From: Candidatus Poseidoniaceae archaeon
GTDB taxonomy: Archaea > Thermoplasmatota > Poseidoniia > Poseidoniales > Poseidoniaceae
Direction of reading: 5' to 3'
Assembly (NCBI GenBank): GCA_943788655.1
Contig: CALSRB010000007.1
Location: 149,774 to 213,773, forward strand
Length of the DNA stretch: 64,000 nt
Shown here: positions 1 through 64,000 of the stretch, piece by piece
How the letters are laid out: every line of letters begins with the position of its first letter
How positions within the stretch are numbered: position 1 is the stretch's first letter
Translations under genes and position numbers: made by a program
Notes under the pieces: generated by a model
What the model saw: only the letters and a program-made list of their open reading frames with translations
The model's database searches: none
What the model was told of the DNA's origin: nothing

Positions 1-1
1 C

Positions 2-580
2 TTCAACATCGTTCAGTGTAAACGGCGTAGTGGAGGATTCGAGCGCCTTGGTTAGGTTTTTTTGGATGAGTGAAGGGTGGGTGCCCTCGAGTCGTTTTCC
101 GACATCTTGGAGTATTTTGTGGAACTCTCTTGCCCCTGGATCGCCATCCCACCGCCAAGGGTGGTCCAAATCCATGAGCGCTGTATGGAGGGCAGTGAGG
201 CGTTCGGTATTGTAAGGTCGCCATGTGCGGCTTTCGCTCGTTGGGGCGAAGAGAAGCGGAAGTTCTCCTTTGATTGCAGCTTGTTTTGTCAGTTCATGGA
301 CCACATTGAACAACGCAGGGCCGGCTTCGAGCTTTCTCGGTAATTTGAGGTCGAGGTGAAGCAAGTCAACAAGACGAGGGAGCGTTAGATGGTGGGTGGT
401 ATCGACGGCCAAATCGTGCCCTGAAAGGAGGTTCAGGGCTTGCTTGCGGGCTTCTTCGTTTGGATAAAGAATGAGAAGGGCATTTGCCTTTCCCTCGAGA
501 AAGGCTTGTGTGAGCCAAGAGGGGAAATGTTCGTTTGGAGGCTGTATTTCAATGGTACAAGGTAATCGATCTCCGCTCAT
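2..580 (-). CDS. hypothetical protein, 5' part only (gene continues past the left edge)
   Basis: Not in the supplied ORF track because there is no stop inside the window. Hand check: the ATG is the complement of 578-580, and none of the 193 in-frame triplets down to position 2 is a minus-strand stop. The translation MSGDRLPCTIEIQPPNEHFPSWLTQAFLEGKANALLILYPNEEARKQALNLLSGHDLAVD... looks like an ordinary globular protein. No family recognised. Confidence 0.55.
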   Translation of the reverse strand, partial: MSGDRLPCTIEIQPPNEHFPSWLTQAFLEGKANALLILYPNEEARKQALNLLSGHDLAVDTTHHLTLPRLVDLLHLDLKLPRKLEAGPALFNVVHELTKQAAIKGELPLLFAPTSESRTWRPYNTERLTALHTALMDLDHPWRWDGDPGAREFHKILQDVGKRLEGTHPSLIQKNLTKALESSTTPFTLNDVE

Positions 581-821
581 TGTACGCCCTCCCCTTCACT
601 GATACTGTCGAGGGTTTTTGAGGAACACGGTGTGAAAAGGTTGCGAGGAACACCGCCATAGTATCGTGTTCATGTTTCCAACAGGGGAGCAGTCTGACGC
701 TTTCGAAAGAGTGTACTTATATGGTTGAATGATTGTATACATACACTGTGTTTGAAGTGGTTTGGAGCCATCTAGCAAGACACGTGTCGCTACGATTATG
801 TGTGTAAGAAAACCGTCTTTT

Positions 822-833
822 TGCTTATATATT
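822..833 (+). promoter_or_regulatory. TATA-box-like element TGCTTATATATT
   Basis: It has the same GCTTATA core as the elements about 30 nt upstream of tRNA-Arg (28013-28022) and of the CD36-like gene (19180-19187, minus strand). It would place a + strand TSS near 855-860, about 195 nt before the next ATG (1053). Confidence 0.3.
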
Positions 834-870
834 GTCGATGGTGATTGTTATTGTTGTTGAGTGGGGAATC

Positions 871-891
871 AAACAAGAACAATTCTTGTTT
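871..891. other. perfect 9-bp hairpin AAACAAGAA-caa-TTCTTGTTT in a long intergenic spacer
   Basis: Read directly: 871-879 pairs with 883-891, with a 3-nt loop. The structure is certain. The function (RNA 5' stem, operator or terminator) is unknown. Confidence 0.6.
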
Positions 892-1052
892 GTTAGGTGG
901 GACTCTTGTTGACCGAAAGGTTTATGCTGGATGACTTAGATATAGAATTGTAGTGGGATGGGGCGGAGGGCTCGGTTTAGTTTTAGGCCGGCCGAATTCG
1001 TCACCCTGCGAAACACCCCACACACACAGAGGAAAAAGGAAGTGAGATATCA

Positions 1053-2273
1053 ATGGATAAGGTAAACAAGAACGAAGAAGAACAAGCGTGCGACGACTGT
1101 GGAGCTGGGAAGATGCTGCTGGATGCCAACAAGGCCGAACTGTACTGTGATCTCTGCGGGATCACCGCCCCGTCGAAGGACATCATGGACGCGAATGCTG
1201 GCAAAACCACGTACGGTGGAGAATCTGCAACGCACCAGGCCGTTCGAAACGACGAGAACGTCAACGCGAACATGGGCACCAACGGCAGTTACATGTCCAC
1301 CGCTGGCTTGAATGCGGCAGCGAGGAAGAAATTCAACCGTCTGCGAAAAATCGACAAAGGTACTGTGCGTTTGAAGCACCCACTACGGGAATCTGTTCGC
1401 AAGAAGGTGGAAGAGATGTACGGAAAGTACGCCATGGAAGCCGCAGAGCCGTTTGTCAAGATGATGTGCAAGCCGCTCAAGGGCAAGCATGAGGAACAGC
1501 GTCAAGCACTCGACAACAAGGACCTCAAGCGTCGCCTTGGCATGCCAAAGCAGGCGATTTGCCGCAAGAAGGCAGATGTTCGGGGCGATGGCAAGGAGCA
1601 GCGCATTGTGATGATGGCCATGGCTGCTGTGGAAGTTGCTGGCGACCTCGGTCTCTTGTCCAAGATGGACCGCCGTGCTGGCATGGACCAATACGGAATC
1701 AAACGCAAGCAACTGCTCAGCGCCAAGCGAGCGTTGTTGAACCACTACAAGGCGCGAATCACCATGGGTTGGGAGCCGCAGCCACCGGTAAAGACACCTG
1801 CTGAGAGGCGTGAAGACGGTGTCGAGCAGGCTGTTCACCACATTCACGACATGTTGTTCAAGCTCAGCGAGGACGTGCTCTCGGAACAAGACCACGCGAA
1901 GGTTACTGCTGAGTCAGAGGCACGTTTGGCCCTGCTCGAGGAGGGTACAGCCGACGCACTGACCGGTAACACCGAGGTGCGAATGGCTGTGTGCGCTGTG
2001 TTCTATGCGACGCTGGTGAGCCTTGGCCTCCAAGCTGGTATGGCAGATCGCCTTGCTGCGGTGTTCGGCATGACTGGCAGTGGAATTCGTTCTCGCTACG
2101 AAGCATTTGCTGCGGCCGAAGCCTCGGGCGAAGTTGATTACAACGGCGCCTTCCTTCTCATCGCTATGACCTGTTTCGAGATCCTTGCGACGCTGCATCC
2201 TGAGCATACCTTGATAGAAAAGGCAGGCTTGGCAGATGCATGGAACTCAGAAGAAGGCTCTTCGTCGTCTTGA
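1053..2273 (+). CDS. divergent TFB/TFIIB-like protein (N-terminal TFIIB-type zinc ribbon)
   Basis: The ATG at 1053 follows GGAAGTGA 8 nt upstream. The N-terminus CDDCGAGKMLLDANKAELYCDLCG is a CxxC-x15-CxxC ribbon of the TFIIB type, followed by a basic linker and a helical C-terminal half. At 406 aa it is longer and much more divergent than canonical TFB. The 3' end overlaps the next ORF by 34 nt. Confidence 0.45.
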   Translation: MDKVNKNEEEQACDDCGAGKMLLDANKAELYCDLCGITAPSKDIMDANAGKTTYGGESATHQAVRNDENVNANMGTNGSYMSTAGLNAAARKKFNRLRKIDKGTVRLKHPLRESVRKKVEEMYGKYAMEAAEPFVKMMCKPLKGKHEEQRQALDNKDLKRRLGMPKQAICRKKADVRGDGKEQRIVMMAMAAVEVAGDLGLLSKMDRRAGMDQYGIKRKQLLSAKRALLNHYKARITMGWEPQPPVKTPAERREDGVEQAVHHIHDMLFKLSEDVLSEQDHAKVTAESEARLALLEEGTADALTGNTEVRMAVCAVFYATLVSLGLQAGMADRLAAVFGMTGSGIRSRYEAFAAAEASGEVDYNGAFLLIAMTCFEILATLHPEHTLIEKAGLADAWNSEEGSSSS

Positions 2274-3131
2274 TTGCAACGCTCTTTTGCGCGACTGCTG
2301 CAAGCGCTGGCGCTGCGGAAACCCTGGAGGCGGGGGCTGTCTTTGGTGGCCAATCCACCGAGGCTAACACCTCGTCGGTGAGCACCGTGAACTTGAGTGA
2401 TCTTCCAACCATTGTTGAAGTCTACACCGCTACATGGTGTTCGAACTGTGTGGATGTGGAGCATGCCCTTGATGATGTGGAAAACAATCTCTCAATGCAA
2501 CAGTATCATACGCATCGGTCGATTTCGGAAGTCCAGGACCCATTTGGAACTGATGAAATCGATAAGCGATATCATGACCGGTACGGCCGATGGTCCCCTC
2601 CAGCAGTGGTGTTCAATGGTTCAACGATGATCAAGGGCAGTGTGGCACAATCTGAAAGCCTTCAACAAGACTTCACTACCGTTGTACAACAACCTCTCTT
2701 TCTCGGAAACGGAACCAGTACGTTCGGGTGGGCTCCCTACCGGAGACTTGAGTGGTACCGCTACGTGGTCTACCACCGTCGACCAAACTCAATTTGGAGA
2801 AGGATCGCTCCAGGCATACCTCTGGGTGGTCGAGGCGTCTGCTTACTTCGAAGATGGTTCCAACGGTTTAGAGAACTACCCTCACATCATGCGTGCTGTC
2901 ATCCCATTGGGCGATGTTGTCCAAGGAAGTATGGATGTCCAACTACCTGCTGCGTTTGATGGAAATGATTTGTCCGTGCATCTCGTGTACCAATTCAATC
3001 CAGTCATCGAGGTCGTAGAAGAGCCCGATGAACCCCTTACCCCTGCCGAGGATTCAGCGGGCCTTCCATTCATTCACAGTCTTACAACCATTGCAATGAT
3101 TGGAGCAGCAGCCTATGCACGGCGCTGGTAA
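2240..3131 (+). pseudogene. frameshifted (or mis-assembled) secreted thioredoxin-like protein with a C-terminal membrane anchor
   Basis: ORF 2240..2959 is protein-like only up to ...LFLGNGTSTFGW (signal peptide plus a WCSNC thioredoxin-type motif). ORF 2640..3131 is protein-like only from LPTGDLSGTATWSTTVDQ... onward and ends AGLPFIHSLTTIAMIGAAAYARRW. Deleting one G from the gggtggg run at 2726-2732 fuses them into one protein of about 296 aa. Confidence 0.6.
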
Positions 3132-5525
3132 TTAAGGCTGGAAATCTCCACCCATCTGCGGCCTTGGGTTGTCGCGCAAGTCAACGCCGAGTTCCCAGCG
3201 AAAATCTGGAACCTCGTCGGGTGCTGGCTGTGCATCCATGTAATGCCACCACCAGGGTGGGGCGCCGCGGAATCCAAAGCGCTCTTGAACACGATTGAGG
3301 TTCTCGCTTAGGTTTCTTCGGGCCCATTGACGCGGATGGTCTCTTCTCTGAAACACTTGGTAACCATGCTCCCGATCTTGCTCTTCATAGCCTGCCAATG
3401 TCGCAAAGCGAAGCATCAAACGTCGTTCATGTGCATTGCGCAGGGTGAGATTGAGGTGGCAGTGTTCAAAGGAAACATCACCTCCGTCGGCGACTGCAAA
3501 CCGTACCTGTGAACCAATCGGTTGCAACAGCATAGCTTCCCAAACCCTTGGGAAGACCTCGCAGAACCGTCGTTCACCATCACGAACATCCCCAATTGGA
3601 GCGTCGCGTTCATCTTGTCCGTGGTTTCGCAAGAACATCCAGTCATTTCTTTGAAAATTTTCGTAGTATAACTCGCGTTGGCGACGACGGTTTCCTCGCC
3701 TGTCCGCTTCATCGGTCTCTTCACCACCTGTGGCTAAGACCGATAGACGCCACATCTTGACCAAAGCGTCGAGAGGATAGGGGCGTTTTGCCAGCCCTGC
3801 ATGTGCAACCTTGTTCCTCGCCTCGCTCGCAGACGTTCTTCTGTCTCGCTGGTGATTCCGATAATTTCGATGCTGAAGGTACTGCATAAACAATTCACCC
3901 CGTCCCAACGCTTCGGCTTCGTCAAACTCTGGGCCGTTGCGCCCGCGCTCTTCAACCCAAGTTGGGGCGTTCAGGCCTGTATATCGACGAACTGCATCGA
4001 GAAGTTGGAGGTATGATGCTTGGTCCATCATGGCTTTTTGAACATCATTGATGAGATGGGGGAAACCCATAGGGGCGTTGTGGGCCAGTTCATTCAACAA
4101 GGAATTGACCTGGACGCTGCTTCCGACATCGTCGATCAATGAAAGCACGACAGTTGCGATTGTATCGCCCAACGGGACCGTTGAGTGGAACCGCCCTTGG
4201 TGAATACAAACATCTGACGACCTCTTAGGGCCCAACGAGGTGAGCAACTTGATCCTGAATGGTGATGCATGAGCTCCTGGTTCGACTGTTACTTCATAGA
4301 AATGGCCGACGCGTCCGACCACCAAAATGTGCTTGCCTGAAATGAAAGCCCGTTCGGAATTAGCCTTGATGATCGAATTAAGGAACTCAATCGACCGTTT
4401 TAGAGGAGCGGAGATAAGTTTCGGAGAATTCGATCTTGAACTCCAGTTATGTTGCACTGCAAACAATACCTCTCCTTCGTGTGAAGTTAATGGGGAAAGC
4501 GAATGGGCGAGCAGTGAGGCCCAAATTGCAGGGTCATCGGGGATGTTTGTGTGACGAGACGAACCTGTTTTCGTCCGAACCCTCAACTTGATTTTCCCCC
4601 CTACAGTCCGGAGTGGTGGTTTCACTGGTGCGTTTACTTGGCGGGTGCTTCTGTAATTTTTCCAATGTGCAAGCCACGGGTAGGACGCGAGTTCGACCAG
4701 TCCATCTGGGTGATTGAGAAAGGCCTCTGCGATTCGAGCATCGAAGTCATTCCCTCGACTGAGACGTTGTTTGATGTCCCGCGACCAGGCTCCCAAAGGA
4801 TGGGACATGTGATGGGTTGGAGGAGGGATGTGTTCTTCAGCCATCCATCCAATCCATGTGAGAACTGAAAACACTGAGTGTCGACTTGGGCGAGCCGCCC
4901 GGCGCTCCATGCGCCGCCGTCGCAGGAAAGCATGCCTTTGTTCTCGGTCCTGGAAACCATCGACCATCTGCTCCTCGAGAACGGTTTTGGTGCATCCAAA
5001 AACGGTCAACAAACGACTCATGTCCCAACCATACCGCTGTTTTGGATCTGCGAGAACCCGGAGCAACGAAACCGTTGGGACTTGATGGGGAAGTTGGCGT
5101 CCATTCATGCATACATGCTGTTCACGGAATGAGAACGATGCACCATCGGACATCAGGAACCCTTTGTGCAAGACAAGGCGCTCCGCCGAGGTCAATTTGA
5201 TGCCTTCTTCAATGCGTTTAGCGATGGTCAAGAGTTCCTTCGCTGGGGCTGGTGCTTCCAAAACTGGATCCATGTCGCTCTCCGTTTTGGCCCAGTCAAC
5301 ATGGTCTGGTGTTGAAAAATGACGTTTGAATGCGTTCCATCGTTGCTTTGCGTTCGGATGTGGTCCACCAAGGGATTCTGCCACTTCTTCATGCAGCGAA
5401 TAGGGGATTTCGTAATCCCAATCCCTCTTCGGTGCGCCTTTCATCATTGAGGCGCAGAGCGCACAAGGCGCTATCGCTTTCTTTTCACCGCATACGGTAC
5501 AGACAATTGTGCCCCTCGCCGCCAT
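3132..5525 (-). CDS. large hypothetical protein with an N-terminal zinc ribbon (797 aa)
   Basis: ATG at 5525. The N-terminus CTVCGEKKAIAPCALC is a CxxC-x8-CxxC knuckle pair. The rest is Arg/Trp-rich (e.g. GAPPWWWHYMD near the C-terminus) with no motif I recognise. Its stop abuts the stop of the convergent gene (3131/3132). Confidence 0.7.
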   Translation of the reverse strand: MAARGTIVCTVCGEKKAIAPCALCASMMKGAPKRDWDYEIPYSLHEEVAESLGGPHPNAKQRWNAFKRHFSTPDHVDWAKTESDMDPVLEAPAPAKELLTIAKRIEEGIKLTSAERLVLHKGFLMSDGASFSFREQHVCMNGRQLPHQVPTVSLLRVLADPKQRYGWDMSRLLTVFGCTKTVLEEQMVDGFQDREQRHAFLRRRRMERRAARPSRHSVFSVLTWIGWMAEEHIPPPTHHMSHPLGAWSRDIKQRLSRGNDFDARIAEAFLNHPDGLVELASYPWLAHWKNYRSTRQVNAPVKPPLRTVGGKIKLRVRTKTGSSRHTNIPDDPAIWASLLAHSLSPLTSHEGEVLFAVQHNWSSRSNSPKLISAPLKRSIEFLNSIIKANSERAFISGKHILVVGRVGHFYEVTVEPGAHASPFRIKLLTSLGPKRSSDVCIHQGRFHSTVPLGDTIATVVLSLIDDVGSSVQVNSLLNELAHNAPMGFPHLINDVQKAMMDQASYLQLLDAVRRYTGLNAPTWVEERGRNGPEFDEAEALGRGELFMQYLQHRNYRNHQRDRRTSASEARNKVAHAGLAKRPYPLDALVKMWRLSVLATGGEETDEADRRGNRRRQRELYYENFQRNDWMFLRNHGQDERDAPIGDVRDGERRFCEVFPRVWEAMLLQPIGSQVRFAVADGGDVSFEHCHLNLTLRNAHERRLMLRFATLAGYEEQDREHGYQVFQRRDHPRQWARRNLSENLNRVQERFGFRGAPPWWWHYMDAQPAPDEVPDFRWELGVDLRDNPRPQMGGDFQP

Positions 5526-5556
5526 GAATGAAAAGGCAGTGAGGGTATTTCAAGGA

Positions 5557-6600
5557 TTAAACGAGGTCTTCGAAGGCTCGAATTACCTCGAGGACATCTT
5601 GGTCGGTGACGTGAAGATGAACAACGATTCGACACGAATGAGGCCCAATGTCAAGCACGTCGATACCAGAAGCTGCCAGTGCATCCATCACATCGGTTGC
5701 TGAAATTTCAGAATCAAAGTAGACCATGTTTGTTTCAACGGTTGAAAGATCAACTGAGAACCCGTTGATTGCGTTGATTGCGGTAGCTAGTTGTGTTGCT
5801 CGACCGTGATCCTCTGCCATGCGATCAACATGATTGTCGAGGGCGTGCAAGCCCGCAGCTGCGAGCATCCCCGCCTGTCGCATGCCGCCGCCGAACATCT
5901 TGCGCCAACGGTGGGCTTGTGCGATGAAGGTGCCTGATCCGACGAGCACGGAACCAATAGGCGCCCCCAAGCCCTTCGACAAACAAATCGAAATCGAATC
6001 GTACTCGCGAACCATGCGATCGAGCGGCGTATTGGTTGCCACAGATGCGTTGAAGATCCGAGCACCGTCCATATGAACAGCGCAATTGTTTGCTTTTGCA
6101 ACAACTGCGATTTCATCCAAGGTGGCTTGCGGATAGCATGCGCCGCCACCTCGATTTGAGGTGTTTTCAACGCAAACAAGCGTCCCGTCCGGATAATGGG
6201 AAAGAGAACCTGCTTGCTTACGAATTGCTCCTTGGACATCTTCAGGCCGCATGAGCCCTCCATGAACATCGACAAGAGCGACTGACGCCCCACAAAGCGC
6301 TGCGTATCCGCCGCCCTCGTAGATGTAGATGTGACTGTTTTTGGCCGTGATGATTTCATCGCCCGGTGAAGTGTGGCACCTCAATGCGATTGCATTGGAC
6401 ATGGTGCCAGAAGGTACGAACAACGCCGCTTCTTTGCCGCACATCTCTGCAACACGTCGTTCGAGTTGGGAAACGGTGGGGTCATCGCCCAACACATCAT
6501 CGCCAACAGCTGCGGTGTGCATTGCTTCACGCATGGCGGGTGTGGGTTGGGTGACTGTGTCTGAACGCAAGTCGATGCGGTCCGTAGAGTAGTGGCGCAT
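5557..6600 (-). CDS. ltaE: low-specificity L-threonine aldolase (PLP-dependent)
   Basis: It has the family hallmarks DLRSDTVTQPTPAMREAM, GDDVLGDDPTV, SGTMSN and the PLP-lysine block CLSKGLGAPIGS. The 347-aa length is typical. Confidence 0.9.
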   Translation of the reverse strand: MRHYSTDRIDLRSDTVTQPTPAMREAMHTAAVGDDVLGDDPTVSQLERRVAEMCGKEAALFVPSGTMSNAIALRCHTSPGDEIITAKNSHIYIYEGGGYAALCGASVALVDVHGGLMRPEDVQGAIRKQAGSLSHYPDGTLVCVENTSNRGGGACYPQATLDEIAVVAKANNCAVHMDGARIFNASVATNTPLDRMVREYDSISICLSKGLGAPIGSVLVGSGTFIAQAHRWRKMFGGGMRQAGMLAAAGLHALDNHVDRMAEDHGRATQLATAINAINGFSVDLSTVETNMVYFDSEISATDVMDALAASGIDVLDIGPHSCRIVVHLHVTDQDVLEVIRAFEDLV

Positions 6601-6640
6601 GAACTTGCGAGGCCCTCCCCCTTCATCAAAGCGGTGGGAG

Positions 6641-6988
6641 TCAGAGTAATTTCAGCGCACCCGTCAGTGATTCCAACTGGTGTTCTTCGCAGGGGCCGAG
6701 GGCTAAAATTGTGTACGAGCCGCTCGGAATTTGTGTGTGACCTGCGTCATGAACGCTTGCCGTAAGGACGTTGAGTTGCTTTGCTTCCTGTTCCAAGCGA
6801 GTGAGGTGGTCAGCATCATCACCTTTGACACAGATTTTTTTCTGTCCTGTAGCAAGCCACGCTTCTAGGTAGGCGGGGCTCTTTTCACCAGCATTCATCA
6901 CTGCTTTTACCGCTCCATGCCCGACCTGCGCGGCGATTTTTCCTTTACCCATCTTCAAACCATGATTGACGACAAACACCATTTTCAT
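6641..6988 (-). CDS. pth2: peptidyl-tRNA hydrolase, archaeal Pth2 type (paralog A)
   Basis: MKMVFVVNHGLKMGKGKIAAQVGHGAV ... VHDAGHTQIPSGSYTILALGP are the Pth2 signature blocks. The ORF is open to 7057, but the ATG at 6988 gives the usual size of about 115 aa. Confidence 0.85.
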   Translation of the reverse strand: MKMVFVVNHGLKMGKGKIAAQVGHGAVKAVMNAGEKSPAYLEAWLATGQKKICVKGDDADHLTRLEQEAKQLNVLTASVHDAGHTQIPSGSYTILALGPCEEHQLESLTGALKLL

Positions 6989-7071
6989 GGCCCCTTTTGG
7001 AATCTGCCCTGATGGACGAGGTGCTGTCATCTTGTGGATGAAGGAGCGGAGACCCATGTTTGGACGTAAGG

Positions 7072-7413
7072 TCAGTATGGTTTCAAATCTCCGACCAGCG
7101 CATCGATTGAGCGTCTTGGCCCGGGCCCAATTCCGAGCACCGTAATTGTGCCTGGCTCGACTTCCGTATGGCCTGCATCCTTGACCAAATGCATCACGAG
7201 GCCAGCCGTTTGTGCTTGGCCAGCAAGCATCTGCAACTCACTCAGATTTTCAGCCTTCAAGCAAATTTTACGCGCACCCGATTGGCGCCATCGCTCGACC
7301 AAGCGAGCCTGTAATTTCCGCGCTGCTAACGTGCATGACACGGCCGCATGGGCACATTGTACAGCCACTTTCCCTGACGAAAGTCGGAGGTCGTCGCGAA
7401 CAATCAGCACCAT
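7072..7413 (-). CDS. pth2: peptidyl-tRNA hydrolase, archaeal Pth2 type (paralog B)
   Basis: MVLIVRDDLRLSSGKVAVQCAHAAV ... VKDAGHTEVEPGTITVLGIGP has the same blocks as paralog A. The ORF is open to 7464, with alternative ATGs at 7431 and 7440. Confidence 0.8.
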   Translation of the reverse strand: MVLIVRDDLRLSSGKVAVQCAHAAVSCTLAARKLQARLVERWRQSGARKICLKAENLSELQMLAGQAQTAGLVMHLVKDAGHTEVEPGTITVLGIGPGPRRSIDALVGDLKPY

Positions 7414-7423
7414 TGTGGGAGCT

Positions 7424-8083
7424 TCAGGCATCGATGCCATGACGCTCCACCACTGCCCGTTCAATTGATTCCAATGAAGCCTGCTCGTTCAAAATTGAAC
7501 TGAACCATGCGCCAAACCAAACTGCAAAGGTGAGGTTGCCCAGTGCATGAAGCAGGTCAAATGGGAGACCATTGGCTAAGTAGAAGAGGAAGTCAATCGC
7601 ACCAAAGGTTCCATCGAGGATCGAGAAAGAGACCACGAAACCGAAGATGAAGGCGGAACCGAGAGATGCGAAGCAGGTTCGAGTTGCGTTGTATGTTCCA
7701 TCAACCACCAATGAAAGCCGAGAGCCAAGCACTGCGACCATGGCCCATCCGCCTGCTTGGAAGAGAGTCCACCACCCGTCGCCCATGAAGAAATTGGAAA
7801 GCATGGTGACCATGACGGCAAAGGCTGCCCCACGGCGGGCGCCAAGTTGGGCACCGACCAATAAACAAGCCACCGTAACAGGCTGAATGTTTGGCAGCGG
7901 TTGCATCACAACTCGAATCAATGACACGCTGACCACGAGGGTCGCCATAAGAACGACATCATGGACTGAACGACGGTTTGGTCCAGCCAATAGCCAGAAG
8001 GCAGCACCCAAAAGGAGCACATCCAGAACCAAGCCCATTGTGGGTGAAAGTTCAGGGCCGTGCGTGCCGAGGGCTTGGAACAT
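7424..8083 (-). CDS. polytopic membrane protein, ECF-transporter S-component-like (tentative)
   Basis: About 220 aa and almost entirely hydrophobic helices (5-6 TM), with small-residue-rich helices (GAQLGARRGAAFAV, FMGDGWWTLFQAGGW). The family call rests on size, topology and the neighbouring DUF4430-like protein. ATG at 8083 chosen. Confidence 0.35.
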   Translation of the reverse strand: MFQALGTHGPELSPTMGLVLDVLLLGAAFWLLAGPNRRSVHDVVLMATLVVSVSLIRVVMQPLPNIQPVTVACLLVGAQLGARRGAAFAVMVTMLSNFFMGDGWWTLFQAGGWAMVAVLGSRLSLVVDGTYNATRTCFASLGSAFIFGFVVSFSILDGTFGAIDFLFYLANGLPFDLLHALGNLTFAVWFGAWFSSILNEQASLESIERAVVERHGIDA

Positions 8084-8115
8084 AGTTCGACCCACCAGCC
8101 CCCACGATTTGAGGC

Positions 8116-9828
8116 TTACCTCGATTCCACAGGCGACCATTCAACTCTTGTCGTTGAATCAATCGTGGAATAATCGGATGCGAGCGTTGCCAAACGTCCG
8201 TCAAGGGTGTATTCCCAGCCTTCGCCCGTTTCCCCATCAAAGGACAGGACATAGGTACCGATTCGCGTGGCGTCAGTTTCGATTTCCACGCCGAGTTCTT
8301 CACAGGCAGCGAGCGTCAAATCGAGCGCATTGGTATAGCCTTCGAAACCGCCAGCAGCACGCACCTCACCTCCAATTGTGATCGAGACAATCTGCGTTCC
8401 TCGCCAAGATTCATTCCACGAAGGATCCCATTCTTCGTCATTGGACTGGGGGCCTAACTCATCGATGGTTTGGGACCACTGGATTGCGACTTGATCAATC
8501 ACAAGCAGGCCGATGAGAAGCATGTAGACGCTCAAGAATTTGAGCACCGATGCCCCGTTTCCGCGCAAGAGTTGCACACCTGCACCCCCCAGTGCAAGGT
8601 AGAGAAGGAACACTGTCCCTTGAGCAACCCAGTCGAATGCCGCAATATTTTGCTCAGGGGCTGGTTCCTCAACGTTGGTTGTCGTTGCATGCACATAGAC
8701 AACGCCACCATCGCTTCCAAAGGCCAGTATCTCCCCATTGGTTGCGCTTGATGTGAAGCCAGGTGCTGCTGTGGCATATCCATCCGCACCTGTGGTGACC
8801 ATTTGCACTTGGAGGCGACCATATTCTGTGATGTTGACAAGGCCCCACCCCTGTTCATTGCCGTTGTAAGGGAGCATGTAGTGCCCGTCTTGAACCAATC
8901 CGATTTCCCCATTGGAAAGAAACGGTACTCGGTCCACTTCCTCGCAAATAAGCGAGCAGGAAAACGATCGAATCGCCTCGGAATCAAAGGCCAGTACGAA
9001 AGCACCAGCAGTAACTGGGATGCCCGGAGATGGACCAATTGGTAGGCTTTGAATGGTTGACAAGTTTGCCGAATCGAGAACATACATCGTGCTTGATTGC
9101 TGGCCTTGAAGTTGAACCAAAATTCCCGCCGAGGTGAGAATTGGTGCATGCCGGATTTTTCCATCCCCTAAGTCCACAGATCGCGTTGTCCCGTTCGTTG
9201 AAACGCCCCACAGTACACCTGATTCATCGCCCAAGAAGTATTCCTCATCGCCTACGACCACTCCATTTCGCCAACCAAGTCCAGTGGTGGCTTCCATGGT
9301 CATCGAACCATCCGAAGCACACAGGGACACGAGACCGGTACGTGTTGGCACGACAATCTGATCCTCGTCAACAGCCATCACCCCAGTTACGCCCCAGGTC
9401 ACCTGCTCTGTTTCGTAGGACCATAGGAGGGTTCCGTCGTTTGGTGAACGTGCTTCAACACTGCCATCAGACCAGCCGATCATCATCATTTCAGGCCAAG
9501 CGCCACACGAGCCGTTGCCTGCCGTGACGTGCAACAGCGGTGCCATGTCGTGATGGGTAGAATGTGCATTGGACTCACTCCACACCAACTTGCCTTCGAG
9601 GGTAAAGGAGGCAACTGTAGGGGCCGAACTTCCACCCCAAGAAGCAGAGGTGCGAACGAACAATCGTTCGCCTGCAAAAAGAGGTGCTGTGGTGATGTAT
9701 GCATCGCCAAAATCATGACTCCATTGCAGGGTAAAATCTTCTTGGAAGGAAGAAGATTCTGCTTGAACTGGAAGGGTTGGAAGCAAAAAGAGAACAAGGG
9801 CGCCAACAAGTAGCAGGCGGAATCGCAT
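8116..9828 (-). CDS. secreted PQQ-like beta-propeller protein with two TM helices and a C-terminal transcobalamin-like (DUF4430-like) domain
   Basis: Signal peptide MRFRLLLVGALVLFLLPTLPVQA. There are repeated propeller-like strands (EGKLVWSES, DGTLLWSYE, SGVLWGVS) and two TM segments (GTVFLLYLALGGAGVQLL, FLSVYMLLIGLLVIDQV). The C-terminal approx. 100 aa, ...GTYVLSFDGETGEGWEYTLDGRLATLASDYSTIDSTTRVEW, matches the GW-Y-x-NG...Y...D-x-W pattern of DUF4430. Confidence 0.55.
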   Translation of the reverse strand: MRFRLLLVGALVLFLLPTLPVQAESSSFQEDFTLQWSHDFGDAYITTAPLFAGERLFVRTSASWGGSSAPTVASFTLEGKLVWSESNAHSTHHDMAPLLHVTAGNGSCGAWPEMMMIGWSDGSVEARSPNDGTLLWSYETEQVTWGVTGVMAVDEDQIVVPTRTGLVSLCASDGSMTMEATTGLGWRNGVVVGDEEYFLGDESGVLWGVSTNGTTRSVDLGDGKIRHAPILTSAGILVQLQGQQSSTMYVLDSANLSTIQSLPIGPSPGIPVTAGAFVLAFDSEAIRSFSCSLICEEVDRVPFLSNGEIGLVQDGHYMLPYNGNEQGWGLVNITEYGRLQVQMVTTGADGYATAAPGFTSSATNGEILAFGSDGGVVYVHATTTNVEEPAPEQNIAAFDWVAQGTVFLLYLALGGAGVQLLRGNGASVLKFLSVYMLLIGLLVIDQVAIQWSQTIDELGPQSNDEEWDPSWNESWRGTQIVSITIGGEVRAAGGFEGYTNALDLTLAACEELGVEIETDATRIGTYVLSFDGETGEGWEYTLDGRLATLASDYSTIDSTTRVEWSPVESR

Positions 9829-9833
9829 GGCTC

Positions 9834-11864
9834 TCACTCCATCTTGCTTTGAATGGCTGCTCGTAAAAGAGCACTAACGACCTTTCCGTCCGCCGCGCCC
9901 ACCGTTTGCATGACAACGCCCATCAGAGGGCCCATTGCACCCATACCGCGTTCTTTGACGAAATCTGAGCGTTCTTCGACAATGGTTTGAATGGTTGCAG
10001 CAAGATCGCCCTCATCTGCTGGCTTGTAACCGTTGGCTTCACCATAGGCTGCGATTTGCTCGAGCGTTGGTTGCTGTCCAGCAAACGCTGCAATGATGTC
10101 GTTCATCGATTCTCTTGTGATCTCACCTTGCTCTTTGACCTTGAGAACATTTGCACACAATTCTGGATGCGCTTCATCGTTCTCCAATACCACGCTCGCC
10201 CAACCTTTGTGAGGCATTTCGCCAACATGATCCACGTAGATGTCATCAAGTTCGCGTGCTACGAGTTGCTTTGCTTGGTCTGATGAAACATCGTAGCCAG
10301 CCATACGTTCCTCCCGCTCTTGGTCGCTCATTGGAAGACTCAACATCGTGGATTGCCATCGATCTGAATCAATGACGATTGAAGGGACATCGGTTTCAGG
10401 GTACATCCTCGCACCGCCCGGCAATGGTCGCATTGGAGAAGTTGTTCCATCATCTGGTGCGCCTTTCTTGACGACTACATTACGGACTTCTTGCGGGATC
10501 CTATGCCAAGCCCTTCGAGCGCGCTGAAGAACGCTTTCAAGGGCCAGTTCGGCCTGCCATTGGGGTGCGAGGCAAAGAATGAATCCGTCTTTGGGAGTTA
10601 ATGAAAGTGCGCTACGAACATCATCGACGTGCTCTTGTTCGATGCCGTAAGCTGGAAGTTCGTCTGAATGAAAAACGCCCTTGACACCGGCGAGTTTGGC
10701 AGCGCCGGCAAGTTCTCGACCAAGTCGTGGCAGTTGAGCGCCCTCCTTGTCAAGTTCCTTGATGCCAATCTTGCCATTGAGGCCCGCCAATGGCAGCCCA
10801 AGCATAACATGACCTTTCGAACGACCGCCTTTGACCATTTTCGACTCGCATGAATCGAAAGAAGGTGAAACATCAACGAGTCTGAGTGGTAGATGTTCTG
10901 AAACGGCAGCTGCAATTGAAGATTCCAATTCAGCCTCGTCACTTCGTCGATCTGGTGGGAGTGGGGCGAGGTCAAGCATGCTCCGCAATTCATTCGCCAG
11001 CCGGTAGAAATGCAACTGTCGAGACATTTCCAACCGGATGATGCGAGGAATCCAGTTGAGATCTTGACACCCTTTGATTTCAACTCGGTCACCACAAGCC
11101 AATGACACGTTGAGATCCTGTCGGATGCTACCAAGGCCTCGACGCACCTTTCGGGTTTGCCGCAGCACTCGACCAAGCGCCATTGAGGTGACTTTGGCGT
11201 GTTCTGGCGATGTGACATCGGGTGCTGTTGCGATTTCAATGAGAGGCAATCCCAAGCGGTCGAGGTTGTAGATGACCTGATCACCGTTGGCAGTGGAAAG
11301 GGTGTCTAACTTTCGAGCGCTGTCCTCTTCCAAGCAAAGCACATCGATGCCTACAGGGCCTCCGTCTGTTTGCAACGTCCCGTCTGTAGCGATGAGGGAG
11401 GTTCGTTGGAACCCGCTTGTGTTTGAACCATCGACCACTGTTTTTCTCATGGTTTGAAGCAAGGAAACGGGCTTTGCCTCGAGAAGCGCTGAGACCGTCA
11501 ATGCGATTTGGATGGCGTCTTCATCGTGGTCAAGTGGTGGCTGGTCGTCGAGTTCAATCAGTCCAGCATTGGGGCTTTGAACATAGACGAAGGATCGGTT
11601 TCGGCGAGATTCAAACCGTGCAGCAATGTCGATTGCACCGCCTTCTCCACGAGCAGGACGAAGCTTTCGCTCGAAGCGCTTCCAATCGGATGGAACGGTT
11701 TCAATGGTGATGTCATAGAGAAGTCCTGGTTGACGGGAATGGAGTTTCCCGGTCGCCAATTGCTGGTGCACCTCAATGCCGCACATGAAGCCAAGTTGCT
11801 CAGGAACGAGGGCCGAAGCATCTGCAACTTCACCGACAGGTTCAGTGGTATGAGGTTCGGCCAT
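9834..11864 (-). CDS. gatE: Glu-tRNA(Gln) amidotransferase subunit E
   Basis: CGIEVHQQLATGKLHS, VVDGSNTSGFQRT, LEEDSARK and a C-terminal YqeY-like tail are typical of archaeal GatE. ATG at 11864 (the ORF opens with TTG at 11891). Confidence 0.9.
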   Translation of the reverse strand: MAEPHTTEPVGEVADASALVPEQLGFMCGIEVHQQLATGKLHSRQPGLLYDITIETVPSDWKRFERKLRPARGEGGAIDIAARFESRRNRSFVYVQSPNAGLIELDDQPPLDHDEDAIQIALTVSALLEAKPVSLLQTMRKTVVDGSNTSGFQRTSLIATDGTLQTDGGPVGIDVLCLEEDSARKLDTLSTANGDQVIYNLDRLGLPLIEIATAPDVTSPEHAKVTSMALGRVLRQTRKVRRGLGSIRQDLNVSLACGDRVEIKGCQDLNWIPRIIRLEMSRQLHFYRLANELRSMLDLAPLPPDRRSDEAELESSIAAAVSEHLPLRLVDVSPSFDSCESKMVKGGRSKGHVMLGLPLAGLNGKIGIKELDKEGAQLPRLGRELAGAAKLAGVKGVFHSDELPAYGIEQEHVDDVRSALSLTPKDGFILCLAPQWQAELALESVLQRARRAWHRIPQEVRNVVVKKGAPDDGTTSPMRPLPGGARMYPETDVPSIVIDSDRWQSTMLSLPMSDQEREERMAGYDVSSDQAKQLVARELDDIYVDHVGEMPHKGWASVVLENDEAHPELCANVLKVKEQGEITRESMNDIIAAFAGQQPTLEQIAAYGEANGYKPADEGDLAATIQTIVEERSDFVKERGMGAMGPLMGVVMQTVGAADGKVVSALLRAAIQSKME

Positions 11865-11909
11865 GAGTCCACCCAAGCGTTCATCCTTCAAGATTCAAAC
11901 CCATGAACA

Positions 11910-14042
11910 TCAAGGGATTCCATGGGTGTCATAGCCGCCTGGACGGAACAGACGACCTTCTTGATGGAACTTCTCGAGAATATCTTCTGCTGTGTTTCTG
12001 TCAATCTTGTGGCGTTCAGCTTCGTTGAGCACATCATTGTGTTGAGCAATGCCGTTGTTGTCCACAGCAAGCGTGGACACGATGTTGAACATTGACTTCT
12101 CCCGGTTGCGTGCCGTGCCCTTTTGTCCTGTTTGAAGCGCTGTTTCATCGAAGTTTCCGCCCATGAGATCTTCTCGCCAGAGTCGTGTCAGCCGGATGGC
12201 TCGTTCTGCGTCTTCCAATGTCGCCACTTGTGAGAGGCGAATCCGCGCGCTGGCCTCAGCCAACCGTGCCAATGCTTCGAGGGAACGGGCGGTGATGGCT
12301 ACCGTGTCGGAAAAGTCACCAACTTGCTTACGAGTTTCGACATAGAAATTTACAATTTTCTCGCGCGCCTCGGGAATCATCGATGGATGAATACTTCGTT
12401 TTGCATAGGCCACATACTTTCGAATTAAATCTCGCGAAAGGACTTCGCCATGTGCATCAGATTTCTTGACGCCTGCCTCAGCCGCTGACTTCGATGGATC
12501 TGGTGCTGAGCCTTCATTCACCAGCAATTCACTGACGCCAAGCAATCGAGTGTCGATGATGTGCTTCGCAATCTTTGCATCCTTTTCCATTTCTGGGTCA
12601 TCGGTCAACAACCAAATTACGTCAAATCGAGATACAAGAGGTGGAGCGAGGTTGATTTGTGCCGTGAAAGGTACTTCTGAAACCGGCTCAAAACGACCGC
12701 TTTTGGGGTTCGCTGCAGCGAGAACGGCGCATCGAGTTCGAAGGCTTGCGTTGATACCCGCTTTCGAAATGGAAATTTTCTGTTGTTCCATGGCTTCGTG
12801 CATGCTGGAACGATCACCTTCGTTCATTTTGTCGAATTCGTCAATCGCTGCCAATCCTAGATCGGCAAGAACAAGCGCACCGGCTTCGAGTGTCCAGCGG
12901 CCATCTGCGGCAGCGTCTTGCACCGCTGCTGCCGTGAGACCTGCTGCTGAAGCTGACTGGCCTGAAGTGAACCGTCCACGTGGCGAAATATCGGCCATGT
13001 AGTTGAGAAGTTGCGATTTCGCAACACCGGGGTCCCCCATGAGGAGGATGTGTAGGTCGCCGCGATTTCGGGTTCCATCAGCGTTGAGACGGGCAACACC
13101 GCCAAACAATTGGAGCATAAGCGACCGCTTGACCATCTCCATTCCAAAGATAGAGGGTGCGATGCTGTTGGTGAACACATCGTAGATGTCTGGACGTCGA
13201 GCGAGTTCCTTAATCTCTAATTCTTCATCCTCGGTGATGACGATTTCTTCGAGCGGAATGTTTTGACGTTCAAGGGAATGGATTCGGAGAAAAATATCGA
13301 AAACTGGTGTGTCTTTTCCTCCTTTGCGTTGGGAACGAATGAACAACACACCATTGGCCTTGACGCGGTCACCGGGATTGAGTTTCCCAGCAAGGTCATG
13401 TTCGACAATGCAAAGGATTCGTTCTGGTTGAATTCCACCCTTCATTTGTTCTGGCAATTCTTGCAGTTCAACGAATTGTGAATTGATGAGAATGGAGTCC
13501 TGTTGCTTCAATTCAAACCGAGTTTGACGCTTTGCACGACCGCAACCGCCGTCGATTTGTTGGCATTCAATTGGCTCAATCAATTCTTGTTCGTTCGGCT
13601 GGTTGATGACCATCGTGTGCCCGCAGGCCACACATTCGAAGGTTGCAGCGTAAATCCGTGGACGGACGCCCGTGATTTTAGTCGCAACGGCGTCAATTGC
13701 CAACATATGGCTAATGTCGTCAGCACGCAATTGTGAGACCGTCCGAATCTGATCGCTTGGGAGGTGAACGATGCGAACAAAGGGGTACATGTTGCTGTGT
13801 CCCGCATCGATCAAGAATTGACGAAGGGCTTGGTTTGAGGCGTGAAAGTGGAGTTCTGGATGCTCCACAATGTCATGTGCGAATTCGTGATCGAACCCCT
13901 CAATCACACGGTATGAAACTTCAAGGGATTGTTCGTCAGGCCACATCTGTGCAAGGTTATGCACCGCCTCAGCGAAGTGATCCTGAATGAGGGATGTCCA
14001 GCGAGCGGGAAGGTCAAATTCTTGCAACATTTTGAACACCAT
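11910..14042 (-). CDS. mcm: MCM replicative helicase
   Basis: Zinc motif CVACGH...CQQIDGGCG, Walker A GDPGVAKSQLL, Walker B AAIDEFDKM and arginine finger SRFDVIWLL. There is no intein-sized insertion. ATG at 14042 (TTG at 14084 also possible). Confidence 0.95.
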   Translation of the reverse strand: MVFKMLQEFDLPARWTSLIQDHFAEAVHNLAQMWPDEQSLEVSYRVIEGFDHEFAHDIVEHPELHFHASNQALRQFLIDAGHSNMYPFVRIVHLPSDQIRTVSQLRADDISHMLAIDAVATKITGVRPRIYAATFECVACGHTMVINQPNEQELIEPIECQQIDGGCGRAKRQTRFELKQQDSILINSQFVELQELPEQMKGGIQPERILCIVEHDLAGKLNPGDRVKANGVLFIRSQRKGGKDTPVFDIFLRIHSLERQNIPLEEIVITEDEELEIKELARRPDIYDVFTNSIAPSIFGMEMVKRSLMLQLFGGVARLNADGTRNRGDLHILLMGDPGVAKSQLLNYMADISPRGRFTSGQSASAAGLTAAAVQDAAADGRWTLEAGALVLADLGLAAIDEFDKMNEGDRSSMHEAMEQQKISISKAGINASLRTRCAVLAAANPKSGRFEPVSEVPFTAQINLAPPLVSRFDVIWLLTDDPEMEKDAKIAKHIIDTRLLGVSELLVNEGSAPDPSKSAAEAGVKKSDAHGEVLSRDLIRKYVAYAKRSIHPSMIPEAREKIVNFYVETRKQVGDFSDTVAITARSLEALARLAEASARIRLSQVATLEDAERAIRLTRLWREDLMGGNFDETALQTGQKGTARNREKSMFNIVSTLAVDNNGIAQHNDVLNEAERHKIDRNTAEDILEKFHQEGRLFRPGGYDTHGIP

Positions 14043-14126
14043 AGGACGTTGTTTGCCAACCGAACTTTCATTGTGTAGCGCCAACCGTTTATAGGCGTAT
14101 CTTCAAACACTTGCCACCCCCTCATT

Positions 14127-14186
14127 TCCACTGGAGAGTGTGAGGGTTTGAGTCGCCTCTTTTTGACAAAACTGAGCGTCCACTGG
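14127..14186 (-). promoter_or_regulatory. two direct copies of TCCACTGG (CCAGTGGA on the mcm strand), 52 bp apart, upstream of mcm
   Basis: Copies at 14127-14134 and 14179-14186. On the minus strand the first reads CTCCAGTGGAAAT and the second GGCCAGTGGACGC. They flank the A/T-richer CTCTTTTTGACAAAACTG. Confidence 0.3.
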
Positions 14187-14236
14187 CCGAGCGCCAGAAC
14201 CGCATCATCCATGTGCAACCACCTCAAGGCTCAGCC

Positions 14237-15259
14237 ATGCCCGACCATGCGTTCACCCCGACACTTGGCCTGCTAGACCGGTGGAGTTTCGATTCGCCTT
14301 TGTTGACCAATCGATTGGGAGATCCGACTGTGCGAGAAGTGCTTGTTCACATTCCACCTGAAGGCGTTGAAGCAATGGCTCAAGGCAAACACCTTGGCGT
14401 TGTCATTTACCTCGCTCCCTTCACATCCTCAGGTCCTGCTCGCGCTGGCTGGAAGGCGTTTGCAGAAACGATCCCGCAACGCCATGAGCGGTTGGTTAAG
14501 CAAGGGAAAATGGACCCCGTAATCCTTGTCATGCCCGATACATTCACCAGTCTTGGCGGCAATCAATTCGTCGATTCACCTGTGTTGGGTCAATGGTCTT
14601 CATGGTTGAGTCAAGCGCTCAAGCCCGCTGTGTTTGAACGGTATGCTACCAACGGAAAAGCTGCACTGGTTGGAAAATCTTCAGGCGGCTACGGGGCTGT
14701 TGTCAACGCCATGCTCACACCTGGTTGCTGGGACGCGATTGCATGCCATTCAGGTGATGTCGGCTTTGAGATGATGTTCAAGCCAACCTTTGGAGAAACC
14801 CTGACCCATGTGGCAACTCATGGTGGTGCTGCGGATTACGTCAGCCATGTGGGCGCTGCGCCGAAACTCTCCGGGCCCGACTTTCACACGCTGATGATCT
14901 GTGCAATGGCTGCTTCATACGACCCCAGAGACCCCTCTCCGTCCAATCCACTTGGCATTGAATTGCCAGTCACAGCAAGGACTGGTGAGATCATTCCGGA
15001 TGCATGGGGGCGGTGGTTAGCCTACGACCCATTGGTGATGATCGAGACTCAATCTCAAGGCCTTCGAGAACTAAATGCGATATGGATCGATTGCGGCGAT
15101 CGCGATCAATACAACATCCAGTATGGTTCGAGGCATTTTGTTGATCAACTCACCCAAATGGGCATCGCTCACACATGGGAGGAATTTAGTGGCACACATT
15201 CAGGGATTGACCACCGGTTGGACCTCAGCCTTGCGTTCCTCTCCAACGCTCTCAACTGA
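14237..15259 (+). CDS. alpha/beta-hydrolase, putative esterase family (enterochelin-esterase-like)
   Basis: Nucleophile elbow LVGKSSGGYGA, with downstream acidic/His blocks (DCGDRD, GTHSG) as in the putative esterase family. ATG at 14237 (GTG at 14213 opens the ORF). Confidence 0.7.
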   Translation: MPDHAFTPTLGLLDRWSFDSPLLTNRLGDPTVREVLVHIPPEGVEAMAQGKHLGVVIYLAPFTSSGPARAGWKAFAETIPQRHERLVKQGKMDPVILVMPDTFTSLGGNQFVDSPVLGQWSSWLSQALKPAVFERYATNGKAALVGKSSGGYGAVVNAMLTPGCWDAIACHSGDVGFEMMFKPTFGETLTHVATHGGAADYVSHVGAAPKLSGPDFHTLMICAMAASYDPRDPSPSNPLGIELPVTARTGEIIPDAWGRWLAYDPLVMIETQSQGLRELNAIWIDCGDRDQYNIQYGSRHFVDQLTQMGIAHTWEEFSGTHSGIDHRLDLSLAFLSNALN

Positions 15260-15313
15260 AGAGGCGGAGATTCAAGCCGGATGGTTCTTCAAACGCCTTT
15301 CTTTGGAAAGTTC

Positions 15314-16438
15314 ATGGCCGAACCAATGGATTACGCAAGCGCTGGCGTCGATATCGACCTCGAAGGTTCGGCTGTCGCCTCCCTCATCGCCTCACTGGGG
15401 GGCTCCTCGCGCAAACCCGGCACACCGGGCGCACCCGTGCATCTTCCCGGCGGATTCGGTGGTCTCATCGAATTTGGCGATTCCTTGCTCGCACTTGCTA
15501 CCGATGGTGTTGGCAGCAAATTGCAAATCGCATCAGCGCTCAACCAATGGGGCGGCGTTGGCATTGACTGCATGGCCATGAACGTCAATGACTTGCTGTG
15601 CGTTGGTGCAGAACCAATCGCTTTTGTCGATTATGTCGCTGTTCCGAAGCCCGACCCAGCAACACACGCTGCCCTTGGTGCTTCGTTGGCTGAAGCGTGC
15701 CGACTGGCTCGCGTCACTTTAGCCGGTGGTGAAACAGCCTCGCTCCCTGGAATCGTCACAGAACTTGACCTGTCGGGAACAGCACTTGGCTATGTCAAGA
15801 AAGGCGACACCATCACCGGAGAGAATCTTCGAGCGGATGATGTTTTGATTGGTTTGCCATCTTCAGGCGTCCATTCCAATGGCTACTCATTGGTTCGCAA
15901 AGTGATGGCCCATGTTGGTGCTGAATACACCGACAATGCTCCGTTTGCTGTTGCAAGCGTTGGCCGAACTGTGCTGCGGTTCGATGGCATGGATGACCAA
16001 CCAATCACCCTCGGTGAAGTCTTCCTCAACCCAACCCGAATTTACTGCGACCCTGTTGTCGATTTGCTCCATGCTTGCGCTACCGAAGATGTGGCGTTCT
16101 CAATCAGTGATTTGCATGGCATCTGCCACGTCACTGGTGGGGGATTGTCCAACCTGTTGCGTCTTCATGACAGCCTCGGCTGGCACATTGATTCGCCCCT
16201 CACGCCTCATCCCGAATTCGAATGGTTGCAGTCCGTTGGCGGTATTGAAACCCGTGAGATGTACCGCACCTTCAACATGGGCTGTGGCATGATCCTCGCT
16301 GTGGAAGCGCATCACGCTGAGGCCATCTGTGAGTGGTTAGGCCAACGCATGCAGGGCGTTGCCATCATCGGCGCCGTCAACGACGCAGGCCACAAAGTGA
16401 CCCACGCCATTGAAGGCGTTGAATTCACACACTATTGA
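15314..16438 (+). CDS. purM: phosphoribosylformylglycinamidine cyclo-ligase (AIR synthetase)
   Basis: YASAGVDID, GGFGGL, LATDGVGSKL and GIDCMAMNVNDLLCVGAEP are PurM signatures. Confidence 0.9.
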   Translation: MAEPMDYASAGVDIDLEGSAVASLIASLGGSSRKPGTPGAPVHLPGGFGGLIEFGDSLLALATDGVGSKLQIASALNQWGGVGIDCMAMNVNDLLCVGAEPIAFVDYVAVPKPDPATHAALGASLAEACRLARVTLAGGETASLPGIVTELDLSGTALGYVKKGDTITGENLRADDVLIGLPSSGVHSNGYSLVRKVMAHVGAEYTDNAPFAVASVGRTVLRFDGMDDQPITLGEVFLNPTRIYCDPVVDLLHACATEDVAFSISDLHGICHVTGGGLSNLLRLHDSLGWHIDSPLTPHPEFEWLQSVGGIETREMYRTFNMGCGMILAVEAHHAEAICEWLGQRMQGVAIIGAVNDAGHKVTHAIEGVEFTHY

Positions 16439-16443
16439 TGCAA

Positions 16444-19155
16444 TCAAGCTGATGCTTCATCTTCAGAAGCATCCTCTGCAGCAGGTTCATCTGCAACTTC
16501 GGTCTTCATTGCTTCATCAGTTTCGTCCTCAGACATCATCAAGCGAACACCGTTGGCAATCGAGACGAGTGCCAAGAGGTAGAACAAGACGGTGATGGTG
16601 TCGATAGGGTTGTCGAAGTTGCTCCAGTAGCCAAAGAATTCCTGGTTGGTCACAATCTTGGATTCCAAGTCTTCTGCATCGCTGTCTGTGATTTCTCCTG
16701 AGGAGACAATCTTGAACACCGGCTGGAGGTCGTCGATCGTTGGGGCTTCGTTCATTGCTGTGATTGGCCGAGAATCAAGGTAGAAGTACGATTCAGAACT
16801 TCCTGCGATTGCAGCTTGGCTCACTTGTTCGACGTCCATTGAGACATCGCTACCAAAGTACACTGGTAGAGCGCCGGGCACTGCATCGAGCAAGGTGTCG
16901 GTGTCCAACAACTTTGCTTGGATGTTGCGGGTCAGCGGGTCGAGGGTTGCTGTGCACGTGTCGACTGGGATACCCTTGAGAGTGCGCGTTCCTTCGCAAA
17001 CGATTGGAGCGGTCGCGTAGCCTGAAAGGTCGACGGTGTTGTCACCGTCGGCAAGGAAGCCACCGATGGTGCCAGATCGCTGTTCTGCGCTGACCAAGCC
17101 AAAGGTGTTCGCCATCTTGGCAGGATCCTTCCAGGAGAAGTAAGAACTGCCGTCGATTGCAAGGGTTGTGCCCTTGTCGCAGCTGTCCGATTCACCCGTA
17201 CAGATGGTGTACATAGTTCCGGTTGAGGCAACAATGCCACCGGATCCGTAGTAAGTTGCGTTCGATTCAAGGCTGGTCCAACCGACGGTCATGTCCATCG
17301 GGTTGCCGCTAGCGAGGAAAGCGGACACAGGGTCGTGCCATCCGAGCAACCAGTTGTTGAATTCTTGGCTGAGGTACGGAGATGTCCCAAAGGAATCAAT
17401 GAGGAATTCTGGAACAAAGTCGCCAAAGATGGCTCCAAACATGAAAGCGCGCATGGCGCCAGCAGCATTTTCATCGACGCCGTAAAGGGCTGCAATGGTG
17501 GCTGTGTTCCATTCCATAGGCGTCCCTGGGCCCATGGTTGCGAAGTCAATTGGAGGGGTCATGCCGCTCAATTCTCCGTAGAGGAATACGGTAGCGCCGG
17601 TCGTCGTGGTCAAGCCAAGTGGTCCGTAGAGGACATTTCCTGTTTGTGATTGGTTCAAGTTGACAGCTGGAGCGCCCTCGCTTCCGGGAACAAGTGCTGT
17701 GCCCCATGCTCCACCCATGTTGAGGGAGTTGGTGAGGTAAGGATCGCCGACTGGGCTCATGCCACCGAAGGTTTGGTTGACGAATTGTTCGGCGTTCATG
17801 GTACCAACGCTTCCGAGGAGGCCGAGTTGCACTGAGGTAGCAGAGGTTGCCCATCCGCCAGCCCAAGTTGCGACTGCACCATATTGTTCCATGGTGAGAT
17901 TGTATGCAGCCATAGCGTCTGCAGGCTCCATGGTGAGGAAGGCAGCAAGACCGAAGCCTGTGCCATCAGCGTTTGTAGCAATCAAACCGGTTGGCGTGTC
18001 GGTCATGTGACCAGCGACCATGAGTGCAATGCCGTTTGCACCAGCGAAGTCGACACCCAAGAGGTTGTGAAGTCGGCTGGTGATGTCATCGTTGTTGCTT
18101 GCGTTAAAGTCAGATCCGCCGCCATAGCCAGCCATGCTGCTTCCAACAGCTGCGTACATGGTCCAATCTCGAATAAAGGTCGTGTAGAAGTCGGGAATTG
18201 GGGTCTCAGGGGTACCATCGCCGTCCAAGTCTGCAATGGTATCAATACTGACGTAGCCGTAGGTCGTTGCTCGTGCCATTACAGTGGAGTTTGCCGGATC
18301 TGCCATCACATCAGCGACGAGTGTTTCGGGCTCGCCCATACCGACGAAAGCAACTGGACCTAGAGGGGTCTTCAGCGAGATGTTGAATGCTGCGTCAAAG
18401 GGGTGCATGGTGCTGTCCATGGCAGCGTCAAGAACGCCTGCTGACCAGTCGCCTGATGCGTTGGAGAGGTTATCATCGTTGTTCGCAGCCTTGATGCCTG
18501 CATATGATGCGTCCGCCTTCCATGTTTCTTCTGCTCCTATAGCCCAAAGGTGACAAGGGGCGTACATGCCCATTCCAGCATAACACATGTCTGCTGTTGT
18601 AGCAGTGCCCGCTTGGGTCGTGTTCATGTCTTGGTTGATCATTTGTGCTGCAAATCCGACCTTCGTAAGGTCCATGATGCCGGCCATTGCTGTGCCCGTT
18701 GCACCAATGACTTGTGGCATGAAACCGATGTTGAGTTGGTTGATTTGAACATCACAAGGAACAACGGTGTCGACTGAGCACGCATAGGAAGTGTTCTCGT
18801 GGTAGGTAATCTCGCCAGAAGTGGCGTTGTGTTCCATTAGATGGCGGTCTGAGGTGATGGTGTAAGTGACTGGGCCAACCTGATCGTAGATTGGTTCGTC
18901 ACCAGCAAGAACCCCACCGAGGTTGGTGATGTTCCATGCGTAGAAATCACGGTCCGTACTGGAACTTGCCCAGTCGGCTTCGATTTCTGTGCAGTCGTCG
19001 TTTGAACAGATAGCATCCTTTGGCGCTTCTGCTGTGGCTTCTGCAACTGCATCAGGCACGGCGCCTGTGGCAATTGGGGCGATTAGGGCTAGGTTCAATA
19101 TGAGGAACATAAGACCTGCCCCGAGCATTGCTTTATCCGATTTTAATATCGACAT
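16444..19155 (-). CDS. two-TM surface protein with CD36/LIMP-2/SR-B-family-like blocks and a large insertion
   Basis: N-terminal TM (LGAGLMFLILNLALIAPIA) and C-terminal TM (ITVLFYLLALVSIANGVRLMM) followed by an acidic tail. The luminal part contains DFYAWNITNLGG..EPIYDQVGPVTYTI, NWLLGWHDPVSAFL, LKGIPVDTC, LPVYFGSD and YFYLDSRPITA, in the same order as the conserved CD36-family blocks (see finding). Confidence 0.55.
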   Translation of the reverse strand: MSILKSDKAMLGAGLMFLILNLALIAPIATGAVPDAVAEATAEAPKDAICSNDDCTEIEADWASSSTDRDFYAWNITNLGGVLAGDEPIYDQVGPVTYTITSDRHLMEHNATSGEITYHENTSYACSVDTVVPCDVQINQLNIGFMPQVIGATGTAMAGIMDLTKVGFAAQMINQDMNTTQAGTATTADMCYAGMGMYAPCHLWAIGAEETWKADASYAGIKAANNDDNLSNASGDWSAGVLDAAMDSTMHPFDAAFNISLKTPLGPVAFVGMGEPETLVADVMADPANSTVMARATTYGYVSIDTIADLDGDGTPETPIPDFYTTFIRDWTMYAAVGSSMAGYGGGSDFNASNNDDITSRLHNLLGVDFAGANGIALMVAGHMTDTPTGLIATNADGTGFGLAAFLTMEPADAMAAYNLTMEQYGAVATWAGGWATSATSVQLGLLGSVGTMNAEQFVNQTFGGMSPVGDPYLTNSLNMGGAWGTALVPGSEGAPAVNLNQSQTGNVLYGPLGLTTTTGATVFLYGELSGMTPPIDFATMGPGTPMEWNTATIAALYGVDENAAGAMRAFMFGAIFGDFVPEFLIDSFGTSPYLSQEFNNWLLGWHDPVSAFLASGNPMDMTVGWTSLESNATYYGSGGIVASTGTMYTICTGESDSCDKGTTLAIDGSSYFSWKDPAKMANTFGLVSAEQRSGTIGGFLADGDNTVDLSGYATAPIVCEGTRTLKGIPVDTCTATLDPLTRNIQAKLLDTDTLLDAVPGALPVYFGSDVSMDVEQVSQAAIAGSSESYFYLDSRPITAMNEAPTIDDLQPVFKIVSSGEITDSDAEDLESKIVTNQEFFGYWSNFDNPIDTITVLFYLLALVSIANGVRLMMSEDETDEAMKTEVADEPAAEDASEDEASA

Positions 19156-19179
19156 AAACAGATAAGGAAAGCAATTGTG

Positions 19180-19187
19180 GTATAAGC
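19180..19187 (-). promoter_or_regulatory. TATA-like GCTTATAC about 29 nt upstream of the ATG at 19155
   Basis: The minus strand reads ATGCTTATACC. The spacing suggests a leaderless or very short-leader mRNA. Confidence 0.3.
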
Positions 19188-19292
19188 ATTGGTGCGTTTT
19201 ACAACACCAAGTGCACCATCTTGAAGAATTTGGCTTGCGCCGATGGGCTCAGTCATCGGTGCGGTCATGAACAAGCAGTTGCACGCAACATC

Positions 19293-20657
19293 ATGGCCGA
19301 GGGGGGAGACGAACGCATCGACCTCCCCGGCTGGCCCGGCCATGTATGGCTTGAAGGGCGCACCCTTGTCCACATGCAAGAGGAACAGGAACGTCCAACT
19401 CACATGCCAAGAGGGCCTGCCAAACGCACAGGGCCTGGTTTTCTCAATCCAGCAATGGCCCCGGCTCGGACGCGCAGTGTGATGTTGTTAGCGGACGCAC
19501 TTGAGCACGACTGGTTAGTCAAGGCCGATCGCCCCATTCGTGCACTCGATGCATTGTGCGCAACAGGTGTTCGCATTCGACGTTGGCGAAATGAAATTCC
19601 CGGGCCGCTTCAGCAGCGACTGCGCATCACGGCCAACGACTTGGACGAATTCGCACTCGCATGGGCCGCAACATCTCATGAACTTCATCCACCTTCGACG
19701 CCAGTTGAACACGAGGCCGAAGACGATCGTCACGGTCAGAAATCCTCTGCGGTGTTCGACAACGGACTCCACTTTCAACGCCTTGATGCCCGAATGGCCA
19801 TGGTTGATGCCGCCTATCAATGGGTGGATTTGGATCCGTTTGGCTCACCCATTCAATTCCTTGATGCCGCTTTGCAGAGTCTTTCGCGCACTGGGGTGCT
19901 GGAGGTGACGGCCACAGATACCGCTGCACTGACTGGATCTTCAGCCTCGAGTCAGGCACGACGTTATCAGGCCAAAGGAATCGTTGATGAGTACGCTCAT
20001 GACGATGCAGTGAGGTTGTTGGTGGGGACTGTTGCCACAACCGCTGCAAGGCTCGACAAGGTTGTCACCCCCCTTCTTGCATTGTTCGATGGCCATCATG
20101 TTCGAATTTCTTTGCTGGTCAGAACAAGCAAATCAGAAGCCACTGCGATTGGCAAATCGATTGGATGGCGAGTAAGAACGGAGGGGGTCCCCTATCAATT
20201 CGTTCAGCATCCTACACCTGAGCAATTGCCAAATGCGAGTGGTCCGTTGTGGATTGGACCATTGTGGCACAAGGACATCGCAGGCCGAATGACAGAGGCG
20301 CGCGCCTTGGAATTGTGTTCACCGAGCGCTGAGGAAATCACAGAATATCAGAAAGCTGGCTTGGTATGGGGTGACGATGACATCGAATACTCGGGTCGGG
20401 AATTACGAAGAAGCGTGCGGTACATCGCACAAGCTGCCGACCTCATGAGCAGGGAGCATTTGCTGCTCAACCTCGATGCGTTGCCCCGTTTAGCTGGCGT
20501 GGGAGGGGCGCCGAAAATGGATAAACTGCTCGAATCGCTCGCTGAAATGGGCCACGCTTCCGCACGCTATCCGGATTTGGAACCAATGCTTGTGACCGAT
20601 GCACCGTTTGACGATGTAATTCAAGCGGTGAAGAACGCTCGTGATTCAACCGACTGA
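19293..20657 (+). CDS. trm1: tRNA (guanine26-N2)-dimethyltransferase
   Basis: FLNPAMAPARTRSV, ALDALCATGVR, DLDPFGSPIQFLDAA and VTATDTAALTG are Trm1 blocks. ATG at 19293 chosen (the ORF is open from 19221). Confidence 0.85.
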   Translation: MAEGGDERIDLPGWPGHVWLEGRTLVHMQEEQERPTHMPRGPAKRTGPGFLNPAMAPARTRSVMLLADALEHDWLVKADRPIRALDALCATGVRIRRWRNEIPGPLQQRLRITANDLDEFALAWAATSHELHPPSTPVEHEAEDDRHGQKSSAVFDNGLHFQRLDARMAMVDAAYQWVDLDPFGSPIQFLDAALQSLSRTGVLEVTATDTAALTGSSASSQARRYQAKGIVDEYAHDDAVRLLVGTVATTAARLDKVVTPLLALFDGHHVRISLLVRTSKSEATAIGKSIGWRVRTEGVPYQFVQHPTPEQLPNASGPLWIGPLWHKDIAGRMTEARALELCSPSAEEITEYQKAGLVWGDDDIEYSGRELRRSVRYIAQAADLMSREHLLLNLDALPRLAGVGGAPKMDKLLESLAEMGHASARYPDLEPMLVTDAPFDDVIQAVKNARDSTD

Positions 20658-21407
20658 AGGGTCGCGTGATGGATCGTCCAACACATCAATTTCAGGACCG
20701 GGGAGCATTGTCCTTGAATTTTCAATGACTTCTTGGACGCTCGATTCGATGGTCTGTGCGTTTTCAAGGAGTTCGGTCAGCGGAATTTCAATGCCTGTCA
20801 ACTCGCCAATCGCTTCCACAGCAAGAGCCGCTGCACGAGCATCGGGGTAAAGCGGGCTGGCTTCTGCAAGAAGGGCGGTGACATCGATGCCAAGTCGGTC
20901 GCCTTCGCCGAGTAAGAAACCTGTAATTCCGGCCACAATGCCTTGTTGAATTGGTTCGATTCCGGAATTACGAAGTCGAGCACGGGCTGCTTCGGATGAG
21001 CCGACACCAAACAATTGACCTGTGGTCACATCTCCAGATGCAACCAATCCATCGATAATGATCAGGCGATCAAAACTGCCCTTCGTGAACCATTCCAGCA
21101 CCGTTGATGCGAACATGATGTCTTGTTCATTCTTGAACTGAATTTCAGAAGTAAAGACACCGATGCCGTCGCCTTGATAGACACGCACGGGGTGTTTTGG
21201 AACCTCGTTGTGGATGAGTGCGACCGCAGGGAACTCCGCATTGAGAACTGTCCCGAGCTGCCGCATTTTGAGAGTCTTGATGATGTGTGAGGCAGCGATG
21301 ACACCAACCATTCCAGCTGTCGTAAACCCTGCGATGGCAACACCGCCAGTTCGTGGATCTGCACCGTCTTGCAAAACAAGTGCGTACCCCTTGAACTCAT
21401 GCTCCAT
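20646..21407 (-). CDS. PAC2-family proteasome assembly chaperone (paralog 1)
   Basis: VAIAGFTTAGMVGVIAASHII ... LYPDARAAALAVEAI is the PAC2-family pattern. It overlaps the trm1 3' end by 12 nt (convergent). Confidence 0.7.
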   Translation of the reverse strand: MEHEFKGYALVLQDGADPRTGGVAIAGFTTAGMVGVIAASHIIKTLKMRQLGTVLNAEFPAVALIHNEVPKHPVRVYQGDGIGVFTSEIQFKNEQDIMFASTVLEWFTKGSFDRLIIIDGLVASGDVTTGQLFGVGSSEAARARLRNSGIEPIQQGIVAGITGFLLGEGDRLGIDVTALLAEASPLYPDARAAALAVEAIGELTGIEIPLTELLENAQTIESSVQEVIENSRTMLPGPEIDVLDDPSRDPSVG

Positions 21408-21464
21408 GAAACGGCCTCCGTTCTGGGGGTGACAATGGCTCTATGAAAAGACCTACGATGGGGT

Positions 21465-24400
21465 TTAGTCTTCCCAAACAGCCCAGTCTTCCCAGCCTTC
21501 TTCTCGGTACCACCAAACGCCTTCTTCATCTTCCCACCACTCAGTGCCATTTTCATCGACACTGATGCCGTCGTCATCTTCGCCTTCCTCGCTTGTTTCT
21601 TCGTCTTCGAGTGCTTCCTCAAGGTCTTCGACTTCCGTCTCGTCATAGGACTCGACTGTGTTGTTGTCGAATTCATCGAAGAGGCTGGGCCGTTGATCTT
21701 TCGGACCTTCGATGTCGTCCAGTGACCGTCCTTCATTGTGCAATTGATCGAGTGACTTACTGGTTGGTTTGGTTGGTTTTTCGATGATTTCGGGTTCAAC
21801 ATCATCAATTGATTCTGCATACCAATCGTCTTCTTCATCGTCAGACTTTCGCAGCAGGATGACACCTGCGCCACCTGCGATGAGCGCAAGGATGCCAATG
21901 ATGCTTCCAATGATGAGTGGGGCATTGCTCTTGGTGCCATCTGAATCGGTGTCGACTGGGGTGTCAACTTCCGGTGCTTCGCCAAGCGTCCATTGCAATT
22001 CACCTTCAGTGCTTGCTGTGGGCGTGGTCATGGAGTCACACTGATTGGCTCCGCCGAGTTCCGAGCATGAGAAGAAAACAACGTAGCCCACACCCTGAAT
22101 TCCTGGGAACAAACCATCGGATGGCCCATTGCGAACCGGCGAGAATTCCACTTGGACTGAGCCCTCCGCAGAAATGGTGATGATTGGCGCACTGCCCACA
22201 CCAAAAGGCGCCTCAAAGGTGACTGGCGGAGGGGTTGTTGGCGTCACTTTCCAAGAAAACCCGAGGAACACATCAAACGGATTCGGATTGGTGATGGTAC
22301 ACATGATGGGGGCATCGGTGCCATCGTCAATCCAAGGGTAGGTCGCTGTCCCACAATCAACAGCGCCTGGTAGTGTGGCGTCTGGGAATGTGGGCTCTTG
22401 TGTGGTGTTGGTGTCGTTCGTACCGTTGCCACCTGTGGTTTGATTGGAGCCCGTATCTGGGCCACCGGTGAAGGTGAACATGAGTGGGTTCATTGAAGGG
22501 ACAATCCATGATTTTGATGCATCGGAAGTGAGGACAAGTGTGTCGGTCGCATTGGCCGTTCCCGAGAGGATGATTTGCCCACCTTTGACTTCCACATCGC
22601 CTGTGCTGGTGACATTACCGCTCGCATCCTTTTGTTCCCATGTGTATACAAGGCCCTCAAGGTATGTGTTCTGAGTTGGCAATTCAGCAACGATGTTCAC
22701 TTCGAGGTCGAAGACGCCCTCGTCGTCAAGATTGAGTTGGGTCCCCTGCGTGGTAATGTCTGCTCGCAGGAGCCCAAGACCTTGGAGGGTCAAGTTCGCG
22801 GGTCCAACCGGTTGCATGGTTGGCGATCCGGTCGTGCCGAGGTATTCGATCGTCATCGAGGCGCTGTCAAAGAAGGTGATGAACGTCCCGCCAAGTTCGG
22901 TCAGGTCTTCTGCTTCGATGGCTTGCCACACTCCTGATGAGTCGGTCGTTCCAGAGAGTTCAACATCGACCCCTGATGCCTCAATGGTGAGGCTTACGAG
23001 TTCCCCTTCAAGGGGCACACCGTCTGCAGTCAACGTGATGTTGAGGTGCAGGGAATCGAGCGCGCTCAGGCCAAAACCACCATCATCGTACGTACTTGAG
23101 GTCGAAAGATCGTACTCGATCAAGGCCGTGCGTTGGGAATTGTTGAGAGAGATCACGGGTCCGAGGGCGCTGAACGAAGTGGTTGCGTTTCCGTACTCAT
23201 CGAACGCAACAACTGCAGCATAGTAATCTGTGCCGTCGATGATTGTGAGGCCTTCATCAACCGTTGAAAGAACCATGATTTGGTTTTCAGTCGAGTGTTC
23301 AATGGTGGCAATCGGTTGCAATACGTCAATTTCTTCAATGGCTTGGGTTTCGAGGTAGACCCCGTATTCAACAGCGCCATCAATGGAAATATTCCAAGAA
23401 AGATCGAGCGAACCCCCCTCATCACCAGGGGTGTCAACGAAATTGAAACCTGCCACTGCGGCCGGGGGGGCCGGGAAAGGAACGGTGACCGTTAGAGGGG
23501 CAGACATGTTGCTCGTCACGCCATAGGAATGCAGCGAGCGAACGCCGTAGACATACGAAGTTCCATGGTCAACTTCGCCATCAACCGTCGTATTGGCGCC
23601 TGATGTTGTGTAAGGGGAGGTCAAGTCAAACGAAACACCGGGTGCTGCCCTAAACACTTCGAATTCAATCAAGTCATCACCGAATTCAATCATGTCTTGC
23701 CATTCGAGTTGAACACGATCTGAAGTTAACTCTGTCACAGAAACGACAGGGGTTGGGGGCAGCGAAATGTTCGGCGCACCGGGGCTGTATTGAGCAACCA
23801 GTCCGGACACGGAAAAGACGCCAGAGAGTGTTGAATTCACTGGAAGAGTGACAACAAAGTTACCAACACCTGCCGTTTGTTGTTGGTTGATGATGTTGGT
23901 CAGGTTTCCTGCCGAAAACGGATTGTTTTCAACAATGAAGTCTGCATCGTAGCCGATGTCCATCGAAGAGAGGTTGAAGGTCCCATCAGCCGTGTTTGTG
24001 AAAGCAAAGCTGACGCTGGAGAGACGCACGCCATAGCCATCTGCGTTGTATGGCAACGCATTCATCAGCGGCGAGAGTCTTGAGGTCATGTTGCCCAATG
24101 GGTCGAGGATGTACAGTGGTTCCATGCCGTACGCTGCATCACCTGCATAGCCTTCGACACCAAGGTCATCCTGGCCATCATCATCAATGTCCATTGTCAC
24201 ATGTTGCCAGCTGGCGATGAACAATCCGCTGGAAAGTTCACCTGCAGCCACGATGTGTTCAACAACGCCATCACCGTTCATGTCGATTGCTTTGACATTG
24301 GTTGGAATGGACCATGGTTGGACCACGGAGGTGCTCACCCCCACTGCGGTTGAGTTGAGAGCGTACGCTGTGAGGTTCCCCTCCACCGTCAGTGCGCTTC

Positions 24401-25736
24401 CATCGCTTGATCCGCCGAAAGGCACAACGAGCGAAGCAAGCCCGTCGCCATCGTGATCAAACACAGAGGCATTGTTCAGTTGAACGGTTGTTAGGTGGTC
24501 TGTAGTGTTCCACTGCGAGCCATCGTTTTGAGCGACCGTGTAGCCCAGTTGATTGCTACCAATGAAATCGATATCGCCGTCGCCGTCGATATCTCCTGCA
24601 ATTATATCCGATTCAAGACCATCGAAGTGGTTCGGGTTTTCGCTGATGCCGCTCCCGTTGGTCCACCCAAGCGGGGTGCTGTGCCCAAACAGGTCGGTTA
24701 CAACCACTGAGAAGACTGTTGAGTTTGCAGCAAAGTGTCCTGATACCATCGAAACAAGCGTGGTAGGGTTCGCGCTGTTGTTCATGTTCACAGATTGCGT
24801 GAGATTGGCTGCAAAACTGCTTGTCTTGCTGTTGTAAGTGCGCAGAGCAAACGTGCCGCCTGTGTGAATTGAGACGAGGTCGGCATAACCGTCCAAATCG
24901 AAATCACCGACAGAGGCTGAGATGCTGTTGCTGTAAAGAGAAATGCCTTGTGCTGCGCCGATTGCCCCTGTTGAGGCGTTCATAATGTGCACACATGCAA
25001 GATCAGAGCCATAGGCAAAGGCAACCAAATCATCATGGCCGTCACCATTGAAATCGCCCGTAGCAACCTCAGAAGATCCGGCGCATGTTTGAACCCATGA
25101 AGAGGTGTTCAATCCAGCGTTCGACGTCCAATCGACAATCATGAGGGCGGAGTTGAAACTTGTAGTGGCGGAATCGCTCGAAAGCACCACCACCTCGGGT
25201 AATGTATCGTTGTCCACGTCCCCTGAAGTGTAGTCGTTCACTGCACCAATTGGTAGCAATCCGCCATTGACATCAGGAGCGAAGGAGGCGTTCACTTCGG
25301 CCGTATCAATCGACGCTCCAAACGGCAAGAAGATTGGCGGGGAACTGACCATACCTGTCGAATGGAAATCGACTGATGTATTGCCGTTGAAGAAAGAATT
25401 CTGATGGCCGAGGTCCCCGTAACCAGACCCTTCGAAGGCCCATTCTTTGACGCCGTCTTGACCAATGTCAATATACACTTGCCCAGGTGTTGCGACTTCA
25501 TCTCTAGCGCTTACCAAAAAAGAAGCTGAGTCGAAGGTGACGTTTCTTGGAACTTCGATGCCGAGGGATGTATCGACCTGCCCACCCGTCAAGGTGAGCG
25601 TCGGGCTAGCTTGTCCACCGTCAAAGGTACTCACAGTGCCGCTTGTCGGATTTGCAGCAGCCGGCATGAGTGCAACTGTTTGGAGGAGAAGGAGGAGAAC
25701 GAGCAAGAATGAGCCTGTGCGGTTCGGGTGTTCCAT
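21465..25736 (-). CDS. giant surface protein with FG-GAP/integrin-alpha-like repeats, a single C-terminal TM and an acidic Trp-rich tail
   Basis: Signal peptide GSFLLVLLLLLQTVALMPAAA. FG-GAP calcium loops GDFNGDGHDDLV, GDFDLDGYADLV, GDIDGDGDIDFIG, DHDGDGLASLV, DMNGDGVVEHIV. There are FN3/Ig-like segments, the TM LIIGSIIGILALIAGGAGVILL and a 128-aa tail ending TEWWEDEEGVWWYREEGWEDWAVWED. Confidence 0.8.
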   Translation of the reverse strand: MEHPNRTGSFLLVLLLLLQTVALMPAAANPTSGTVSTFDGGQASPTLTLTGGQVDTSLGIEVPRNVTFDSASFLVSARDEVATPGQVYIDIGQDGVKEWAFEGSGYGDLGHQNSFFNGNTSVDFHSTGMVSSPPIFLPFGASIDTAEVNASFAPDVNGGLLPIGAVNDYTSGDVDNDTLPEVVVLSSDSATTSFNSALMIVDWTSNAGLNTSSWVQTCAGSSEVATGDFNGDGHDDLVAFAYGSDLACVHIMNASTGAIGAAQGISLYSNSISASVGDFDLDGYADLVSIHTGGTFALRTYNSKTSSFAANLTQSVNMNNSANPTTLVSMVSGHFAANSTVFSVVVTDLFGHSTPLGWTNGSGISENPNHFDGLESDIIAGDIDGDGDIDFIGSNQLGYTVAQNDGSQWNTTDHLTTVQLNNASVFDHDGDGLASLVVPFGGSSDGSALTVEGNLTAYALNSTAVGVSTSVVQPWSIPTNVKAIDMNGDGVVEHIVAAGELSSGLFIASWQHVTMDIDDDGQDDLGVEGYAGDAAYGMEPLYILDPLGNMTSRLSPLMNALPYNADGYGVRLSSVSFAFTNTADGTFNLSSMDIGYDADFIVENNPFSAGNLTNIINQQQTAGVGNFVVTLPVNSTLSGVFSVSGLVAQYSPGAPNISLPPTPVVSVTELTSDRVQLEWQDMIEFGDDLIEFEVFRAAPGVSFDLTSPYTTSGANTTVDGEVDHGTSYVYGVRSLHSYGVTSNMSAPLTVTVPFPAPPAAVAGFNFVDTPGDEGGSLDLSWNISIDGAVEYGVYLETQAIEEIDVLQPIATIEHSTENQIMVLSTVDEGLTIIDGTDYYAAVVAFDEYGNATTSFSALGPVISLNNSQRTALIEYDLSTSSTYDDGGFGLSALDSLHLNITLTADGVPLEGELVSLTIEASGVDVELSGTTDSSGVWQAIEAEDLTELGGTFITFFDSASMTIEYLGTTGSPTMQPVGPANLTLQGLGLLRADITTQGTQLNLDDEGVFDLEVNIVAELPTQNTYLEGLVYTWEQKDASGNVTSTGDVEVKGGQIILSGTANATDTLVLTSDASKSWIVPSMNPLMFTFTGGPDTGSNQTTGGNGTNDTNTTQEPTFPDATLPGAVDCGTATYPWIDDGTDAPIMCTITNPNPFDVFLGFSWKVTPTTPPPVTFEAPFGVGSAPIITISAEGSVQVEFSPVRNGPSDGLFPGIQGVGYVVFFSCSELGGANQCDSMTTPTASTEGELQWTLGEAPEVDTPVDTDSDGTKSNAPLIIGSIIGILALIAGGAGVILLRKSDDEEDDWYAESIDDVEPEIIEKPTKPTSKSLDQLHNEGRSLDDIEGPKDQRPSLFDEFDNNTVESYDETEVEDLEEALEDEETSEEGEDDDGISVDENGTEWWEDEEGVWWYREEGWEDWAVWED

Positions 25737-25907
25737 GGTGTTCACGATGTGACTGTGGGTGGACGCCCTTCAAGTTCCTTACGGCGAAGTTGGAGAGTAT
25801 ACGGGAAAAAGCGGTGTTCTCCTGTTGATTCAGGCGTGTTTGTATGTTGACGAGAATTCTAAAGGGTTATAGTACACAGGTTAGAACTAACAATTGAGGA
25901 GAACACC

Positions 25908-26408
25908 TTGGAAGCAACCACAAAAATTTCTGTCATCGCCGGTGATATCGAAATCGACCTTGAAGGAGCCGCTATGGAAGTCGAAGAGCAATTGCTCCTC
26001 CACCGTCAAGACGACACATGGACCATCATGCTCGGGCGGCTTGCCCAAGCCAGAAGCGATGCACTTGAAGCCGCAGTTTCTGCAGCCAAGGAAAAGGGCC
26101 TACCTGAACGTGGTTCAGCGTTCAGAGTGCTCCTCGACACATGCTCGCTTGAGCGAAAACCCGACCAAGTCTTGGGCGCAATCCACTACCTCCGGGGTGT
26201 TGAGGGCGTTGATGATAGCCCTCCAAGAGTCATCAATCAATTGTTTGAAGACGCTAAAATCGCGCCACCTGGCAACCTTTCACTCTACCTAAATCGTTTG
26301 AGGGAACGCAATTTCTTGATGATCCCTCCCGGCAAGGAAGATAAGAACCGTTTTGCCCATCTTACCGAAGAAGGAAGGGCGCACCTTGACAAACGATCCA
26401 CCGCCTGA
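25908..26408 (+). CDS. hypothetical protein, possible winged-helix DNA-binding C-terminus
   Basis: TTG start 6 nt after GAGGAG. The C-terminal NLSLYLNRLRERNFLMIPP...NRFAHLTEEGRAHL resembles a wHTH recognition helix plus wing. Weak call. Confidence 0.35.
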   Translation: MEATTKISVIAGDIEIDLEGAAMEVEEQLLLHRQDDTWTIMLGRLAQARSDALEAAVSAAKEKGLPERGSAFRVLLDTCSLERKPDQVLGAIHYLRGVEGVDDSPPRVINQLFEDAKIAPPGNLSLYLNRLRERNFLMIPPGKEDKNRFAHLTEEGRAHLDKRSTA

Positions 26409-26417
26409 GGTGCAATC

Positions 26418-26864
26418 ATGGTTATGTCCGGTGGGGGAAACGACGACCCCCGTGAATCAACTGGTGAGGGTGAAGCCGTTGTCCTTGATTGGTCATTCCA
26501 GAATCATGCAAAAGAAGTCCTACGGAAGGGACGCCATGCCGGCTCCAACTTCCGAAGAGGGATTCTCGACGGTACGGATCTGACCGAAGGAGACTTCTCC
26601 AACTGTGATTTTCGGAAAGCTTCCATGTACGAAGCAGATTTGATGAAATCGGCCTTTGATGGTGCGGATTTTCGTGGCGCAGACCTTCGGAAGGCGCGCC
26701 TAAACCTCTCGAATTTTAGAAATTGTAAATTCGCTGGTGCAGATCTTCGCGGCATACGAGGCAGATATGCCATCTGGCAAGGAAGTGATTGGTGGAACGC
26801 AACAATGGACGAGGGACTGGAAAAGGCGCTCGCCAAAAAATGGCCACGCCCCTCCGATCAGTGA
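26418..26864 (+). CDS. pentapeptide-repeat protein
   Basis: Consecutive A(D/N)LXX-type pentapeptides: GTDLTEGDFSNCDFRKASMYEADLMKSAFDGADFRGADLRKARLNLSNFRNCKFAGADLRG. The ATG follows GAGGTG. Confidence 0.85.
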   Translation: MVMSGGGNDDPRESTGEGEAVVLDWSFQNHAKEVLRKGRHAGSNFRRGILDGTDLTEGDFSNCDFRKASMYEADLMKSAFDGADFRGADLRKARLNLSNFRNCKFAGADLRGIRGRYAIWQGSDWWNATMDEGLEKALAKKWPRPSDQ

Positions 26865-26866
26865 AC

Positions 26867-27517
26867 TCACTCTTCCTGAACAACCACAACGGCGACTTCG
26901 GGATTCGGGTAGAGCGCAAGGCGGGCTCGTGCGTTCAACAACGGAAGTGCTGCCAAGCCAATGCATGTGAACATGCACACGCCACAGAAATATGTCAGAA
27001 TCTCGTAGGTAAGAAGAAGCGGTCCGGCGAGGTTCGCCGTTGCAGCCCCTCCAACCAACCAACTTCCGATGACACCTGAGCCAAGGCCAATGACGGCCCC
27101 TGAAACATTCAGCCATGCACCTAGTGGTTTGAGACGGAACACAAGAATTGAACCGATGAACATCAGGGAAACGGCAATGCCAAGTCCACCTGCCCTCAAG
27201 AGGTAGCCGCCGCTTTCACGTGCAGCGTCGTGAAACTCTTGGTACTGCTCAACCGTTACTTCGTCTTCATCACCAGCTTGACTGTTTGGTGTTTGCAAGA
27301 GTGTGTTAATTTCTGCCTCAGAAAGGTCTTCTGCACTGTGGAGTTGGTAATCGCCATACGCCTGAAAGGCTAGCAAAAGTGCACCAAGAAACATGAGCAC
27401 AGCGACTGTTTTTGGCCCTTTGGTATCGGGGCGAACCGCAAACATATCGACGGGCGCTGCCGGCACAGCAGCGTCGTCATCCATTCGCATTGAGAACCCA
27501 AGATCAAGATCGCTCAT
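26867..27517 (-). CDS. hypothetical membrane protein (about 4 TM)
   Basis: Hydrophobic segments TVAVLMFLGALLLAF, GLGIAVSLMFIGSILVF, VIGLGSGVIGSWLVGGA and YFCGVCMFTCIGLAALPLL. It has a 4-nt overlap with the upstream thioesterase gene. Confidence 0.6.
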   Translation of the reverse strand: MSDLDLGFSMRMDDDAAVPAAPVDMFAVRPDTKGPKTVAVLMFLGALLLAFQAYGDYQLHSAEDLSEAEINTLLQTPNSQAGDEDEVTVEQYQEFHDAARESGGYLLRAGGLGIAVSLMFIGSILVFRLKPLGAWLNVSGAVIGLGSGVIGSWLVGGAATANLAGPLLLTYEILTYFCGVCMFTCIGLAALPLLNARARLALYPNPEVAVVVVQEE

Positions 27518-27936
27518 GCTTCGACCTCCAACAGATGCTTTTGCAACCCTTGACGGAGGTCATCTGGAATTGGTTGTGATTCAAGGGTGTCCATGTTGAC
27601 GCATACGGTGACTTGACTGCTTGTCCAAAGCAAGGTCCCGTGTTGATTGTGAAGATGATATCTCCAGGTGCAGGAGGATGTGCCAATTCGCTCGATGGCG
27701 AGTGTGGCATGAATCGTGTCGCCATACCTCAGAGGAGTAATGAAATCTGTTTCAACATGAACGACTGGGAAACCGATCTTTCGTTCGTTGATCATCACAG
27801 GGTAAGAAACGCCGCACATTGGCTCCCATGCTTCTTCAAAAAAACGGTGCGCTAAGTCAAAGATACGTGGGTAGTAGGCGATGTTTGCGCCGTCCAACAT
27901 TGGGTAATCGACCCTTCGGGACAGTTCAACGGCCAT
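27514..27936 (-). CDS. acyl-CoA thioesterase, hotdog fold (4HBT/YbgC-like)
   Basis: A 140-aa protein with the pattern D..G.i.yp.y..l....fee ... PVVHVETDFITPLRYGD, typical of the 4HBT family. Confidence 0.7.
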   Translation of the reverse strand: MAVELSRRVDYPMLDGANIAYYPRIFDLAHRFFEEAWEPMCGVSYPVMINERKIGFPVVHVETDFITPLRYGDTIHATLAIERIGTSSCTWRYHLHNQHGTLLWTSSQVTVCVNMDTLESQPIPDDLRQGLQKHLLEVEA

Positions 27937-28012
27937 GTTACAGCGAGGGGGTTGGGCGTGAAGAAGGCTTGCTTATGGCAACGTTTGGTTCCACCAAAAG
28001 GCAACCCGTTGC

Positions 28013-28022
28013 GCTTATATCC
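28013..28022 (+). promoter_or_regulatory. TATA-box-like GCTTATATCC for tRNA-Arg
   Basis: Centred about 31 nt upstream of the mature tRNA 5' end (28048), which fits archaeal promoter geometry. Confidence 0.45.
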
Positions 28023-28047
28023 AAGCGGTCGGTGGACCGAACACCAA

Positions 28048-28121
28048 GGCCCTATAGTGTAGCTTGGATATCACGCCGGCTTGCGGAGCCAGCAACCCGT
28101 GTTCGAATCGCGGTGGGGCCG
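28048..28121 (+). tRNA. tRNA-Arg (anticodon GCG)
   Basis: Hand-folded cloverleaf. Acceptor GGCCCTA/TGGGGCC (one T-G pair). D-loop AGCTTGGATA. Anticodon stem CCGGC/GCCAG (one C-A mismatch) with loop TTGCGGA (GCG at 28083-28085, G37). T-arm CCGTG-TTCGAAT-CGCGG. Discriminator G. No encoded CCA and no intron. Confidence 0.8.
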
Positions 28122-28151
28122 CTCTTCTCTGTTCGTTGCGAACGCTTTACC

Positions 28152-28817
28152 TCAAATTCTCCATTCATGGCATGGCCATTCATGCTCTTTCGCATGAAGG
28201 AGCAGTGAACCCTCAGGATTGATGGCCACGGGGTTACCGGTGATTCGCATGAACCAAGAATCTGCCATCGTGTTGCCATATCCGTAACAGGCTGCTAAAT
28301 CGTGGCCGTTTTCTCGGGCATCGGCTTCGACAACAGGGACTTTCCCCTTCCGACGTGGAACCGACCATCCACGCTCTGAGCCGCTCAGGAGGCCTTCTCG
28401 AACTTCAGGGCCGCATCCATACACAGCATCCATGCCAAGCACCTCGGCCATTGCTTCAGCCATTGGGGCGATCGTTGCTGTGACAAGCACAAGGCGGTGG
28501 CCTTGGCTCCGATGCCATTCCAATTTTTCTTTGGCCTCATCTGTCACTCGCAGAGCTAATTTTTCCTTCGCCAGGCGGGTTGAATAGGATTCAAGGACAC
28601 GCCATGAAGCAAGCGAAAAATGGCCTCTGTTTCGAGCGGCATCGTACACTGCTCGCCCCCTTAGGAGGTTTCCGATGAAGCCAAGCGTCCAACTGACGGC
28701 TCCGACTGGGATTCGCCATGGACGGCGTTTGCCGAGTTCTGCTGCGAGGGTCTTCTCACTCGAGGCATCCAAAAGGGTTCCATCCAAGTCGAAGTAGGCT
28801 GCGACCGGTCCTGCCAT
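28152..28817 (-). CDS. HAD-superfamily hydrolase, subfamily IB (phosphoserine-phosphatase-like)
   Basis: Motif I FDLDGTLLD, motif II VLVTAT and the C-terminal GYGNTMADSWFM (motif IV-like), with a cap insertion typical of HAD-IB. Confidence 0.75.
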   Translation of the reverse strand: MAGPVAAYFDLDGTLLDASSEKTLAAELGKRRPWRIPVGAVSWTLGFIGNLLRGRAVYDAARNRGHFSLASWRVLESYSTRLAKEKLALRVTDEAKEKLEWHRSQGHRLVLVTATIAPMAEAMAEVLGMDAVYGCGPEVREGLLSGSERGWSVPRRKGKVPVVEADARENGHDLAACYGYGNTMADSWFMRITGNPVAINPEGSLLLHAKEHEWPCHEWRI

Positions 28818-28872
28818 GGCTAAGGGGGGTCACCCACCGTACATGAGCGCGACCCCATTTTCCATGGGAGAT

Positions 28873-29160
28873 TCAGCGTTTTTGTGGTGCTTGATCGCAA
28901 CCAAGTTCGCCATAGACGCGTCGCCCTGCACGGTGATCTTGCCACCACTCAAGTCGGTCGCCAAGGTGACGAGGAATGAAGAAGCCAACTTTACGAGGCG
29001 TTAGCCCATGATTCCTCATGGACTTGTCATTTGAAAGGCAGGCGACAATGGATTGTGCTGAACACCCAGGGTTCGCGCCCACAAAGCGCATGATCTCAAT
29101 CTTAAGGCGTTCAAAGCGTGCTCGTTTCTGGGAACCTTTTCCCTCTCTGCGTGGTGGCAT
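28873..29160 (-). CDS. small basic hypothetical protein, possible wHTH (96 aa)
   Basis: ATG at 29160 (MPPRREGKGSQKRARFERLKIEIMRFVGANPGCSAQSIVACL...) avoids overlap with the upstream gene. The ORF track extends to 29262. Confidence 0.45.
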   Translation of the reverse strand: MPPRREGKGSQKRARFERLKIEIMRFVGANPGCSAQSIVACLSNDKSMRNHGLTPRKVGFFIPRHLGDRLEWWQDHRAGRRVYGELGCDQAPQKR

Positions 29161-29228
29161 AGCAGGAAAATCGTATTGAACCGATATGAAAGAAACGGTG
29201 GCAGTCCCGCCTAAAAAATTGCTAAAAA

Positions 29229-29654
29229 TCACTCGAACGTGACTTTTTGCGTTGTTTTCCAATTCGCAGTGGCAAGTTTCTTCGCTTTTCCGTCTGCAAT
29301 GATGGGATGGATTGTTTTCAGTTCGCCGTGCATGCCACGAACTTGGAACTTGACCCTCAGTTCTGCGGCTTCGTCTCGAACGACGGCTTCCAATTGCTCT
29401 TCATCCAAATCGATGCTTGCAAGCGTCGATCCGTCGGTGATGCTTGAGATTGTGAAGGTCTTTCCAGAAACAGAAAGTGTGGGCCTGAAGTCCATGTCGT
29501 TTGGATGATTCATCCACACTGAAACATCGACGGACAGGGAATCTCGGATGTTGACTCGGCTGATTTCGACAGTATCGACCATGGCAATCAACTCATCGGA
29601 AGGGTCTGGTATTGATACGCCTTTCCATTCAGCAAAGTGGTCACTCGTAGGCAA
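29229..29654 (-). CDS. hypothetical protein (beta-rich, 141 aa)
   Basis: TTG at 29654 overlaps the upstream stop by 14 nt. An alternative ATG lies at 29582. No family recognised. Confidence 0.45.
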   Translation of the reverse strand: MPTSDHFAEWKGVSIPDPSDELIAMVDTVEISRVNIRDSLSVDVSVWMNHPNDMDFRPTLSVSGKTFTISSITDGSTLASIDLDEEQLEAVVRDEAAELRVKFQVRGMHGELKTIHPIIADGKAKKLATANWKTTQKVTFE

Positions 29655-30825
29655 TTTCTACAAGTTGTGGGACATGAATCTTGACCACAACAGTCAACGT
29701 CCAATCGTTGCCTGGATCGGGATCGGGTGCCCCTGCGAAGAGTGGGTCAGGATCTGCTTGTTGTGCAACAACCGTCCACACCCAGTCTCCTTGGCCTGAA
29801 CGGGCACTCGGATTTGAAAGTAAAAATTCCATGAGTTCCTCTGCCGAGTCTGAATCAAAAATGCCATCCTCTCCAAATCCATTCAATCCGTCGTCTGCTA
29901 CGGTTGCAGTAGCCGATTCGTTTGAGGTGATGTTCTCGCCTGCCGTTTGTTCAGTGCGCTTGTAATTGTCATCGACGATGTACAGATTGAGGGTGAAGTT
30001 GTCTTGGGGGGCAATCACGTCTTGAGCGAGGGTAAGGACGCCCTCGTAATCGAGAACCCTGCCTTGAACACCGGGTGTAATGTTGCCTTGCCATTCCTCG
30101 CCTTGGTCAAGGTACTCATCCCAGGAGTATTCAACCTCCACTGTTTCCCACGTCACTTCATAGCGACGCGTCATGATTTCAAGCTTGAACACTTCTTGGG
30201 CGGTTGCGCCGTTCCCATCATCCAAAAAGATGCTTCCAGTGATGGTTCCTGAGGTGTTTGTCGGCACCAACACTGTGTCTGTTGTCGCATCGACATCATT
30301 GCGTGGGTCGCCATCGTTATCACTGTCTTCGCTCCAATCAAGATCCCACTCAAACATGAGGTCCTTTCCTTCTGGATCATAACTTTCACTGGCGTCGAGC
30401 AGAGCGGAATCACCTGAACGAATCGATTCGGGGAACGTGAGATTCAGCTGCGGGGCTCCGTTCACAAAGATGATCGTGGTGATGTCGTCGGTGCCGCCTT
30501 GGTCGTTCGTAATGGTCAATTGAGCGTTAAAGACACCGAACGAGGCGTATGTGTGTGATGTAAATCCAGAGATTGTTTCAGAGACTTGCCCGTCTCCGAA
30601 GTCCCATTTGTACGTGGTAATGACGCCTTCAACCGCATCGGAATTGCGAGCATCAAACGTTACCGTTTCTCCTTCTTGGATTTGGAGGGGGTAGGCGTTG
30701 AGTGAGGCACGTGGTGCGACCGTTGTGTCCAAAACACCTGTGCAACCTGCAAGTGATGTGGTTGCCATCACGAGGGCCACGAGCATCACGAAACCAACCC
30801 GATAGGGTCCTTGTGTGCTCGACAT
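29641..30825 (-). CDS. lipoprotein with two PKD domains
   Basis: ATG at 30825 gives MSSTQGPYRVGFVMLVALVMATTSLAGCTG (lipobox LAGC). PKD signatures YKWDFGDG and FEWDLDW with DASESYDPEG. Confidence 0.75.
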   Translation of the reverse strand: MSSTQGPYRVGFVMLVALVMATTSLAGCTGVLDTTVAPRASLNAYPLQIQEGETVTFDARNSDAVEGVITTYKWDFGDGQVSETISGFTSHTYASFGVFNAQLTITNDQGGTDDITTIIFVNGAPQLNLTFPESIRSGDSALLDASESYDPEGKDLMFEWDLDWSEDSDNDGDPRNDVDATTDTVLVPTNTSGTITGSIFLDDGNGATAQEVFKLEIMTRRYEVTWETVEVEYSWDEYLDQGEEWQGNITPGVQGRVLDYEGVLTLAQDVIAPQDNFTLNLYIVDDNYKRTEQTAGENITSNESATATVADDGLNGFGEDGIFDSDSAEELMEFLLSNPSARSGQGDWVWTVVAQQADPDPLFAGAPDPDPGNDWTLTVVVKIHVPQLVEIAYE

Positions 30826-31011
30826 AAGTGAGAGGAATCGCCCGCCCTTTCTAACGCTTGGGGGGGTTAGCATAACCTGCATCGAGGTTCGATGGAGATT
30901 CAAGGACCGCCATACATGATCAAAAAGGGATTCTTCAAGCAGATTAATCACCGCAAATCACATCATTTGGCTACGGTGATGTTGAAAGAGGGACAGCGAT
31001 GTCGACCTGCC

Positions 31012-31842
31012 ATGGCCCCTGATGTCTTTGACGGCGAGCGAGTGCTCGCTTTCGATTTAGAGACAACTGGGGTGTCCACGCAATACGATCGAATCGTCCA
31101 ACTGGCCCTGATTGGCGCAAATGCTGAAGGTGAAGCGATCCATTACGAAGAATTGGTCAATCCTCGCCGTCCAATTCCAGCTGGCGCCAGTGGCGTCCAC
31201 GGCATTTATGATCACGATGTGCGCTCGAAGGGAGATTTCTCAACGGTGGCTGATGAAGTTGCGGAACTGATTGAAGGCGCCATCATCGTCGGTCATAACG
31301 TTCGAAAATTCGACATGGGGATGCTTGAAAGCGAGTACCTACGATTAGGAAAAAGAACACCGAAGCCAAAGGCAATCATGGACACATACGAATTGGTGAG
31401 GCGGCTAAAAATAGGCCGGCCCCATGGCCTTGGCGCTCAGTGCACTCGACACGGAATTGCGCTTGAGAACGCCCACACAGCTGCTGCTGATGCTGCTGCA
31501 TCCATGCTTCTTTTCTGGCGTTTGTCAGTCGATCATGCTCCGGCATTCCGCAAATCGATTGAGGAAATTGAGCGCTGGGCCGTGCATGGAAATGTGGATG
31601 CAGAATCGTCAGATCTTGGACGTGGATTGAGTGACTTAACGCCCGTCGACGCCCTGGGTAAAATTCGTATTGATGACGGTCATATGGTGCTCGCCTTTGG
31701 GCGGCATAAGGGCCGACACATTAGCGAAGTCCAGTTTGAAGACCCGCGCTACATCCAATGGTTGCTTTCCCCAAAAGGGATTGAAGACGATGATGCTCGA
31801 CAACAGGTCAAAGCCTACCTCGAACAAGTGGAATCGCCCTGA
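31012..31842 (+). CDS. DEDDh 3'-5' exonuclease (DnaQ/epsilon-like) with a DUF3820-like C-terminal domain
   Basis: Exo I FDLETTG, Exo II GHNVRKFDMGML, Exo III HTAAADAAAS. C-terminal FGRHKGRHISEVQFEDPRYIQWLL. The ORF is open from 30892, and the ATG at 31012 was chosen. Confidence 0.8.
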   Translation: MAPDVFDGERVLAFDLETTGVSTQYDRIVQLALIGANAEGEAIHYEELVNPRRPIPAGASGVHGIYDHDVRSKGDFSTVADEVAELIEGAIIVGHNVRKFDMGMLESEYLRLGKRTPKPKAIMDTYELVRRLKIGRPHGLGAQCTRHGIALENAHTAAADAAASMLLFWRLSVDHAPAFRKSIEEIERWAVHGNVDAESSDLGRGLSDLTPVDALGKIRIDDGHMVLAFGRHKGRHISEVQFEDPRYIQWLLSPKGIEDDDARQQVKAYLEQVESP

Positions 31843-31886
31843 GGAGACTGGGAAGGATTTTTCTTCAAAGGCGAAAATACGAACCC

Positions 31887-32207
31887 ATGCCGTGGGAAAA
31901 AATTGAGGAAGTTAATTCCAATCCAGATGGTGCTGAATTCTTCTGGGATAACATCGATGGCGAGGTGCCGGCCAGGGAATTCCGACTCCTTGATTGCCAA
32001 TCATGCGCTCGTCGATTACGAATTCCTACCACCTACACTGGGCGGATCTTATGCCCTGCGTGCGACCATATGTTCCCCTCTGTCCAGAAAGAGAAAGTAC
32101 GCCTCGAACCGTCGGAGAGTGACCAAGAGGATTGGGATGAAATGAGCACAGGCGGAAAGGTTCTATTCATTATTTCGATGGTCGTATCGGCTTTGTGGTT
32201 GATTTAG
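31887..32207 (+). CDS. small zinc-ribbon protein with a C-terminal TM anchor
   Basis: CQSC-x17-CPAC ribbon. The C-terminus GGKVLFIISMVVSALWLI is hydrophobic. Confidence 0.5.
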   Translation: MPWEKIEEVNSNPDGAEFFWDNIDGEVPAREFRLLDCQSCARRLRIPTTYTGRILCPACDHMFPSVQKEKVRLEPSESDQEDWDEMSTGGKVLFIISMVVSALWLI

Positions 32208-32215
32208 TATGCGCC

Positions 32216-33382
32216 CTACTGTCTGTGATGCTCGATACCATCCGGCATCGGAGCCCAAGGAAGGACATCGCACCAGTGGCCGACGCGCCATACCCTGTTC
32301 TGCGTCATGATCGAGCCAAGGAACAAAGCCCCTTGATGACCGGATGCAAGGGTTTCCTGAAGTGCCTCTTTCCCTCTGTCGGTAAATTTAGCCGACTGTT
32401 GGACGCCAGTTGGAACAGCGCGGCCTTCTGCATTGAGCGGCTCGCATAATTCGAGCACGGCCGCTCCCGATGATGGATCGAATTCATGCAACAACACGAC
32501 TGCGTCAGAGAAATCACTTTTGTGAAGCGTGCCATTCTCGTGTCGCCATTGCCACCAATGCGGGCACCAGGCTTTCCAATCACAAAACCCACCACACGAA
32601 GCATCGCCAACTGTCGGCTCCATAGGCATGGGAGTTGGAACCGTCGCTTGCCAAGCAGCATAGGCATCTTCGAGCACATTGTCCCCAAGCGCAGCCCATT
32701 TTGAAGCGTCATGTGTGTACCAGCCTTCAGTTCGCACCGGAGGCGCATCTGGATTATTGGCAAGAAGAATGTCCCTGTACATTCTCAATTGACGATTGAC
32801 GTCAACTTTGAGTTCACCGTCGGGAACCCGGCCTGTTTTCAGGTCAGCAACGAGCCAACCTTTCGGTTGTCCATCTTCTCCAAGATCGGCCATAAGCAGG
32901 TCAAGGCGGCCCATCAAGCGACCATCTGAGGTTTTCAATTCGCCTTCAACCGCGATTGCTGTCGACTGAATTCGGCGCCATAACGCAGCGGTGATTCTGT
33001 TATGATCAAGACCTCGGACGCCGACGTGATCGAGCAGCATGATGATGCCACCGCGCTGATGTTGGAGCGCATCCTTCCACTTCTCTTCCTTCCATTTTGG
33101 CCGTCGAGGCGTGGCCATGAAGGTGGCTTTCTCCTCTTCCCAACGGTGTTTGAGGATGCGTTCAGCCTCTTCGACGAGCCAACCACTTTCTGAATCCTGC
33201 TTTCCCGAGATGTCGATTTGGAGTAAATCCTCAATCGAGGCGTGGACCGCGGTGCCAACCGATGCCGCCATACCGGCTTTTCTCGGCAAGCCTTGACGGC
33301 TCAACCAGTACATCCGCGGACAGGTCTCATACCGATTCCATGCGGACGGTGAAAGCATGTGGGGTCGTGCTTCATCGGCCAT
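32216..33382 (-). CDS. PD-(D/E)XK nuclease, Cas4/AddB-nuclease-like with a predicted 4Fe-4S cluster
   Basis: N-terminal SPSAWNRYETCPRMYW (first Cys), the catalytic-type GRLDLL ... VADLKTGR, and the C-terminal CGGFCDWKAWC (three Cys). A C-terminal extension of about 80 aa has unknown function. Confidence 0.7.
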   Translation of the reverse strand: MADEARPHMLSPSAWNRYETCPRMYWLSRQGLPRKAGMAASVGTAVHASIEDLLQIDISGKQDSESGWLVEEAERILKHRWEEEKATFMATPRRPKWKEEKWKDALQHQRGGIIMLLDHVGVRGLDHNRITAALWRRIQSTAIAVEGELKTSDGRLMGRLDLLMADLGEDGQPKGWLVADLKTGRVPDGELKVDVNRQLRMYRDILLANNPDAPPVRTEGWYTHDASKWAALGDNVLEDAYAAWQATVPTPMPMEPTVGDASCGGFCDWKAWCPHWWQWRHENGTLHKSDFSDAVVLLHEFDPSSGAAVLELCEPLNAEGRAVPTGVQQSAKFTDRGKEALQETLASGHQGALFLGSIMTQNRVWRVGHWCDVLPWAPMPDGIEHHRQ

Positions 33383-33472
33383 ACCGTGTGCTTATCCTCA
33401 ACGAACATGAAGCCACCGGCTCCATCTTATGGAGGCAAAGTGTTGATACAGAAGGGGGAGTGTGTGGGTGGT

Positions 33473-34267
33473 ATGGAAGGTCCAAAGGTCCGCATAACAA
33501 AAGATGTTAACACAGAAAATGCTCTTGTTGTTGCATGTTTCCCAAGCATCGGCATGGTCTCAAGTGTGGTTGCTCACTTTTTGATTGATCATCTCGATTT
33601 AGAATTCGTTGGTGCCGTTGTTGACAACCGCTTACCAGTCATCACACTCATCAATGACGGTGAGCCGCTTCCGGTGATTCGAGCCTATGCTGGAAAACCA
33701 CAATGCACAATCGAAGGATGCGATCAAGTCATTTTGCTGATGAGTGAACTCGTCATTCCAGAGCCACTGATCAACGACATCGTTTGGGCGATGTTTGAAT
33801 GGTCAAGGGAAAACAACATTGTTGCAGGCGTTGTCATCGATGCATTCGCTAAGGAAGGCATGAAAGGCAGCCTCAACGGTTCAGAACCTTCAATTGAATA
33901 TGAGGACACAGAAGGCGTGGACGTTGTCGGTATCGGTGCGAATGAAAAGGTCCGCGGAATGCTCAAGGAACTCAACATCCCGCTGCTCAACCAGGGCGTC
34001 ATCAAAGGCATCAATGCAGCGATTTTGAGCGAAGCCCGTCGCCGGGGCCTCGACCTCATGTCCATCATGGTAGAGGCAGACCCCCGCTTCCCAGACGCTC
34101 GTGCTGCTGCAACGCTCATTGAACACCTGAATGCATACCTGCCTGCTATCGATTTGCCCCACCAGCCGCTGATTGAAGAAGCAGAATTCCTCGAGGCCCA
34201 AATCAAATCGATGATGGATGGAGCGGCTCTCCCAGAGCCATCTCAAGACAATTCAATGTACGGTTAA
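33473..34267 (+). CDS. PAC2-family proteasome assembly chaperone (paralog 2)
   Basis: VVACFPSIGMVSSVVAHFLI ... DPRFPDARAAATLIEHL. ATG at 33473 aligns with paralog 1. The ORF is open from 33359 and would overlap the divergent gene. Confidence 0.7.
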   Translation: MEGPKVRITKDVNTENALVVACFPSIGMVSSVVAHFLIDHLDLEFVGAVVDNRLPVITLINDGEPLPVIRAYAGKPQCTIEGCDQVILLMSELVIPEPLINDIVWAMFEWSRENNIVAGVVIDAFAKEGMKGSLNGSEPSIEYEDTEGVDVVGIGANEKVRGMLKELNIPLLNQGVIKGINAAILSEARRRGLDLMSIMVEADPRFPDARAAATLIEHLNAYLPAIDLPHQPLIEEAEFLEAQIKSMMDGAALPEPSQDNSMYG

Positions 34268-34821
34268 GCGTTTGAACGCAGCCCAATCGTGGTGCATGCG
34301 ATTCCAACCAAGAGAAGAATGGCACTCAGTGCCGTTGGCATAAGCAAGGTCTCACCATACGGAAGGTGCAACCAATCCAACAACGATTCTCCGCGTGAAA
34401 ACGTACCACCTGCTGAGGCGGTGACCAACATGAAGCCGACCGCTCCTAAGCCGGACACCCCTTGTGTAAGACGGGAGCGTGGCTCATCCCAAAGAGAAAT
34501 TCCGAGGCGCCAGCGAGCGAGAAGTACACCGGAGGCCAGCCCAAGACCGCTCATCGAAAACAGCATTTTGTTGGCAAGAATTGGGCTGCTCATCTCGCCA
34601 CCCGGTGCCGATGAAAGCCCCGTCCAAATGGCAAACGGCGTGGCAATCAACCCAAACAGCATGGCTGAGTGGGCAACGGCATCCAACGAACGGTATGAAG
34701 AACGGATGGAGCCAGGAAGGTACTGATGTGCTAAGCACAAGAGGAATGCGACACCCGAAAGTGCATAGGCGCCAACAACAAGTTCTGTCGCAACGACGTG
34801 CAATGTGTTTGGCGAGATCAT
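34264..34821 (-). CDS. polytopic membrane protein with His residues at helix ends (DUF2231-like, tentative)
   Basis: 185 aa with 4-5 TM. His residues at LHVVA, LAHQY, VAHSAM and WLHLPY. ATGA start/stop overlap with the upstream gene. Confidence 0.4.
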   Translation of the reverse strand: MISPNTLHVVATELVVGAYALSGVAFLLCLAHQYLPGSIRSSYRSLDAVAHSAMLFGLIATPFAIWTGLSSAPGGEMSSPILANKMLFSMSGLGLASGVLLARWRLGISLWDEPRSRLTQGVSGLGAVGFMLVTASAGGTFSRGESLLDWLHLPYGETLLMPTALSAILLLVGIACTTIGLRSNA

Positions 34822-35942
34822 TGTGGTCCATCTCCGTAGGTGCCTGCTAGGTATTCATGTCCATACCATTGCCATTGCTCATCGGTCCAACCGGGGGGAA
34901 GGCCTTCCTTTGGTAATGGAGCGATTGAGGGTTGTGAATCTGCTGCCTCTTCTGCTGGTTGAAGGGCTTCGATGGTTGGTGTTTCGTCATAAATTTTCAA
35001 TGAATCATCGGTTTGTCCGCTGGGCCTCTGCATGGCTAAAACCGCACCAAAGAGCACCAAGCCCATTGCGAGACCTTGGAGATAGATTGGCAAAGCATCG
35101 ACCTCTTCCGGCGTGATTTGAGCGCTTACTGCAAACCAGGGTGTGGTTTGAGAGGGGCCCTCCCCAGAAAGGGTGGCTCTCCATTCAATTGTGGAAGGGG
35201 CAATGGCTGCTGGCAATGTGAATTGCCAATAATTGGCCTCGGTTGAATTGACCGCTGCTTGGATCACAGCTCCATCCTCAGTTCGCCATTCGACCTGCGC
35301 TGCATCGGTGTATTTTGTGTGAAGTAAAACAGTGAGATCTTCACCAACTTCCCGTGCCGTGGTGGGCGTAAAATCTTCGTGGATGCGAGCCAAGTCCTCC
35401 GGCACCGGTGCCACATTGATTTCGAAACCTTGTGATACACCAAAGAAGGGGCTGCCTTGCGCTGGGCCGCTTGCATCAGCGTGATGGACGGCTGCATACA
35501 GGGTCTTCGCACCGATGGCATCGGCCCTCAGCACCCATGTGTGCTCAAGGATGGAGCCCGTTCCATCGGTCGAACGTTCGACATAATTACCGGAGCCACC
35601 TTGCCCGTTCGAGAGGATTTCCCACCCATCCTCCAGCGGCGTATCGCCATGAGCGTTGGTGGAAGACAGCAAGAAAAGGCCAATCAACTGTTCATCATGA
35701 GCAACATCAACGCCTTCGACGACGATGCGAACCTCTGCAGGTTGACCAACCCAAACTTGCTCTGGATATTCAATTGAAAGGGTAAGCAGGGATGTAGCGT
35801 TCTGTCCAGCGTCACCATGGCATGCCCCGCCGCACTGCATATCGCGCAAGCCATCTCCATTGCCGCCGGGTTCAGCAGCTGAAAAAGTGGTCGAAGTAAC
35901 GAGAACAATGAGCAGAACGAGCACCTTGACGCGTTGATTCAT
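34818..35942 (-). CDS. secreted reeler-like domain protein with a CGGACH motif, a C-terminal TM and a Trp-rich tail
   Basis: Signal peptide VKVLVLLIVLVTSTTFSAA. MQCGGACHGDAG lies near the mature N-terminus, followed by a beta-rich domain (LIGLFLLSS...). TM LAMGLVLFGAVLAM. The tail ends LPPGWTDEQWQWYGHEYLAGTYGDGPQ. Confidence 0.5.
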   Translation of the reverse strand: MNQRVKVLVLLIVLVTSTTFSAAEPGGNGDGLRDMQCGGACHGDAGQNATSLLTLSIEYPEQVWVGQPAEVRIVVEGVDVAHDEQLIGLFLLSSTNAHGDTPLEDGWEILSNGQGGSGNYVERSTDGTGSILEHTWVLRADAIGAKTLYAAVHHADASGPAQGSPFFGVSQGFEINVAPVPEDLARIHEDFTPTTAREVGEDLTVLLHTKYTDAAQVEWRTEDGAVIQAAVNSTEANYWQFTLPAAIAPSTIEWRATLSGEGPSQTTPWFAVSAQITPEEVDALPIYLQGLAMGLVLFGAVLAMQRPSGQTDDSLKIYDETPTIEALQPAEEAADSQPSIAPLPKEGLPPGWTDEQWQWYGHEYLAGTYGDGPQ

Positions 35943-35947
35943 CACGT

Positions 35948-38476
35948 TCAGTTCCTCCTTTCCAAGAAAAGTAGGCTCAGTGAACCAACACCGATGAGCA
36001 ACAGAACAAAGCCAAGAATTGAACCGCTGAGGCCACCTTCAGAGGAAGTGGAGTCGGTGGTTGCTGGGACTTGGACGGTCACAGTCGACGAGGCACCCTC
36101 CTGCAGTGCAACACCATCGATAATTGGCCGAATGGTATAGACGGTGTCACCGGATGTAAGTGGGGTGTCGGCATAGTGTAGGTCAGTGACTGAATCAATA
36201 ACGATGCCGTTTCGCTCGATGCTAAAGTTCGCATTTGGTCCATCGTATGCCCATGTGAGATCGACCAATTGACCCTTCAACGACCAATCCAGCTCTTGGA
36301 TGGTGGGGCCTTGTACTGGCGTAAACGAGAAGGTCGTCGATGCTTGGTCGCCTGAATCATCCTGAACCGTGAGTTGAACCGTTGTAATCGTCGTTGGAGC
36401 GAAGGTTGCTGTGGCGCCTGTGGCGGTTCCACTACCCCCTGCTGTGTCTGCCCAAGACCATGCGAATGTGACGATTCGCCCGTCGGTGTCAGTGGAATCG
36501 CTTCCATCGAGCGTGAGGATCTCACCAATCCAAATGGTGGGCGTTGGATTCGTAATGATTGCCGTGGGGGCGAGGTTTAGAATCGTGACCGTTTGGAGAA
36601 CTGGCGAGGAGGAGGCTTCACCATCGTGGGCAACGACTTCTGCTGACCACAGTTGACCGGGGCCAAGCAAGGCAACCGGTACTGATGTTTGATTGGCCAG
36701 TGAGGCCTCGAGGAATCCGTTTCTGTACCAATGAACAGAATACGTGACTGCATCATCGTCTGCGTCAGTGGTGCTGATGACGGCGTTCAATTCGTTGAGG
36801 CTCGAAGCATCATCGTTCAACTCAACGGATGCCGAAGGTGCCGAGTTGACGATTGAAATCGTTGCTGTGAGCGTGTTATCACTGAGGTCCACGCCGTCGT
36901 TTGCTCGCACTTGTACCGTCCATTGCTCGCCTTTCGAAGTCTGTTCTGAAGGGAGGTTGAGGCTTTGATCAAGGGCGGAAATGCGCACACCATCTTTGAG
37001 CCAAACCACATTCGGAGCAACCGGTGCGTCGCCATCGATGTCGGTTTGTGTGATGGAAATGGTTGCGCTTTCCAAGGTGGTGAGGCTCGTGTGTGATGCC
37101 TCGATAGAGGTTGCTTCGGGAGCTGTGTTTCCAATGGTGATCGGACTTGTCGTAGCCCATGAAGACCATGCGTTGCCATCGCTCACTCGAACGCGGGCTG
37201 ACCAAGTTTGGCCTTTTTCGGTTGAGGTTGACGGTACATCCGTTCCTTGGTAAACGGTGTCCAGTACGCCATTTCGGTACCACTCAATTTCTTGGCGGAC
37301 TTCCGCATCGTTGTCTGCATCAGCATACACATACGTGACAGAAAGAGCATCGGTGGTCGTTGGCGTAAGCGGAGAAATGTCAACCGTGACGACCTCAGGC
37401 GGTGTGTTCTGCTCCACGCTTCCGATTTGCACTGTTTGAGCTGCTTGCCATGCTGAGGTCGCTTCGCCGTCGTCCACGCGAACTTCCATGGACCAGTTTT
37501 CACCATTCCTAGTTGCATAGGAAGGGACTGTTTGGCTGTTATCAAGATCGGAAATAACCGAGCCTTCGAGCAACCAGCGCGTCTCGTAGGTGAGGATGTC
37601 TTGATCTGCATCAGAGGCGCTCGCGCTGTAGGAAAGATTGTCATCTGATTCAGGGGAGCTCGGCTGAATAGTTGGCGAGCCAACCGTAGGAATCGTATTG
37701 GCAATCACGAGCGTGTTGCTTGTGACGCTCGTACCGGCATCCGACCCATCCGAAGGCGTCACAACAGCGTACCATTCCTGATTTTTAGCAGTCAGTGACG
37801 ACGCTGCTGTTGTGCCAGCGTTCGTGATCTGAACGCCGTCCCTGAACCAATCGATTGTCGTTCCAGATTCTGGGTCGTTGTCTGCGTCATTGTACGTGTA
37901 CGAGAGGCTCAGTGTCGAGGCGGTGGTTGCTCCGTTTGGACCGAGGAGGAGGTTGCTGGCCGTCGGCGCGGTGTTCGGCGCAGCGCCTGCTTCGGGTACC
38001 TGATAGGTCGCTGTTGCCCAGCGGTCGCCGTTGTAGTTCGTGCTGCCATCGGCAGTAAGGCCTGCCACCGAAAGGGTTGCTTGGCCGGTACCAGCAGATG
38101 GTGCTGTCCAGTCCACGCTCCAACTTCGCTGGTTGCTGCCGGTGATGGAGTGGGTTGCACTTGTCCCAGCACTGTTGACATTGACTGAAAAGGTGGGCCC
38201 GGTAGAGAGGGAACCATGACTGATCTCGAGGCTAAAGCCGCCCTCGGTACCAGAAACGCCTCCCGTAGCAGAGATGGTCAATGTGTATGTTGAGCCTGGA
38301 GTATAGGAAGCGGGGTGGCCACTGATGGATACGGTGGCCGCGGTTGACCCACTTTGTGAATGGCATGTGCAGCCTGAACTTTGGCTGTACTTGCCACCGG
38401 AATTTCCTTCAGTCAATGGAACGACTGAGAGCAGGAGAAGGGTCACGAGCAAAACGGGAACTCGTACCGAACGCAT
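35948..38476 (-). CDS. surface protein with an N-terminal reeler-like domain (GCTCH motif), five tandem repeats of about 95 aa, a PKD-like domain and a C-terminal TM
   Basis: ATG at 38476 gives MRSVRVPVLLVTLLLLSVVPLTEG. SSGCTCHSQSG...YTPGSTYTLTISATGG...GGFSLEIS...WSVDWTAPSAG is reeler-like. The repeats carry D-x-D-x-D ... W(F/Y)RNG ... KG(Q/E)xW ... V..DG. The C-terminus is ILGFVLLLIGVGSLSLLFLERRN. The ORF-track extension to 38698 would overlap ligA. Confidence 0.6.
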   Translation of the reverse strand: MRSVRVPVLLVTLLLLSVVPLTEGNSGGKYSQSSGCTCHSQSGSTAATVSISGHPASYTPGSTYTLTISATGGVSGTEGGFSLEISHGSLSTGPTFSVNVNSAGTSATHSITGSNQRSWSVDWTAPSAGTGQATLSVAGLTADGSTNYNGDRWATATYQVPEAGAAPNTAPTASNLLLGPNGATTASTLSLSYTYNDADNDPESGTTIDWFRDGVQITNAGTTAASSLTAKNQEWYAVVTPSDGSDAGTSVTSNTLVIANTIPTVGSPTIQPSSPESDDNLSYSASASDADQDILTYETRWLLEGSVISDLDNSQTVPSYATRNGENWSMEVRVDDGEATSAWQAAQTVQIGSVEQNTPPEVVTVDISPLTPTTTDALSVTYVYADADNDAEVRQEIEWYRNGVLDTVYQGTDVPSTSTEKGQTWSARVRVSDGNAWSSWATTSPITIGNTAPEATSIEASHTSLTTLESATISITQTDIDGDAPVAPNVVWLKDGVRISALDQSLNLPSEQTSKGEQWTVQVRANDGVDLSDNTLTATISIVNSAPSASVELNDDASSLNELNAVISTTDADDDAVTYSVHWYRNGFLEASLANQTSVPVALLGPGQLWSAEVVAHDGEASSSPVLQTVTILNLAPTAIITNPTPTIWIGEILTLDGSDSTDTDGRIVTFAWSWADTAGGSGTATGATATFAPTTITTVQLTVQDDSGDQASTTFSFTPVQGPTIQELDWSLKGQLVDLTWAYDGPNANFSIERNGIVIDSVTDLHYADTPLTSGDTVYTIRPIIDGVALQEGASSTVTVQVPATTDSTSSEGGLSGSILGFVLLLIGVGSLSLLFLERRN

Positions 38477-38550
38477 GGATTTTGCTGTGCCGTGGCCTAT
38501 GAGAGTGTTTTGGTTGGATGATTGAACAAACGAGGCTTTCGACACCCGTC

Positions 38551-40719
38551 TTAGAAGTCCGTTAACGAGGCTTGCTGGGTGCCCACGGTTGCCGACGGCG
38601 GGGCCGGTTCCGGAGGCGAGGGCGGCGCTAATTGCTCGGGCTGGCCAGAAGGTATTGGCCCTGCTGCGCATGCTCGAAGAAGGTCTTCTTCGTTCCAAAT
38701 CGTGATCCCTAATTGCTCCGCCTTTGCCCGTTTTGAGCCTGCCTTTTCGCCAGCGACAAGAACGTCGAGTTGTGAGGAGACGCTGCCGACGACTTTGCCG
38801 CCTGCGGCTTTAATCGAGAGTTGTACTTCCTTTCGTGGACGTTGAAGAGAGCCGGTGAGGCACAGGGTCATACCAGCCAAAGGCCCGCCTTGCTCAGGTT
38901 TTGGCTCGTCGAGCACTTCAATCAGCGATGCTAAGTCGAGGATCATCCCCTTTCTGTTCAGCAAACCGTCGCGAACGAGAATTGCAACTTTACTTCCAAT
39001 GCCGTCAACCTCGCACAACGCTCGAATGGCTTGATTTTCTGTGTAGGGTTTGCCTTTTTCGTTGAGGGTCGGGCCAAATTCTGCTGAATCTGGTTCCGCC
39101 ATTGCATCTTCTGCCCATTTCATGATTGCATCAAGCGTTGTGAATCGCTGTGCGACTGAGGTAGCAAGTTCGGGACCAATGCCTGAAAGACCCATGGCGT
39201 GAAGGAAGCGTCCGAGTTTGAGAGAGGTTGTCTTCGAGAGTTCGTTGAGGACATTAAGCGCTGATTTTTCGCCCATCCGCTCGATGTTTTCCAATTCTGC
39301 TTGTTGGAGACGATACAGGTCTGGAATGGTTTGAATCAAATCCAAGTGGAGCAATTGGTCGACTAACTTCTCCCCGATGCCGTCCATTTCGAGGCTTCGG
39401 CACCAATAGAGAATTGCGCGACTTGTACGGGCGTCACACATCATGTTGGTGCATCGGATGAACGCTCCATCGGCCTCGAGCGATGCTTCGCATGCTGGGC
39501 ATTGGTTCGGCACCGCAATCGCTGTTTTTTGAGGCATCTCTTCTGTGAAAGGAGTCCCATCTGCATGGCTACGGTTGTTGAGATCTTCTAGCGAACCGGG
39601 GCCAAGGCTTGCCTCAATTTTGGGAATGACGTCACCACGACGAACAATCAACACACGGTCGCCTATCTTGACACCGAGGCGTTCAACTTCACCCACATTG
39701 TGCAGTGTAGTGTGTTCAACCGTTACGCCGCCCACCGACTGGGGTGCGATCCTCGCAACGGGGGTGACGGCCCCTGTTCGCCCCGTTTGCCAAGTCACAT
39801 CGAGAAGAATCGAGGTTGCTTCCTCGGGCGGGAATTTCCATGCTAATGCCCAACGTGGATGATGTGCTGTTGATCCGAGCCGTTCGCGTTGAGCCAAATC
39901 GTCCAACTTGAACACAATACCGTCGATCTCAAACTCATAGTTAGGGCGTTTCGTGCTCCATTCAAGCGTGTAATCGATCATATCTTGTTGAATGGTTGAA
40001 GATTCGAAAACCTGCCACGGAGCAGGTTTGATTCCAATTGAATCCTTCAAGAATTCGAGCAATTCGCTATCGTATTGCACATCGGGGGAATCGGATACGA
40101 ATTTGACATCGTACGCACAAAACACGAGGTCAGAAGCGCTGGCTTTCCCGTCCCCATGTTTCTGCCGGAGCGCACCAGAACAGAGGTTTCTCGGGTTTGG
40201 TGAGATGTGCTTGTACTTTTTTTCAAACACGTCCAATGGCATGACGACTTCGCCACGAACATGGCAATTGACTGGCAAGTTCAGGCGCGTTGGTATGTTC
40301 GCCACTTGCTTTGCATTCAGCGTCACATCTTCACCGCGCTCGCCACTTCCGCGTGTCGCAGCCCGGTGCAAGTTTCCCGCAACGTACTCAAGCGATAGAG
40401 CCGAGCCGTCGAGTTTCGGTTGAGCAAGGTACCGAGTGCCACCGAATGTGGACTGGTTGACAAAGTGGAGAATGTCTTCATCGGTCGTTCCTTTGTCAAG
40501 GGAACGCATTGGAAATTGGTGCTCGACCTTGACCGTTCCCGGCAAGGGCTCTGGCCCAACTTCGTGAAGCACTGCGTGGTCGGGATCCAATTGCTTGAGC
40601 TCATCCCACAACGCATCGAAATCGGCGTCTGAGATTTCGGGGGAGGCTTGATTGTAGTACAATTCTCGATGGTACCGGACCGCCTCGGCCAGTTGTCGAA
40701 CGCGCTCCTCCCCGGCCAT
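38551..40719 (-). CDS. ligA: NAD+-dependent DNA ligase (bacterial type)
   Basis: Adenylation motif AQPKLDGSA, OB fold, Zn finger CPACEASLEADGAFIRCTNMMC, HhH region and BRCT (GMTLCLTGSL...VLVAGEKAGSKRAKAEQLGI). The ATG at 40719 is preceded by GGTGAT. Confidence 0.9.
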   Translation of the reverse strand: MAGEERVRQLAEAVRYHRELYYNQASPEISDADFDALWDELKQLDPDHAVLHEVGPEPLPGTVKVEHQFPMRSLDKGTTDEDILHFVNQSTFGGTRYLAQPKLDGSALSLEYVAGNLHRAATRGSGERGEDVTLNAKQVANIPTRLNLPVNCHVRGEVVMPLDVFEKKYKHISPNPRNLCSGALRQKHGDGKASASDLVFCAYDVKFVSDSPDVQYDSELLEFLKDSIGIKPAPWQVFESSTIQQDMIDYTLEWSTKRPNYEFEIDGIVFKLDDLAQRERLGSTAHHPRWALAWKFPPEEATSILLDVTWQTGRTGAVTPVARIAPQSVGGVTVEHTTLHNVGEVERLGVKIGDRVLIVRRGDVIPKIEASLGPGSLEDLNNRSHADGTPFTEEMPQKTAIAVPNQCPACEASLEADGAFIRCTNMMCDARTSRAILYWCRSLEMDGIGEKLVDQLLHLDLIQTIPDLYRLQQAELENIERMGEKSALNVLNELSKTTSLKLGRFLHAMGLSGIGPELATSVAQRFTTLDAIMKWAEDAMAEPDSAEFGPTLNEKGKPYTENQAIRALCEVDGIGSKVAILVRDGLLNRKGMILDLASLIEVLDEPKPEQGGPLAGMTLCLTGSLQRPRKEVQLSIKAAGGKVVGSVSSQLDVLVAGEKAGSKRAKAEQLGITIWNEEDLLRACAAGPIPSGQPEQLAPPSPPEPAPPSATVGTQQASLTDF

Positions 40720-40750
40720 GTTCAATCACCGAAGCCAGAGGATATGAACA

Positions 40751-41179
40751 TCACGAAAATTGCAATCCGAGCAACTCAAAGTCAGCCAACGGGCAGCGAG
40801 TCATGACTGCATGCGTGAGGATTCGAAGATGTAATTCTGCAACGACGTGAACCGTTGCTTGAAACATATGACCTGCGTGAACATTGTTGTCGTCATCAGA
40901 CCAGCAACAGTGGATGTGTGTGAAGGCTTTTCCTTCTTGTGTGCGGGCAATATTTCCCGAGAGACTTACCATTTCCGAAGGCATTTCCAGAGGCCGGCGC
41001 TGGTAGACACCTTGCTCGTTCATGTAGCCATATTTGTTATCTCGAGTTCGCCCAATTCCACTTGTAATAGCCGCTGCATCAAAGCCAACCTCATCCGCAA
41101 GCGACTGAAGCGATGCGTGAATTTCTTCATCTGGGTCAATGCGTACAAACAGGTCCTCTCCGCTGCGGGTCCATTCCAT
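40751..41179 (-). CDS. PPC (DUF296) domain protein
   Basis: 142 aa. EMVSLSGNIAR...AFTHIHCCWSDDDNNVHAGHM fits the PPC/DUF296 pattern (E..SL.G.i....HlH......v.GGH). Confidence 0.65.
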   Translation of the reverse strand: MEWTRSGEDLFVRIDPDEEIHASLQSLADEVGFDAAAITSGIGRTRDNKYGYMNEQGVYQRRPLEMPSEMVSLSGNIARTQEGKAFTHIHCCWSDDDNNVHAGHMFQATVHVVAELHLRILTHAVMTRCPLADFELLGLQFS

Positions 41180-41215
41180 GGCGGTTCCAAAGCAACCCGC
41201 TTATTGAGAATAACG

Positions 41216-41785
41216 CTACTCCTCTTGTGCAATTTTCCCAGAAGAGGCCGGCCAAGACTTCTCTTCATCGAGGGCGATTTCTATCCTTGAACGGGCCACT
41301 GAAAGGTCATTTTTGTCACCACCAAGCGGGAGCGGCCCGAAGATCCCCCAGCCCTTCCGCAACAACATAATCCGACGCGCCGGTTGTCGTTTGGAAAGCC
41401 TGAGCCGGCCCCACTCGTAGCGTTGACCATCAGCAAATGCATGAGTTCGAGTGACAGCGTAGCGCTTGGGTACGAGCAATGAAATGATGTGCAATCCAAG
41501 GCATACATCCCAAGCAATCGCATAAGCGGGGTTTGTGTTCGAAACGCCAACGAGCCCCCATGGAAGCACCATCATAGCTGCCATAGAACCGAGGTTACCC
41601 CATTGACGAATCACTTCCTGTGCCCCTTCGCTTTCCCAAGCAAAGCCACCGTTTGGCAACTCGCCAAGGGTGGGTACATCAAGGCGCTGGCGAGTTAACC
41701 AGAACGCATCCCAAATCACAATACCAAACAAGACTGCAACGGCAACCCCTGCAAAGACGTCTGGATTCGGAAGTGAGGGTTCCAT
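41216..41785 (-). CDS. hypothetical membrane protein
   Basis: Two or three N-terminal TM segments, then a basic soluble C-terminal domain. No family recognised. Confidence 0.5.
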   Translation of the reverse strand: MEPSLPNPDVFAGVAVAVLFGIVIWDAFWLTRQRLDVPTLGELPNGGFAWESEGAQEVIRQWGNLGSMAAMMVLPWGLVGVSNTNPAYAIAWDVCLGLHIISLLVPKRYAVTRTHAFADGQRYEWGRLRLSKRQPARRIMLLRKGWGIFGPLPLGGDKNDLSVARSRIEIALDEEKSWPASSGKIAQEE

Positions 41786-41794
41786 ACAGACACC

Positions 41795-44700
41795 TCAAAG
41801 GTGGGTGAGGTCAATCTCGCCAAGGTCATCGCCGCCACCCTTGCGCATGCGAACCAAGAACAGAACAACGGCCACAGCAATCAAAGCGATGAGCAGAAGT
41901 GTCCCTGTTTCAAAGTCGTCTGTGTCCTCAACGGTTGTTCCTTCCATGGTATCAGGGATACCGTCGTTATCATCGTCTTGATCTGCAAAAAGCCAAGTTG
42001 TGATGCCGTCTGGGCAATTGACGTCATCCGGTTGCCCGTCGCCGTCCGTATCAATTGAAGCGCAAGCGTCCAAAGGATAGTCGTCCCGTGCATCCGGTAC
42101 ACCATCGTTGTCATCGTCGGTGTCTTCTTGATCTGGCCCACATGGATAGCCAATAGCGCTGTTGAACCACACATTGGTTTGTTGCGTGTAGGTGCATGAA
42201 GGAGTCCAGTCGCCGTCTGTGTCGAGTTGGGTGATTTCAAAATCCACTGCGTCGGAGGTTGAAGCGCCCAACGCATCGGTCACCTTTGCTTCGAGGACAT
42301 AAAATCCGTATGGAAGGTCGGTGATGTTGTACTGTGCTTCATTTGGCCCGCGTAGGACTTCTTCACCGGATGCATCGGTAATGATCCATTCAATGGTGAG
42401 TTCATCGATTGAATCAAGGTCATCGCTGTAGGTCACTTGAGCATTCAACGGGGTGGTTTCCATGACCCTTTGACCTGAATACGGCGTTGTGATTTCAACG
42501 ATGGGAGCGCCGTTGAGAGCCATGAGGATCACGATCGAGGTATTCATGCCTTCCGTGTAATTGACGGTTAAGGTCTGGATTGGAAGCCCTGGTGCCGTAG
42601 CTTGTAGGTTTACCGAAGTCAATGTGGTCGTCGAAGACTCATCTGCAATGATGATTGGGAGTTCAACCAAGACAGAAGTGCCTTCGACCTGTGTCGAATG
42701 TCCCGAAGTGTGACCTGTCGTTCCAATCGCAAAGATCACCTCAATCGGTACGCCGTTGACTTGAGCATCGAAGTTGAAGGTGGTCCACATGTGAATTGCT
42801 GCGCCATCGTATGCTGATGTCTGAGTCGCCATGACGTCGACAAGGTTGACGACGATCGCACCTGAAGCCGCCACCTCTCCTATGATTGAGCCGCCTTCAA
42901 TCCGAGCCGAATAATGGTCTGCAGAAAGCACAACTGATGCCAAGATATCGGGGGAACGGAACACAACTGGGGCGATGGACCCGTCGTCAACATCTGCGTG
43001 CAAATCAATCGCAACAGCGTAGTTTGCAGCACTCAGGCCTTCGACGATGAGGCTATCCATGGTGCGACCATGGTGGCTTGAAAAGGCGGTTCCTGTGCCT
43101 TCACCGTTCAAAATGAGGCCGTCAATAATTCCAGCTGTTTCATCAAAGTCGACAGCGGGTGCGCCCGACACTTGAACTGTGTTCAAATCGATAAAGCGAT
43201 TGTTGATTCCTGCAAGGCCGCCCATTGACCCAACGGTTCCATTCAGATCGGACACTGTAAAGCCTCCATCAATGGATTCCAGCCAGCCAACGTAGCCGCT
43301 TCCATTGAACGCAGTTGCATCGATGTTGTTCATGGAACCGGTCACGGCTGTGACTTCAAATCCATGCGTCATTTCTCCGCTGAAGGAAAGGCCATCAACA
43401 TCCACAACGGATTGACGAGCCCACAATCCAACGCCATTGCAATTGACAAGGGAGACATCTGAAAGGATGAGGGTTCCTTCAGTAGCGATGGTATTGATGC
43501 ACCCGCTTCCGGCATCATAGAGAGTGCTGTCGGTGAGTTCGACCGTTGCGTTGCTACCGCTTGTAATGACAATCAGTGGGTCGGCGCCAGAGGAGCGTGC
43601 AAGTTCAGTTCCAGCTGCGCTCAGTTGACCGAATTGGGAGACGGTCAAAGCGGGTGAGGCTTCCAGCACCGATGAGGCTGAGAGATCAATCGTTGAGGAA
43701 GTCAGGGAGCCAAGGTGCAACCCACCCCAGCGAGCGCCTTGACCAGTAGAAGAAAGTGTAGCATCGCCAACATCCATAGCGCCGTCCACGGTGATTGTGC
43801 GGCCTTCTGAGATTCGCACAGATACACCGTCATCGATGCTCAGTGTTCCTGTTTGGCTGACGGTGAGGTCGGCATCGAGGAAGTAAGGGCTCCATTGTGA
43901 TTCCAAGATTAGCCACTCATCGAGCGAGCCGCCAGTAATTCTTGAAGCCATGAAGGTGTGATCCAGAGAGGTTGACGAATCCCAGGTGACAAAGTCTGTA
44001 AACGAGCCAATTTGAAGATTGACGTTCTTGATTCCGCCAGTTGTTTCACTGCTGTCTGTGACTTCACGAGCCGTAGCAGTGGTGCTTAGGCGGCCTTGGT
44101 CGTCTGTTGAAGCAACCGAGCCGTCCACGGAAATGAGCGCACCGGCAACCGGTTCGCCTTGGTCAAGAACCCTGATGTTAAGTTCCGAGAGGACATTCAG
44201 CGACGCTCCTGTGAGCGCCGTGACTGTTCCCGAAATCGAGCCTGCCACGAGGTCATATTCGCAACCGGGTTGTAAGACAAGGTTGCCGTTGATGTGAACA
44301 CGTTCAGAAGTTCGAAGGCTCTGACAAGCCCATGATACGTTTCCTATGACGTCGAATCCGTCTTCACTGTTTGACGACAACATGCTGTCAAAGCCCATTG
44401 AGAAACGATGTGCGGCAATCGTCGAAGCATCGCCCATCAGTTGAGCGCTGCCTTGGACACTCACCAAGCCGTCTGTAGGAAGAAGGAGGGTCGTGCTGTC
44501 GAGTTGGAGGCCGCTACCGGTTTCAAGGGTTAAATCGCCAGTGAGGACGTGGGGGCTGCCGTCAGGGCGGGCGCCGAGATAGACAACTTGACCGCTCGTG
44601 ATGGTCCAGTCGCCCTGAGGAATCACCGGAACTTGAACAGACTGGCCCATGCTTCCCCCGTAGAGGGTGACCCTCACGCCGGCACCGCCAAGACTGACGT

Positions 44701-46489
44701 CGACAATGCTGCCTTGGGATTTGAGGGGCAGTGTCGCTGCGCCATTGGTGTTGCTTTGTAAGATGAAGCCGTGAACGGCAATGGTTGCTTCGATTGGTGA
44801 GCCTGTGAGATCGGTGAATGTCACAGGTGTCTCCTCAAGGAAGTCTGAGGAGGAGGTGGCAATGGTCGCAGTTGTTGAACCGCCGTACAAGAGGTAGCCA
44901 TCCCCCAGTGCATCGGAGGAGGTTGCCTGAGTGTTTTGGGGTTGGAAATCGCGGACGGTGGCTGTGCTGTCAGTTGCAACGGCAAGGGGAGTTCCGTGTA
45001 GATTTGCACCCCAGCTGGACGCTTGCAATGTGGATGTTCCATCGAGTTGGACGCCCGTTGGGAAGACCCTTGTTGTCAGAGAATCAACGCTGAGGTGAGA
45101 GTCCTCTAGGGAAATACCGACTGATTTTCCATCAACGGTCGAAATTGAATCACCGCTGAGCAAGGTGTTGCTGAGTTGGATACCATTGCCATAGTGAGCA
45201 ATCGAAAATCCCTCCGTGGAAATGGTGCTGTACCATGCTTTGAGACCGATGGAAGTGAGGTCTTGTGAAGAATAAGGTTTGGTGGCCTCGATGTTTTTCC
45301 ATGCATGGTCGCCGTCGAGGACGTCGATGGCAAGCGCCTCTGAGGAGATGGAATGGATGGTTGCTTCCTCGATGGTGCTGCTTGGACCGCGAAGGCTGAT
45401 GGCGGCGTCAGAACCATTGAGATGCGCGGTTGACATTGTCAATTCCCCATTACCGGATGCATCGATGTTTCGCAGGCTTGATGTGGCCGTTAGGTCGTTG
45501 AAGGTGTGATGGCCGTCTCCCGAAAGAGCAAGTCCCCATACTGTGTTGCTGATCACTGTGCTGTTCCATGTGCAAGACCCGCTGCACCGTTGGTCAAGCA
45601 CGGCCCTCGATTCGTTTAGGTTTCCAGTGAAGGTGATGTCTTGAGCGTGAATGTGTGTGGCGCCGTTTGCAAGGAGGAGGCGGTGGCCAGAGAGGACCAT
45701 CGTGTCGAGTGTGAGGTCATCGCTGTCGCCAGCATCGACAGCCAATGCAACATTCGACCCGATGACGCTTGCTATTGATGTCGTGGCACCCGCTTGGCTG
45801 GCAATACCAACCGCAACGCCATCAAAAGCGATGCCCGATGCCTGTAGATGGCCTGATGTAGCCTTGAGAGCGAGGCCGGTCTGGTAAAATGAAACATCGG
45901 AAACGTCGCTTGAACCGGAAGAAATGATGCCGCCAGCAACATTCGTGAAGGTGGCCTCTTCAATTGACAAGGCACCTGTGCTTCGAACCACATCGTAGTC
46001 GACATCGTTTGCAACAACGTCCGAGAGTGTGGCGCTACCGCCGTTATTGATGCCAATGTAGGCATCGTTGATTGTAAGCGCCGAGGCTGTTAGGACCCCG
46101 TGGTTTCGGACGGCTGTTTTGCTGTTGTTGATGACCACATCTGTCAACTGCGCGTGGCCGTTAGATTCGACCTGCAGTCCGACCCATAACCCAGCCCCAT
46201 GAGACCCTTGTGTGAGCGGTGTTACTGAAGAAAAGAACGTGGTGTCTGTGGCGAACAACGACCCCTCGACACGAAGCCAGTGATCATCGCCAGCATCGAT
46301 GGTGGTGCCAGGCGAGATGGTGAGTGTTGTTCCGTTGGCCACTGTAACGTTTCCATTGAGGACAATGGCGCCTGACCATGTTGTTTCACTCGTCACCGTT
46401 GTGTCTGTTGCCGAAGCTGGTTGCAAAACGGTGCTGAGTGATGCAAGAAGAAGAAGCAAGACGAGCGTCGAAGCCTGAACGGTTCGCAT
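41795..46489 (-). CDS. giant surface protein with parallel beta-helix repeats, C-terminal TSP3-like Ca-binding repeats and a TM anchor
   Basis: ATG at 46489 gives MRTVQASTLVLLLLLASLSTVLQPASA. There are hundreds of residues of G/N/S/T/V-rich turns of about 22 aa. The C-terminus has DTDDDNDGVPDARDDYPLD, DTDGDGQPDD and DQDDDNDGIPD, then the TM LLLIALIAVAVVLFLV. Confidence 0.75.
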   Translation of the reverse strand: MRTVQASTLVLLLLLASLSTVLQPASATDTTVTSETTWSGAIVLNGNVTVANGTTLTISPGTTIDAGDDHWLRVEGSLFATDTTFFSSVTPLTQGSHGAGLWVGLQVESNGHAQLTDVVINNSKTAVRNHGVLTASALTINDAYIGINNGGSATLSDVVANDVDYDVVRSTGALSIEEATFTNVAGGIISSGSSDVSDVSFYQTGLALKATSGHLQASGIAFDGVAVGIASQAGATTSIASVIGSNVALAVDAGDSDDLTLDTMVLSGHRLLLANGATHIHAQDITFTGNLNESRAVLDQRCSGSCTWNSTVISNTVWGLALSGDGHHTFNDLTATSSLRNIDASGNGELTMSTAHLNGSDAAISLRGPSSTIEEATIHSISSEALAIDVLDGDHAWKNIEATKPYSSQDLTSIGLKAWYSTISTEGFSIAHYGNGIQLSNTLLSGDSISTVDGKSVGISLEDSHLSVDSLTTRVFPTGVQLDGTSTLQASSWGANLHGTPLAVATDSTATVRDFQPQNTQATSSDALGDGYLLYGGSTTATIATSSSDFLEETPVTFTDLTGSPIEATIAVHGFILQSNTNGAATLPLKSQGSIVDVSLGGAGVRVTLYGGSMGQSVQVPVIPQGDWTITSGQVVYLGARPDGSPHVLTGDLTLETGSGLQLDSTTLLLPTDGLVSVQGSAQLMGDASTIAAHRFSMGFDSMLSSNSEDGFDVIGNVSWACQSLRTSERVHINGNLVLQPGCEYDLVAGSISGTVTALTGASLNVLSELNIRVLDQGEPVAGALISVDGSVASTDDQGRLSTTATAREVTDSSETTGGIKNVNLQIGSFTDFVTWDSSTSLDHTFMASRITGGSLDEWLILESQWSPYFLDADLTVSQTGTLSIDDGVSVRISEGRTITVDGAMDVGDATLSSTGQGARWGGLHLGSLTSSTIDLSASSVLEASPALTVSQFGQLSAAGTELARSSGADPLIVITSGSNATVELTDSTLYDAGSGCINTIATEGTLILSDVSLVNCNGVGLWARQSVVDVDGLSFSGEMTHGFEVTAVTGSMNNIDATAFNGSGYVGWLESIDGGFTVSDLNGTVGSMGGLAGINNRFIDLNTVQVSGAPAVDFDETAGIIDGLILNGEGTGTAFSSHHGRTMDSLIVEGLSAANYAVAIDLHADVDDGSIAPVVFRSPDILASVVLSADHYSARIEGGSIIGEVAASGAIVVNLVDVMATQTSAYDGAAIHMWTTFNFDAQVNGVPIEVIFAIGTTGHTSGHSTQVEGTSVLVELPIIIADESSTTTLTSVNLQATAPGLPIQTLTVNYTEGMNTSIVILMALNGAPIVEITTPYSGQRVMETTPLNAQVTYSDDLDSIDELTIEWIITDASGEEVLRGPNEAQYNITDLPYGFYVLEAKVTDALGASTSDAVDFEITQLDTDGDWTPSCTYTQQTNVWFNSAIGYPCGPDQEDTDDDNDGVPDARDDYPLDACASIDTDGDGQPDDVNCPDGITTWLFADQDDDNDGIPDTMEGTTVEDTDDFETGTLLLIALIAVAVVLFLVRMRKGGGDDLGEIDLTHL

Positions 46490-46583
46490 GGTCCAATCTT
46501 CGCATGCCTTCCATATCAATCCAAAGGGTCCGCGTCATTCGATTCGAATGGTTCGAACCACTGACTGAGAATGAAAGATCAGG

Positions 46584-46658
46584 TGGGCCCGCCCAGATTT
46601 GAACTGGGGTCTGACGGCCCCCAGCCGCCAAGTATAGGCCAAGCTAACCCACGGGCCC
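46584..46658 (-). tRNA. tRNA-Pro (anticodon GGG)
   Basis: Hand-folded on the minus strand. Acceptor GGGCCCG/CGGGCCC. D-loop with GG. Anticodon stem GGCGG/CCGTC with loop CTGGGGG. T-arm CCCAG-TTCAAAT-CTGGG. Discriminator A. It lies 27 nt downstream of the rpoN stop on the same strand. Confidence 0.85.
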
Positions 46659-46685
46659 CCGTGTTCTGATCTTCTAAATCGAGAC

Positions 46686-46889
46686 TCACTGAGTCGAAGC
46701 GCTGAATGGTGCAGCCTCGTAGATGAGGTCGATGTGACCCACATACATTCGGCGGCAGCAGTAGCGCGTCAAGCCAATCTTGTCGAGAGCTTCTGCGTCC
46801 TCAAGACCTGCGGCCTTGAGTTCGTTGAATTCTTCCCACTTGTGGGCAATAACGCCACCGCAACTGAAACATCGTACTGGTATAATCAT
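46686..46889 (-). CDS. rpoN: DNA-directed RNA polymerase subunit N (Rpo10)
   Basis: MIIPVRCFSCGGVIAHKWEEF...TRYCCRRM is the RPB10/RpoN signature. Confidence 0.95.
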   Translation of the reverse strand: MIIPVRCFSCGGVIAHKWEEFNELKAAGLEDAEALDKIGLTRYCCRRMYVGHIDLIYEAAPFSASTQ

Positions 46890-46898
46890 GCAATCACC

Positions 46899-47336
46899 TC
46901 ATCGATACGACTTCTGCTTCTTTCGGCGAGCACCACGACCGAGTTGGTGCTTTGCTTCCTTGCGACGTGGATCGTTCACCAAAAGGCTACGATCAAAGCG
47001 CAGGAATTCGTCTCGAAGTTCTTCGTCAATGCCTTCCGCACCGCCGTTGTAGTGGACAAGGCCACGAGCAATTGCGGTTCGGATAGCGTCGGTTTGACCC
47101 ATGATTCCGCCACCAAGGGTGGTGATGTTGATGTCGACCTTGCTGAGTCGGTTCATTGCATCAGCGATGATCAATGGTTCCATTGCCTTGCGTCGAGCAA
47201 GGGATGGTGATAGAATTTCGATTGGAGCGCTGTTCACACGAACCCGTCCCTTTCCAGCCTTCACCGATGCTCGGGCGACGGCTGTCTTGCGCTTTCCAGA
47301 GGATTGAACTGACTTTTGCTTTTTACGAGCCATCAT
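46899..47336 (-). CDS. rps9: 30S ribosomal protein uS9
   Basis: GKRKTAVARA...GGGIMGQTDAIRTAIARGL...RRKKQKSYR. Confidence 0.95.
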   Translation of the reverse strand: MMARKKQKSVQSSGKRKTAVARASVKAGKGRVRVNSAPIEILSPSLARRKAMEPLIIADAMNRLSKVDINITTLGGGIMGQTDAIRTAIARGLVHYNGGAEGIDEELRDEFLRFDRSLLVNDPRRKEAKHQLGRGARRKKQKSYR

Positions 47337-47827
47337 TGCTCACCTCCGTCCCAGCGGTGGGTTGGTGCGCCGAGGTCGGCGCTGATGTCACCCAGACGAA
47401 TGAATCGCTCAGGCATTCCCTTGCGGATTTTGCTAAGGTCACCATGTTGGTGGCCTTCAGGTAGATCGCCTGCAAGGTGGGCAGGACAACCGATTTCGAC
47501 CCGGAGGTTACGAAGGGCTCGGCGGCCACTGGACTTCTTTTGATATGGCAACATACCACGAACTGCACGCTTGAGGATCATGTCAGGCATACGTGGGTAG
47601 AACGGACCCTTACGGGCGTGGTTCAACTCATACTTTTTGTGGTACGTGTTCAAGACAGAGCGTGGTCGTCCGGAAACGATGGCTTTCTCTGCGTTGATGA
47701 TGATGACTTTGTCATCACGGTGCTCACGTGCAGCCTTGAGCAGAAGATCTGCCGAGGCTGATGCGAGACGGCCCATGATGAGGCCATCAGCGTCAAAGAC
47801 GTAGGTTGTTTCATCCAAGGATAACAA
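47333..47827 (-). CDS. rpl13: 50S ribosomal protein uL13
   Basis: VFDADGLIMGRLAS...IIINAEKAIVSG...MLPYQKKSSGRRALRNLRV. TTG start at 47827. Start/stop overlaps with both neighbours. Confidence 0.9.
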   Translation of the reverse strand: MLSLDETTYVFDADGLIMGRLASASADLLLKAAREHRDDKVIIINAEKAIVSGRPRSVLNTYHKKYELNHARKGPFYPRMPDMILKRAVRGMLPYQKKSSGRRALRNLRVEIGCPAHLAGDLPEGHQHGDLSKIRKGMPERFIRLGDISADLGAPTHRWDGGEQ

Positions 47828-48176
47828 CCCCCGTGCCTGTTGGGTTTTCGTTCATCAGCTCGCCGTAGGTCATGACTCGACCTCCAGCGGCTTCTATTTT
47901 CTCACGTGCACCGGTGCTAACACTGTAGGCGGCGATGGTGTGGTTGGCAGACAATTCCCCTGAGCCGAGCAGCTTGCCTGGTACGAGGATGGTTGCACCC
48001 TCGGGGGCGTAGCGGCTCACGCGGCTCAAGTTCGGCTGCGCCCAATTTTTGCGACTCTTGGAGAGTCGCATGGCCACATCTCGCCAAACAGGTGCTCCGG
48101 TGTCACGCGACTGGGCTTTCAACTGGTTGATTACATCAACCAGTCGTGCGTTTGTCTTTCGTGTCGGATTGCTCAT
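47811..48176 (-). CDS. rpl18e: 50S ribosomal protein eL18 (L18e)
   Basis: MSNPTRKTNARLVDVINQLK...VLVPGKLLGSGEL...GGRVMTYGEL. The ATG at 48176 is preceded by GGGAG. The ORF is open to 48218. Confidence 0.85.
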   Translation of the reverse strand: MSNPTRKTNARLVDVINQLKAQSRDTGAPVWRDVAMRLSKSRKNWAQPNLSRVSRYAPEGATILVPGKLLGSGELSANHTIAAYSVSTGAREKIEAAGGRVMTYGELMNENPTGTGVVILG

Positions 48177-48318
48177 TTGACTCCCTCGATGCTTTGAAGC
48201 AGTTCGCCGACTCGCCATCCCATTATCAATGCACCGACGCGGTTGGTCGCTCCTTCGCGCCGCAGTGACCCGAATTCGCCTGAGCGGAGTTCATGCTTCA
48301 TAGGGCGGCAGTGGGGCC

Positions 48319-48762
48319 TCACTCAAGCAAGATATCGCCTTGTGCGTCAAGCAGTTCCACAGTCAAACCAGCGGCTCGGCCTTGGATGATGATTTCGTCG
48401 TGGAGGGTATCTGAAAAGGCGTCCATGGCGCCAAGTTCTGTGCCGCCTGTGATGTCGGTGAGCTTGTCGATCAAGTGGTTGAGAACGCATGAAACGCCGT
48501 AGGCTTGACCCGCACGGAAGGCATGGTCGACACCGCCGATTTCAGGGTCCTCTGCCTTCATTCGTAGCATGACCGTTTGTGAGTAAGCGACCAAGGCGCC
48601 ATAGATGGCTTCGATGATTTGAGCAGCTTCCACGTCATCGAGAAGGTTTTGAGCGGTTGTAAGGCCTGCAAACACAGCACGCTCGTAGATCTTGAACGCC
48701 GCAATGGTGTCTGTTGTTTCTATTTGCATTGCTTCGCCGATGAGTTGCTTCCAATCGTCCAT
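48319..48762 (-). CDS. hypothetical acidic helical protein (147 aa)
   Basis: It occupies the position where rpoD (Rpo3) usually precedes rpl18e, but it has no Rpo3 motifs. Confidence 0.5.
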   Translation of the reverse strand: MDDWKQLIGEAMQIETTDTIAAFKIYERAVFAGLTTAQNLLDDVEAAQIIEAIYGALVAYSQTVMLRMKAEDPEIGGVDHAFRAGQAYGVSCVLNHLIDKLTDITGGTELGAMDAFSDTLHDEIIIQGRAAGLTVELLDAQGDILLE

Positions 48763-48814
48763 GGTGTTACCACACCGCACCTGCTCCTTGAAGGTTAAGG
48801 AGACAATACCGCAC

Positions 48815-48838
48815 AGAGGGCCTCAAAAGAGGCCCTCT
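48815..48838 (-). terminator. perfect 10-bp GC-rich hairpin AGAGGGCCTC-(4 nt)-GAGGCCCTCT just downstream of the giant gene stop
   Basis: Read directly. It begins 19 nt after the stop at 48857 on the minus strand, and the loop on that strand is TTTT. Confidence 0.5.
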
Positions 48839-48856
48839 TTACGATGCTGATTGGCT

Positions 48857-51800
48857 TCAAATTTTGAAGTCGGTGCCTTCGCCTTCGACAATACCTGCTT
48901 GTCGAACGGTTCCATCGGCTGCGACGAATTCTCCGGCCTTGGTCTGCTTGTCATACAAGCCAACCAATTCCTTACGGGTCACGCTGCCTTCTTCACCGAG
49001 GGCCACTGTCAACGAGGTCACGATGGTCTGCAGAGTTTGGAGGGCACGGTCGCGGTGAGAGGCGTCGATGGTGTGGTCAGAGTAACGTGCCTCTTCGAAG
49101 ATGGAGAGGAAATCACTGAGTTGCTCTGCTGGAACCATGTTGAACGCTGAACGAACAGCCGACTCGAATTCACGGGTCGTTTCGTACACCTTCTTCATGA
49201 AACCATATCGCTTGAAGTGCTTCACCAGACTCTTGTAACAATCGAAGATTGCTGCGATGTATTCGTTGCTGGCTTCGAGTTGCATCATTGTGTCGGTGAG
49301 GATACCCTTCAGGGCCTGCACCTGTCGGCGTTCTTGGGCTCGCTGATAGTAGATCAGTCCACCAATCAACAGGGCCATCAACAGCACACCAAGGGCCATG
49401 CCCCGGGCTGGTGTGAAGAAGCCTGATTGGGCATCGATTGAGCTTCTGATTTCATAGACAAGCTCGTGAGTGATGTTATCTTGGGATTCTGCGAAGTAGG
49501 TCGATCCTGGATAGTAAGCGATGATTCGCCATTGTCCATCGCATGTTTCGCCATCACAGGTTGTTCCTGCGAACGCCCATTCAAACTCAGCAACACCTTG
49601 TTCGTTTGTCTTGGATTTGTTTGTGCCTTCAATGACCCATTGTGCGTCTGCTTCCGACCAGTACTGTCGGACAAACCACACTTCTTCATTTTCGACTGCG
49701 AGGTCGAGACGGTCACGGAGAAGAGCAACAGAACCGATGACGGCTTCACCGTTATCGAGTCCGTTTCCTGCGAGGTGGCTCCAAGTCTGCTTGACTTGTA
49801 AGTCGATGCGAGAGCGGACAAGAATTTCCATGTCGACAAAGGAGCCATTCAAGACATTGGATGGATCCTTGTCACAACCACCTGGAACATTGACATCGGG
49901 TTCGTAAGCGAGGCGCAGTGTTCTGAATCCTTCCAATTTACCACCGGTGGTTTCAACACCCTTGAGGGTCGGGTTTTGGCTTGGATCGCCGCTGAACCAC
50001 TCGATTGTACCATCGATTTCGCTGGTGCGAATCGTTGACACTGGGCGGATGTTCTGGTCTGGGTCGAGGTAAATGTTGAGACACTTTCCACCAACGAACT
50101 GTCCGTTCGATTGTGTCAATTTCCCGTCGAGGTGGAACGATTCCTTGAGGTAAAGGACAGGGTAATTCGAACCATTTGGCGCAGTCCATGACTCGACGCT
50201 GGACTTGAAAGGTCCAACTTCGTTGATTGCAAGGGTTGAGTTCGAGAACACATCGAATTCGGTCAGAACCGTCTTGTTCTCGTATCGGTATGCATCGTTG
50301 TTGTCGTAGGAGGAGTAGGTGACTGTCACCTTCGCCTTGCCGGCCATCACGTCGGAGAGTGGACAGAGGATGGAGTATCGACCGTCCATGTCCGTCATAC
50401 CTGCTTGGCACGAAGTCGGGTTGGATTGGCCGTTAATCATCTCGTAACTCACACGGATGTTTCGGTTGGTGAGGTTGGTTCCTAATTCATCTTGGAGTTG
50501 GCCTGTGACCACCATTGGCTTGGGCACCACTTCGCCGGTAACTGGGTTGACTTCGCTTGTGTAAACGATTTGATCGTCAACGGTGAGCGAGGTTCGTCCA
50601 ATCAACGAGAAGCCGTTTGCATTGTTGGTCATCTTCAGTCTGAAGTGATCGTTTCCAGGAACGCTGGTGCACGGGTCCCATGCGCCCTGAATTGTCAAGG
50701 AGGTGGGTTGCAGAGCTTCGCAGCCTTCGTTTGGAAGGTTCTCCTCGAACCGGAGGATGACGTTGACTGGTCCGAATCCATCAGGAAGGAAAGATTCTGG
50801 GTCGTCACGCAACAACTGCGGATTGAGTGGGCTGATGTTGGACTTCAAGCAGCCAACCGTTTCGTTTCGGTCGAGGATGCCGTCTTGGTTGAAGTCACGG
50901 TCAGGAACATTGTCGCCGTTGCCGTCGTAGAAGCACAGGTGAGAATTATCCGGCTGTGGTTCTGGCAAGGAAATTAATCCAGCCGCTGGAGCAAGGGTTG
51001 CAACCACTTGTCGGTGGAAAACACCGTTGAAGTCAGAACCTTCGAAGATCACGTCCACAAGACCTGAGTTCGCGCCGTCGAGAGCGGCGCCGCCAGAATC
51101 TCGAATTGAGGTCTTATTGTCATCCACCACTTGGGCGGTGAAATCCCAACGGTCGCCGGATTGACGAAGGTTTGGATCAACCGATACAACAGAGAGGTAG
51201 GTTCGAGAAACGACCCACACTTCCTGCACCATCGTATTGCCCTTTAGCAATGAGGTGCCTGCAAATTCAAACTGTAAGGAGTACTTACCGAGCGGATCTT
51301 GTGCAGAGATGTTGAATGGTACTTCGAAGAATCCATTATCATCCGTGTAATTCACACCACTTCTTCCATCAGCAGACCATGTGTAATTGACGGCTGCATT
51401 GCGAACTGGTTGCAATGAGTTGTCAACCAACTTGGCTTGAATCGTAGTGCTGCTGTTTCGATACAAACGAGGCAGAGAGGTGGTTTGGAAGTCAGTGGTT
51501 CCAACAACGGTGACGTTGATGTAAGCACCAGTCGCTGCCAAGGTGGAACTGTTTCCGGTGAAGTAGTACGCGGAGTTCGTGAAATCAACACGCATTCCGT
51601 AGGTTCCAGAGCCGTATTGGCTGTACCATGACCAGTTGTAATCGAACTCGGCAACACCGTTGTTCATGACGGGGCGTTGGGTGTAAGCAGTTTCACCTGC
51701 ACCCAAGAATTGTCCATTTCCGTCAACGTCAACTTGGAGGGCCACTGGATCTGCATCCCATGGCTCGTTGGTTCGGTTGCTGACCTCTCCAATCACTTGA

Positions 51801-54800
51801 AGTGAGTCTCCTGTGTTCATTTCTGGAACGATTTCACAGCGGACGAGGCTGTTTGGATCGGTCGGGTCAACTGCGCCACATGGTGGCAAATCGCCGTCGC
51901 CGCCGTTCACGAGATTGATGAACCAATGGGTCGAGTTTGTGCTGATGAAGTCACGGAGGTTTGCTGCTTCACCAATCAATGTCTCAGGTGTACCATCCCA
52001 GTTGGTTGGGTATGGTTTCGACTTGGAGATGTCACTGAACACGAGGCCTGCGCCATTGAGTGCCTGCTCGTGGTACAATGTTGCCCAGTTACCGAAGCTA
52101 CCGTCACCGTTGTTAATCGTGGCATCGAAGTAGTACACAGGGTTCACGCCTGAGAGGATCATTTGAGCCTCGATGTTCATGCGGTGCATAACTCGGATCG
52201 ACTGTGCTTCTGTGTCATCACCATGGAGGTACGGGAATGGCCATTCGGTGGCAAGTTCCGGCTTGACACTGGCCGTGACTTCGTAGTCGCCAGCGGGTAA
52301 ACTGGTGTTCGTGTAGTCATACTCGATGATGTCGCCATTGCTGTCAAGCAGTGGTTCAAGCATGCCAGTGTTGGAGTTCCAAGCGACTTCTTCGTATCCG
52401 CCAGGCACCTTTCCTACACCGTTGTCGCGGGTGGAATTCCACTGTATTTGCTTCCAAATTCCGTTGATTCCGATGTCTTGGACGAAGGTCACAGACACAA
52501 GTCCAGATGGCCCGCTTCGGTATCCATCGCCGCCCAATCCTGTGAAGTTGGTTGGGTGGGTGAGGTTACCAAAGACACCGCCACGAACGGAGAAGGTCAT
52601 CGGCACGCTTGGGATCAAGTTGTTGAAAATACCGCGTTGGACGTCAGCAGTGTAGTAGGACCACATGTCAACCCAGAACGGTTGCTCATCGCTTCGGAAG
52701 TAACTGTTCATGAAGATGTCAGCGGTCAAGTTTGCTTCTGCTCCGACGTAGTAAGATTGCGACTGGGCGCCGTCAAACACGAACATTTCAGTTACCTCTG
52801 CGTAGACTCTGTACGTTGTGTTATCTCCAACGGTGAGGTCTTCAGGGTAAAGGAATTGACCAACGCTAAAGTTTCCAGATGCGGTGGTAAGGACGTCAAT
52901 CGTTTCAATTGCAGTTGTGTTGTTACCGGTCCACTCGATGTGAACTTGAACTGGCATGCCAACCGCCGGCTCCTGTTGGAGTGTAACTGGATTCACCCAT
53001 TCCACATATCCACTAAAGATGGAGGGAGTTTGTGCATCGAGCCAAAGATCGTTTGGTGGATTAAACGTAATGAAGGTCGGTGCCTTGTCATCTGCGTCAA
53101 GAGTGCAATCGTTGTCCGAATCCCAATCGCTGGACTCGGCGCCGTTGTAACATGGTGAGCTTGTGTACGTTTCTTCCAAGTGGTTGAAATCTAGATCATC
53201 ACGGGTGTCGTTGTCGTCATCTTGATCGATGGCATCCGGGCCCGTGTTGCTGTCAAGCGGGTTAGCGATTCCTTCACCATTGCCAAAGTCGTCGTGATCC
53301 CAGGGGTTGGTCGAGTTTCGGTCAAAGCGGGTTGGCCAGAGAAGCACTTCGTCTTCGTCTTTCATACCGTCTTCGTCGTCATCTTCGTCAATGTCATCTC
53401 GAGCGCCGTCGTTGTCGTGGTCGAACGCTTGCGTGATGCTGATTGCAAGTTCGACGTTGTTTGGAATACCGTCGCCATCCCAATCATTGTCTGCCCAATT
53501 GACAATTCCATCATTGTCGTGATCGAATGGAGATTCTTCTTCGCCCCAGAAGCAACCAGGGAGAAGTTCTTGATCGACATCGAGAATACCATTGTTATCG
53601 TCATCGGTGTCTTCGGCATCTGGAACACCGTCGTTATCGTTGTCAACGTCATACAGTGATGGTTCTCGGAGGCCTTGCGACATGATTCCTTGGTCCCAGA
53701 CTGCTTGGAAGAATCCGTCTTCATCGATGTCAGCGTCATTGCCATCGTCATCGTTGTCTTCACAGTTCGTTCCGCTGAAGAAATTGCCGTTCTCTTGGCC
53801 TGCATCGTTGTCCCAATCATCATCGCTGTCGATTTCAAAGTAATCCCAGATACCGTCGTTGTCGTCGTCGACATCGTACCAGTCAAAGACTGAATCGTAA
53901 TCATTGTCCAAGTCAACAGTCATGTTGGTGAAATCACCGTCTATGTCTCCGTCGACGTCGTTCTTGAGGAGGTCTGCACCCAGTTCGTCAGGGAAATCAG
54001 CGACTGGGCCGTTGTCAGAAGTCCATTGCCATAGACCTGTTGAAAGACCAACCCATGTGACGAATGCGTCACGGTTATCGGTCATCTGGAAGTGAGTGAT
54101 TCCGGATTCAATGGTGCCATCGCCGCCGAAGTCGTAGTGGTAACATCCACCTTGTGCACCGGGGGTGCAGCTCCAGTTGCCGGATGGCCCGCCCGCAGTA
54201 GCGCCTTGATCGACAAAGGCGTCGGGGCGCGTGGAGTATGGGGAGCCGAATTGTGCATTCACACCATTGAGTGGCATGTGGTAAGCCACAGCGTATTGGT
54301 ATCCGCAAGTGTGACCGGAACCGAGGTTTCCAGCAGTCCAACCACACTGGGTAAGGTTGAACGAACCGCCCATCTTTGGATCGTCTGTGTCCATGATTCC
54401 ATCATTTGCTTCATCTTGGTCCCACCAATCTGGAAGACCATCAGCGTCTTGATCGGTGTCAAGACCGTTTGTGAGTGAATCTCCATCGGCGTCAATGTCC
54501 CAATCGTTCCCACCGTTGTATGGAGACCACCGAGCAAACATGAACCAGTAAAATTCTGGAACGGTACCAGGTGTCGCTGGTGAAGTTGTGGCATCATAGC
54601 CGTTGTAGTTGAGCATGACATCAGCAAATGGGTTGTGCCAGAAGAGGAGGTTCCAGTGATCGTCAGGAGCATCGCCATATGGGGTGCTGTCTTGGCTGCC
54701 GTCAAGGTCGCCACCATCGTCGACCGGGTAATATGGTCGAGCAAATGCATCGCTTGAATCATAATCGACTACACCACAGTTTCCATCGTCAGGGTCGTAG

Positions 54801-56956
54801 ATGTCGGCGATACCGTCGTTGTCGTCATCCCAGTCGATGTCGTTTTCGAGACCGTCTCCGTCGATATCGGAATCGACTGAGTTAGGTCCATCGTCACGGT
54901 ACAATGCTCCGTTGATGGCGTGAAGGTCTCCGTCGTTGTCGAGGTCACAATCTGGATCAATGTCGAGTGCATCGATGATTCCGTCGTTGTCGTCATCGAC
55001 GTCGTCCCAGTTTGCGATTCCATCGCCATCCCAGTCGTTGAATTGGGAGAAAGAGGCGCGTCGGGTTGTGCAGCGAGGGTCTGGGTTGGTTGGGTTGGGA
55101 TTTGCCGCGGTCGGGCAGTTCCATGTTGCAACATCAGCGGTCGTATCCAATGGGAATGCATCGAATTCATTCTCGATTTGATCGTCATCAAGATCGTATT
55201 CGAAGTTGCTTGCATCACCGCTTACAGTGATGTCGCCCAAGTTGTCAGGCGTGGTGGTCCCACCCATATCTGGGTCAAGCCAATCGTAGACAGCGTTGTA
55301 GTTCTGGTCGAACGGTCGCAATCGGTCGTCGTCGAGGTCTTGGTCGTAATCGATTTCACAGTCAGTGCTTCCGTCATTATCGCCGTCAGCACCAGGAATT
55401 TCGAAGTCCACATTGTTGACGCTTGCGACTGCGATGGACGCTCCACCGTTACCACCGCTGATGGTGATTTGAGTGCCAACGCTGTAACCGTATCCAGCCC
55501 TGTTAATCGTGACTGCTGTAACCGCACCGCCAGATGCTGGGTCCGCCACAATGTCAACGGTGAGTGCGGTTCCAGATTGGGAGGATGTGGCCACGTTCGT
55601 TGCAGTCACATAGCCAAGGCCGCCTGCAAGTGTGGCGGCATCGAGTGTGGTTGGCTCGCCGTTGAGCAAGCCGTTGTAATCGCCCTTGTTGTCACCGTTC
55701 ACGTCAATGTTGACACACACATCATGGATACCATCGTTGTCGTCATCGGGGTCTGACATGTCAAGAATACCATCGTTGTCATCGTCTGTGTCAGCGCTGT
55801 CTGGTGTTCCGTCGTTGTCGTTGTCCGGATCGAGGAAATTCGGGATCAGGTCACCGTCAAGGTCGCCATCCACAATTGTCGTGAAGGCAGGGGCGCCACT
55901 TGGAAAAGTGTCTGTGTACAAGGGTGCAGTTGCTGCGTTCACTCGGTTGAGTTCAGAACTGAGGAAGTTGACACCGCCTGAGTAAACTCGGTAGGAGTTG
56001 AAATCCCAAGTTTGTGCTGCGTCGAAAAGGTTGCCAGCTTCCGTGTGGCTGGTTGTGATCGATGCATCGTATGGGTGGGAGTCTTCGACATCGTCAACAC
56101 CGTCGCCGTCGTCATCGTTGTCGAAGTAGTCTTGAACACCATCGTTATCGAGGTCACAAGGCCACTTGAATTGGTCAATTCGTGCATCGTTGTCGTCATC
56201 TTCGTCGTATCGGCCAGGCCCCGAACCATCGCTGTCTTCGTCGGTAACGCCGTCGTTATCGTGGTCCATTGGATTCTGATCAGCGAGGTAGAACGGCCCG
56301 ACAGCCTGTCCAGTCCACGGGTGGATGATGTTCTCATCGAGTCGGCGGTCGGTTGAGACATTGCGAGGGTCCAAGCCAAGGGCTTCGAGTGCATCGATGT
56401 CAATTGGACCTTCGAGAATTCCGTCGTTGTCGTCGTCCCAGTCATCTGCGTCGAGAATTCCGTCGTTGTCGTGGTCGAATGGATGGGTGCCGTAGCAGCC
56501 GTCAAATCGCTCGAGCAAGTCGTAAATTCCATCGTTGTCGTCGTCAAGGTCGGCGAGGTCGTTGATTCCGTCGTTGTCGTGGTCATCTTTGCTTGATTCT
56601 TCAAGGAGACCGGCGTACATTGGTGCGAGTGCTTCGATGGCGCTCAGGTCGGTGATGATTCCAGACATCACACCAGGGTCGGCCCACATCAAATCAGTGA
56701 TCGAAGGGTGGCCGGTTTCGTGCCATGGATCATGGTCGCCGTTCCAGTCGCCTTGCCCGCCTTGTGCGGTTGATTGAGCGATGCTTTGCCCAATGCGTTG
56801 CCCTTCAACGAAGCCGATTGTTTCGGTTTCATCTTCTGCGCTGAAGTCTTGGACAACTGCAAGAAGGGTACTGGTCAGCATAAGGAATACAATTGTCAGC
56901 GACATGCTGAGTTTTTGTCGGTTTTGTAGGGTTTCTTTGTGTACGTTTGAGAGCAT
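48857..56956 (-). CDS. giant (2699 aa) surface protein with dozens of TSP3-type Ca-binding repeats, Ig/CarboxypepD_reg-like domains, a C-terminal TM and a DUF4129-like cytoplasmic domain
   Basis: N-terminal hydrophobic segment LSMSLTIVFLMLTSTLLAVV. DxDxDGxxDxxDxDDDNDG units repeat through the first 1100 aa or so. TM MALGVLLMALLIGGLIYY. A 162-aa tail has YETTREFESAV...LSIFEEARYSDH. Confidence 0.85.
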   Translation of the reverse strand: MLSNVHKETLQNRQKLSMSLTIVFLMLTSTLLAVVQDFSAEDETETIGFVEGQRIGQSIAQSTAQGGQGDWNGDHDPWHETGHPSITDLMWADPGVMSGIITDLSAIEALAPMYAGLLEESSKDDHDNDGINDLADLDDDNDGIYDLLERFDGCYGTHPFDHDNDGILDADDWDDDNDGILEGPIDIDALEALGLDPRNVSTDRRLDENIIHPWTGQAVGPFYLADQNPMDHDNDGVTDEDSDGSGPGRYDEDDDNDARIDQFKWPCDLDNDGVQDYFDNDDDGDGVDDVEDSHPYDASITTSHTEAGNLFDAAQTWDFNSYRVYSGGVNFLSSELNRVNAATAPLYTDTFPSGAPAFTTIVDGDLDGDLIPNFLDPDNDNDGTPDSADTDDDNDGILDMSDPDDDNDGIHDVCVNIDVNGDNKGDYNGLLNGEPTTLDAATLAGGLGYVTATNVATSSQSGTALTVDIVADPASGGAVTAVTINRAGYGYSVGTQITISGGNGGASIAVASVNNVDFEIPGADGDNDGSTDCEIDYDQDLDDDRLRPFDQNYNAVYDWLDPDMGGTTTPDNLGDITVSGDASNFEYDLDDDQIENEFDAFPLDTTADVATWNCPTAANPNPTNPDPRCTTRRASFSQFNDWDGDGIANWDDVDDDNDGIIDALDIDPDCDLDNDGDLHAINGALYRDDGPNSVDSDIDGDGLENDIDWDDDNDGIADIYDPDDGNCGVVDYDSSDAFARPYYPVDDGGDLDGSQDSTPYGDAPDDHWNLLFWHNPFADVMLNYNGYDATTSPATPGTVPEFYWFMFARWSPYNGGNDWDIDADGDSLTNGLDTDQDADGLPDWWDQDEANDGIMDTDDPKMGGSFNLTQCGWTAGNLGSGHTCGYQYAVAYHMPLNGVNAQFGSPYSTRPDAFVDQGATAGGPSGNWSCTPGAQGGCYHYDFGGDGTIESGITHFQMTDNRDAFVTWVGLSTGLWQWTSDNGPVADFPDELGADLLKNDVDGDIDGDFTNMTVDLDNDYDSVFDWYDVDDDNDGIWDYFEIDSDDDWDNDAGQENGNFFSGTNCEDNDDDGNDADIDEDGFFQAVWDQGIMSQGLREPSLYDVDNDNDGVPDAEDTDDDNNGILDVDQELLPGCFWGEEESPFDHDNDGIVNWADNDWDGDGIPNNVELAISITQAFDHDNDGARDDIDEDDDEDGMKDEDEVLLWPTRFDRNSTNPWDHDDFGNGEGIANPLDSNTGPDAIDQDDDNDTRDDLDFNHLEETYTSSPCYNGAESSDWDSDNDCTLDADDKAPTFITFNPPNDLWLDAQTPSIFSGYVEWVNPVTLQQEPAVGMPVQVHIEWTGNNTTAIETIDVLTTASGNFSVGQFLYPEDLTVGDNTTYRVYAEVTEMFVFDGAQSQSYYVGAEANLTADIFMNSYFRSDEQPFWVDMWSYYTADVQRGIFNNLIPSVPMTFSVRGGVFGNLTHPTNFTGLGGDGYRSGPSGLVSVTFVQDIGINGIWKQIQWNSTRDNGVGKVPGGYEEVAWNSNTGMLEPLLDSNGDIIEYDYTNTSLPAGDYEVTASVKPELATEWPFPYLHGDDTEAQSIRVMHRMNIEAQMILSGVNPVYYFDATINNGDGSFGNWATLYHEQALNGAGLVFSDISKSKPYPTNWDGTPETLIGEAANLRDFISTNSTHWFINLVNGGDGDLPPCGAVDPTDPNSLVRCEIVPEMNTGDSLQVIGEVSNRTNEPWDADPVALQVDVDGNGQFLGAGETAYTQRPVMNNGVAEFDYNWSWYSQYGSGTYGMRVDFTNSAYYFTGNSSTLAATGAYINVTVVGTTDFQTTSLPRLYRNSSTTIQAKLVDNSLQPVRNAAVNYTWSADGRSGVNYTDDNGFFEVPFNISAQDPLGKYSLQFEFAGTSLLKGNTMVQEVWVVSRTYLSVVSVDPNLRQSGDRWDFTAQVVDDNKTSIRDSGGAALDGANSGLVDVIFEGSDFNGVFHRQVVATLAPAAGLISLPEPQPDNSHLCFYDGNGDNVPDRDFNQDGILDRNETVGCLKSNISPLNPQLLRDDPESFLPDGFGPVNVILRFEENLPNEGCEALQPTSLTIQGAWDPCTSVPGNDHFRLKMTNNANGFSLIGRTSLTVDDQIVYTSEVNPVTGEVVPKPMVVTGQLQDELGTNLTNRNIRVSYEMINGQSNPTSCQAGMTDMDGRYSILCPLSDVMAGKAKVTVTYSSYDNNDAYRYENKTVLTEFDVFSNSTLAINEVGPFKSSVESWTAPNGSNYPVLYLKESFHLDGKLTQSNGQFVGGKCLNIYLDPDQNIRPVSTIRTSEIDGTIEWFSGDPSQNPTLKGVETTGGKLEGFRTLRLAYEPDVNVPGGCDKDPSNVLNGSFVDMEILVRSRIDLQVKQTWSHLAGNGLDNGEAVIGSVALLRDRLDLAVENEEVWFVRQYWSEADAQWVIEGTNKSKTNEQGVAEFEWAFAGTTCDGETCDGQWRIIAYYPGSTYFAESQDNITHELVYEIRSSIDAQSGFFTPARGMALGVLLMALLIGGLIYYQRAQERRQVQALKGILTDTMMQLEASNEYIAAIFDCYKSLVKHFKRYGFMKKVYETTREFESAVRSAFNMVPAEQLSDFLSIFEEARYSDHTIDASHRDRALQTLQTIVTSLTVALGEEGSVTRKELVGLYDKQTKAGEFVAADGTVRQAGIVEGEGTDFKI

Positions 56957-56993
56957 GTTGGCACCTCTGGAATCACCTTTCCACCGTCATGCC

Positions 56994-57003
56994 CTATTTC
57001 AAA
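56994..57003 (-). promoter_or_regulatory. TATA-like TTTGAAATAG about 40 nt upstream of the ATG at 56956
   Basis: It has the same TTGAAATA core as the element upstream of tRNA-Cys. GGTGAT lies about 15 nt before the ATG. Confidence 0.3.
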
Positions 57004-57103
57004 GGCGTGGCGCGAGTGGAACTAAGGGTATCACAGAACCCATTGAGTATCATCGCCAGAGAAATGAAATTCTGAATGAAAAGCATGGCTCAATGCGCTG
57101 ATT

Positions 57104-57148
57104 ATAAAAAAAGAAAAAGGGATTCTCGAGGGGCGAACCCCTCGAGAA
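57104..57148 (-). terminator. intrinsic-terminator-like element: perfect 11-bp hairpin followed by a T-tract
   Basis: On the minus strand, TTCTCGAGGGG-ttcg-CCCCTCGAGAA (57123-57148) is followed by CCCTTTTTCTTTTTTTATAAT. It begins 56 nt downstream of the stop at 57204. Confidence 0.65.
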
Positions 57149-57203
57149 CCCGGCTCACCCGATGCCTCGACATCGGTGGTATCGATGTTCAATCAATCAA
57201 ACT

Positions 57204-58952
57204 TCAAGCTTCGAGTTCATCGAGGATGCCGTCGTCGTCGTCGTCGTCATCTTCGTTGTCGTCGAGTCCGTCGTTGTCGTGATCGAATTGACCCGTAAGG
57301 GAGTTACCGTCGTTTTGCTCAAACCAGTCGAGCAATCCGTCGTTATCGTCATCGTTATCGGTAGCGTCCCAAATTCCGTCGTTGTCGTGGTCGTAGCGGT
57401 AAGCGCCGGTAGCACCGTTGATTTCGTCGACGTCAAGAATGTCGTCGTTGTCGTCATCGGTGTCCTCTGCGTCGTTCATGCCATCGTTGTCATGATCGCG
57501 CATTCGGTCTTCGCCAGCGTCCATAACGCCGTTGTTGTTCACGTCTTCCCAATCGTTTCGGTTGTCAATGCCATCGTTGTCGATGTCGAGGTCCACAGCA
57601 TCGGTGATGCCGTCGTTGTCGTGGTCATAGATGTTGGAGTTAGGGTCTGCGTCGTTCACTTCTTCAGTGTCGTCGATTCCATCTCCGTCATCGTCTGAGT
57701 CTTCAGCGTCGTCAAGTCCATCGTTGTCGTGATCCATAGGGTTCTCGTCAACGGTGTCTGGAATGCCGTCGTTGTCATCGTCGTTGTCAACATCGTTAGG
57801 GATGCCGTCGCCGTCGTTGTCGTTTTCGCCATTTTCAGCTTGGTTGTCAAGTTGTTGACCTTGCTGCTGGTCGGTCTGTTGTCCCTGTTGGCCTTGTTGA
57901 CCGTTTTGGGTTTGACCTTGCTGCTGCTCGCTCTGACCGTTCTGGTTTTGTCCGTTCTGGTTTTCGCTTTGTTGGTCACCTTGCTGGCCGCCTTGTTCGC
58001 CGCCTTGCTGTTGTTGACCTTGGCCGTTGTCTTGTTGCTGACCTTGCTGACCTTGCTGACCTTGCTGACCTTGCTGACCTTGTTGGCCCTGCTGTCCTTG
58101 CTGTCCTTGCTGTCCTTGCTGGCCCTGCTGACCTTGCTGTCCTTGCTGTCCTTGCTGACCTTGTTGACCCTGTTGTCCTTGACCTTGGCCTTGTTGTTGG
58201 CCTTGTCCTTGTCCTTGTCCCTGACCTTGTCCTTGACCTTGTCCTTGACCTTGTCCTTGACCTTGTCCTTGACCTTGTCCTTGACCTTGTCCTTGACCTT
58301 GTCCTTGACCTTGTCCTTGACCTTGTCCTTGACCTTGTCCTTGACCTTGTCCCTGACCTTGTCCTTGACCTTGTCCTTGACCTTGTCCTTGACCTTGTCC
58401 TTGACCTTGTCCTTGACCTTGTCCTTGACCAGGTGCTGGGTTTTGGGCTCCGGCGTCGGATTCGCCGCCACCTTCAGTGCCGCCGTCACCAGCGCCTGCG
58501 TCAGATTCCGAGAAATCTGGGTCGTATGCGTCTGGGATACCGTCACCGTCAGAGTCGGAGTATTCACCGTCGTTCGGATCGTTCGGGAACGAGTCAACGT
58601 TGTCGGCCTTGCCGTCGCCGTCGGTGTCGGCGTTGTTCGGGTTGGTACCCGATGCATACTCTTGGGCGTTGGTCAAGCCATCGCCGTCAGGATCTGCATT
58701 TCCGTCGCCACCATTGGTTGGGTTAAGGCCGTTGGAGACTTCCCAACCATCTGGTAGTCCGTCGCCATCGCTGTCTGCATTGTTCATATTAGTGCCTTGG
58801 TTCTGTTCCTCGGAGTTGGTGAGACCGTCACCGTCCCAATCGGCGCCACCATCAGATGGGTCGAGTGGGTCAGATCCGTCACCGCTCACTGCAGAAACTG
58901 CAGAGAGAGCAAGGAACATTGCAATTAGCACGCTCATTATTTTCTTATTCAT
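57204..58952 (-). CDS. secreted TSP3-repeat protein with a long Gly/Gln low-complexity core
   Basis: ATG at 58952 (after GGAAGTGA) gives MNKKIMSVLIAMFLALSAVSAVSG. DSDGDGLPDGWE and DTDGDGKADN repeats, then about 190 aa of GQ/QQG repeats, then DNDGDGIPND and DHDNDG repeats. There is no C-terminal TM. Confidence 0.8.
   Translation of the reverse strand: MNKKIMSVLIAMFLALSAVSAVSGDGSDPLDPSDGGADWDGDGLTNSEEQNQGTNMNNADSDGDGLPDGWEVSNGLNPTNGGDGNADPDGDGLTNAQEYASGTNPNNADTDGDGKADNVDSFPNDPNDGEYSDSDGDGIPDAYDPDFSESDAGAGDGGTEGGGESDAGAQNPAPGQGQGQGQGQGQGQGQGQGQGQGQGQGQGQGQGQGQGQGQGQGQGQGQGQGQGQGQGQGQGQGQGQGQGQGQGQGQGQQQGQGQGQQGQQGQQGQQGQQGQQGQQGQQGQQGQQGQQGQQGQQGQQGQQGQQQDNGQGQQQQGGEQGGQQGDQQSENQNGQNQNGQSEQQQGQTQNGQQGQQGQQTDQQQGQQLDNQAENGENDNDGDGIPNDVDNDDDNDGIPDTVDENPMDHDNDGLDDAEDSDDDGDGIDDTEEVNDADPNSNIYDHDNDGITDAVDLDIDNDGIDNRNDWEDVNNNGVMDAGEDRMRDHDNDGMNDAEDTDDDNDDILDVDEINGATGAYRYDHDNDGIWDATDNDDDNDGLLDWFEQNDGNSLTGQFDHDNDGLDDNEDDDDDDDGILDELEA
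58033..58430. repeat. coding micro/minisatellite: 9-bp units (ccttgctgN) then 6/12-bp units (ccttgtccttga)
   Basis: Read directly. The 9-bp units at 58033-58180 encode QQG repeats, and the near-perfect ccttgN hexamers at 58201-58430 encode (GQ)n. Confidence 0.95.
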
Positions 58953-59303
58953 GTTTTTCACTTCCTATTTTTTTGGTTGTTGTTACACAGAGAACCCGCT
59001 GTTCTCTCTTTCCAGATTGCTGGCCCAGCTGGTGGGAAGGCAATTCTGGGATTGTGTTGATGCTGCGCACTGAATCATGTTGTTTTCCAAGCGCTCAACA
59101 AGGGGGTAAATGGACACTTTAGCAACGCTAAAATGTGCATCGAACTGGCTCGCAGTTCTTTGATTCTGTCCCTTGCTGTATGTCTTGTCTTGATCCTCCG
59201 AATGCATCGTTATTTCACGGGTCGGTCATAGGGAACCCAACGTTCCCTCTGATAACCACAACAGTCCGACCCTATATGAAAGGCGCGACGCGATGTTTGG
59301 GGG

Positions 59304-60041
59304 TCATTGTGCATGAACCATGGCTGGGGGCAACAGGATTGACGCCCGCATCGAGAGCACAAACCTGGTCACAAGATCTGCGAGGTTTTCATCAGCAAAG
59401 GCGTGAAGACGTGCATCGCCGTTTCCTTTCGAGGGCGAAAAGAGGTTGAGTGGTTTTGCTTGCCTGCTCAGTGCGATCTTGGCTGCACGTATGGCGTTTG
59501 AGCTGGGCAATCCACCAATTCCATCAAGCCCGTTGCCGAGGAAATGTGCGAGCTTGCCTTGCTTAACGCCGTCTCTCCCTTCCATGGCAAGCATGCCAAG
59601 AATGATGAATTGATCGCGTGTTGGCGCATCCCAGCGTTGGTAGTCTCCTGAAAACCGTTGTTCAAGTTTTGAAAAAAACTTTGAATGGAGTTCGGAAAGA
59701 TTTTCTTTTCTCGGGGCATCGACGCGTGTTCTTTTTGTTAGGTGTGCATCGTTTGGTAAGATTTCTCTGAAATCTTCCCATTTGTATGCAACTTCAAACC
59801 AGTTGGATAATTTCTCAGAAAAATATGGATCGGGGCCCCGTAAATTCCAAACGCTGCGCTTGATCAATTCTGGTGCGAGTGCGGAAAACCCCTCTGGATC
59901 CTTTTCAGCAAGGGTTTGGAGTGCTTTGAGGTATTTTTCATTGCGCGACTTTTGAAGGTCGGCGTCTGCTGACATGGATTGTTCCTGTACGGAGGTTCCA
60001 TAATATGGTTTGTTCTTGTTGATTTGTCTTTGGTTCATCAT
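59304..60041 (-). CDS. hypothetical protein (245 aa)
   Basis: ATGATG start preceded by GGAGGGGA. No family recognised. Confidence 0.55.
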   Translation of the reverse strand: MMNQRQINKNKPYYGTSVQEQSMSADADLQKSRNEKYLKALQTLAEKDPEGFSALAPELIKRSVWNLRGPDPYFSEKLSNWFEVAYKWEDFREILPNDAHLTKRTRVDAPRKENLSELHSKFFSKLEQRFSGDYQRWDAPTRDQFIILGMLAMEGRDGVKQGKLAHFLGNGLDGIGGLPSSNAIRAAKIALSRQAKPLNLFSPSKGNGDARLHAFADENLADLVTRFVLSMRASILLPPAMVHAQ

Positions 60042-60181
60042 ATCCCCTCCAAACGACTCACGTCATAGGAAGATCACATACGGTGTGGTTTATTTGTTTC
60101 ATTCTTGTTTCACAAAATCGCAGGAGCGATGTATGGTTTCTCACAAGCGGAACATTGCTACTGTATTTAATTGAATATAAT

Positions 60182-60721
60182 TTAATTTGAAGATAAACGC
60201 TTCATCATTGAACGGTGGGGGCCAATGTTTTGGATCGTGTATGGCTCATCAACGACTTCCCAACCTTGTGATTGGTAAAATGGTATGGCGGCTTCTCTCG
60301 CCTGTAAAAGCCCCACTTTCGCAGAGAAGTGGGCGGCGCTCGCCCGCTCGAGGGCGTTGAGAACTTCGCTCGCATGGCCTTGCCGAAGGGCTTCGTCTCG
60401 CGTACCCATCTGACGAATTTGAATGGCTGGGCGGTTTTCTGGATCAGCCAAAGGGCCGAACGCCGGGCATTTGGTGGCTCCTGGACCGGCATGATCTGGG
60501 GCTGAACCGTCGCTCTCTTCAGGGATCAAATGGGCCCGGCCTACGGCAAGAACATGTTCGCCATCGCTCACCCAAGCGTGAATGGCCGCATCATCATCAT
60601 CAAGCAACTCAGCACCGCGTTCGAAACCTAGGGGGCGGCGCAAGACATCGTATCGACAATCGTAATACGAAGCCGAAGGTGTGCCCGGCGGCATCATAAT
60701 GGATGGATTGACGATTTTCAT
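60182..60721 (-). CDS. GNAT-family N-acetyltransferase
   Basis: IQIRQMGTRDEALRQGHASEVL (motif A-like R/Q-x-x-G-x-A) and the C-terminal AIPFYQSQGWEVV, typical of GNAT. Confidence 0.65.
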   Translation of the reverse strand: MKIVNPSIMMPPGTPSASYYDCRYDVLRRPLGFERGAELLDDDDAAIHAWVSDGEHVLAVGRAHLIPEESDGSAPDHAGPGATKCPAFGPLADPENRPAIQIRQMGTRDEALRQGHASEVLNALERASAAHFSAKVGLLQAREAAIPFYQSQGWEVVDEPYTIQNIGPHRSMMKRLSSN

Positions 60722-60785
60722 AGGACCGCTTCATCTGACTCCATTCCACGACGGAATTTAACCCTGTGGAAGTTTTGAGGTCGCG

Positions 60786-60794
60786 TTGAAATAT
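60786..60794 (+). promoter_or_regulatory. TATA-like TTGAAATAT about 29 nt upstream of tRNA-Cys
   Basis: The spacing to the mature 5' end (60819) fits archaeal promoters. Confidence 0.4.
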
Positions 60795-60818
60795 GACATG
60801 CGAATCCGGTAGAACACT

Positions 60819-60889
60819 GCACGGGTGTCGGAGCGGCTACGTCGGGGATTGCAAATCCTCTTACCTGGGTTCAAATCCCAGCCTGTGCT
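60819..60889 (+). tRNA. tRNA-Cys (anticodon GCA), weak D-arm
   Basis: Acceptor GCACGGG/CCTGTGC (one G-T pair). Anticodon stem GGGGA/TCCTC with loop TTGCAAA (GCA at 60851-60853). Variable loop TTAC. T-arm CTGGG-TTCAAAT-CCCAG. Discriminator T. The D-stem pairs poorly in my hand fold. Confidence 0.65.
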
Positions 60890-60997
60890 CTTCTCAATCG
60901 AAACAGCGTATTGCGTTGAATCCACGCGCAGTCTTGATATTCAATGGCTCGTTCGTGAAGCCATTGGATAGGCTTGACCTAGACGCGAGGAATCACC

Positions 60998-62131
60998 ATG
61001 CCAGAGGTCAATCGAACCCTTTCTGATGTCGGCATCGGCTTTGCTGCTTTTCTCGCCCCACCGGGCCCGGAAGTGATTCGGTTCACCGTCGGGCAGCCTG
61101 ATTTTGACACACCAATTTCAGTTGTCAATGCTGCAAAGGACGCACTTGATCGTGGCGAAACGGCCTACACGCGAACACAAGGCTCTGTTGAATTGTGCGA
61201 AGCTGTCGCCCAGCACCTCACCGTTCACACCATCGAAGCCGATCCTGCAGATGTGGTTGTCACCCCGGGTTGCAAGCAAGCTGTCCTCTATGGACTCATG
61301 GCGATCTTGGACGCTGGCGACGAAGTGTTGTTGCTTTCACCGGCATGGCCGTCGTATGATGGTATGGTCAAACTCACCGGCGCTGTCCCGATTCACGTGC
61401 CTGTGAAACGAGAAAACTACCACCCCAACTTCGAAAACCTCGAGGCTGCAGTCACCTCGAAAACAAAAGCCATCATGCTCAATTCACCAAACAACCCGAC
61501 GGGGGCTGTCTACACGCCTGAAGAAGTCGAGGAGATTGTTGCCTTCGCCATCAAGCATGATCTTTGGATTCTTGATGACATGATTTACGCCACACTTGTG
61601 TGGTCAGACCACCCTTACACCTCCCCGTGCACCATTCCTGGGGGCGCCGAGCGTACGATCACCATCGGGGGATGGTCCAAAGGATGGGCCATGACCGGTT
61701 GGCGACTGGGGTGGATAACAGGGCCGAAAGTCGTGATGGATGGCGTCAAGAAGATCAACGTCAGTGCAGCCACCCATGTCGCCACGTTCATGATGCCTGC
61801 AGCCACTGTTGCTCTGAGTTTGGAAGAAGAGACGGCTGCGATGGCAGCCTCGTTCAAAGAGCGCTGTGAATTGATTCACGGATTGCTTAGTGAACTTCCA
61901 GGCGTGGTTGTTCCAAAACCGGAAGGAGCGTTCTATGCCTTTTGTGACATCACTGGAACTGGCATGACTGACATCGAATTTGCAGAGCGGGCGCTCAGCG
62001 AAGCAAAGGTGCAGCTCATCCCAGGATCCTTGCTTGAAGGCGGTGAAGGTTATGTTCGAATTTCATACGCTACGTCTCCTGAAAACATTCGCGAAGGCGT
62101 TCGTCGCCTGAGTGAGTGGTTGAATGCTTGA
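60998..62131 (+). CDS. class I/II PLP-dependent aminotransferase (aspartate/aromatic type)
   Basis: NSPNNPTGAVY, the PLP-lysine block GWSKGWAMTGWRLGW and the C-terminal VRISYA. The ATG is preceded by GAGG. Confidence 0.85.
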   Translation: MPEVNRTLSDVGIGFAAFLAPPGPEVIRFTVGQPDFDTPISVVNAAKDALDRGETAYTRTQGSVELCEAVAQHLTVHTIEADPADVVVTPGCKQAVLYGLMAILDAGDEVLLLSPAWPSYDGMVKLTGAVPIHVPVKRENYHPNFENLEAAVTSKTKAIMLNSPNNPTGAVYTPEEVEEIVAFAIKHDLWILDDMIYATLVWSDHPYTSPCTIPGGAERTITIGGWSKGWAMTGWRLGWITGPKVVMDGVKKINVSAATHVATFMMPAATVALSLEEETAAMAASFKERCELIHGLLSELPGVVVPKPEGAFYAFCDITGTGMTDIEFAERALSEAKVQLIPGSLLEGGEGYVRISYATSPENIREGVRRLSEWLNA

Positions 62132-62351
62132 GCAGTGGGTAGGGAGTGTACTGGGGAACTGAACACCCATTGTACTCCCACATAATCTCATGAGGGGTTT
62201 GCAAGAACCCTCGTGATTCCGTGGGAATGATATGTCGGTTGGCTGTATCAACCCACAAGAGACGGTGTGAACTTTTCTAGAATATTTGAGGGTATTCTGC
62301 TCGGTTCCTGCGACTTCGTGGTAATGATATGTTGTAAGATTTAACAGATTA

Positions 62352-63980
62352 TTAACGTGGAATCACGACTGTATAATCGGCAATGCCAACGATGCTTAGC
62401 GTCCCATTCCCATCTCTCTCCAGCACAACTGTTAACAGATATTCAGAAAGCAAGGGTGTTGTGTTTGGACCCATAACCCATGTATGAATTTCATACGTAG
62501 TAGAGGGAACAAATATTCCACCATACCCCCATCCTGTATCATTGTAAATCCGATCTTGTAAGAGAACGGATTCTGCTATTGGCGAAACAACTCCCCATTC
62601 CAAATTTCCATAAACGGGAACAAAACTCCAGTTAAATGTTGAATTTGTGTAAGGTGAGTATCGCAGTTGCCAATGATTTTGAGCCAAATCAAGACGAGAG
62701 GCATTATCAAGATCAATGGCTCCAACTTTGTTGGTGAAATTTTCAAAGAATTCTTCGGTAAGGTTTTGCTTTTCGTAAACTTCATCACTGTTTATTGAAT
62801 GAACTTGGTCAGCTAACATAGCATGCCACATTGAATAGTTTTGATTAATAATCGCTTGAGTAAAATTGCTATAATACATATGTGATGATTCGGTCTGGAT
62901 TTCGTTGGCCCATGTTACGCAGATGTCAGGATTGTCTTCGCAAAAACTTGGACTCACCCCTAAATATGAGTTAGAACAGCCGTGATAGAACATGAGTTGT
63001 GATTCTCCTAACCTGGCATTATGACGGTTAAAGGTACATTCTTCTGCAATGACCTCCCATGTATCGGCTGTTGTCAAGTTTCGATCCAAGGAGGCTGGAT
63101 CAGTTAAATTTTCATCTGCATAAAGCTCAACACCAGCAATGTTACAGTCCCTCAACAAGTCGTCGACATGAATCCCCACACTCCTGATGCTTGCCTCTTG
63201 TGTGAGGGGGTACCTGTCTTGTTCTTGTGCATTTATGAAATATGATTTTACATAATTACTCTCAATTCCATTATAGTGTACTCGGAATTCGTTACCTCCT
63301 CCAAAGTGGCCCCAACTTCCTGCAACTGAAAGATTAACTCCAACAATACTTGAATTAAATGAATTGAAGAATGATAAGGAATCACAGTCTTCTGGAGATA
63401 CTGAATTACTCGGAAACTCAACAGAACCTCTTATGGTTGAGGTTCGATCAAGATTTTCTGTTAGCACATAATTACAATCAGGGATATGATGTTCATAGTT
63501 TCCGTTTTCTAAACGAAGTATTGTATTTTTACACACTCTAGAATCACCTCTTCCATCATGTATAAGCACTATTTCGGGGTTTTCAATAAGGCAAATTACA
63601 TCTCCAATATTGTAGTCTATTCCCTCACCTGTACCATCGGCCGAATAAATCCATCCCACTCCAATTTTTGTGTGCGTATCATAAACTGGAGATTTATATG
63701 GGGTCAAGTTGAATATTTGCTCATTCAAAAGGACTTGGGTGGCTTCTTCGAAATATGATAAATCTGAATTCTGAATGTAGATTCCATCTCGTATCGTATT
63801 TGTTTCAATCCATGTTTCAAACTCATGCTCTGGATAACTGGTTGTAACTTCATGTGTGGTAAAATCGAGTTCATTACAAGCAAGAGGTATTTCTACTTCT
63901 GTTTCATTGTCGGCCCCAATACATCCCGTTAAAGGAAATAATACCAATAAGAGTGTTAAAGCATAGGCATTTTTCTGCAT
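62352..63980 (-). CDS. lipoprotein of unknown function in an AT-richer segment
   Basis: MQKNAYALTLLLVLFPLTGCIG (lipobox LTGC). 542 aa, rich in Asn/Tyr/Ile, with no family recognised. Confidence 0.6.
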   Translation of the reverse strand: MQKNAYALTLLLVLFPLTGCIGADNETEVEIPLACNELDFTTHEVTTSYPEHEFETWIETNTIRDGIYIQNSDLSYFEEATQVLLNEQIFNLTPYKSPVYDTHTKIGVGWIYSADGTGEGIDYNIGDVICLIENPEIVLIHDGRGDSRVCKNTILRLENGNYEHHIPDCNYVLTENLDRTSTIRGSVEFPSNSVSPEDCDSLSFFNSFNSSIVGVNLSVAGSWGHFGGGNEFRVHYNGIESNYVKSYFINAQEQDRYPLTQEASIRSVGIHVDDLLRDCNIAGVELYADENLTDPASLDRNLTTADTWEVIAEECTFNRHNARLGESQLMFYHGCSNSYLGVSPSFCEDNPDICVTWANEIQTESSHMYYSNFTQAIINQNYSMWHAMLADQVHSINSDEVYEKQNLTEEFFENFTNKVGAIDLDNASRLDLAQNHWQLRYSPYTNSTFNWSFVPVYGNLEWGVVSPIAESVLLQDRIYNDTGWGYGGIFVPSTTYEIHTWVMGPNTTPLLSEYLLTVVLERDGNGTLSIVGIADYTVVIPR

Positions 63981-64000
63981 ATCTACCCCTGTAAGCGATA

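Follow-up and report, generated by a model that had tools for sequence, protein, structure and literature searches.

S-components are usually described as working without an extracytoplasmic binding protein and as dependent on an ATPase module. BtuM, a B12 transporter with the S-component fold, works without an ECF module, and some BioY proteins also work as solitary S-components. In the B12 uptake system of Bacteroides, capture of the vitamin falls to BtuG, a seven-bladed β-propeller lipoprotein at the cell surface.

The closest characterised relative of one of the two proteins described here is CbrT of Lactobacillus delbrueckii ECF-CbrT (PDB 6FNP), from the nrdJ-cbrS-cbrT-pduO cluster, which was shown experimentally to bind cobalamin with nanomolar affinity and to transport it across the membrane (Santos et al, 2018; PMC5997447). 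Without its ECF module CbrT did not rescue E. coli (PMC5997447), so that solitary function is not established for the CbrT family. Scavenging of B12 by transcobalamin-like SLBB proteins was predicted by Burroughs et al (2007; PMC1796856), who also listed a Clostridium protein in which a β-propeller is fused to a transcobalamin-like domain. A third related system, lsa1836-1840 of L. sakei, encodes an S-component, EcfAA', EcfT, and secreted proteins resembling the β and α parts of transcobalamin (bioRxiv 10.1101/864751).

In bacteria, we found a DUF4430 lipoprotein of 127–150 aa (69–83 bits) encoded directly upstream of a CbrT homologue at all nine Firmicutes loci examined, and a cobalamin/AdoCbl riboswitch ahead of the DUF4430-CbrT operon at six of the 12 bacterial loci scanned. 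A Thermoleophilia locus combines the riboswitch with two DUF4430 genes, EcfT, EcfAA', a CbrT-like gene, and an α/α toroid; one from Sporolactobacillus has the riboswitch, toroid, DUF4430, and CbrT-like gene. The cbrS gene of L. delbrueckii is probably a DUF4430 gene, which would make the bacterial pair cbrS-cbrT.

Layout and conservation of the gene pair

The archaeal locus is from Candidatus Poseidoniaceae archaeon (GCA_943788655.1, contig CALSRB010000007.1, positions 149,774–213,773), and the window, meaning the whole stretch of DNA analysed, is 64,000 nt long. Genes A and B, read as adjoining open reading frames on its minus strand (Table 1), lie where the preliminary description placed them, separated by a gap of exactly 32 nt. 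An in-frame GTG at position 9837 would extend the gene A product to 573 aa, but the ATG was chosen as its start because homologues begin there. The gene B product has the length of most of its homologues, and a Shine-Dalgarno-like GGTGG motif lies 8 nt ahead of its ATG. The neighbours of the pair are gatE, MCM, and Pth2; no B12-related neighbour gene was found within the window, and a scan of the window detected no B12 riboswitch.

Table 1 Features of the A–B locus, in window coordinates.
Feature	Position	Strand	Description and basis
Gene A	8116–9828	-	570 aa from ATG; open reading frame
Signal peptide, gene A aa 1–26	9751–9828	-	Hydrophobic core, then VQA/ES; hydropathy, helix in model
Eight-bladed BamB/PQQ-like β-propeller, gene A aa 30–382	8683–9741	-	Predicted extracellular; Pfam, profile, Foldseek
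Transmembrane helical hairpin, gene A aa 400–422 and 425–458	8455–8631	-	Hydropathy; AlphaFold helices 400–422 and 425–458
DUF4430/transcobalamin β-domain-like (SLBB) domain, gene A aa 467–567	8128–8430	-	Model, VIA-align, Foldseek, hhalign
A–B spacer	8084–8115	-	Exactly 32 nt, gene A stop to gene B start
Gene B	7424–8083	-	ATG at 8083, end at 7424; 219 aa; CbrT-family (DUF6580) S-component-like membrane protein

The two genes had been expected to remain together in relatives, and the pair is indeed conserved across the whole order Poseidoniales. Gene B is present in 120 of 121 genomes, with a DUF4430 gene adjoining it in all three families. Full-length gene A, the propeller fusion, occurs in 58 of the 59 Poseidoniaceae genomes and lies directly upstream of gene B in 57 of them, with 34–66 nt between alignment ends; the 58th genome, G068, has a 646-aa form of gene A ~160 nt upstream of gene B. 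Upstream of gene B in the other two families are either short DUF4430 proteins of 155–213 aa or propeller-DUF4430 proteins of 665–690 aa. Homologues of gene A number 132, and all those with a named source come from Poseidoniaceae/Marine Group II (MGII) archaea.

Synteny alone is weak evidence for a shared function here, as the order MCM-gatE-A-B-pth2 is conserved as a whole. The adjacency might therefore be housekeeping gene order, with gene A encoding an envelope protein unrelated to cofactor uptake, such as a BamB-like scaffold or a polysaccharide tether. Burroughs et al suggested surface tethering as a possible role of the propeller-type partners of SLBB domains, and a different metabolite as the possible target of scavenging by SLBB proteins in archaea (PMC1796856). 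However, DUF4430 and CbrT genes also adjoin each other in bacterial neighbourhoods unrelated to this one and under B12 riboswitches, and in Poseidoniales the DUF4430 part stays beside gene B even where the propeller is absent. We therefore regard an envelope role unrelated to cofactor uptake as very improbable.

Gene B and the CbrT family

The gene B product, described initially as an S-component-like membrane protein, can be placed more specifically. It scores 32.6 bits against Pfam DUF6580 of the ECF_trnsprt clan, above the cut-off of 27, and among PDB sequences it matches the 182-aa chain of 6FNP and no other, with E 8.8e-15 from the single sequence and 4.9e-29 over 156 residues for a profile against the CbrT chain. 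The motifs PNVQPVT, SN..G.G.WT..Q, and FD..HA.GN are common to gene B and its Firmicutes homologues. Judged by sequence, gene B is a specific homologue of CbrT, an experimentally proven B12 S-component. The archaeal protein differs from CbrT in carrying an extra N-terminal extension of ~35 aa. Neither the single-sequence nor the profile search of the PDB gave a match between gene B and BtuM, and a literature search on DUF6580 returned nothing.

The arrangement resembles that of ECF-CbrT in that gene B shares its signature motifs and has a DUF4430 gene immediately ahead of it, as in Firmicutes. It differs in that no EcfT or ECF module was found, and in the lack of a riboswitch in the window. 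Pfam CbiQ/EcfT has no match in this genome (G000, 97% complete), and EcfT exceeds the cut-off in none of 61 Poseidoniales (this genome and 60 relatives), while 10–11 of 14 control genomes are positive. Because EcfT was found in none of the 61, the gene B protein is probably a solitary S-component, like BtuM and some BioY proteins.

Gene B could instead be a conventional ECF S-component, served by an energising module that is too divergent or encoded too far away to recognise, with gene A a mere accessory anchor. The inactivity of CbrT alone in E. coli (PMC5997447) would fit this explanation. So would the arrangement in two Thalassarchaeaceae genera (eight of 121 genomes), where the A-like gene and gene B flank a gene for a 670-aa protein that combines a membrane domain at its N terminus with two ABC ATPase domains; this shows that within Poseidoniales an ABC ATPase can drive members of the family. 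Pfam detects no EcfT match in the N-terminal 250 aa of that protein, a putative T-component, and this genome contains nothing beyond generic ABC-domain similarity to it (≤38 bits). Given also that CbiQ/EcfT exceeds the cut-off in none of the 61 Poseidoniales but is frequent in the controls, we consider a hidden module quite unlikely.

Domain architecture of the gene A protein

In four predicted parts, the gene A protein runs from a signal peptide through an eight-bladed BamB/PQQ-like propeller and a membrane hairpin of two helices to a C-terminal domain that faces outward. The full-length AlphaFold model has a mean pLDDT of 83. Hydropathy peaks at 2.19 over aa 1–28, and residues 2–15 form a helix in the model. 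The hairpin has a short, Arg-containing connecting loop and is predicted to put the domains on either side of it at the outer face; the extracytoplasmic location of the DUF4430 domain is predicted from the signal peptide, the even number of membrane helices (two), and the Arg in the loop. The short form of L027, which lacks the propeller, still has the hairpin.

Pfam PQQ_2 is matched by 36 of 39 gene A homologues, and profile searches with the propeller return BamB and quinoprotein dehydrogenases (E 2e-7 to 1e-6). Its top Foldseek matches are BamB and the designed eight-blade protein Cake8 (TM 0.81 on target, rmsd 4.2 Å), with quinoprotein dehydrogenases also among the best. Many W, R, H, D, and C positions of the propeller are invariant among homologues, and R226-H227-x-P229, W186-R187-N188, and E202 are examples of its invariant residues. 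We set aside the possibility that gene A encodes a PQQ-dependent dehydrogenase, as the match is limited to the propeller scaffold, the E-values are weak, and the size is that of BamB. The preliminary description had drawn a parallel between the propeller and BtuG. A PQQ-like propeller is indeed present, but it has eight blades rather than the seven of BtuG, and no BtuG entry appears among the 50 Foldseek matches listed; for these reasons the parallel is an analogy only, and BtuM likewise is no more than a functional analogue of the A–B pair.

The 50 Foldseek matches listed for the full-length model are all propellers, and the C-terminal domain was for that reason modelled separately (pLDDT 88). 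VIA-align matches this model to haptocorrin (Z 12.6), transcobalamin (11.6), 3U7Z (11.6), and intrinsic factor (11.3), the top set (Z 12.6, 11.6, 11.6, 11.6, 11.3) superposing with rmsd 1.6–2.0 Å over 88–92 residues, clearly apart from the next fold class, plain β-grasp proteins (Z ≤ 7.7). Foldseek recovers the same haptocorrin/transcobalamin/intrinsic factor/3U7Z set (E 4e-5 to 2.5e-3, probability 1.00), with sequence identity to the solved structures of 9–17%. The modelled C-terminal domain has, as had been proposed from the sequence, the DUF4430/transcobalamin β-domain fold, a β-grasp core with the hairpin insert typical of the clade, and shares the GW...(D/N)G...W pattern with the β-domains of transcobalamin, intrinsic factor, and haptocorrin and with 3U7Z. 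The expected motif is present as GEGWEYTLDG...DY...VEW, with G537, W538, and W564 invariant in 39 homologues.

Comparison by hhalign with the Firmicutes DUF4430 lipoproteins gives a probability of 91.8%. Pfam DUF4430 (PF14478) is matched by 32 of 39 homologues at E ≤ 0.01 (best 4e-8), and orthologous short forms score 32–37 bits, whereas the window protein itself reaches only 14.1 bits (E 0.065), under the cut-off of 23.8. The family searches bear out the original assignments to an S-component-type family and a PQQ-like propeller, while the Pfam match to DUF4430 comes from homologues rather than from the window protein. When PDB sequences were searched with a C-terminal-domain profile, the sole match was a corrinoid/Fe-S protein with E 0.8, taken as chance; this search was uninformative, and the link to transcobalamin is based on Pfam and the fold comparison.

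Like the transcobalamin-like SLBB clade, the gene A protein is predicted to be extracellular and its host lacks detected B12 synthesis markers. Unlike transcobalamin, it has no α/α-toroid domain, either within gene A or nearby, but a β-propeller and a membrane-hairpin tether, and where Firmicutes have a lipoprotein of 130–150 aa, the DUF4430 domain here belongs to a 570-aa fusion with propeller and hairpin. The preliminary description knew of no fused propeller and transcobalamin-like domain, in wording limited to archaea; with the Clostridium protein listed in 2007 (PMC1796856), the architecture is unusual yet has a precedent. The 2007 prediction covers the principle, of which the A–B pair is a variant.

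B12 demand, the haem alternative, and proposed function

This organism requires B12, and none of the synthesis markers searched for was detected. Its genome encodes an IcmF-like mutase, a methylmalonyl-CoA mutase small subunit with MeaB, and a PduO adenosyltransferase, while CobS, CbiC, and FecCD/BtuC have no match above cut-off, in line with the earlier suggestion of B12-dependent enzymes without a cob/cbi pathway. Ribonucleotide reductase was not counted as B12-dependent (NrdJ_Z 319 bits, against a family cut-off of 400). Across the order, B12-binding domains occur in 61 of 61 Poseidoniales and CobS in none of the 61, and B12 auxotrophy of MGII has been reported (PMC9296465).

HemB (ALAD) likewise went undetected in this genome (97% complete), which makes haem uptake the main rival explanation: the module would import haem, or tetrapyrroles generally, with haem and B12 both included, and would not be specific for B12. 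In that case the transcobalamin-like domain and the CbrT-like carrier would bind iron porphyrin and so supply an organism unable to make tetrapyrroles. Only 11 of 61 Poseidoniales have HemB, and MGII archaea are listed among apparent haem auxotrophs (bioRxiv 10.1101/2021.01.11.426183). The L. sakei operon, like the A–B pair, joins an S-component to extracytoplasmic transcobalamin-like capture proteins, and deletion and complementation experiments linked it to the uptake of haem (bioRxiv 10.1101/864751). It differs from the archaeal pair in its own EcfAA' and EcfT, its separate α-like protein, and its assignment to haem. On the other hand, CbrT binds cobalamin, with no inhibition by hemin in its authors' competition design (PMC5997447), the orthologous bacterial operons are switched by B12 riboswitches, and the β-domain of transcobalamin touches the nucleotide loop, which haem lacks (PMC1796856). 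The module is also present in 120 of 121 genomes, including the 11 with HemB, a distribution that fits the universal need for B12 better than the patchy loss of HemB. Import of haem is in our judgement unlikely.

We consider it likely that genes A and B form a two-gene module for capture and uptake of corrinoid (vitamin B12), built on an S-component without an ECF module and a counterpart of the bacterial DUF4430-CbrT pair, and the corrinoid reading of the preliminary description is to that extent supported. In such a module, the outward-facing DUF4430 domain would catch scarce dissolved cobalamin and hand it over to the gene B protein, which would topple or translocate it inward, where the PduO-type adenosyltransferase and the B12 enzymes would trap it inside the cell. 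The membrane hairpin of gene A may hold the capture domains docked next to the gene B protein. More speculatively, the propeller could stand in for the α/α-toroid half of transcobalamin as the second face of a ligand sandwich. A fuller version of this idea, which we find unlikely, is that the propeller replaced the α/α-toroid half of a prokaryotic 'split transcobalamin' in Poseidoniaceae and, together with the β-domain to which the hairpin connects it, clamps cobalamin (or cobalamin and haem) and loads it directly into an ATPase-free carrier of the CbrT type.

Marine Group II ranks among the most abundant archaeal groups of the plankton. Their route of B12 import is not described in the literature searched, and the MGII papers checked do not mention this module. 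The A–B pair provides a concrete candidate B12 importer for MGII, and it occurs in virtually all Poseidoniales genomes. As in many bacteria, the S-component is accompanied here by a tethered transcobalamin-like binder, and no ATPase module was detected across most of the order. The pair could also bear on the unexplained haem supply of MGII archaea. If the propeller does form half of a ligand clamp that loads an ATPase-free carrier, the pair would represent a binding-protein-dependent S-component transporter without an energy module, and would be the main tetrapyrrole gateway of these abundant marine archaea.

Gene pair and domain architecture

Two closely spaced minus-strand genes, as the preliminary description had observed, encode a 570-aa surface protein (gene A) and a smaller membrane protein (gene B), with a spacer between them of exactly the 32 nt claimed. 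The source assembly (2.07 Mb, 97% complete) is from Poseidoniaceae (Marine Group II, MGII), and all named homologues of both genes are from Poseidoniaceae/MGII. The genes gatE and MCM are located upstream of gene A, while a threonine aldolase gene is found downstream of gene B, beyond two tandem peptidyl-tRNA hydrolase 2 (Pth2) paralogues directly downstream of gene B. The first Pth2 gene possibly overlaps the end of gene B, depending on its true start. No RNA elements were detected with Rfam in window positions 5000–15000. Elsewhere, the minus strand of the window carries three very large ORFs, AT skew is strongly negative at 56000–60000 (−0.26 to −0.29), and GC content at 62000–64000 is 0.40 compared with about 0.53 in the rest of the window.

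Coordinates of the gene pair, its neighbours, the domains of gene A, and related proteins at other loci
Feature	Position	Strand	Detail
Gene A	8116–9828	−	570 aa from ATG; homologues start at same Met
Gene A signal peptide	aa 1–26		hydropathy and model
Gene A all-beta region	aa 32–382		hydropathy and model
Gene A two long helices	aa 400–422, 425–458		joined by two-residue turn beside an Arg
Gene A alpha/beta domain	aa 479–566		C-terminal; hydropathy and model
Gene B	7424–8083	−	219 aa, modal length among its homologues
gatE	9834–11891	−	upstream of gene A
MCM	11910–14084	−	upstream of gene A
Pth2 paralogue	6641–7057	−	full-length Pfam PTH2 match, E about 1e-38
Pth2 paralogue	7072–7464	−	full-length Pfam PTH2 match, E about 1e-38
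Large ORF	21465–25745	−	1426 aa
Large ORF	41795–46519	−	1574 aa
Large ORF	48857–56956	−	2699 aa
Short DUF4430 forms	L025, L026, L027, L029, L030		gene immediately upstream of CbrT-like gene
650–670-aa ABC protein	L021:5575–7587	+
650–670-aa ABC protein	L022:3024–4985	−

An AlphaFold model (mean pLDDT 83, pTM 0.70) was combined with hydropathy to derive the layout of gene A, and the signal peptide and two membrane helices predict an outward-facing position for the beta region and the C-terminal domain alike. An 8-bladed propeller of BamB/PQQ type makes up the beta region: Pfam PQQ_2 is matched by 36 of 39 gene A homologues, the family profile matches BamB and quinoprotein dehydrogenases at E about 1e-6, and BamB and the designed 8-blade Cake8 rank at the top of a Foldseek search with the model. 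Numerous invariant Trp, Arg, His, acidic, and Cys residues in the homologue alignment suggest that the propeller bears a conserved functional surface.

The C-terminal domain had been proposed to be transcobalamin-like and related to DUF4430. The window protein scores 14.1 bits against DUF4430, below the Pfam cut-off of 23.8, but matches at E ≤ 0.01 were obtained for 32 of 39 family members. The domain was modelled alone (pLDDT 88) and its fold searched with exhaustive VIA-align and with Foldseek. The five top VIA-align chains are haptocorrin 4KKJ (Z 12.6, rmsd 1.6 Å, 92 residues), bovine transcobalamin 2BB6, DUF4430 structure 3U7Z, and the human transcobalamin beta-domain 5NO0 (each Z 11.6), and intrinsic factor 2PMV (Z 11.3), and the next hit, a generic beta-grasp protein, drops to Z 7.7. 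Foldseek returned the identical set at E 4e-5 to 2.5e-3, followed by a gap to E ≥ 0.04, and profile-profile comparison with Firmicutes DUF4430 lipoproteins gave 91.8% probability. The fold matches and profile comparison therefore place the domain, as proposed, in the transcobalamin-like SLBB clade, as delimited by Burroughs et al. (PMC1796856).

CbrT homology and bacterial counterparts

Gene B, previously described only as S-component-like, scores above the cut-off for Pfam DUF6580 and is a homologue of CbrT. Its sole match among all PDB sequences is the 182-aa "membrane protein" chain of 6FNP (E 8.8e-15 with gene B alone and 4.9e-29 with a profile of 31 Poseidoniales sequences), with no match to the other S-components RibU, ThiT, FolT, or BtuM. 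The 6FNP structure is ECF-CbrT of Lactobacillus delbrueckii, a complex that carries out ATP-dependent B12 transport and whose S-component CbrT has nanomolar affinity for cyano-, hydroxo-, and methylcobalamin and for cobinamide (PMC5997447). The 182-aa chain is taken to be CbrT on account of its length. Archaeal and bacterial family members have the motifs PNVQPVT, SN..G.G.WT..Q, and FD..HA.GN in common.

A search of 1.84 billion representatives yielded 2090 clusters of gene B relatives at E ≤ 1e-3, and 80 genomic loci were fetched. In all nine Firmicutes loci inspected, a 127–150-aa lipoprotein with a DUF4430 score of 69–83 bits is encoded immediately upstream of the CbrT homologue, and an AdoCbl or Cobalamin riboswitch precedes the operon in 6 of the 12 loci scanned with Rfam. 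A Thermoleophilia locus has the order riboswitch, DUF4430, DUF4430, EcfT (CbiQ), fused EcfAA', CbrT-like, alpha/alpha toroid, while a Sporolactobacillus locus has the order riboswitch, alpha/alpha toroid, DUF4430, CbrT-like. Many CbrT/DUF6580-like proteins of other organisms are 360–770 aa long (e.g. P0308, P0384, and P0302 among the search matches), with an N-terminal S-component fused to an alpha/alpha toroid of the squalene-cyclase/prenyltransferase type, to whose fold class the transcobalamin alpha-domain belongs. Taken as a whole, the bacterial loci, riboswitches, and toroid fusions show that a B12-controlled "split transcobalamin plus CbrT" system is widespread, and the archaeal pair represents one variant of it. 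A role for such SLBB proteins in scavenging B12 for CbiO/CbiQ-type transporters was predicted in 2007 by Burroughs et al., who already recorded a Clostridium protein with a propeller fusion (PMC1796856).

Conservation and variation in Poseidoniales

Among 121 evenly drawn Poseidoniales genomes, gene B is present in 120, and full-length gene A in 58 of 59 Poseidoniaceae genomes. Synteny holds in relatives: in 57 of these 58, the gene A alignment ends 34–66 nt ahead of the start of the gene B alignment on the same strand, while genome G068 has a 646-aa version about 160 nt upstream. In four Thalassarchaeaceae genera and the family numbered f2, the protein encoded directly upstream of gene B is only 155–213 aa long and consists of an N-terminal anchor and DUF4430 (21.6–37.3 bits, with four of five scanned above the Pfam cut-off). 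The short form of g11 aligns with the hairpin and C-terminal domain of gene A and therefore looks like gene A minus its propeller; the L027 form keeps the two-helix hairpin. Three other genera have 665–690-aa propeller-DUF4430 proteins 0.8–2 kb upstream of gene B, and at the G041 locus no DUF4430 gene adjoins gene B. From these short and long partners, the constant unit is a tethered DUF4430 domain with a CbrT-like protein, and the propeller is an add-on. The short-form genomes are the small ones (1.3–1.6 Mb), and the hairpin kept in the L027 form suggests that the propeller was lost in genome streamlining.

In one Thalassarchaeaceae genus (L023), a soluble protein of 218 aa that matches no Pfam family is encoded between the propeller-DUF4430 and CbrT-like genes, at 3694–4350 (−), with a plastocyanin/azurin-type copper protein (347 aa) just upstream, at 6496–7539 (−). 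A Thalassarchaeaceae-assigned genome, G083, has a Poseidoniaceae-like gene A fragment (41% identity) at a contig end (C6:98–1138) and its CbrT-like gene on a different contig; a binning artefact or a transfer may account for the fragment.

Substrate and energy coupling

The home genome encodes an IcmF-like fused mutase, a PduO-type adenosyltransferase, and, next to propionyl-CoA carboxylase, the B12-binding subunit of a mutase together with MeaB, while CobS, CbiC, and FecCD/BtuC gave no match above cut-off. B12-binding domains occur in 61 of 61 Poseidoniales genomes and CobS in 0 of 61, and B12 auxotrophy of MGII is stated in the literature (PMC9296465). With B12 enzymes present and neither CobS nor BtuC found, the module is the only recognisable B12 importer.

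Uptake of haem, or of both tetrapyrroles, is a less likely alternative that draws on several observations: HemB (porphobilinogen synthase, PF00490) was not found in the 97%-complete home genome and occurs in only 11 of 61 Poseidoniales, patchily even within the genus (7/16), a distribution consistent with the listing of MGII as apparent haem auxotrophs (bioRxiv 10.1101/2021.01.11.426183), and haem uptake is the function assigned to a related system of L. sakei that includes transcobalamin-like proteins (bioRxiv 10.1101/864751). However, the B12 riboswitches at bacterial loci, the specific similarity of gene B to CbrT, and the universality of the module, HemB-positive genomes included, all favour B12.

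Pfam CbiQ/EcfT was not found in the home genome and exceeds the cut-off in 0 of 61 Poseidoniales, with 10–11 of 14 control genomes positive. Two Thalassarchaeaceae genera (8/121 genomes) have an extra gene inserted between those for the propeller-DUF4430 and CbrT-like proteins; it encodes a 650–670-aa protein with three to four N-terminal membrane helices and two ABC ATPase domains. Pfam CbiQ does not detect this protein, its segment ALRLVPRLERSARWRLATLSERG resembles EcfT coupling helices, and it could represent a single-chain ECF module. With EcfT not found in the home genome and no orthologue of this protein there, gene B most likely acts as a solitary S-component, although CbrT by itself shows no activity in E. 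coli (PMC5997447), which counts against this arrangement.

CbrT homology, the transcobalamin-type fold, bacterial B12 riboswitches, and the need for B12 thus support the original interpretation of the pair as a corrinoid capture and uptake module. This kind of system is already known, having been predicted in 2007, with CbrT characterised in 2018. New in the Poseidoniales form are the linkage of a propeller to a transcobalamin-beta domain via a membrane hairpin, the pairing of this architecture with a CbrT homologue with no ECF module found, and its occurrence in essentially every genome sampled from an order of marine archaea that is very abundant.

What the first reader, a model, noticed from the sequence alone, without database searches (positions are those of the whole stretch)
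16444..19155. Archaeal homolog of the eukaryotic CD36/LIMP-2/SR-B scavenger-receptor family with a ~400-aa insertion
The topology is CD36-like, with N- and C-terminal TM helices around a large ectodomain. The ectodomain carries, in the right order, blocks that match what I remember of the CD36 family. These pair as follows: DFYAWNITNLGG..EPIYDQVGPVTYTI...NATSGEITY with FWIFDVQNPQEV..IQVKQRGPYTYRV...NVT..NTVSF; NWLLGWHDPVSAFL with ELLWGYRDPFLSL; RTLKGIPVDTC with NLKGIPVYRF; ALPVYFGSD with RPVYISLPHF; YFYLDSRPITA with TYLDIEPITG. Between the first and second blocks (residues about 160-590, nt about 17386-18678) there is about 400 aa of extra sequence, including a DLDGDG loop. CD36-family proteins form a lipid/fatty-acid tunnel and are regarded as essentially eukaryotic. 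An archaeal member would matter for the family's origin and could be a lipid or hydrophobic-substrate uptake device in a heterotrophic marine archaeon.
Basis: partly seen in the sequence, partly recalled or inferred. Interest (0 to 1): 0.75.

Follow-up and report, generated by a model that had tools for sequence, protein, structure and literature searches.

The report
Archaeal CD36-family surface protein, novel apex
A marine Group II archaeon encodes a real, conserved relative of the animal CD36/LIMP-2 lipid-scavenger receptors, a family described in the literature only from eukaryotes, carrying an extra ~375-residue domain on its tip; it is a plausible fatty-acid or lipid uptake device in some of the ocean's most abundant archaea.

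Summary
ORF 16444-19155 (-) encodes a 903-aa protein with two transmembrane helices. It hits Pfam CD36 (PF01130) at 47.5 bits against a 26.5-bit cut-off, and so do all 15 divergent family members tested (best E 1.3e-19). Profile-profile comparison with mammalian LIMP-2/CD36 gives 95% probability for the N-terminal part. The C-terminal part aligns collinearly over 248 columns with a score of 34.9, against a maximum of 29.3 in shuffled controls. A confident AlphaFold model (pLDDT 82.5) retrieves only CD36 and LIMP-2 as its 13 best PDB matches. The extra sequence, refined to residues 188-561, sits between two long apex helices. It is mostly helical, matches nothing known, and is under purifying selection like the barrel. 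The DLDGDG loop is lineage-specific. The gene lies in a conserved archaeal housekeeping block in about 20 Poseidoniaceae genomes and in independent assemblies, so it is neither a chimera nor contamination. Every labelled member is Poseidoniales (MGIIa and MGIIb), and MGIIb carries a tandem paralog pair. Databases already tag some members "CD36 family protein", but I found no paper that discusses them. A lipid or fatty-acid uptake function is inferred, not shown. The origin (ancient transfer versus shared ancestry) is unresolved.

The parts
16444..19155 (-). Complete gene for the 903-aa CD36-family protein (stop codon 16444-16446)
   Evidence: ORF listing. Pfam PF01130 at 47.5 bits against a 26.5-bit cut-off. 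More than 460 full-length homologs.
19060..19128 (-). N-terminal transmembrane helix (residues ~10-32), preceded by a short Lys-containing cytoplasmic stub
   Evidence: Hydropathy. AlphaFold helix 7-40. hhalign pairs it with the LIMP-2 N-terminal TM helix.
18595..18978 (-). N-terminal CD36 block (residues 60-187): long beta-strands 64-76, 90-110, 115-126 and 137-141, then the 43-residue ascending apex helix 145-187
   Evidence: This fragment alone hits Pfam CD36 at 39.3 bits. hhalign 95.1% probability, E 3.1e-8. PDB profile search finds only LIMP-2 and CD36. DSSP of the model.
17473..18594 (-). Family-specific apex insert (residues 188-561, 374 aa). It is mostly alpha-helical. The first half (188-337) is variable and indel-prone, and the second half (338-561) is as conserved as the barrel.
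   Evidence: No Pfam family. No PDB sequence or fold match attributable to it. No relatives outside the family among 1.84e9 representatives, apart from a DxDGDG-repeat protein. Most 10-residue blocks have pLDDT of ~84-96. 22 invariant positions. dN/dS ~0.10-0.15. hhalign against eukaryotic CD36 scores 16.8, which is background.
18214..18231 (-). DLDGDG loop (residues 309-314) at the tip of a beta-hairpin (strands 304-308 and 318-321). It looks like a calcium-binding loop and is lineage-specific.
   Evidence: Present in only some members and deleted in others. The region is gap-prone. The only non-family hit to it is a 4561-aa protein with 69 such repeats.
16642..17472 (-). C-terminal CD36 block (residues 562-838): descending apex helix 562-589, the NNWLLGWHDP motif (600-609), and barrel strands carrying LKGIPV (726-731), ALPVYFGS (762-769), FYLDSRPIT (791-799) and PVF (812-814)
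   Evidence: Collinear hhalign of 248 columns against LIMP-2 141-434, score 34.9, E 4.3e-4, well above the controls. Foldseek aligns 303-359 columns to CD36/LIMP-2 chains of 378-400 residues. 30 invariant positions.
17254..17262 (-). Invariant N632-A-T634 sequon, a candidate N-glycosylation site in the LESNATYYGS motif
   Evidence: Conserved in 89 of 89 aligned sequences. Glycosylation itself is inferred, not shown.
16531..16605 (-). C-terminal transmembrane helix (residues ~851-875)
   Evidence: Hydropathy. AlphaFold helix 850-876.
16447..16530 (-). Short, poorly conserved acidic cytoplasmic tail (residues 876-903)
   Evidence: Alignment: 51% gaps and low conservation. pLDDT below 50.

Best explanation
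The gene encodes a genuine archaeal member of the CD36/LIMP-2/SR-B superfamily. It is a surface protein anchored by an N-terminal and a C-terminal transmembrane helix, and it is probably N-glycosylated and disulfide-bonded. Its ectodomain is the CD36-type asymmetric beta-barrel, built from residues ~60-144 and ~590-838. Two long helices (145-187 and 562-589) replace or extend the eukaryotic three-helix apex and carry a conserved, family-specific, mostly helical 374-residue domain at the tip farthest from the membrane. That much is shown. By analogy with CD36, SR-B1 and LIMP-2, I infer the mechanism: the apex domain captures a hydrophobic ligand or its carrier (free long-chain fatty acids, or lipids on algal debris, vesicles or particles), and the barrel's internal tunnel passes it to the outer leaflet of the cell membrane, feeding the fatty-acid degradation pathway found in all Poseidoniales genera. 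The gene was already present in the common ancestor of MGIIa and MGIIb. Its link to the eukaryotic family is ancient, most simply an old transfer between an early eukaryote and the Poseidoniales stem. I put homology and fold at about 0.93 confidence and the lipid-uptake mechanism at about 0.45.
For: Sequence homology:
- Pfam CD36 gives E 1.2e-12, 47.5 bits against a 26.5-bit cut-off.
- All 15 members down to 29% mutual identity hit it, best E 1.3e-19.
- A PDB profile search returns only LIMP-2 (1.7e-5) and CD36 (0.012).
- hhalign against mammalian LIMP-2/CD36 gives 95.1%, E 3.1e-8, over 146 columns from TM1 to the apex helix.
- The C-terminal half aligns collinearly over 248 columns with score 34.9, against a control maximum of 29.3.

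Fold:
- The AlphaFold model was built from an archaeal-only alignment: pLDDT 82.5, pTM 0.73.
- Its 13 best PDB matches out of 350,542 chains are all CD36 or LIMP-2, with E 8.6e-6 to 4e-3, probability 1.00 and 303-359 aligned columns.

Topology: two hydrophobic helices, an invariant sequon and co-occurring Cys pairs in the ectodomain.

A real, selected gene: dN/dS is 0.06-0.15 in both barrel and insert.

Genomic setting:
- Synteny is conserved in about 20 genomes and in independent assemblies.
- There are 309 loci in GTDB species genomes.

Functional context:
- Fatty-acid degradation genes occur in all Poseidoniales genera, and straight-chain fatty acids are proposed as growth substrates (PMC6461757; PMC6864105).
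- CD36 binds palmitate in its cavity, and even the distant bacterial LmcA barrel has lipid-sized cavities (PMC8972800).
- Eukaryotic SR-Bs also diversify by expansions at the apex (PMC10715195).
Against: - No coordinates were available, so I could not examine whether a continuous hydrophobic tunnel exists.
- Foldseek TM-scores normalised to the target are only 0.38-0.42, with rmsd of 6-10 A.
- The C-terminal profile match alone has only 34% HH probability, and Pfam does not detect that part on its own.
- The canonical three-helix apex and the metazoan disulfides are not conserved.
- The neighbouring genes are housekeeping (PurM, Trm1, PAC2, MCM) and give no functional link to lipid metabolism.
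- No expression or biochemical data exist.
- The organism is uncultured.
Confidence: 0.6

Rival explanations
1. Same fold, but it acts mainly as a surface receptor or adhesin. The large apex domain would bind a macromolecular partner (algal or particle surface, another cell, an S-layer component, or a virus that exploits it as a receptor), with no through-tunnel lipid transport.
For: CD36-family proteins are multi-ligand receptors whose apex is the ligand-sensing region and the site of lineage-specific expansion (PMC10715195). The archaeal apex domain is large, conserved and unique. MGII genomes are rich in adhesion proteins, and this window alone holds FG-GAP, PKD and TSP3-repeat giants (PMC6461757). 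The first half of the insert is variable and indel-prone.
Against: The barrel is the most conserved part and has the lowest dN/dS (0.06-0.12). That would be unexpected if it were only a stalk. The gene sits in a stable core-genome block and not in a variable island. The whole protein shows purifying selection and not an arms-race signature.
Confidence: 0.22
2. Same fold, but working outward. It would act as an envelope-biogenesis factor that holds or shuttles a lipid-linked or hydrophobic molecule from the membrane to the cell surface, as proposed for bacterial LmcA in lipoglycan synthesis.
For: LmcA is the next-best structural match after CD36 and LIMP-2 (E ~0.03). It is proposed to be a lipid-binding cell-wall biosynthesis protein and is essential in mycobacteria (PMC8972800). 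The gene is widespread in the order, is embedded among housekeeping genes and is strongly conserved. MGII are predicted to have unusual mixed membranes (PMC6461757).
Against: Sequence similarity is to eukaryotic CD36, not to LmcA, and no LmcA-type Pfam hit appears. No envelope-synthesis genes are adjacent. Whether the gene is universal in Poseidoniales was not established.
Confidence: 0.12
3. It is not an archaeal gene at all: eukaryotic contamination or a chimeric assembly join.
For: The family is otherwise known from eukaryotes. Three related loci are in MAGs labelled as bacteria.
Against: GC content is uniform across the region. Both flanks are archaeal housekeeping genes. The same eight-gene order occurs in about 20 genomes and in independent JGI assemblies, including a 454-kb contig. 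The 'bacterial' contigs share their flanks with Poseidoniales contigs, so they are mis-binned. There are no introns, and the ORF is continuous.
Confidence: 0.01
4. The resemblance to CD36 is convergent or due to chance, and the protein belongs to an unrelated fold.
For: Identity is low: ~24% in the N-terminal block and 9-13% in the structural alignments. TM-scores are below 0.5.
Against: Three independent lines agree: Pfam above its gathering score in every member, profile-profile matches in both halves with the same order of motifs, and exclusive CD36/LIMP-2 top ranks in the fold search. The two-TM topology is also identical.
Confidence: 0.03

Closest known systems
Eukaryotic CD36 / SR-B family (Pfam PF01130): CD36, SCARB1, LIMP-2/SCARB2, insect SNMP and Croquemort, Dictyostelium Lmp proteins
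   Same: Two-TM hairpin topology with short cytoplasmic tails. The N-terminal motifs (F-x-x-x-N-x-T-N ... G-P-x-T-Y) and the C-terminal motifs occur in the same order. The asymmetric beta-barrel ectodomain has helices at the apex. The surface domain is rich in sequons and cysteines. Lineage-specific expansion falls at the apex, as reported for several eukaryotic clades (PMC10715195).
   Different: It is found in an archaeal order. A 374-aa conserved helical domain with no detectable relatives is inserted at the apex, making the ectodomain about twice as long. Two very long helices take the place of the compact three-helix bundle. The metazoan disulfide pattern is absent: the Cys pairs here are 50/55, 126/134, 191/201, 652/659 and 720/734. 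Sequence identity is only ~10-25%. The tunnel and ligand are unverified.
Mycobacterium smegmatis LmcA (MSMEG_0317; PDB 7n3v, 7shw)
   Different: It shows no detectable sequence similarity to the archaeal protein. It has a single protruding helix instead of an apex bundle or domain, and it is much smaller (~260 aa). The match is far weaker than to CD36 or LIMP-2.
Eukaryotic SR-Bs with apex expansions (for example oomycete, ciliate and Dictyostelium SR-Bs in Boohar et al. 2023)
   Same: A conserved barrel core with extra helical sequence added at the apex.
   Different: I did not compare the sizes or sequences of those eukaryotic expansions with the archaeal insert. The archaeal insert is a single, order-wide conserved domain under purifying selection, and the hhalign comparison with mammalian CD36/LIMP-2 gave only background scores (16.8).

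Membership tests
CD36 / SR-B family (PF01130) | Significant match to the curated family profile above its gathering score | tested here: met
   47.5 bits against 26.5, E 1.2e-12. 15 of 15 divergent members match, best E 1.3e-19. Precomputed PF01130 hits are recorded on nearly all of the homologs listed.
CD36 / SR-B family (PF01130) | Hairpin topology: N- and C-terminal TM helices, short cytoplasmic ends, one large ectodomain | tested here: met
   Only two hydrophobic segments, at 10-35 and 851-875. The model has helices 7-40 and 850-876. hhalign pairs TM1 with the LIMP-2 TM1.
CD36 / SR-B family (PF01130) | Conserved N-terminal motifs on the long barrel strands (M1 and M2 of Boohar et al.) | tested here: met
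   RDFYAWNITN...VGPVTYTI aligns with QFYFFNVTN...VGPYTYRE. G94, P95 and Y98 are invariant or nearly invariant. I did not have the published motif matrices, so the correspondence with M1 and M2 is by position.
CD36 / SR-B family (PF01130) | Collinear homology of the C-terminal half, including the C-terminal strand motif | tested here: met
   hhalign of 248 columns, residues 565-838 against LIMP-2 141-434, score 34.9, E 4.3e-4. Controls: 14.7+-2.4, 21.0+-2.7 (max 29.3), reversed 15.4. Caveats: HH probability is only 34%, and Pfam alone misses this part.
CD36 / SR-B family (PF01130) | Asymmetric beta-barrel ectodomain fold | tested here: met
   The model has pLDDT 82.5. Foldseek's top 13 PDB hits are all CD36 or LIMP-2, with probability 1.00, E down to 8.6e-6 and 303-359 aligned columns. 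Caveat: TM normalised to the target is 0.35-0.42.
CD36 / SR-B family (PF01130) | [quoted passage not shown] | tested here: inconclusive
   Helices are present at the equivalent place, at 145-187 and 562-589, and both align with the same LIMP-2 apex helix. A 374-aa domain is intercalated between them. Bundle geometry could not be inspected without coordinates.
CD36 / SR-B family (PF01130) | Continuous internal hydrophobic tunnel or cavity | not testable with these tools
CD36 / SR-B family (PF01130) | Metazoan ectodomain disulfide pattern (C-terminal half) | tested here: not met
   The archaeal cysteines form five near-neighbour pairs at other positions, and these are present in only 45-83 of 89 members. 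In the hhalign alignment the LIMP-2 cysteines are not matched by archaeal cysteines. This pattern is treated as a metazoan trait, not a family-wide one (section heading in PMC10715195).
CD36 / SR-B family (PF01130) | Lipid or lipoprotein ligand binding and transfer | not testable with these tools
   This needs biochemistry. There is only contextual support: fatty-acid degradation genes across Poseidoniales.
LmcA-type bacterial barrels | Sequence or profile similarity to LmcA; a small single-domain barrel with one protruding helix | tested here: not met
   No Pfam family other than CD36 appears. The Foldseek E of ~0.03 is 3-4 orders of magnitude weaker than for CD36 and LIMP-2.

The most novel reading that the evidence does not exclude
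The Poseidoniales clade is not a recent pick-up from a eukaryote. It would be an ancient lineage that branches outside (sister to) all eukaryotic SR-Bs, or that donated the family to stem eukaryotes. In that case the CD36 lipid-tunnel receptor, thought to be a LECA-era invention tied to the phagosome, has a prokaryotic origin. Its 374-aa apex domain would be a previously unseen ligand-capture fold, used by some of the ocean's most abundant archaea to harvest lipids.
Probability: 0.2. Interest if true: 0.88.

Novelty: new variant of a known kind. Interest (0 to 1): 0.7.

Why it matters
The SR-B/CD36 family is treated in the literature as eukaryotic. It has been traced to the last eukaryotic common ancestor and linked to the phagosome proteome (PMC10715195). 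A conserved, order-wide archaeal clade makes two questions directly testable.

1. Where did the family come from? A phylogeny that combines this clade, broad eukaryotic sampling and LmcA-type barrels can distinguish ancient transfer, in either direction, from deeper ancestry.

2. How do Marine Group II archaea, which are abundant, uncultured and predicted to degrade fatty acids, take up hydrophobic substrates across a single membrane? No uptake route has been proposed, and this protein is a concrete candidate.

The apex domain is also a sizeable, confidently modelled domain with no detectable relatives, which makes it worth a structure determination.

Tried and rejected
- The first AlphaFold run used 23 close homologs and gave pLDDT 42.8 and pTM 0.30. 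I discarded it without a fold search and replaced it with a run on an 89-sequence, 26-95% identity alignment.
- Pfam on the C-terminal third alone gave no hit. Pfam on the insert alone gave only a sub-threshold DUF1561 match at E 0.1.
- NCBIfam gave nothing.
- phmmer with the single sequence against PDB was only marginal, at E 0.43. It took family profiles to reach significance.
- The Foldseek viral library gave nothing below E 0.8.
- The exhaustive representative search found no family beyond this one. The top 150 hits are this family or its fragments, plus one DxDGDG-repeat protein, and 37 weaker hits were not listed.
- An exact-sequence look-up of the window's protein is not on record, so I used a 91%-identical ortholog instead.
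- Literature searches for CD36 together with archaea, MGII, Euryarchaeota or horizontal gene transfer gave no relevant paper.
- I considered and rejected eukaryotic contamination or a chimera, bacterial carriers (mis-binned contigs) and a second copy in this window (none).
- I did not attempt a eukaryote-archaeon phylogeny. The only eukaryotic sequences I could retrieve were mammalian, so the tree would say nothing about origin.
Full report
**What is there.** The window carries a 2,712-nt ORF at 16444..19155 on the minus strand, encoding 903 aa. Hydropathy shows only two hydrophobic helices, at residues ~10-35 and ~851-875. They flank an ~815-aa ectodomain that is acidic and rich in Ala, Gly and Thr. 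The ectodomain has 13 N-x-S/T sequons and ten cysteines arranged as five near-neighbour pairs. GC content is uniform across the region.

The flanking genes are archaeal housekeeping genes:
- a GatB/GatE-family gene (9834-11891)
- MCM (11910-14084)
- an esterase (14213-15259)
- PurM (15281-16438)
- Trm1 (19221-20657)
- a PAC2 proteasome-assembly homolog (20646-21407)
- a 1,426-aa FG-GAP protein (21465-25745)

**Is it CD36-like? Sequence evidence.**
- Pfam's CD36 profile (PF01130) matches at 47.5 bits, E 1.2e-12, against a curated cut-off of 26.5. NCBIfam has nothing.
- The first 200 residues alone give 39.3 bits. The insert (186-600) and the last 343 residues alone give no significant Pfam hit.
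- A search of 5.8 billion clustered proteins found 460 relatives, the listed ones being mostly full length. An exhaustive HMMER scan of 1.84 billion representatives found just 187 hits. Most are fragments, about 14 are full-length clusters at 50% identity, and no other family appears among the 150 listed.
- All 15 members, spanning 29-50% identity to the query, hit Pfam CD36, with a best E of 1.3e-19.
- A profile of those 15 searched against every PDB sequence returns only LIMP-2 (E 1.7e-5) and CD36 (E 0.012). A weak second collinear stretch pairs NNWLfGWrDP with LIMP-2 ELLWGYKDE.

I then built a eukaryotic profile. The LIMP-2 and CD36 ectodomain sequences were verified as identical to PDB 4q4f_A and 5lgd_A and expanded with 23 mammalian sequences.
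- hhalign of the 89-sequence archaeal alignment against this profile gives 95.1% probability, E 3.1e-8, over 146 columns. The match runs from the N-terminal TM helix to the apex helix.
- Tested separately, residues 555-850 align collinearly over 248 columns with LIMP-2 141-434, score 34.9, E 4.3e-4.

| hhalign comparison | Score |
|---|---|
| Real C-terminal alignment | 34.9 |
| Column shuffles | 14.7 +- 2.4 (max 23.4) |
| 15-column block shuffles, which keep motifs but scramble their order | 21.0 +- 2.7 (max 29.3) |
| Reversed profile | 15.4 |
| Insert against eukaryotic profile | 16.8 |

The C-terminal half is therefore homologous too, although much more diverged than the N-terminal block.

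**Structure.**
- The first AlphaFold model came from a shallow alignment, was poor (pLDDT 42.8) and was discarded.
- With 89 non-redundant archaeal sequences (26-95% identity, no eukaryotic sequences, no templates) the model reached mean pLDDT 82.5 and pTM 0.73. It is disordered only at the termini and in two short loops.
- Its secondary structure runs in this order: TM1; long strands 64-76, 90-110, 115-126 and 137-141; a 43-residue helix 145-187; a mostly helical region up to ~561; a 28-residue helix 562-589; strands and short helices up to 821; helix 824-836; TM2.
- Foldseek against 350,542 PDB chains returns CD36 (5lgd) and LIMP-2 chains as the 13 best hits. E runs from 8.6e-6 to 4e-3, probability is 1.00, and 303-359 columns align with 316-400-residue targets. 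Target-normalised TM is 0.35-0.42.
- That many aligned columns cannot come from the N-terminal block alone. The modest TM-scores are a real caveat. A remodelled apex and a ~375-residue insertion could account for them, but I could not check this.
- The next hits are M. smegmatis LmcA (E ~0.03). Its authors had already noted a CD36-like barrel with lipid-sized cavities (PMC8972800).
- The viral structure library gives nothing.

**The insert.**
- I place it at residues 188-561 (nt 17473-18594), between the two long helices. Both of those helices align with the same LIMP-2 apex helix. The insert is therefore at the apex, the membrane-distal ligand-sensing end, where eukaryotic SR-Bs also show lineage-specific expansions (PMC10715195).
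- It has no Pfam, PDB-sequence or fold match.
- It is present in every family member.
- Conservation: mean top-residue frequency is 0.58 against 0.66-0.69 for the barrel, with 22 invariant positions. Residues 338-537 are as conserved as the barrel, and residues 188-337 are variable and indel-prone.
- The DLDGDG loop (309-314) lies in that variable part and is absent from many members.
- dN/dS against six orthologs is 0.06-0.12 for the barrel and 0.10-0.15 for the insert. dS is near saturation, so these values are approximate.
- The sequon N632-A-T is invariant in 89 of 89 sequences.

**Whose gene is it?**
- A scan of one genome per GTDB species found 309 loci. The best 80 are Poseidoniales, covering Poseidoniaceae (MGIIa), Thalassarchaeaceae (MGIIb) and Poseidonia, or carry generic archaeal labels.
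- Three loci sit in MAGs labelled Rhodobiaceae, Salipiger and Yoonia. They share their flanks with Poseidoniales contigs, so they are mis-binned.
- The most divergent clusters that carry names are also Thalassarchaeaceae or Thalassarchaeum. One is already named 'CD36 family protein' by NCBI, as is P0078.
- The eight-gene block FG-GAP, PAC2, Trm1, CD36-like, PurM, esterase, MCM, GatE is conserved in about 20 genomes. It is also conserved in independent JGI assemblies of a 91%-identical ortholog, found on 28 contigs including one of 454 kb. This rules out a chimera or contamination.
- Four MGIIb-type loci carry two head-to-head paralogs, ~52% and ~30% identical to the query, and both hit Pfam CD36. 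The window has a single copy.

**How it most likely works.** What is shown: a CD36-family barrel on two TM anchors, with a new conserved apex domain, under purifying selection, across the order Poseidoniales. What is inferred: as in CD36, SR-B1 and LIMP-2, the apex binds a hydrophobic ligand or its carrier, and the barrel tunnel conducts it to the membrane.

The biological fit is good. All Poseidoniales genera encode fatty-acid degradation, and straight-chain fatty acids and lipids are proposed substrates (PMC6461757; PMC6864105). Neither paper mentions CD36 or an uptake route.

The rivals are a pure receptor or adhesin role, and an outward, envelope-biogenesis role like that proposed for LmcA. 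The housekeeping gene neighbourhood does not discriminate between them.

**Comparison and novelty.** The protein passes the sequence, topology and fold tests for CD36-family membership. The canonical three-helix apex is inconclusive, and the metazoan disulfide pattern is absent. It is best described as a new variant of a known kind: an archaeal clade with a unique apex domain.

The most detailed evolutionary survey of the family covers 165 eukaryotes, infers presence in LECA and does not mention prokaryotes. Six further literature queries found no report of archaeal members. Automated annotation has, however, already attached the CD36 label to some of them.

The origin is open. Restriction to one archaeal order against breadth across eukaryotes favours an old eukaryote-to-archaeon transfer into the Poseidoniales stem. 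The deep divergence (~10-25% identity, and 29% between archaeal paralogs) shows the event was ancient. I could not build an informative phylogeny with only mammalian eukaryotic sequences to hand.

Noticed in passing
window 57204-58961 (-): A 585-aa ORF with bacterial-type thrombospondin type-3 repeats (PF18884, E 8.9e-11). It lies in a stretch with extreme AT skew (-0.26 to -0.29), and long overlapping ORFs on both strands indicate a compositionally biased repeat protein. Thrombospondin is a classic CD36 ligand in animals (through type-1 repeats, from my own knowledge), so this is probably a coincidence.
   Followed up: partly
window 48857-56956 (-), 41795-46519 (-), 35948-38698 (-), 21465-25745 (-): A run of giant putative surface proteins: 2,699 aa (DUF4129, plus a sub-threshold carboxypeptidase-regulatory-like match), 1,574 aa (no Pfam hit), 916 aa (PKD) and 1,426 aa (FG-GAP). 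This is typical MGII adhesion-type cargo.
   Followed up: partly
window 62001-64000; ORF 62352-63980 (-): GC drops from ~0.52 to 0.40 at the very end of the window. The 542-aa ORF there has no Pfam hit. It may be an island boundary or foreign DNA.
   Followed up: no
L024 3347-5899 (-) and 5986-8595 (+); also L028, L042, L069: Thalassarchaeaceae-type genomes carry two divergently transcribed CD36-like paralogs side by side, ~52% and ~30% identical to the window protein. Both are clear Pfam CD36 hits.
   Followed up: partly
L051, L064, L078: These contigs sit in MAGs labelled Rhodobiaceae, Salipiger bermudensis and Yoonia, yet they carry the archaeal gene and share whole flanks with Poseidoniales contigs. 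This is binning contamination in public MAGs.
   Followed up: yes
window 46582-46658 (-): ARAGORN calls a tRNA-Pro(GGG) here, but Rfam's tRNA model does not reach its gathering score at this site. The other two tRNAs (Arg-GCG at 28048, Cys-GCA at 60819) are found by both.
   Followed up: no
window ~19143-19403 (-); L081 4813-5013: A small ORF lies just upstream of the CD36-like start codon, on the same strand, and overlaps it. It is 86 aa in my ORF list and is called as 66 aa in JGI annotations of orthologous contigs. It sits in the ~330-bp divergent promoter region shared with trm1. Whether it is real or spurious is unknown.
   Followed up: no
window 19221-20657 (+): The mechanical ORF for Trm1 is 478 aa from a TTG start, but orthologous contigs annotate 391 aa. 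The true start is probably about 260 nt further downstream.
   Followed up: no
P0162 (representative library): A 4,561-aa protein matches the family profile only through 69 copies of the DxDGDG-type loop (profile positions 315-353). That loop is a widespread calcium-binding-like repeat and not a CD36 feature.
   Followed up: no
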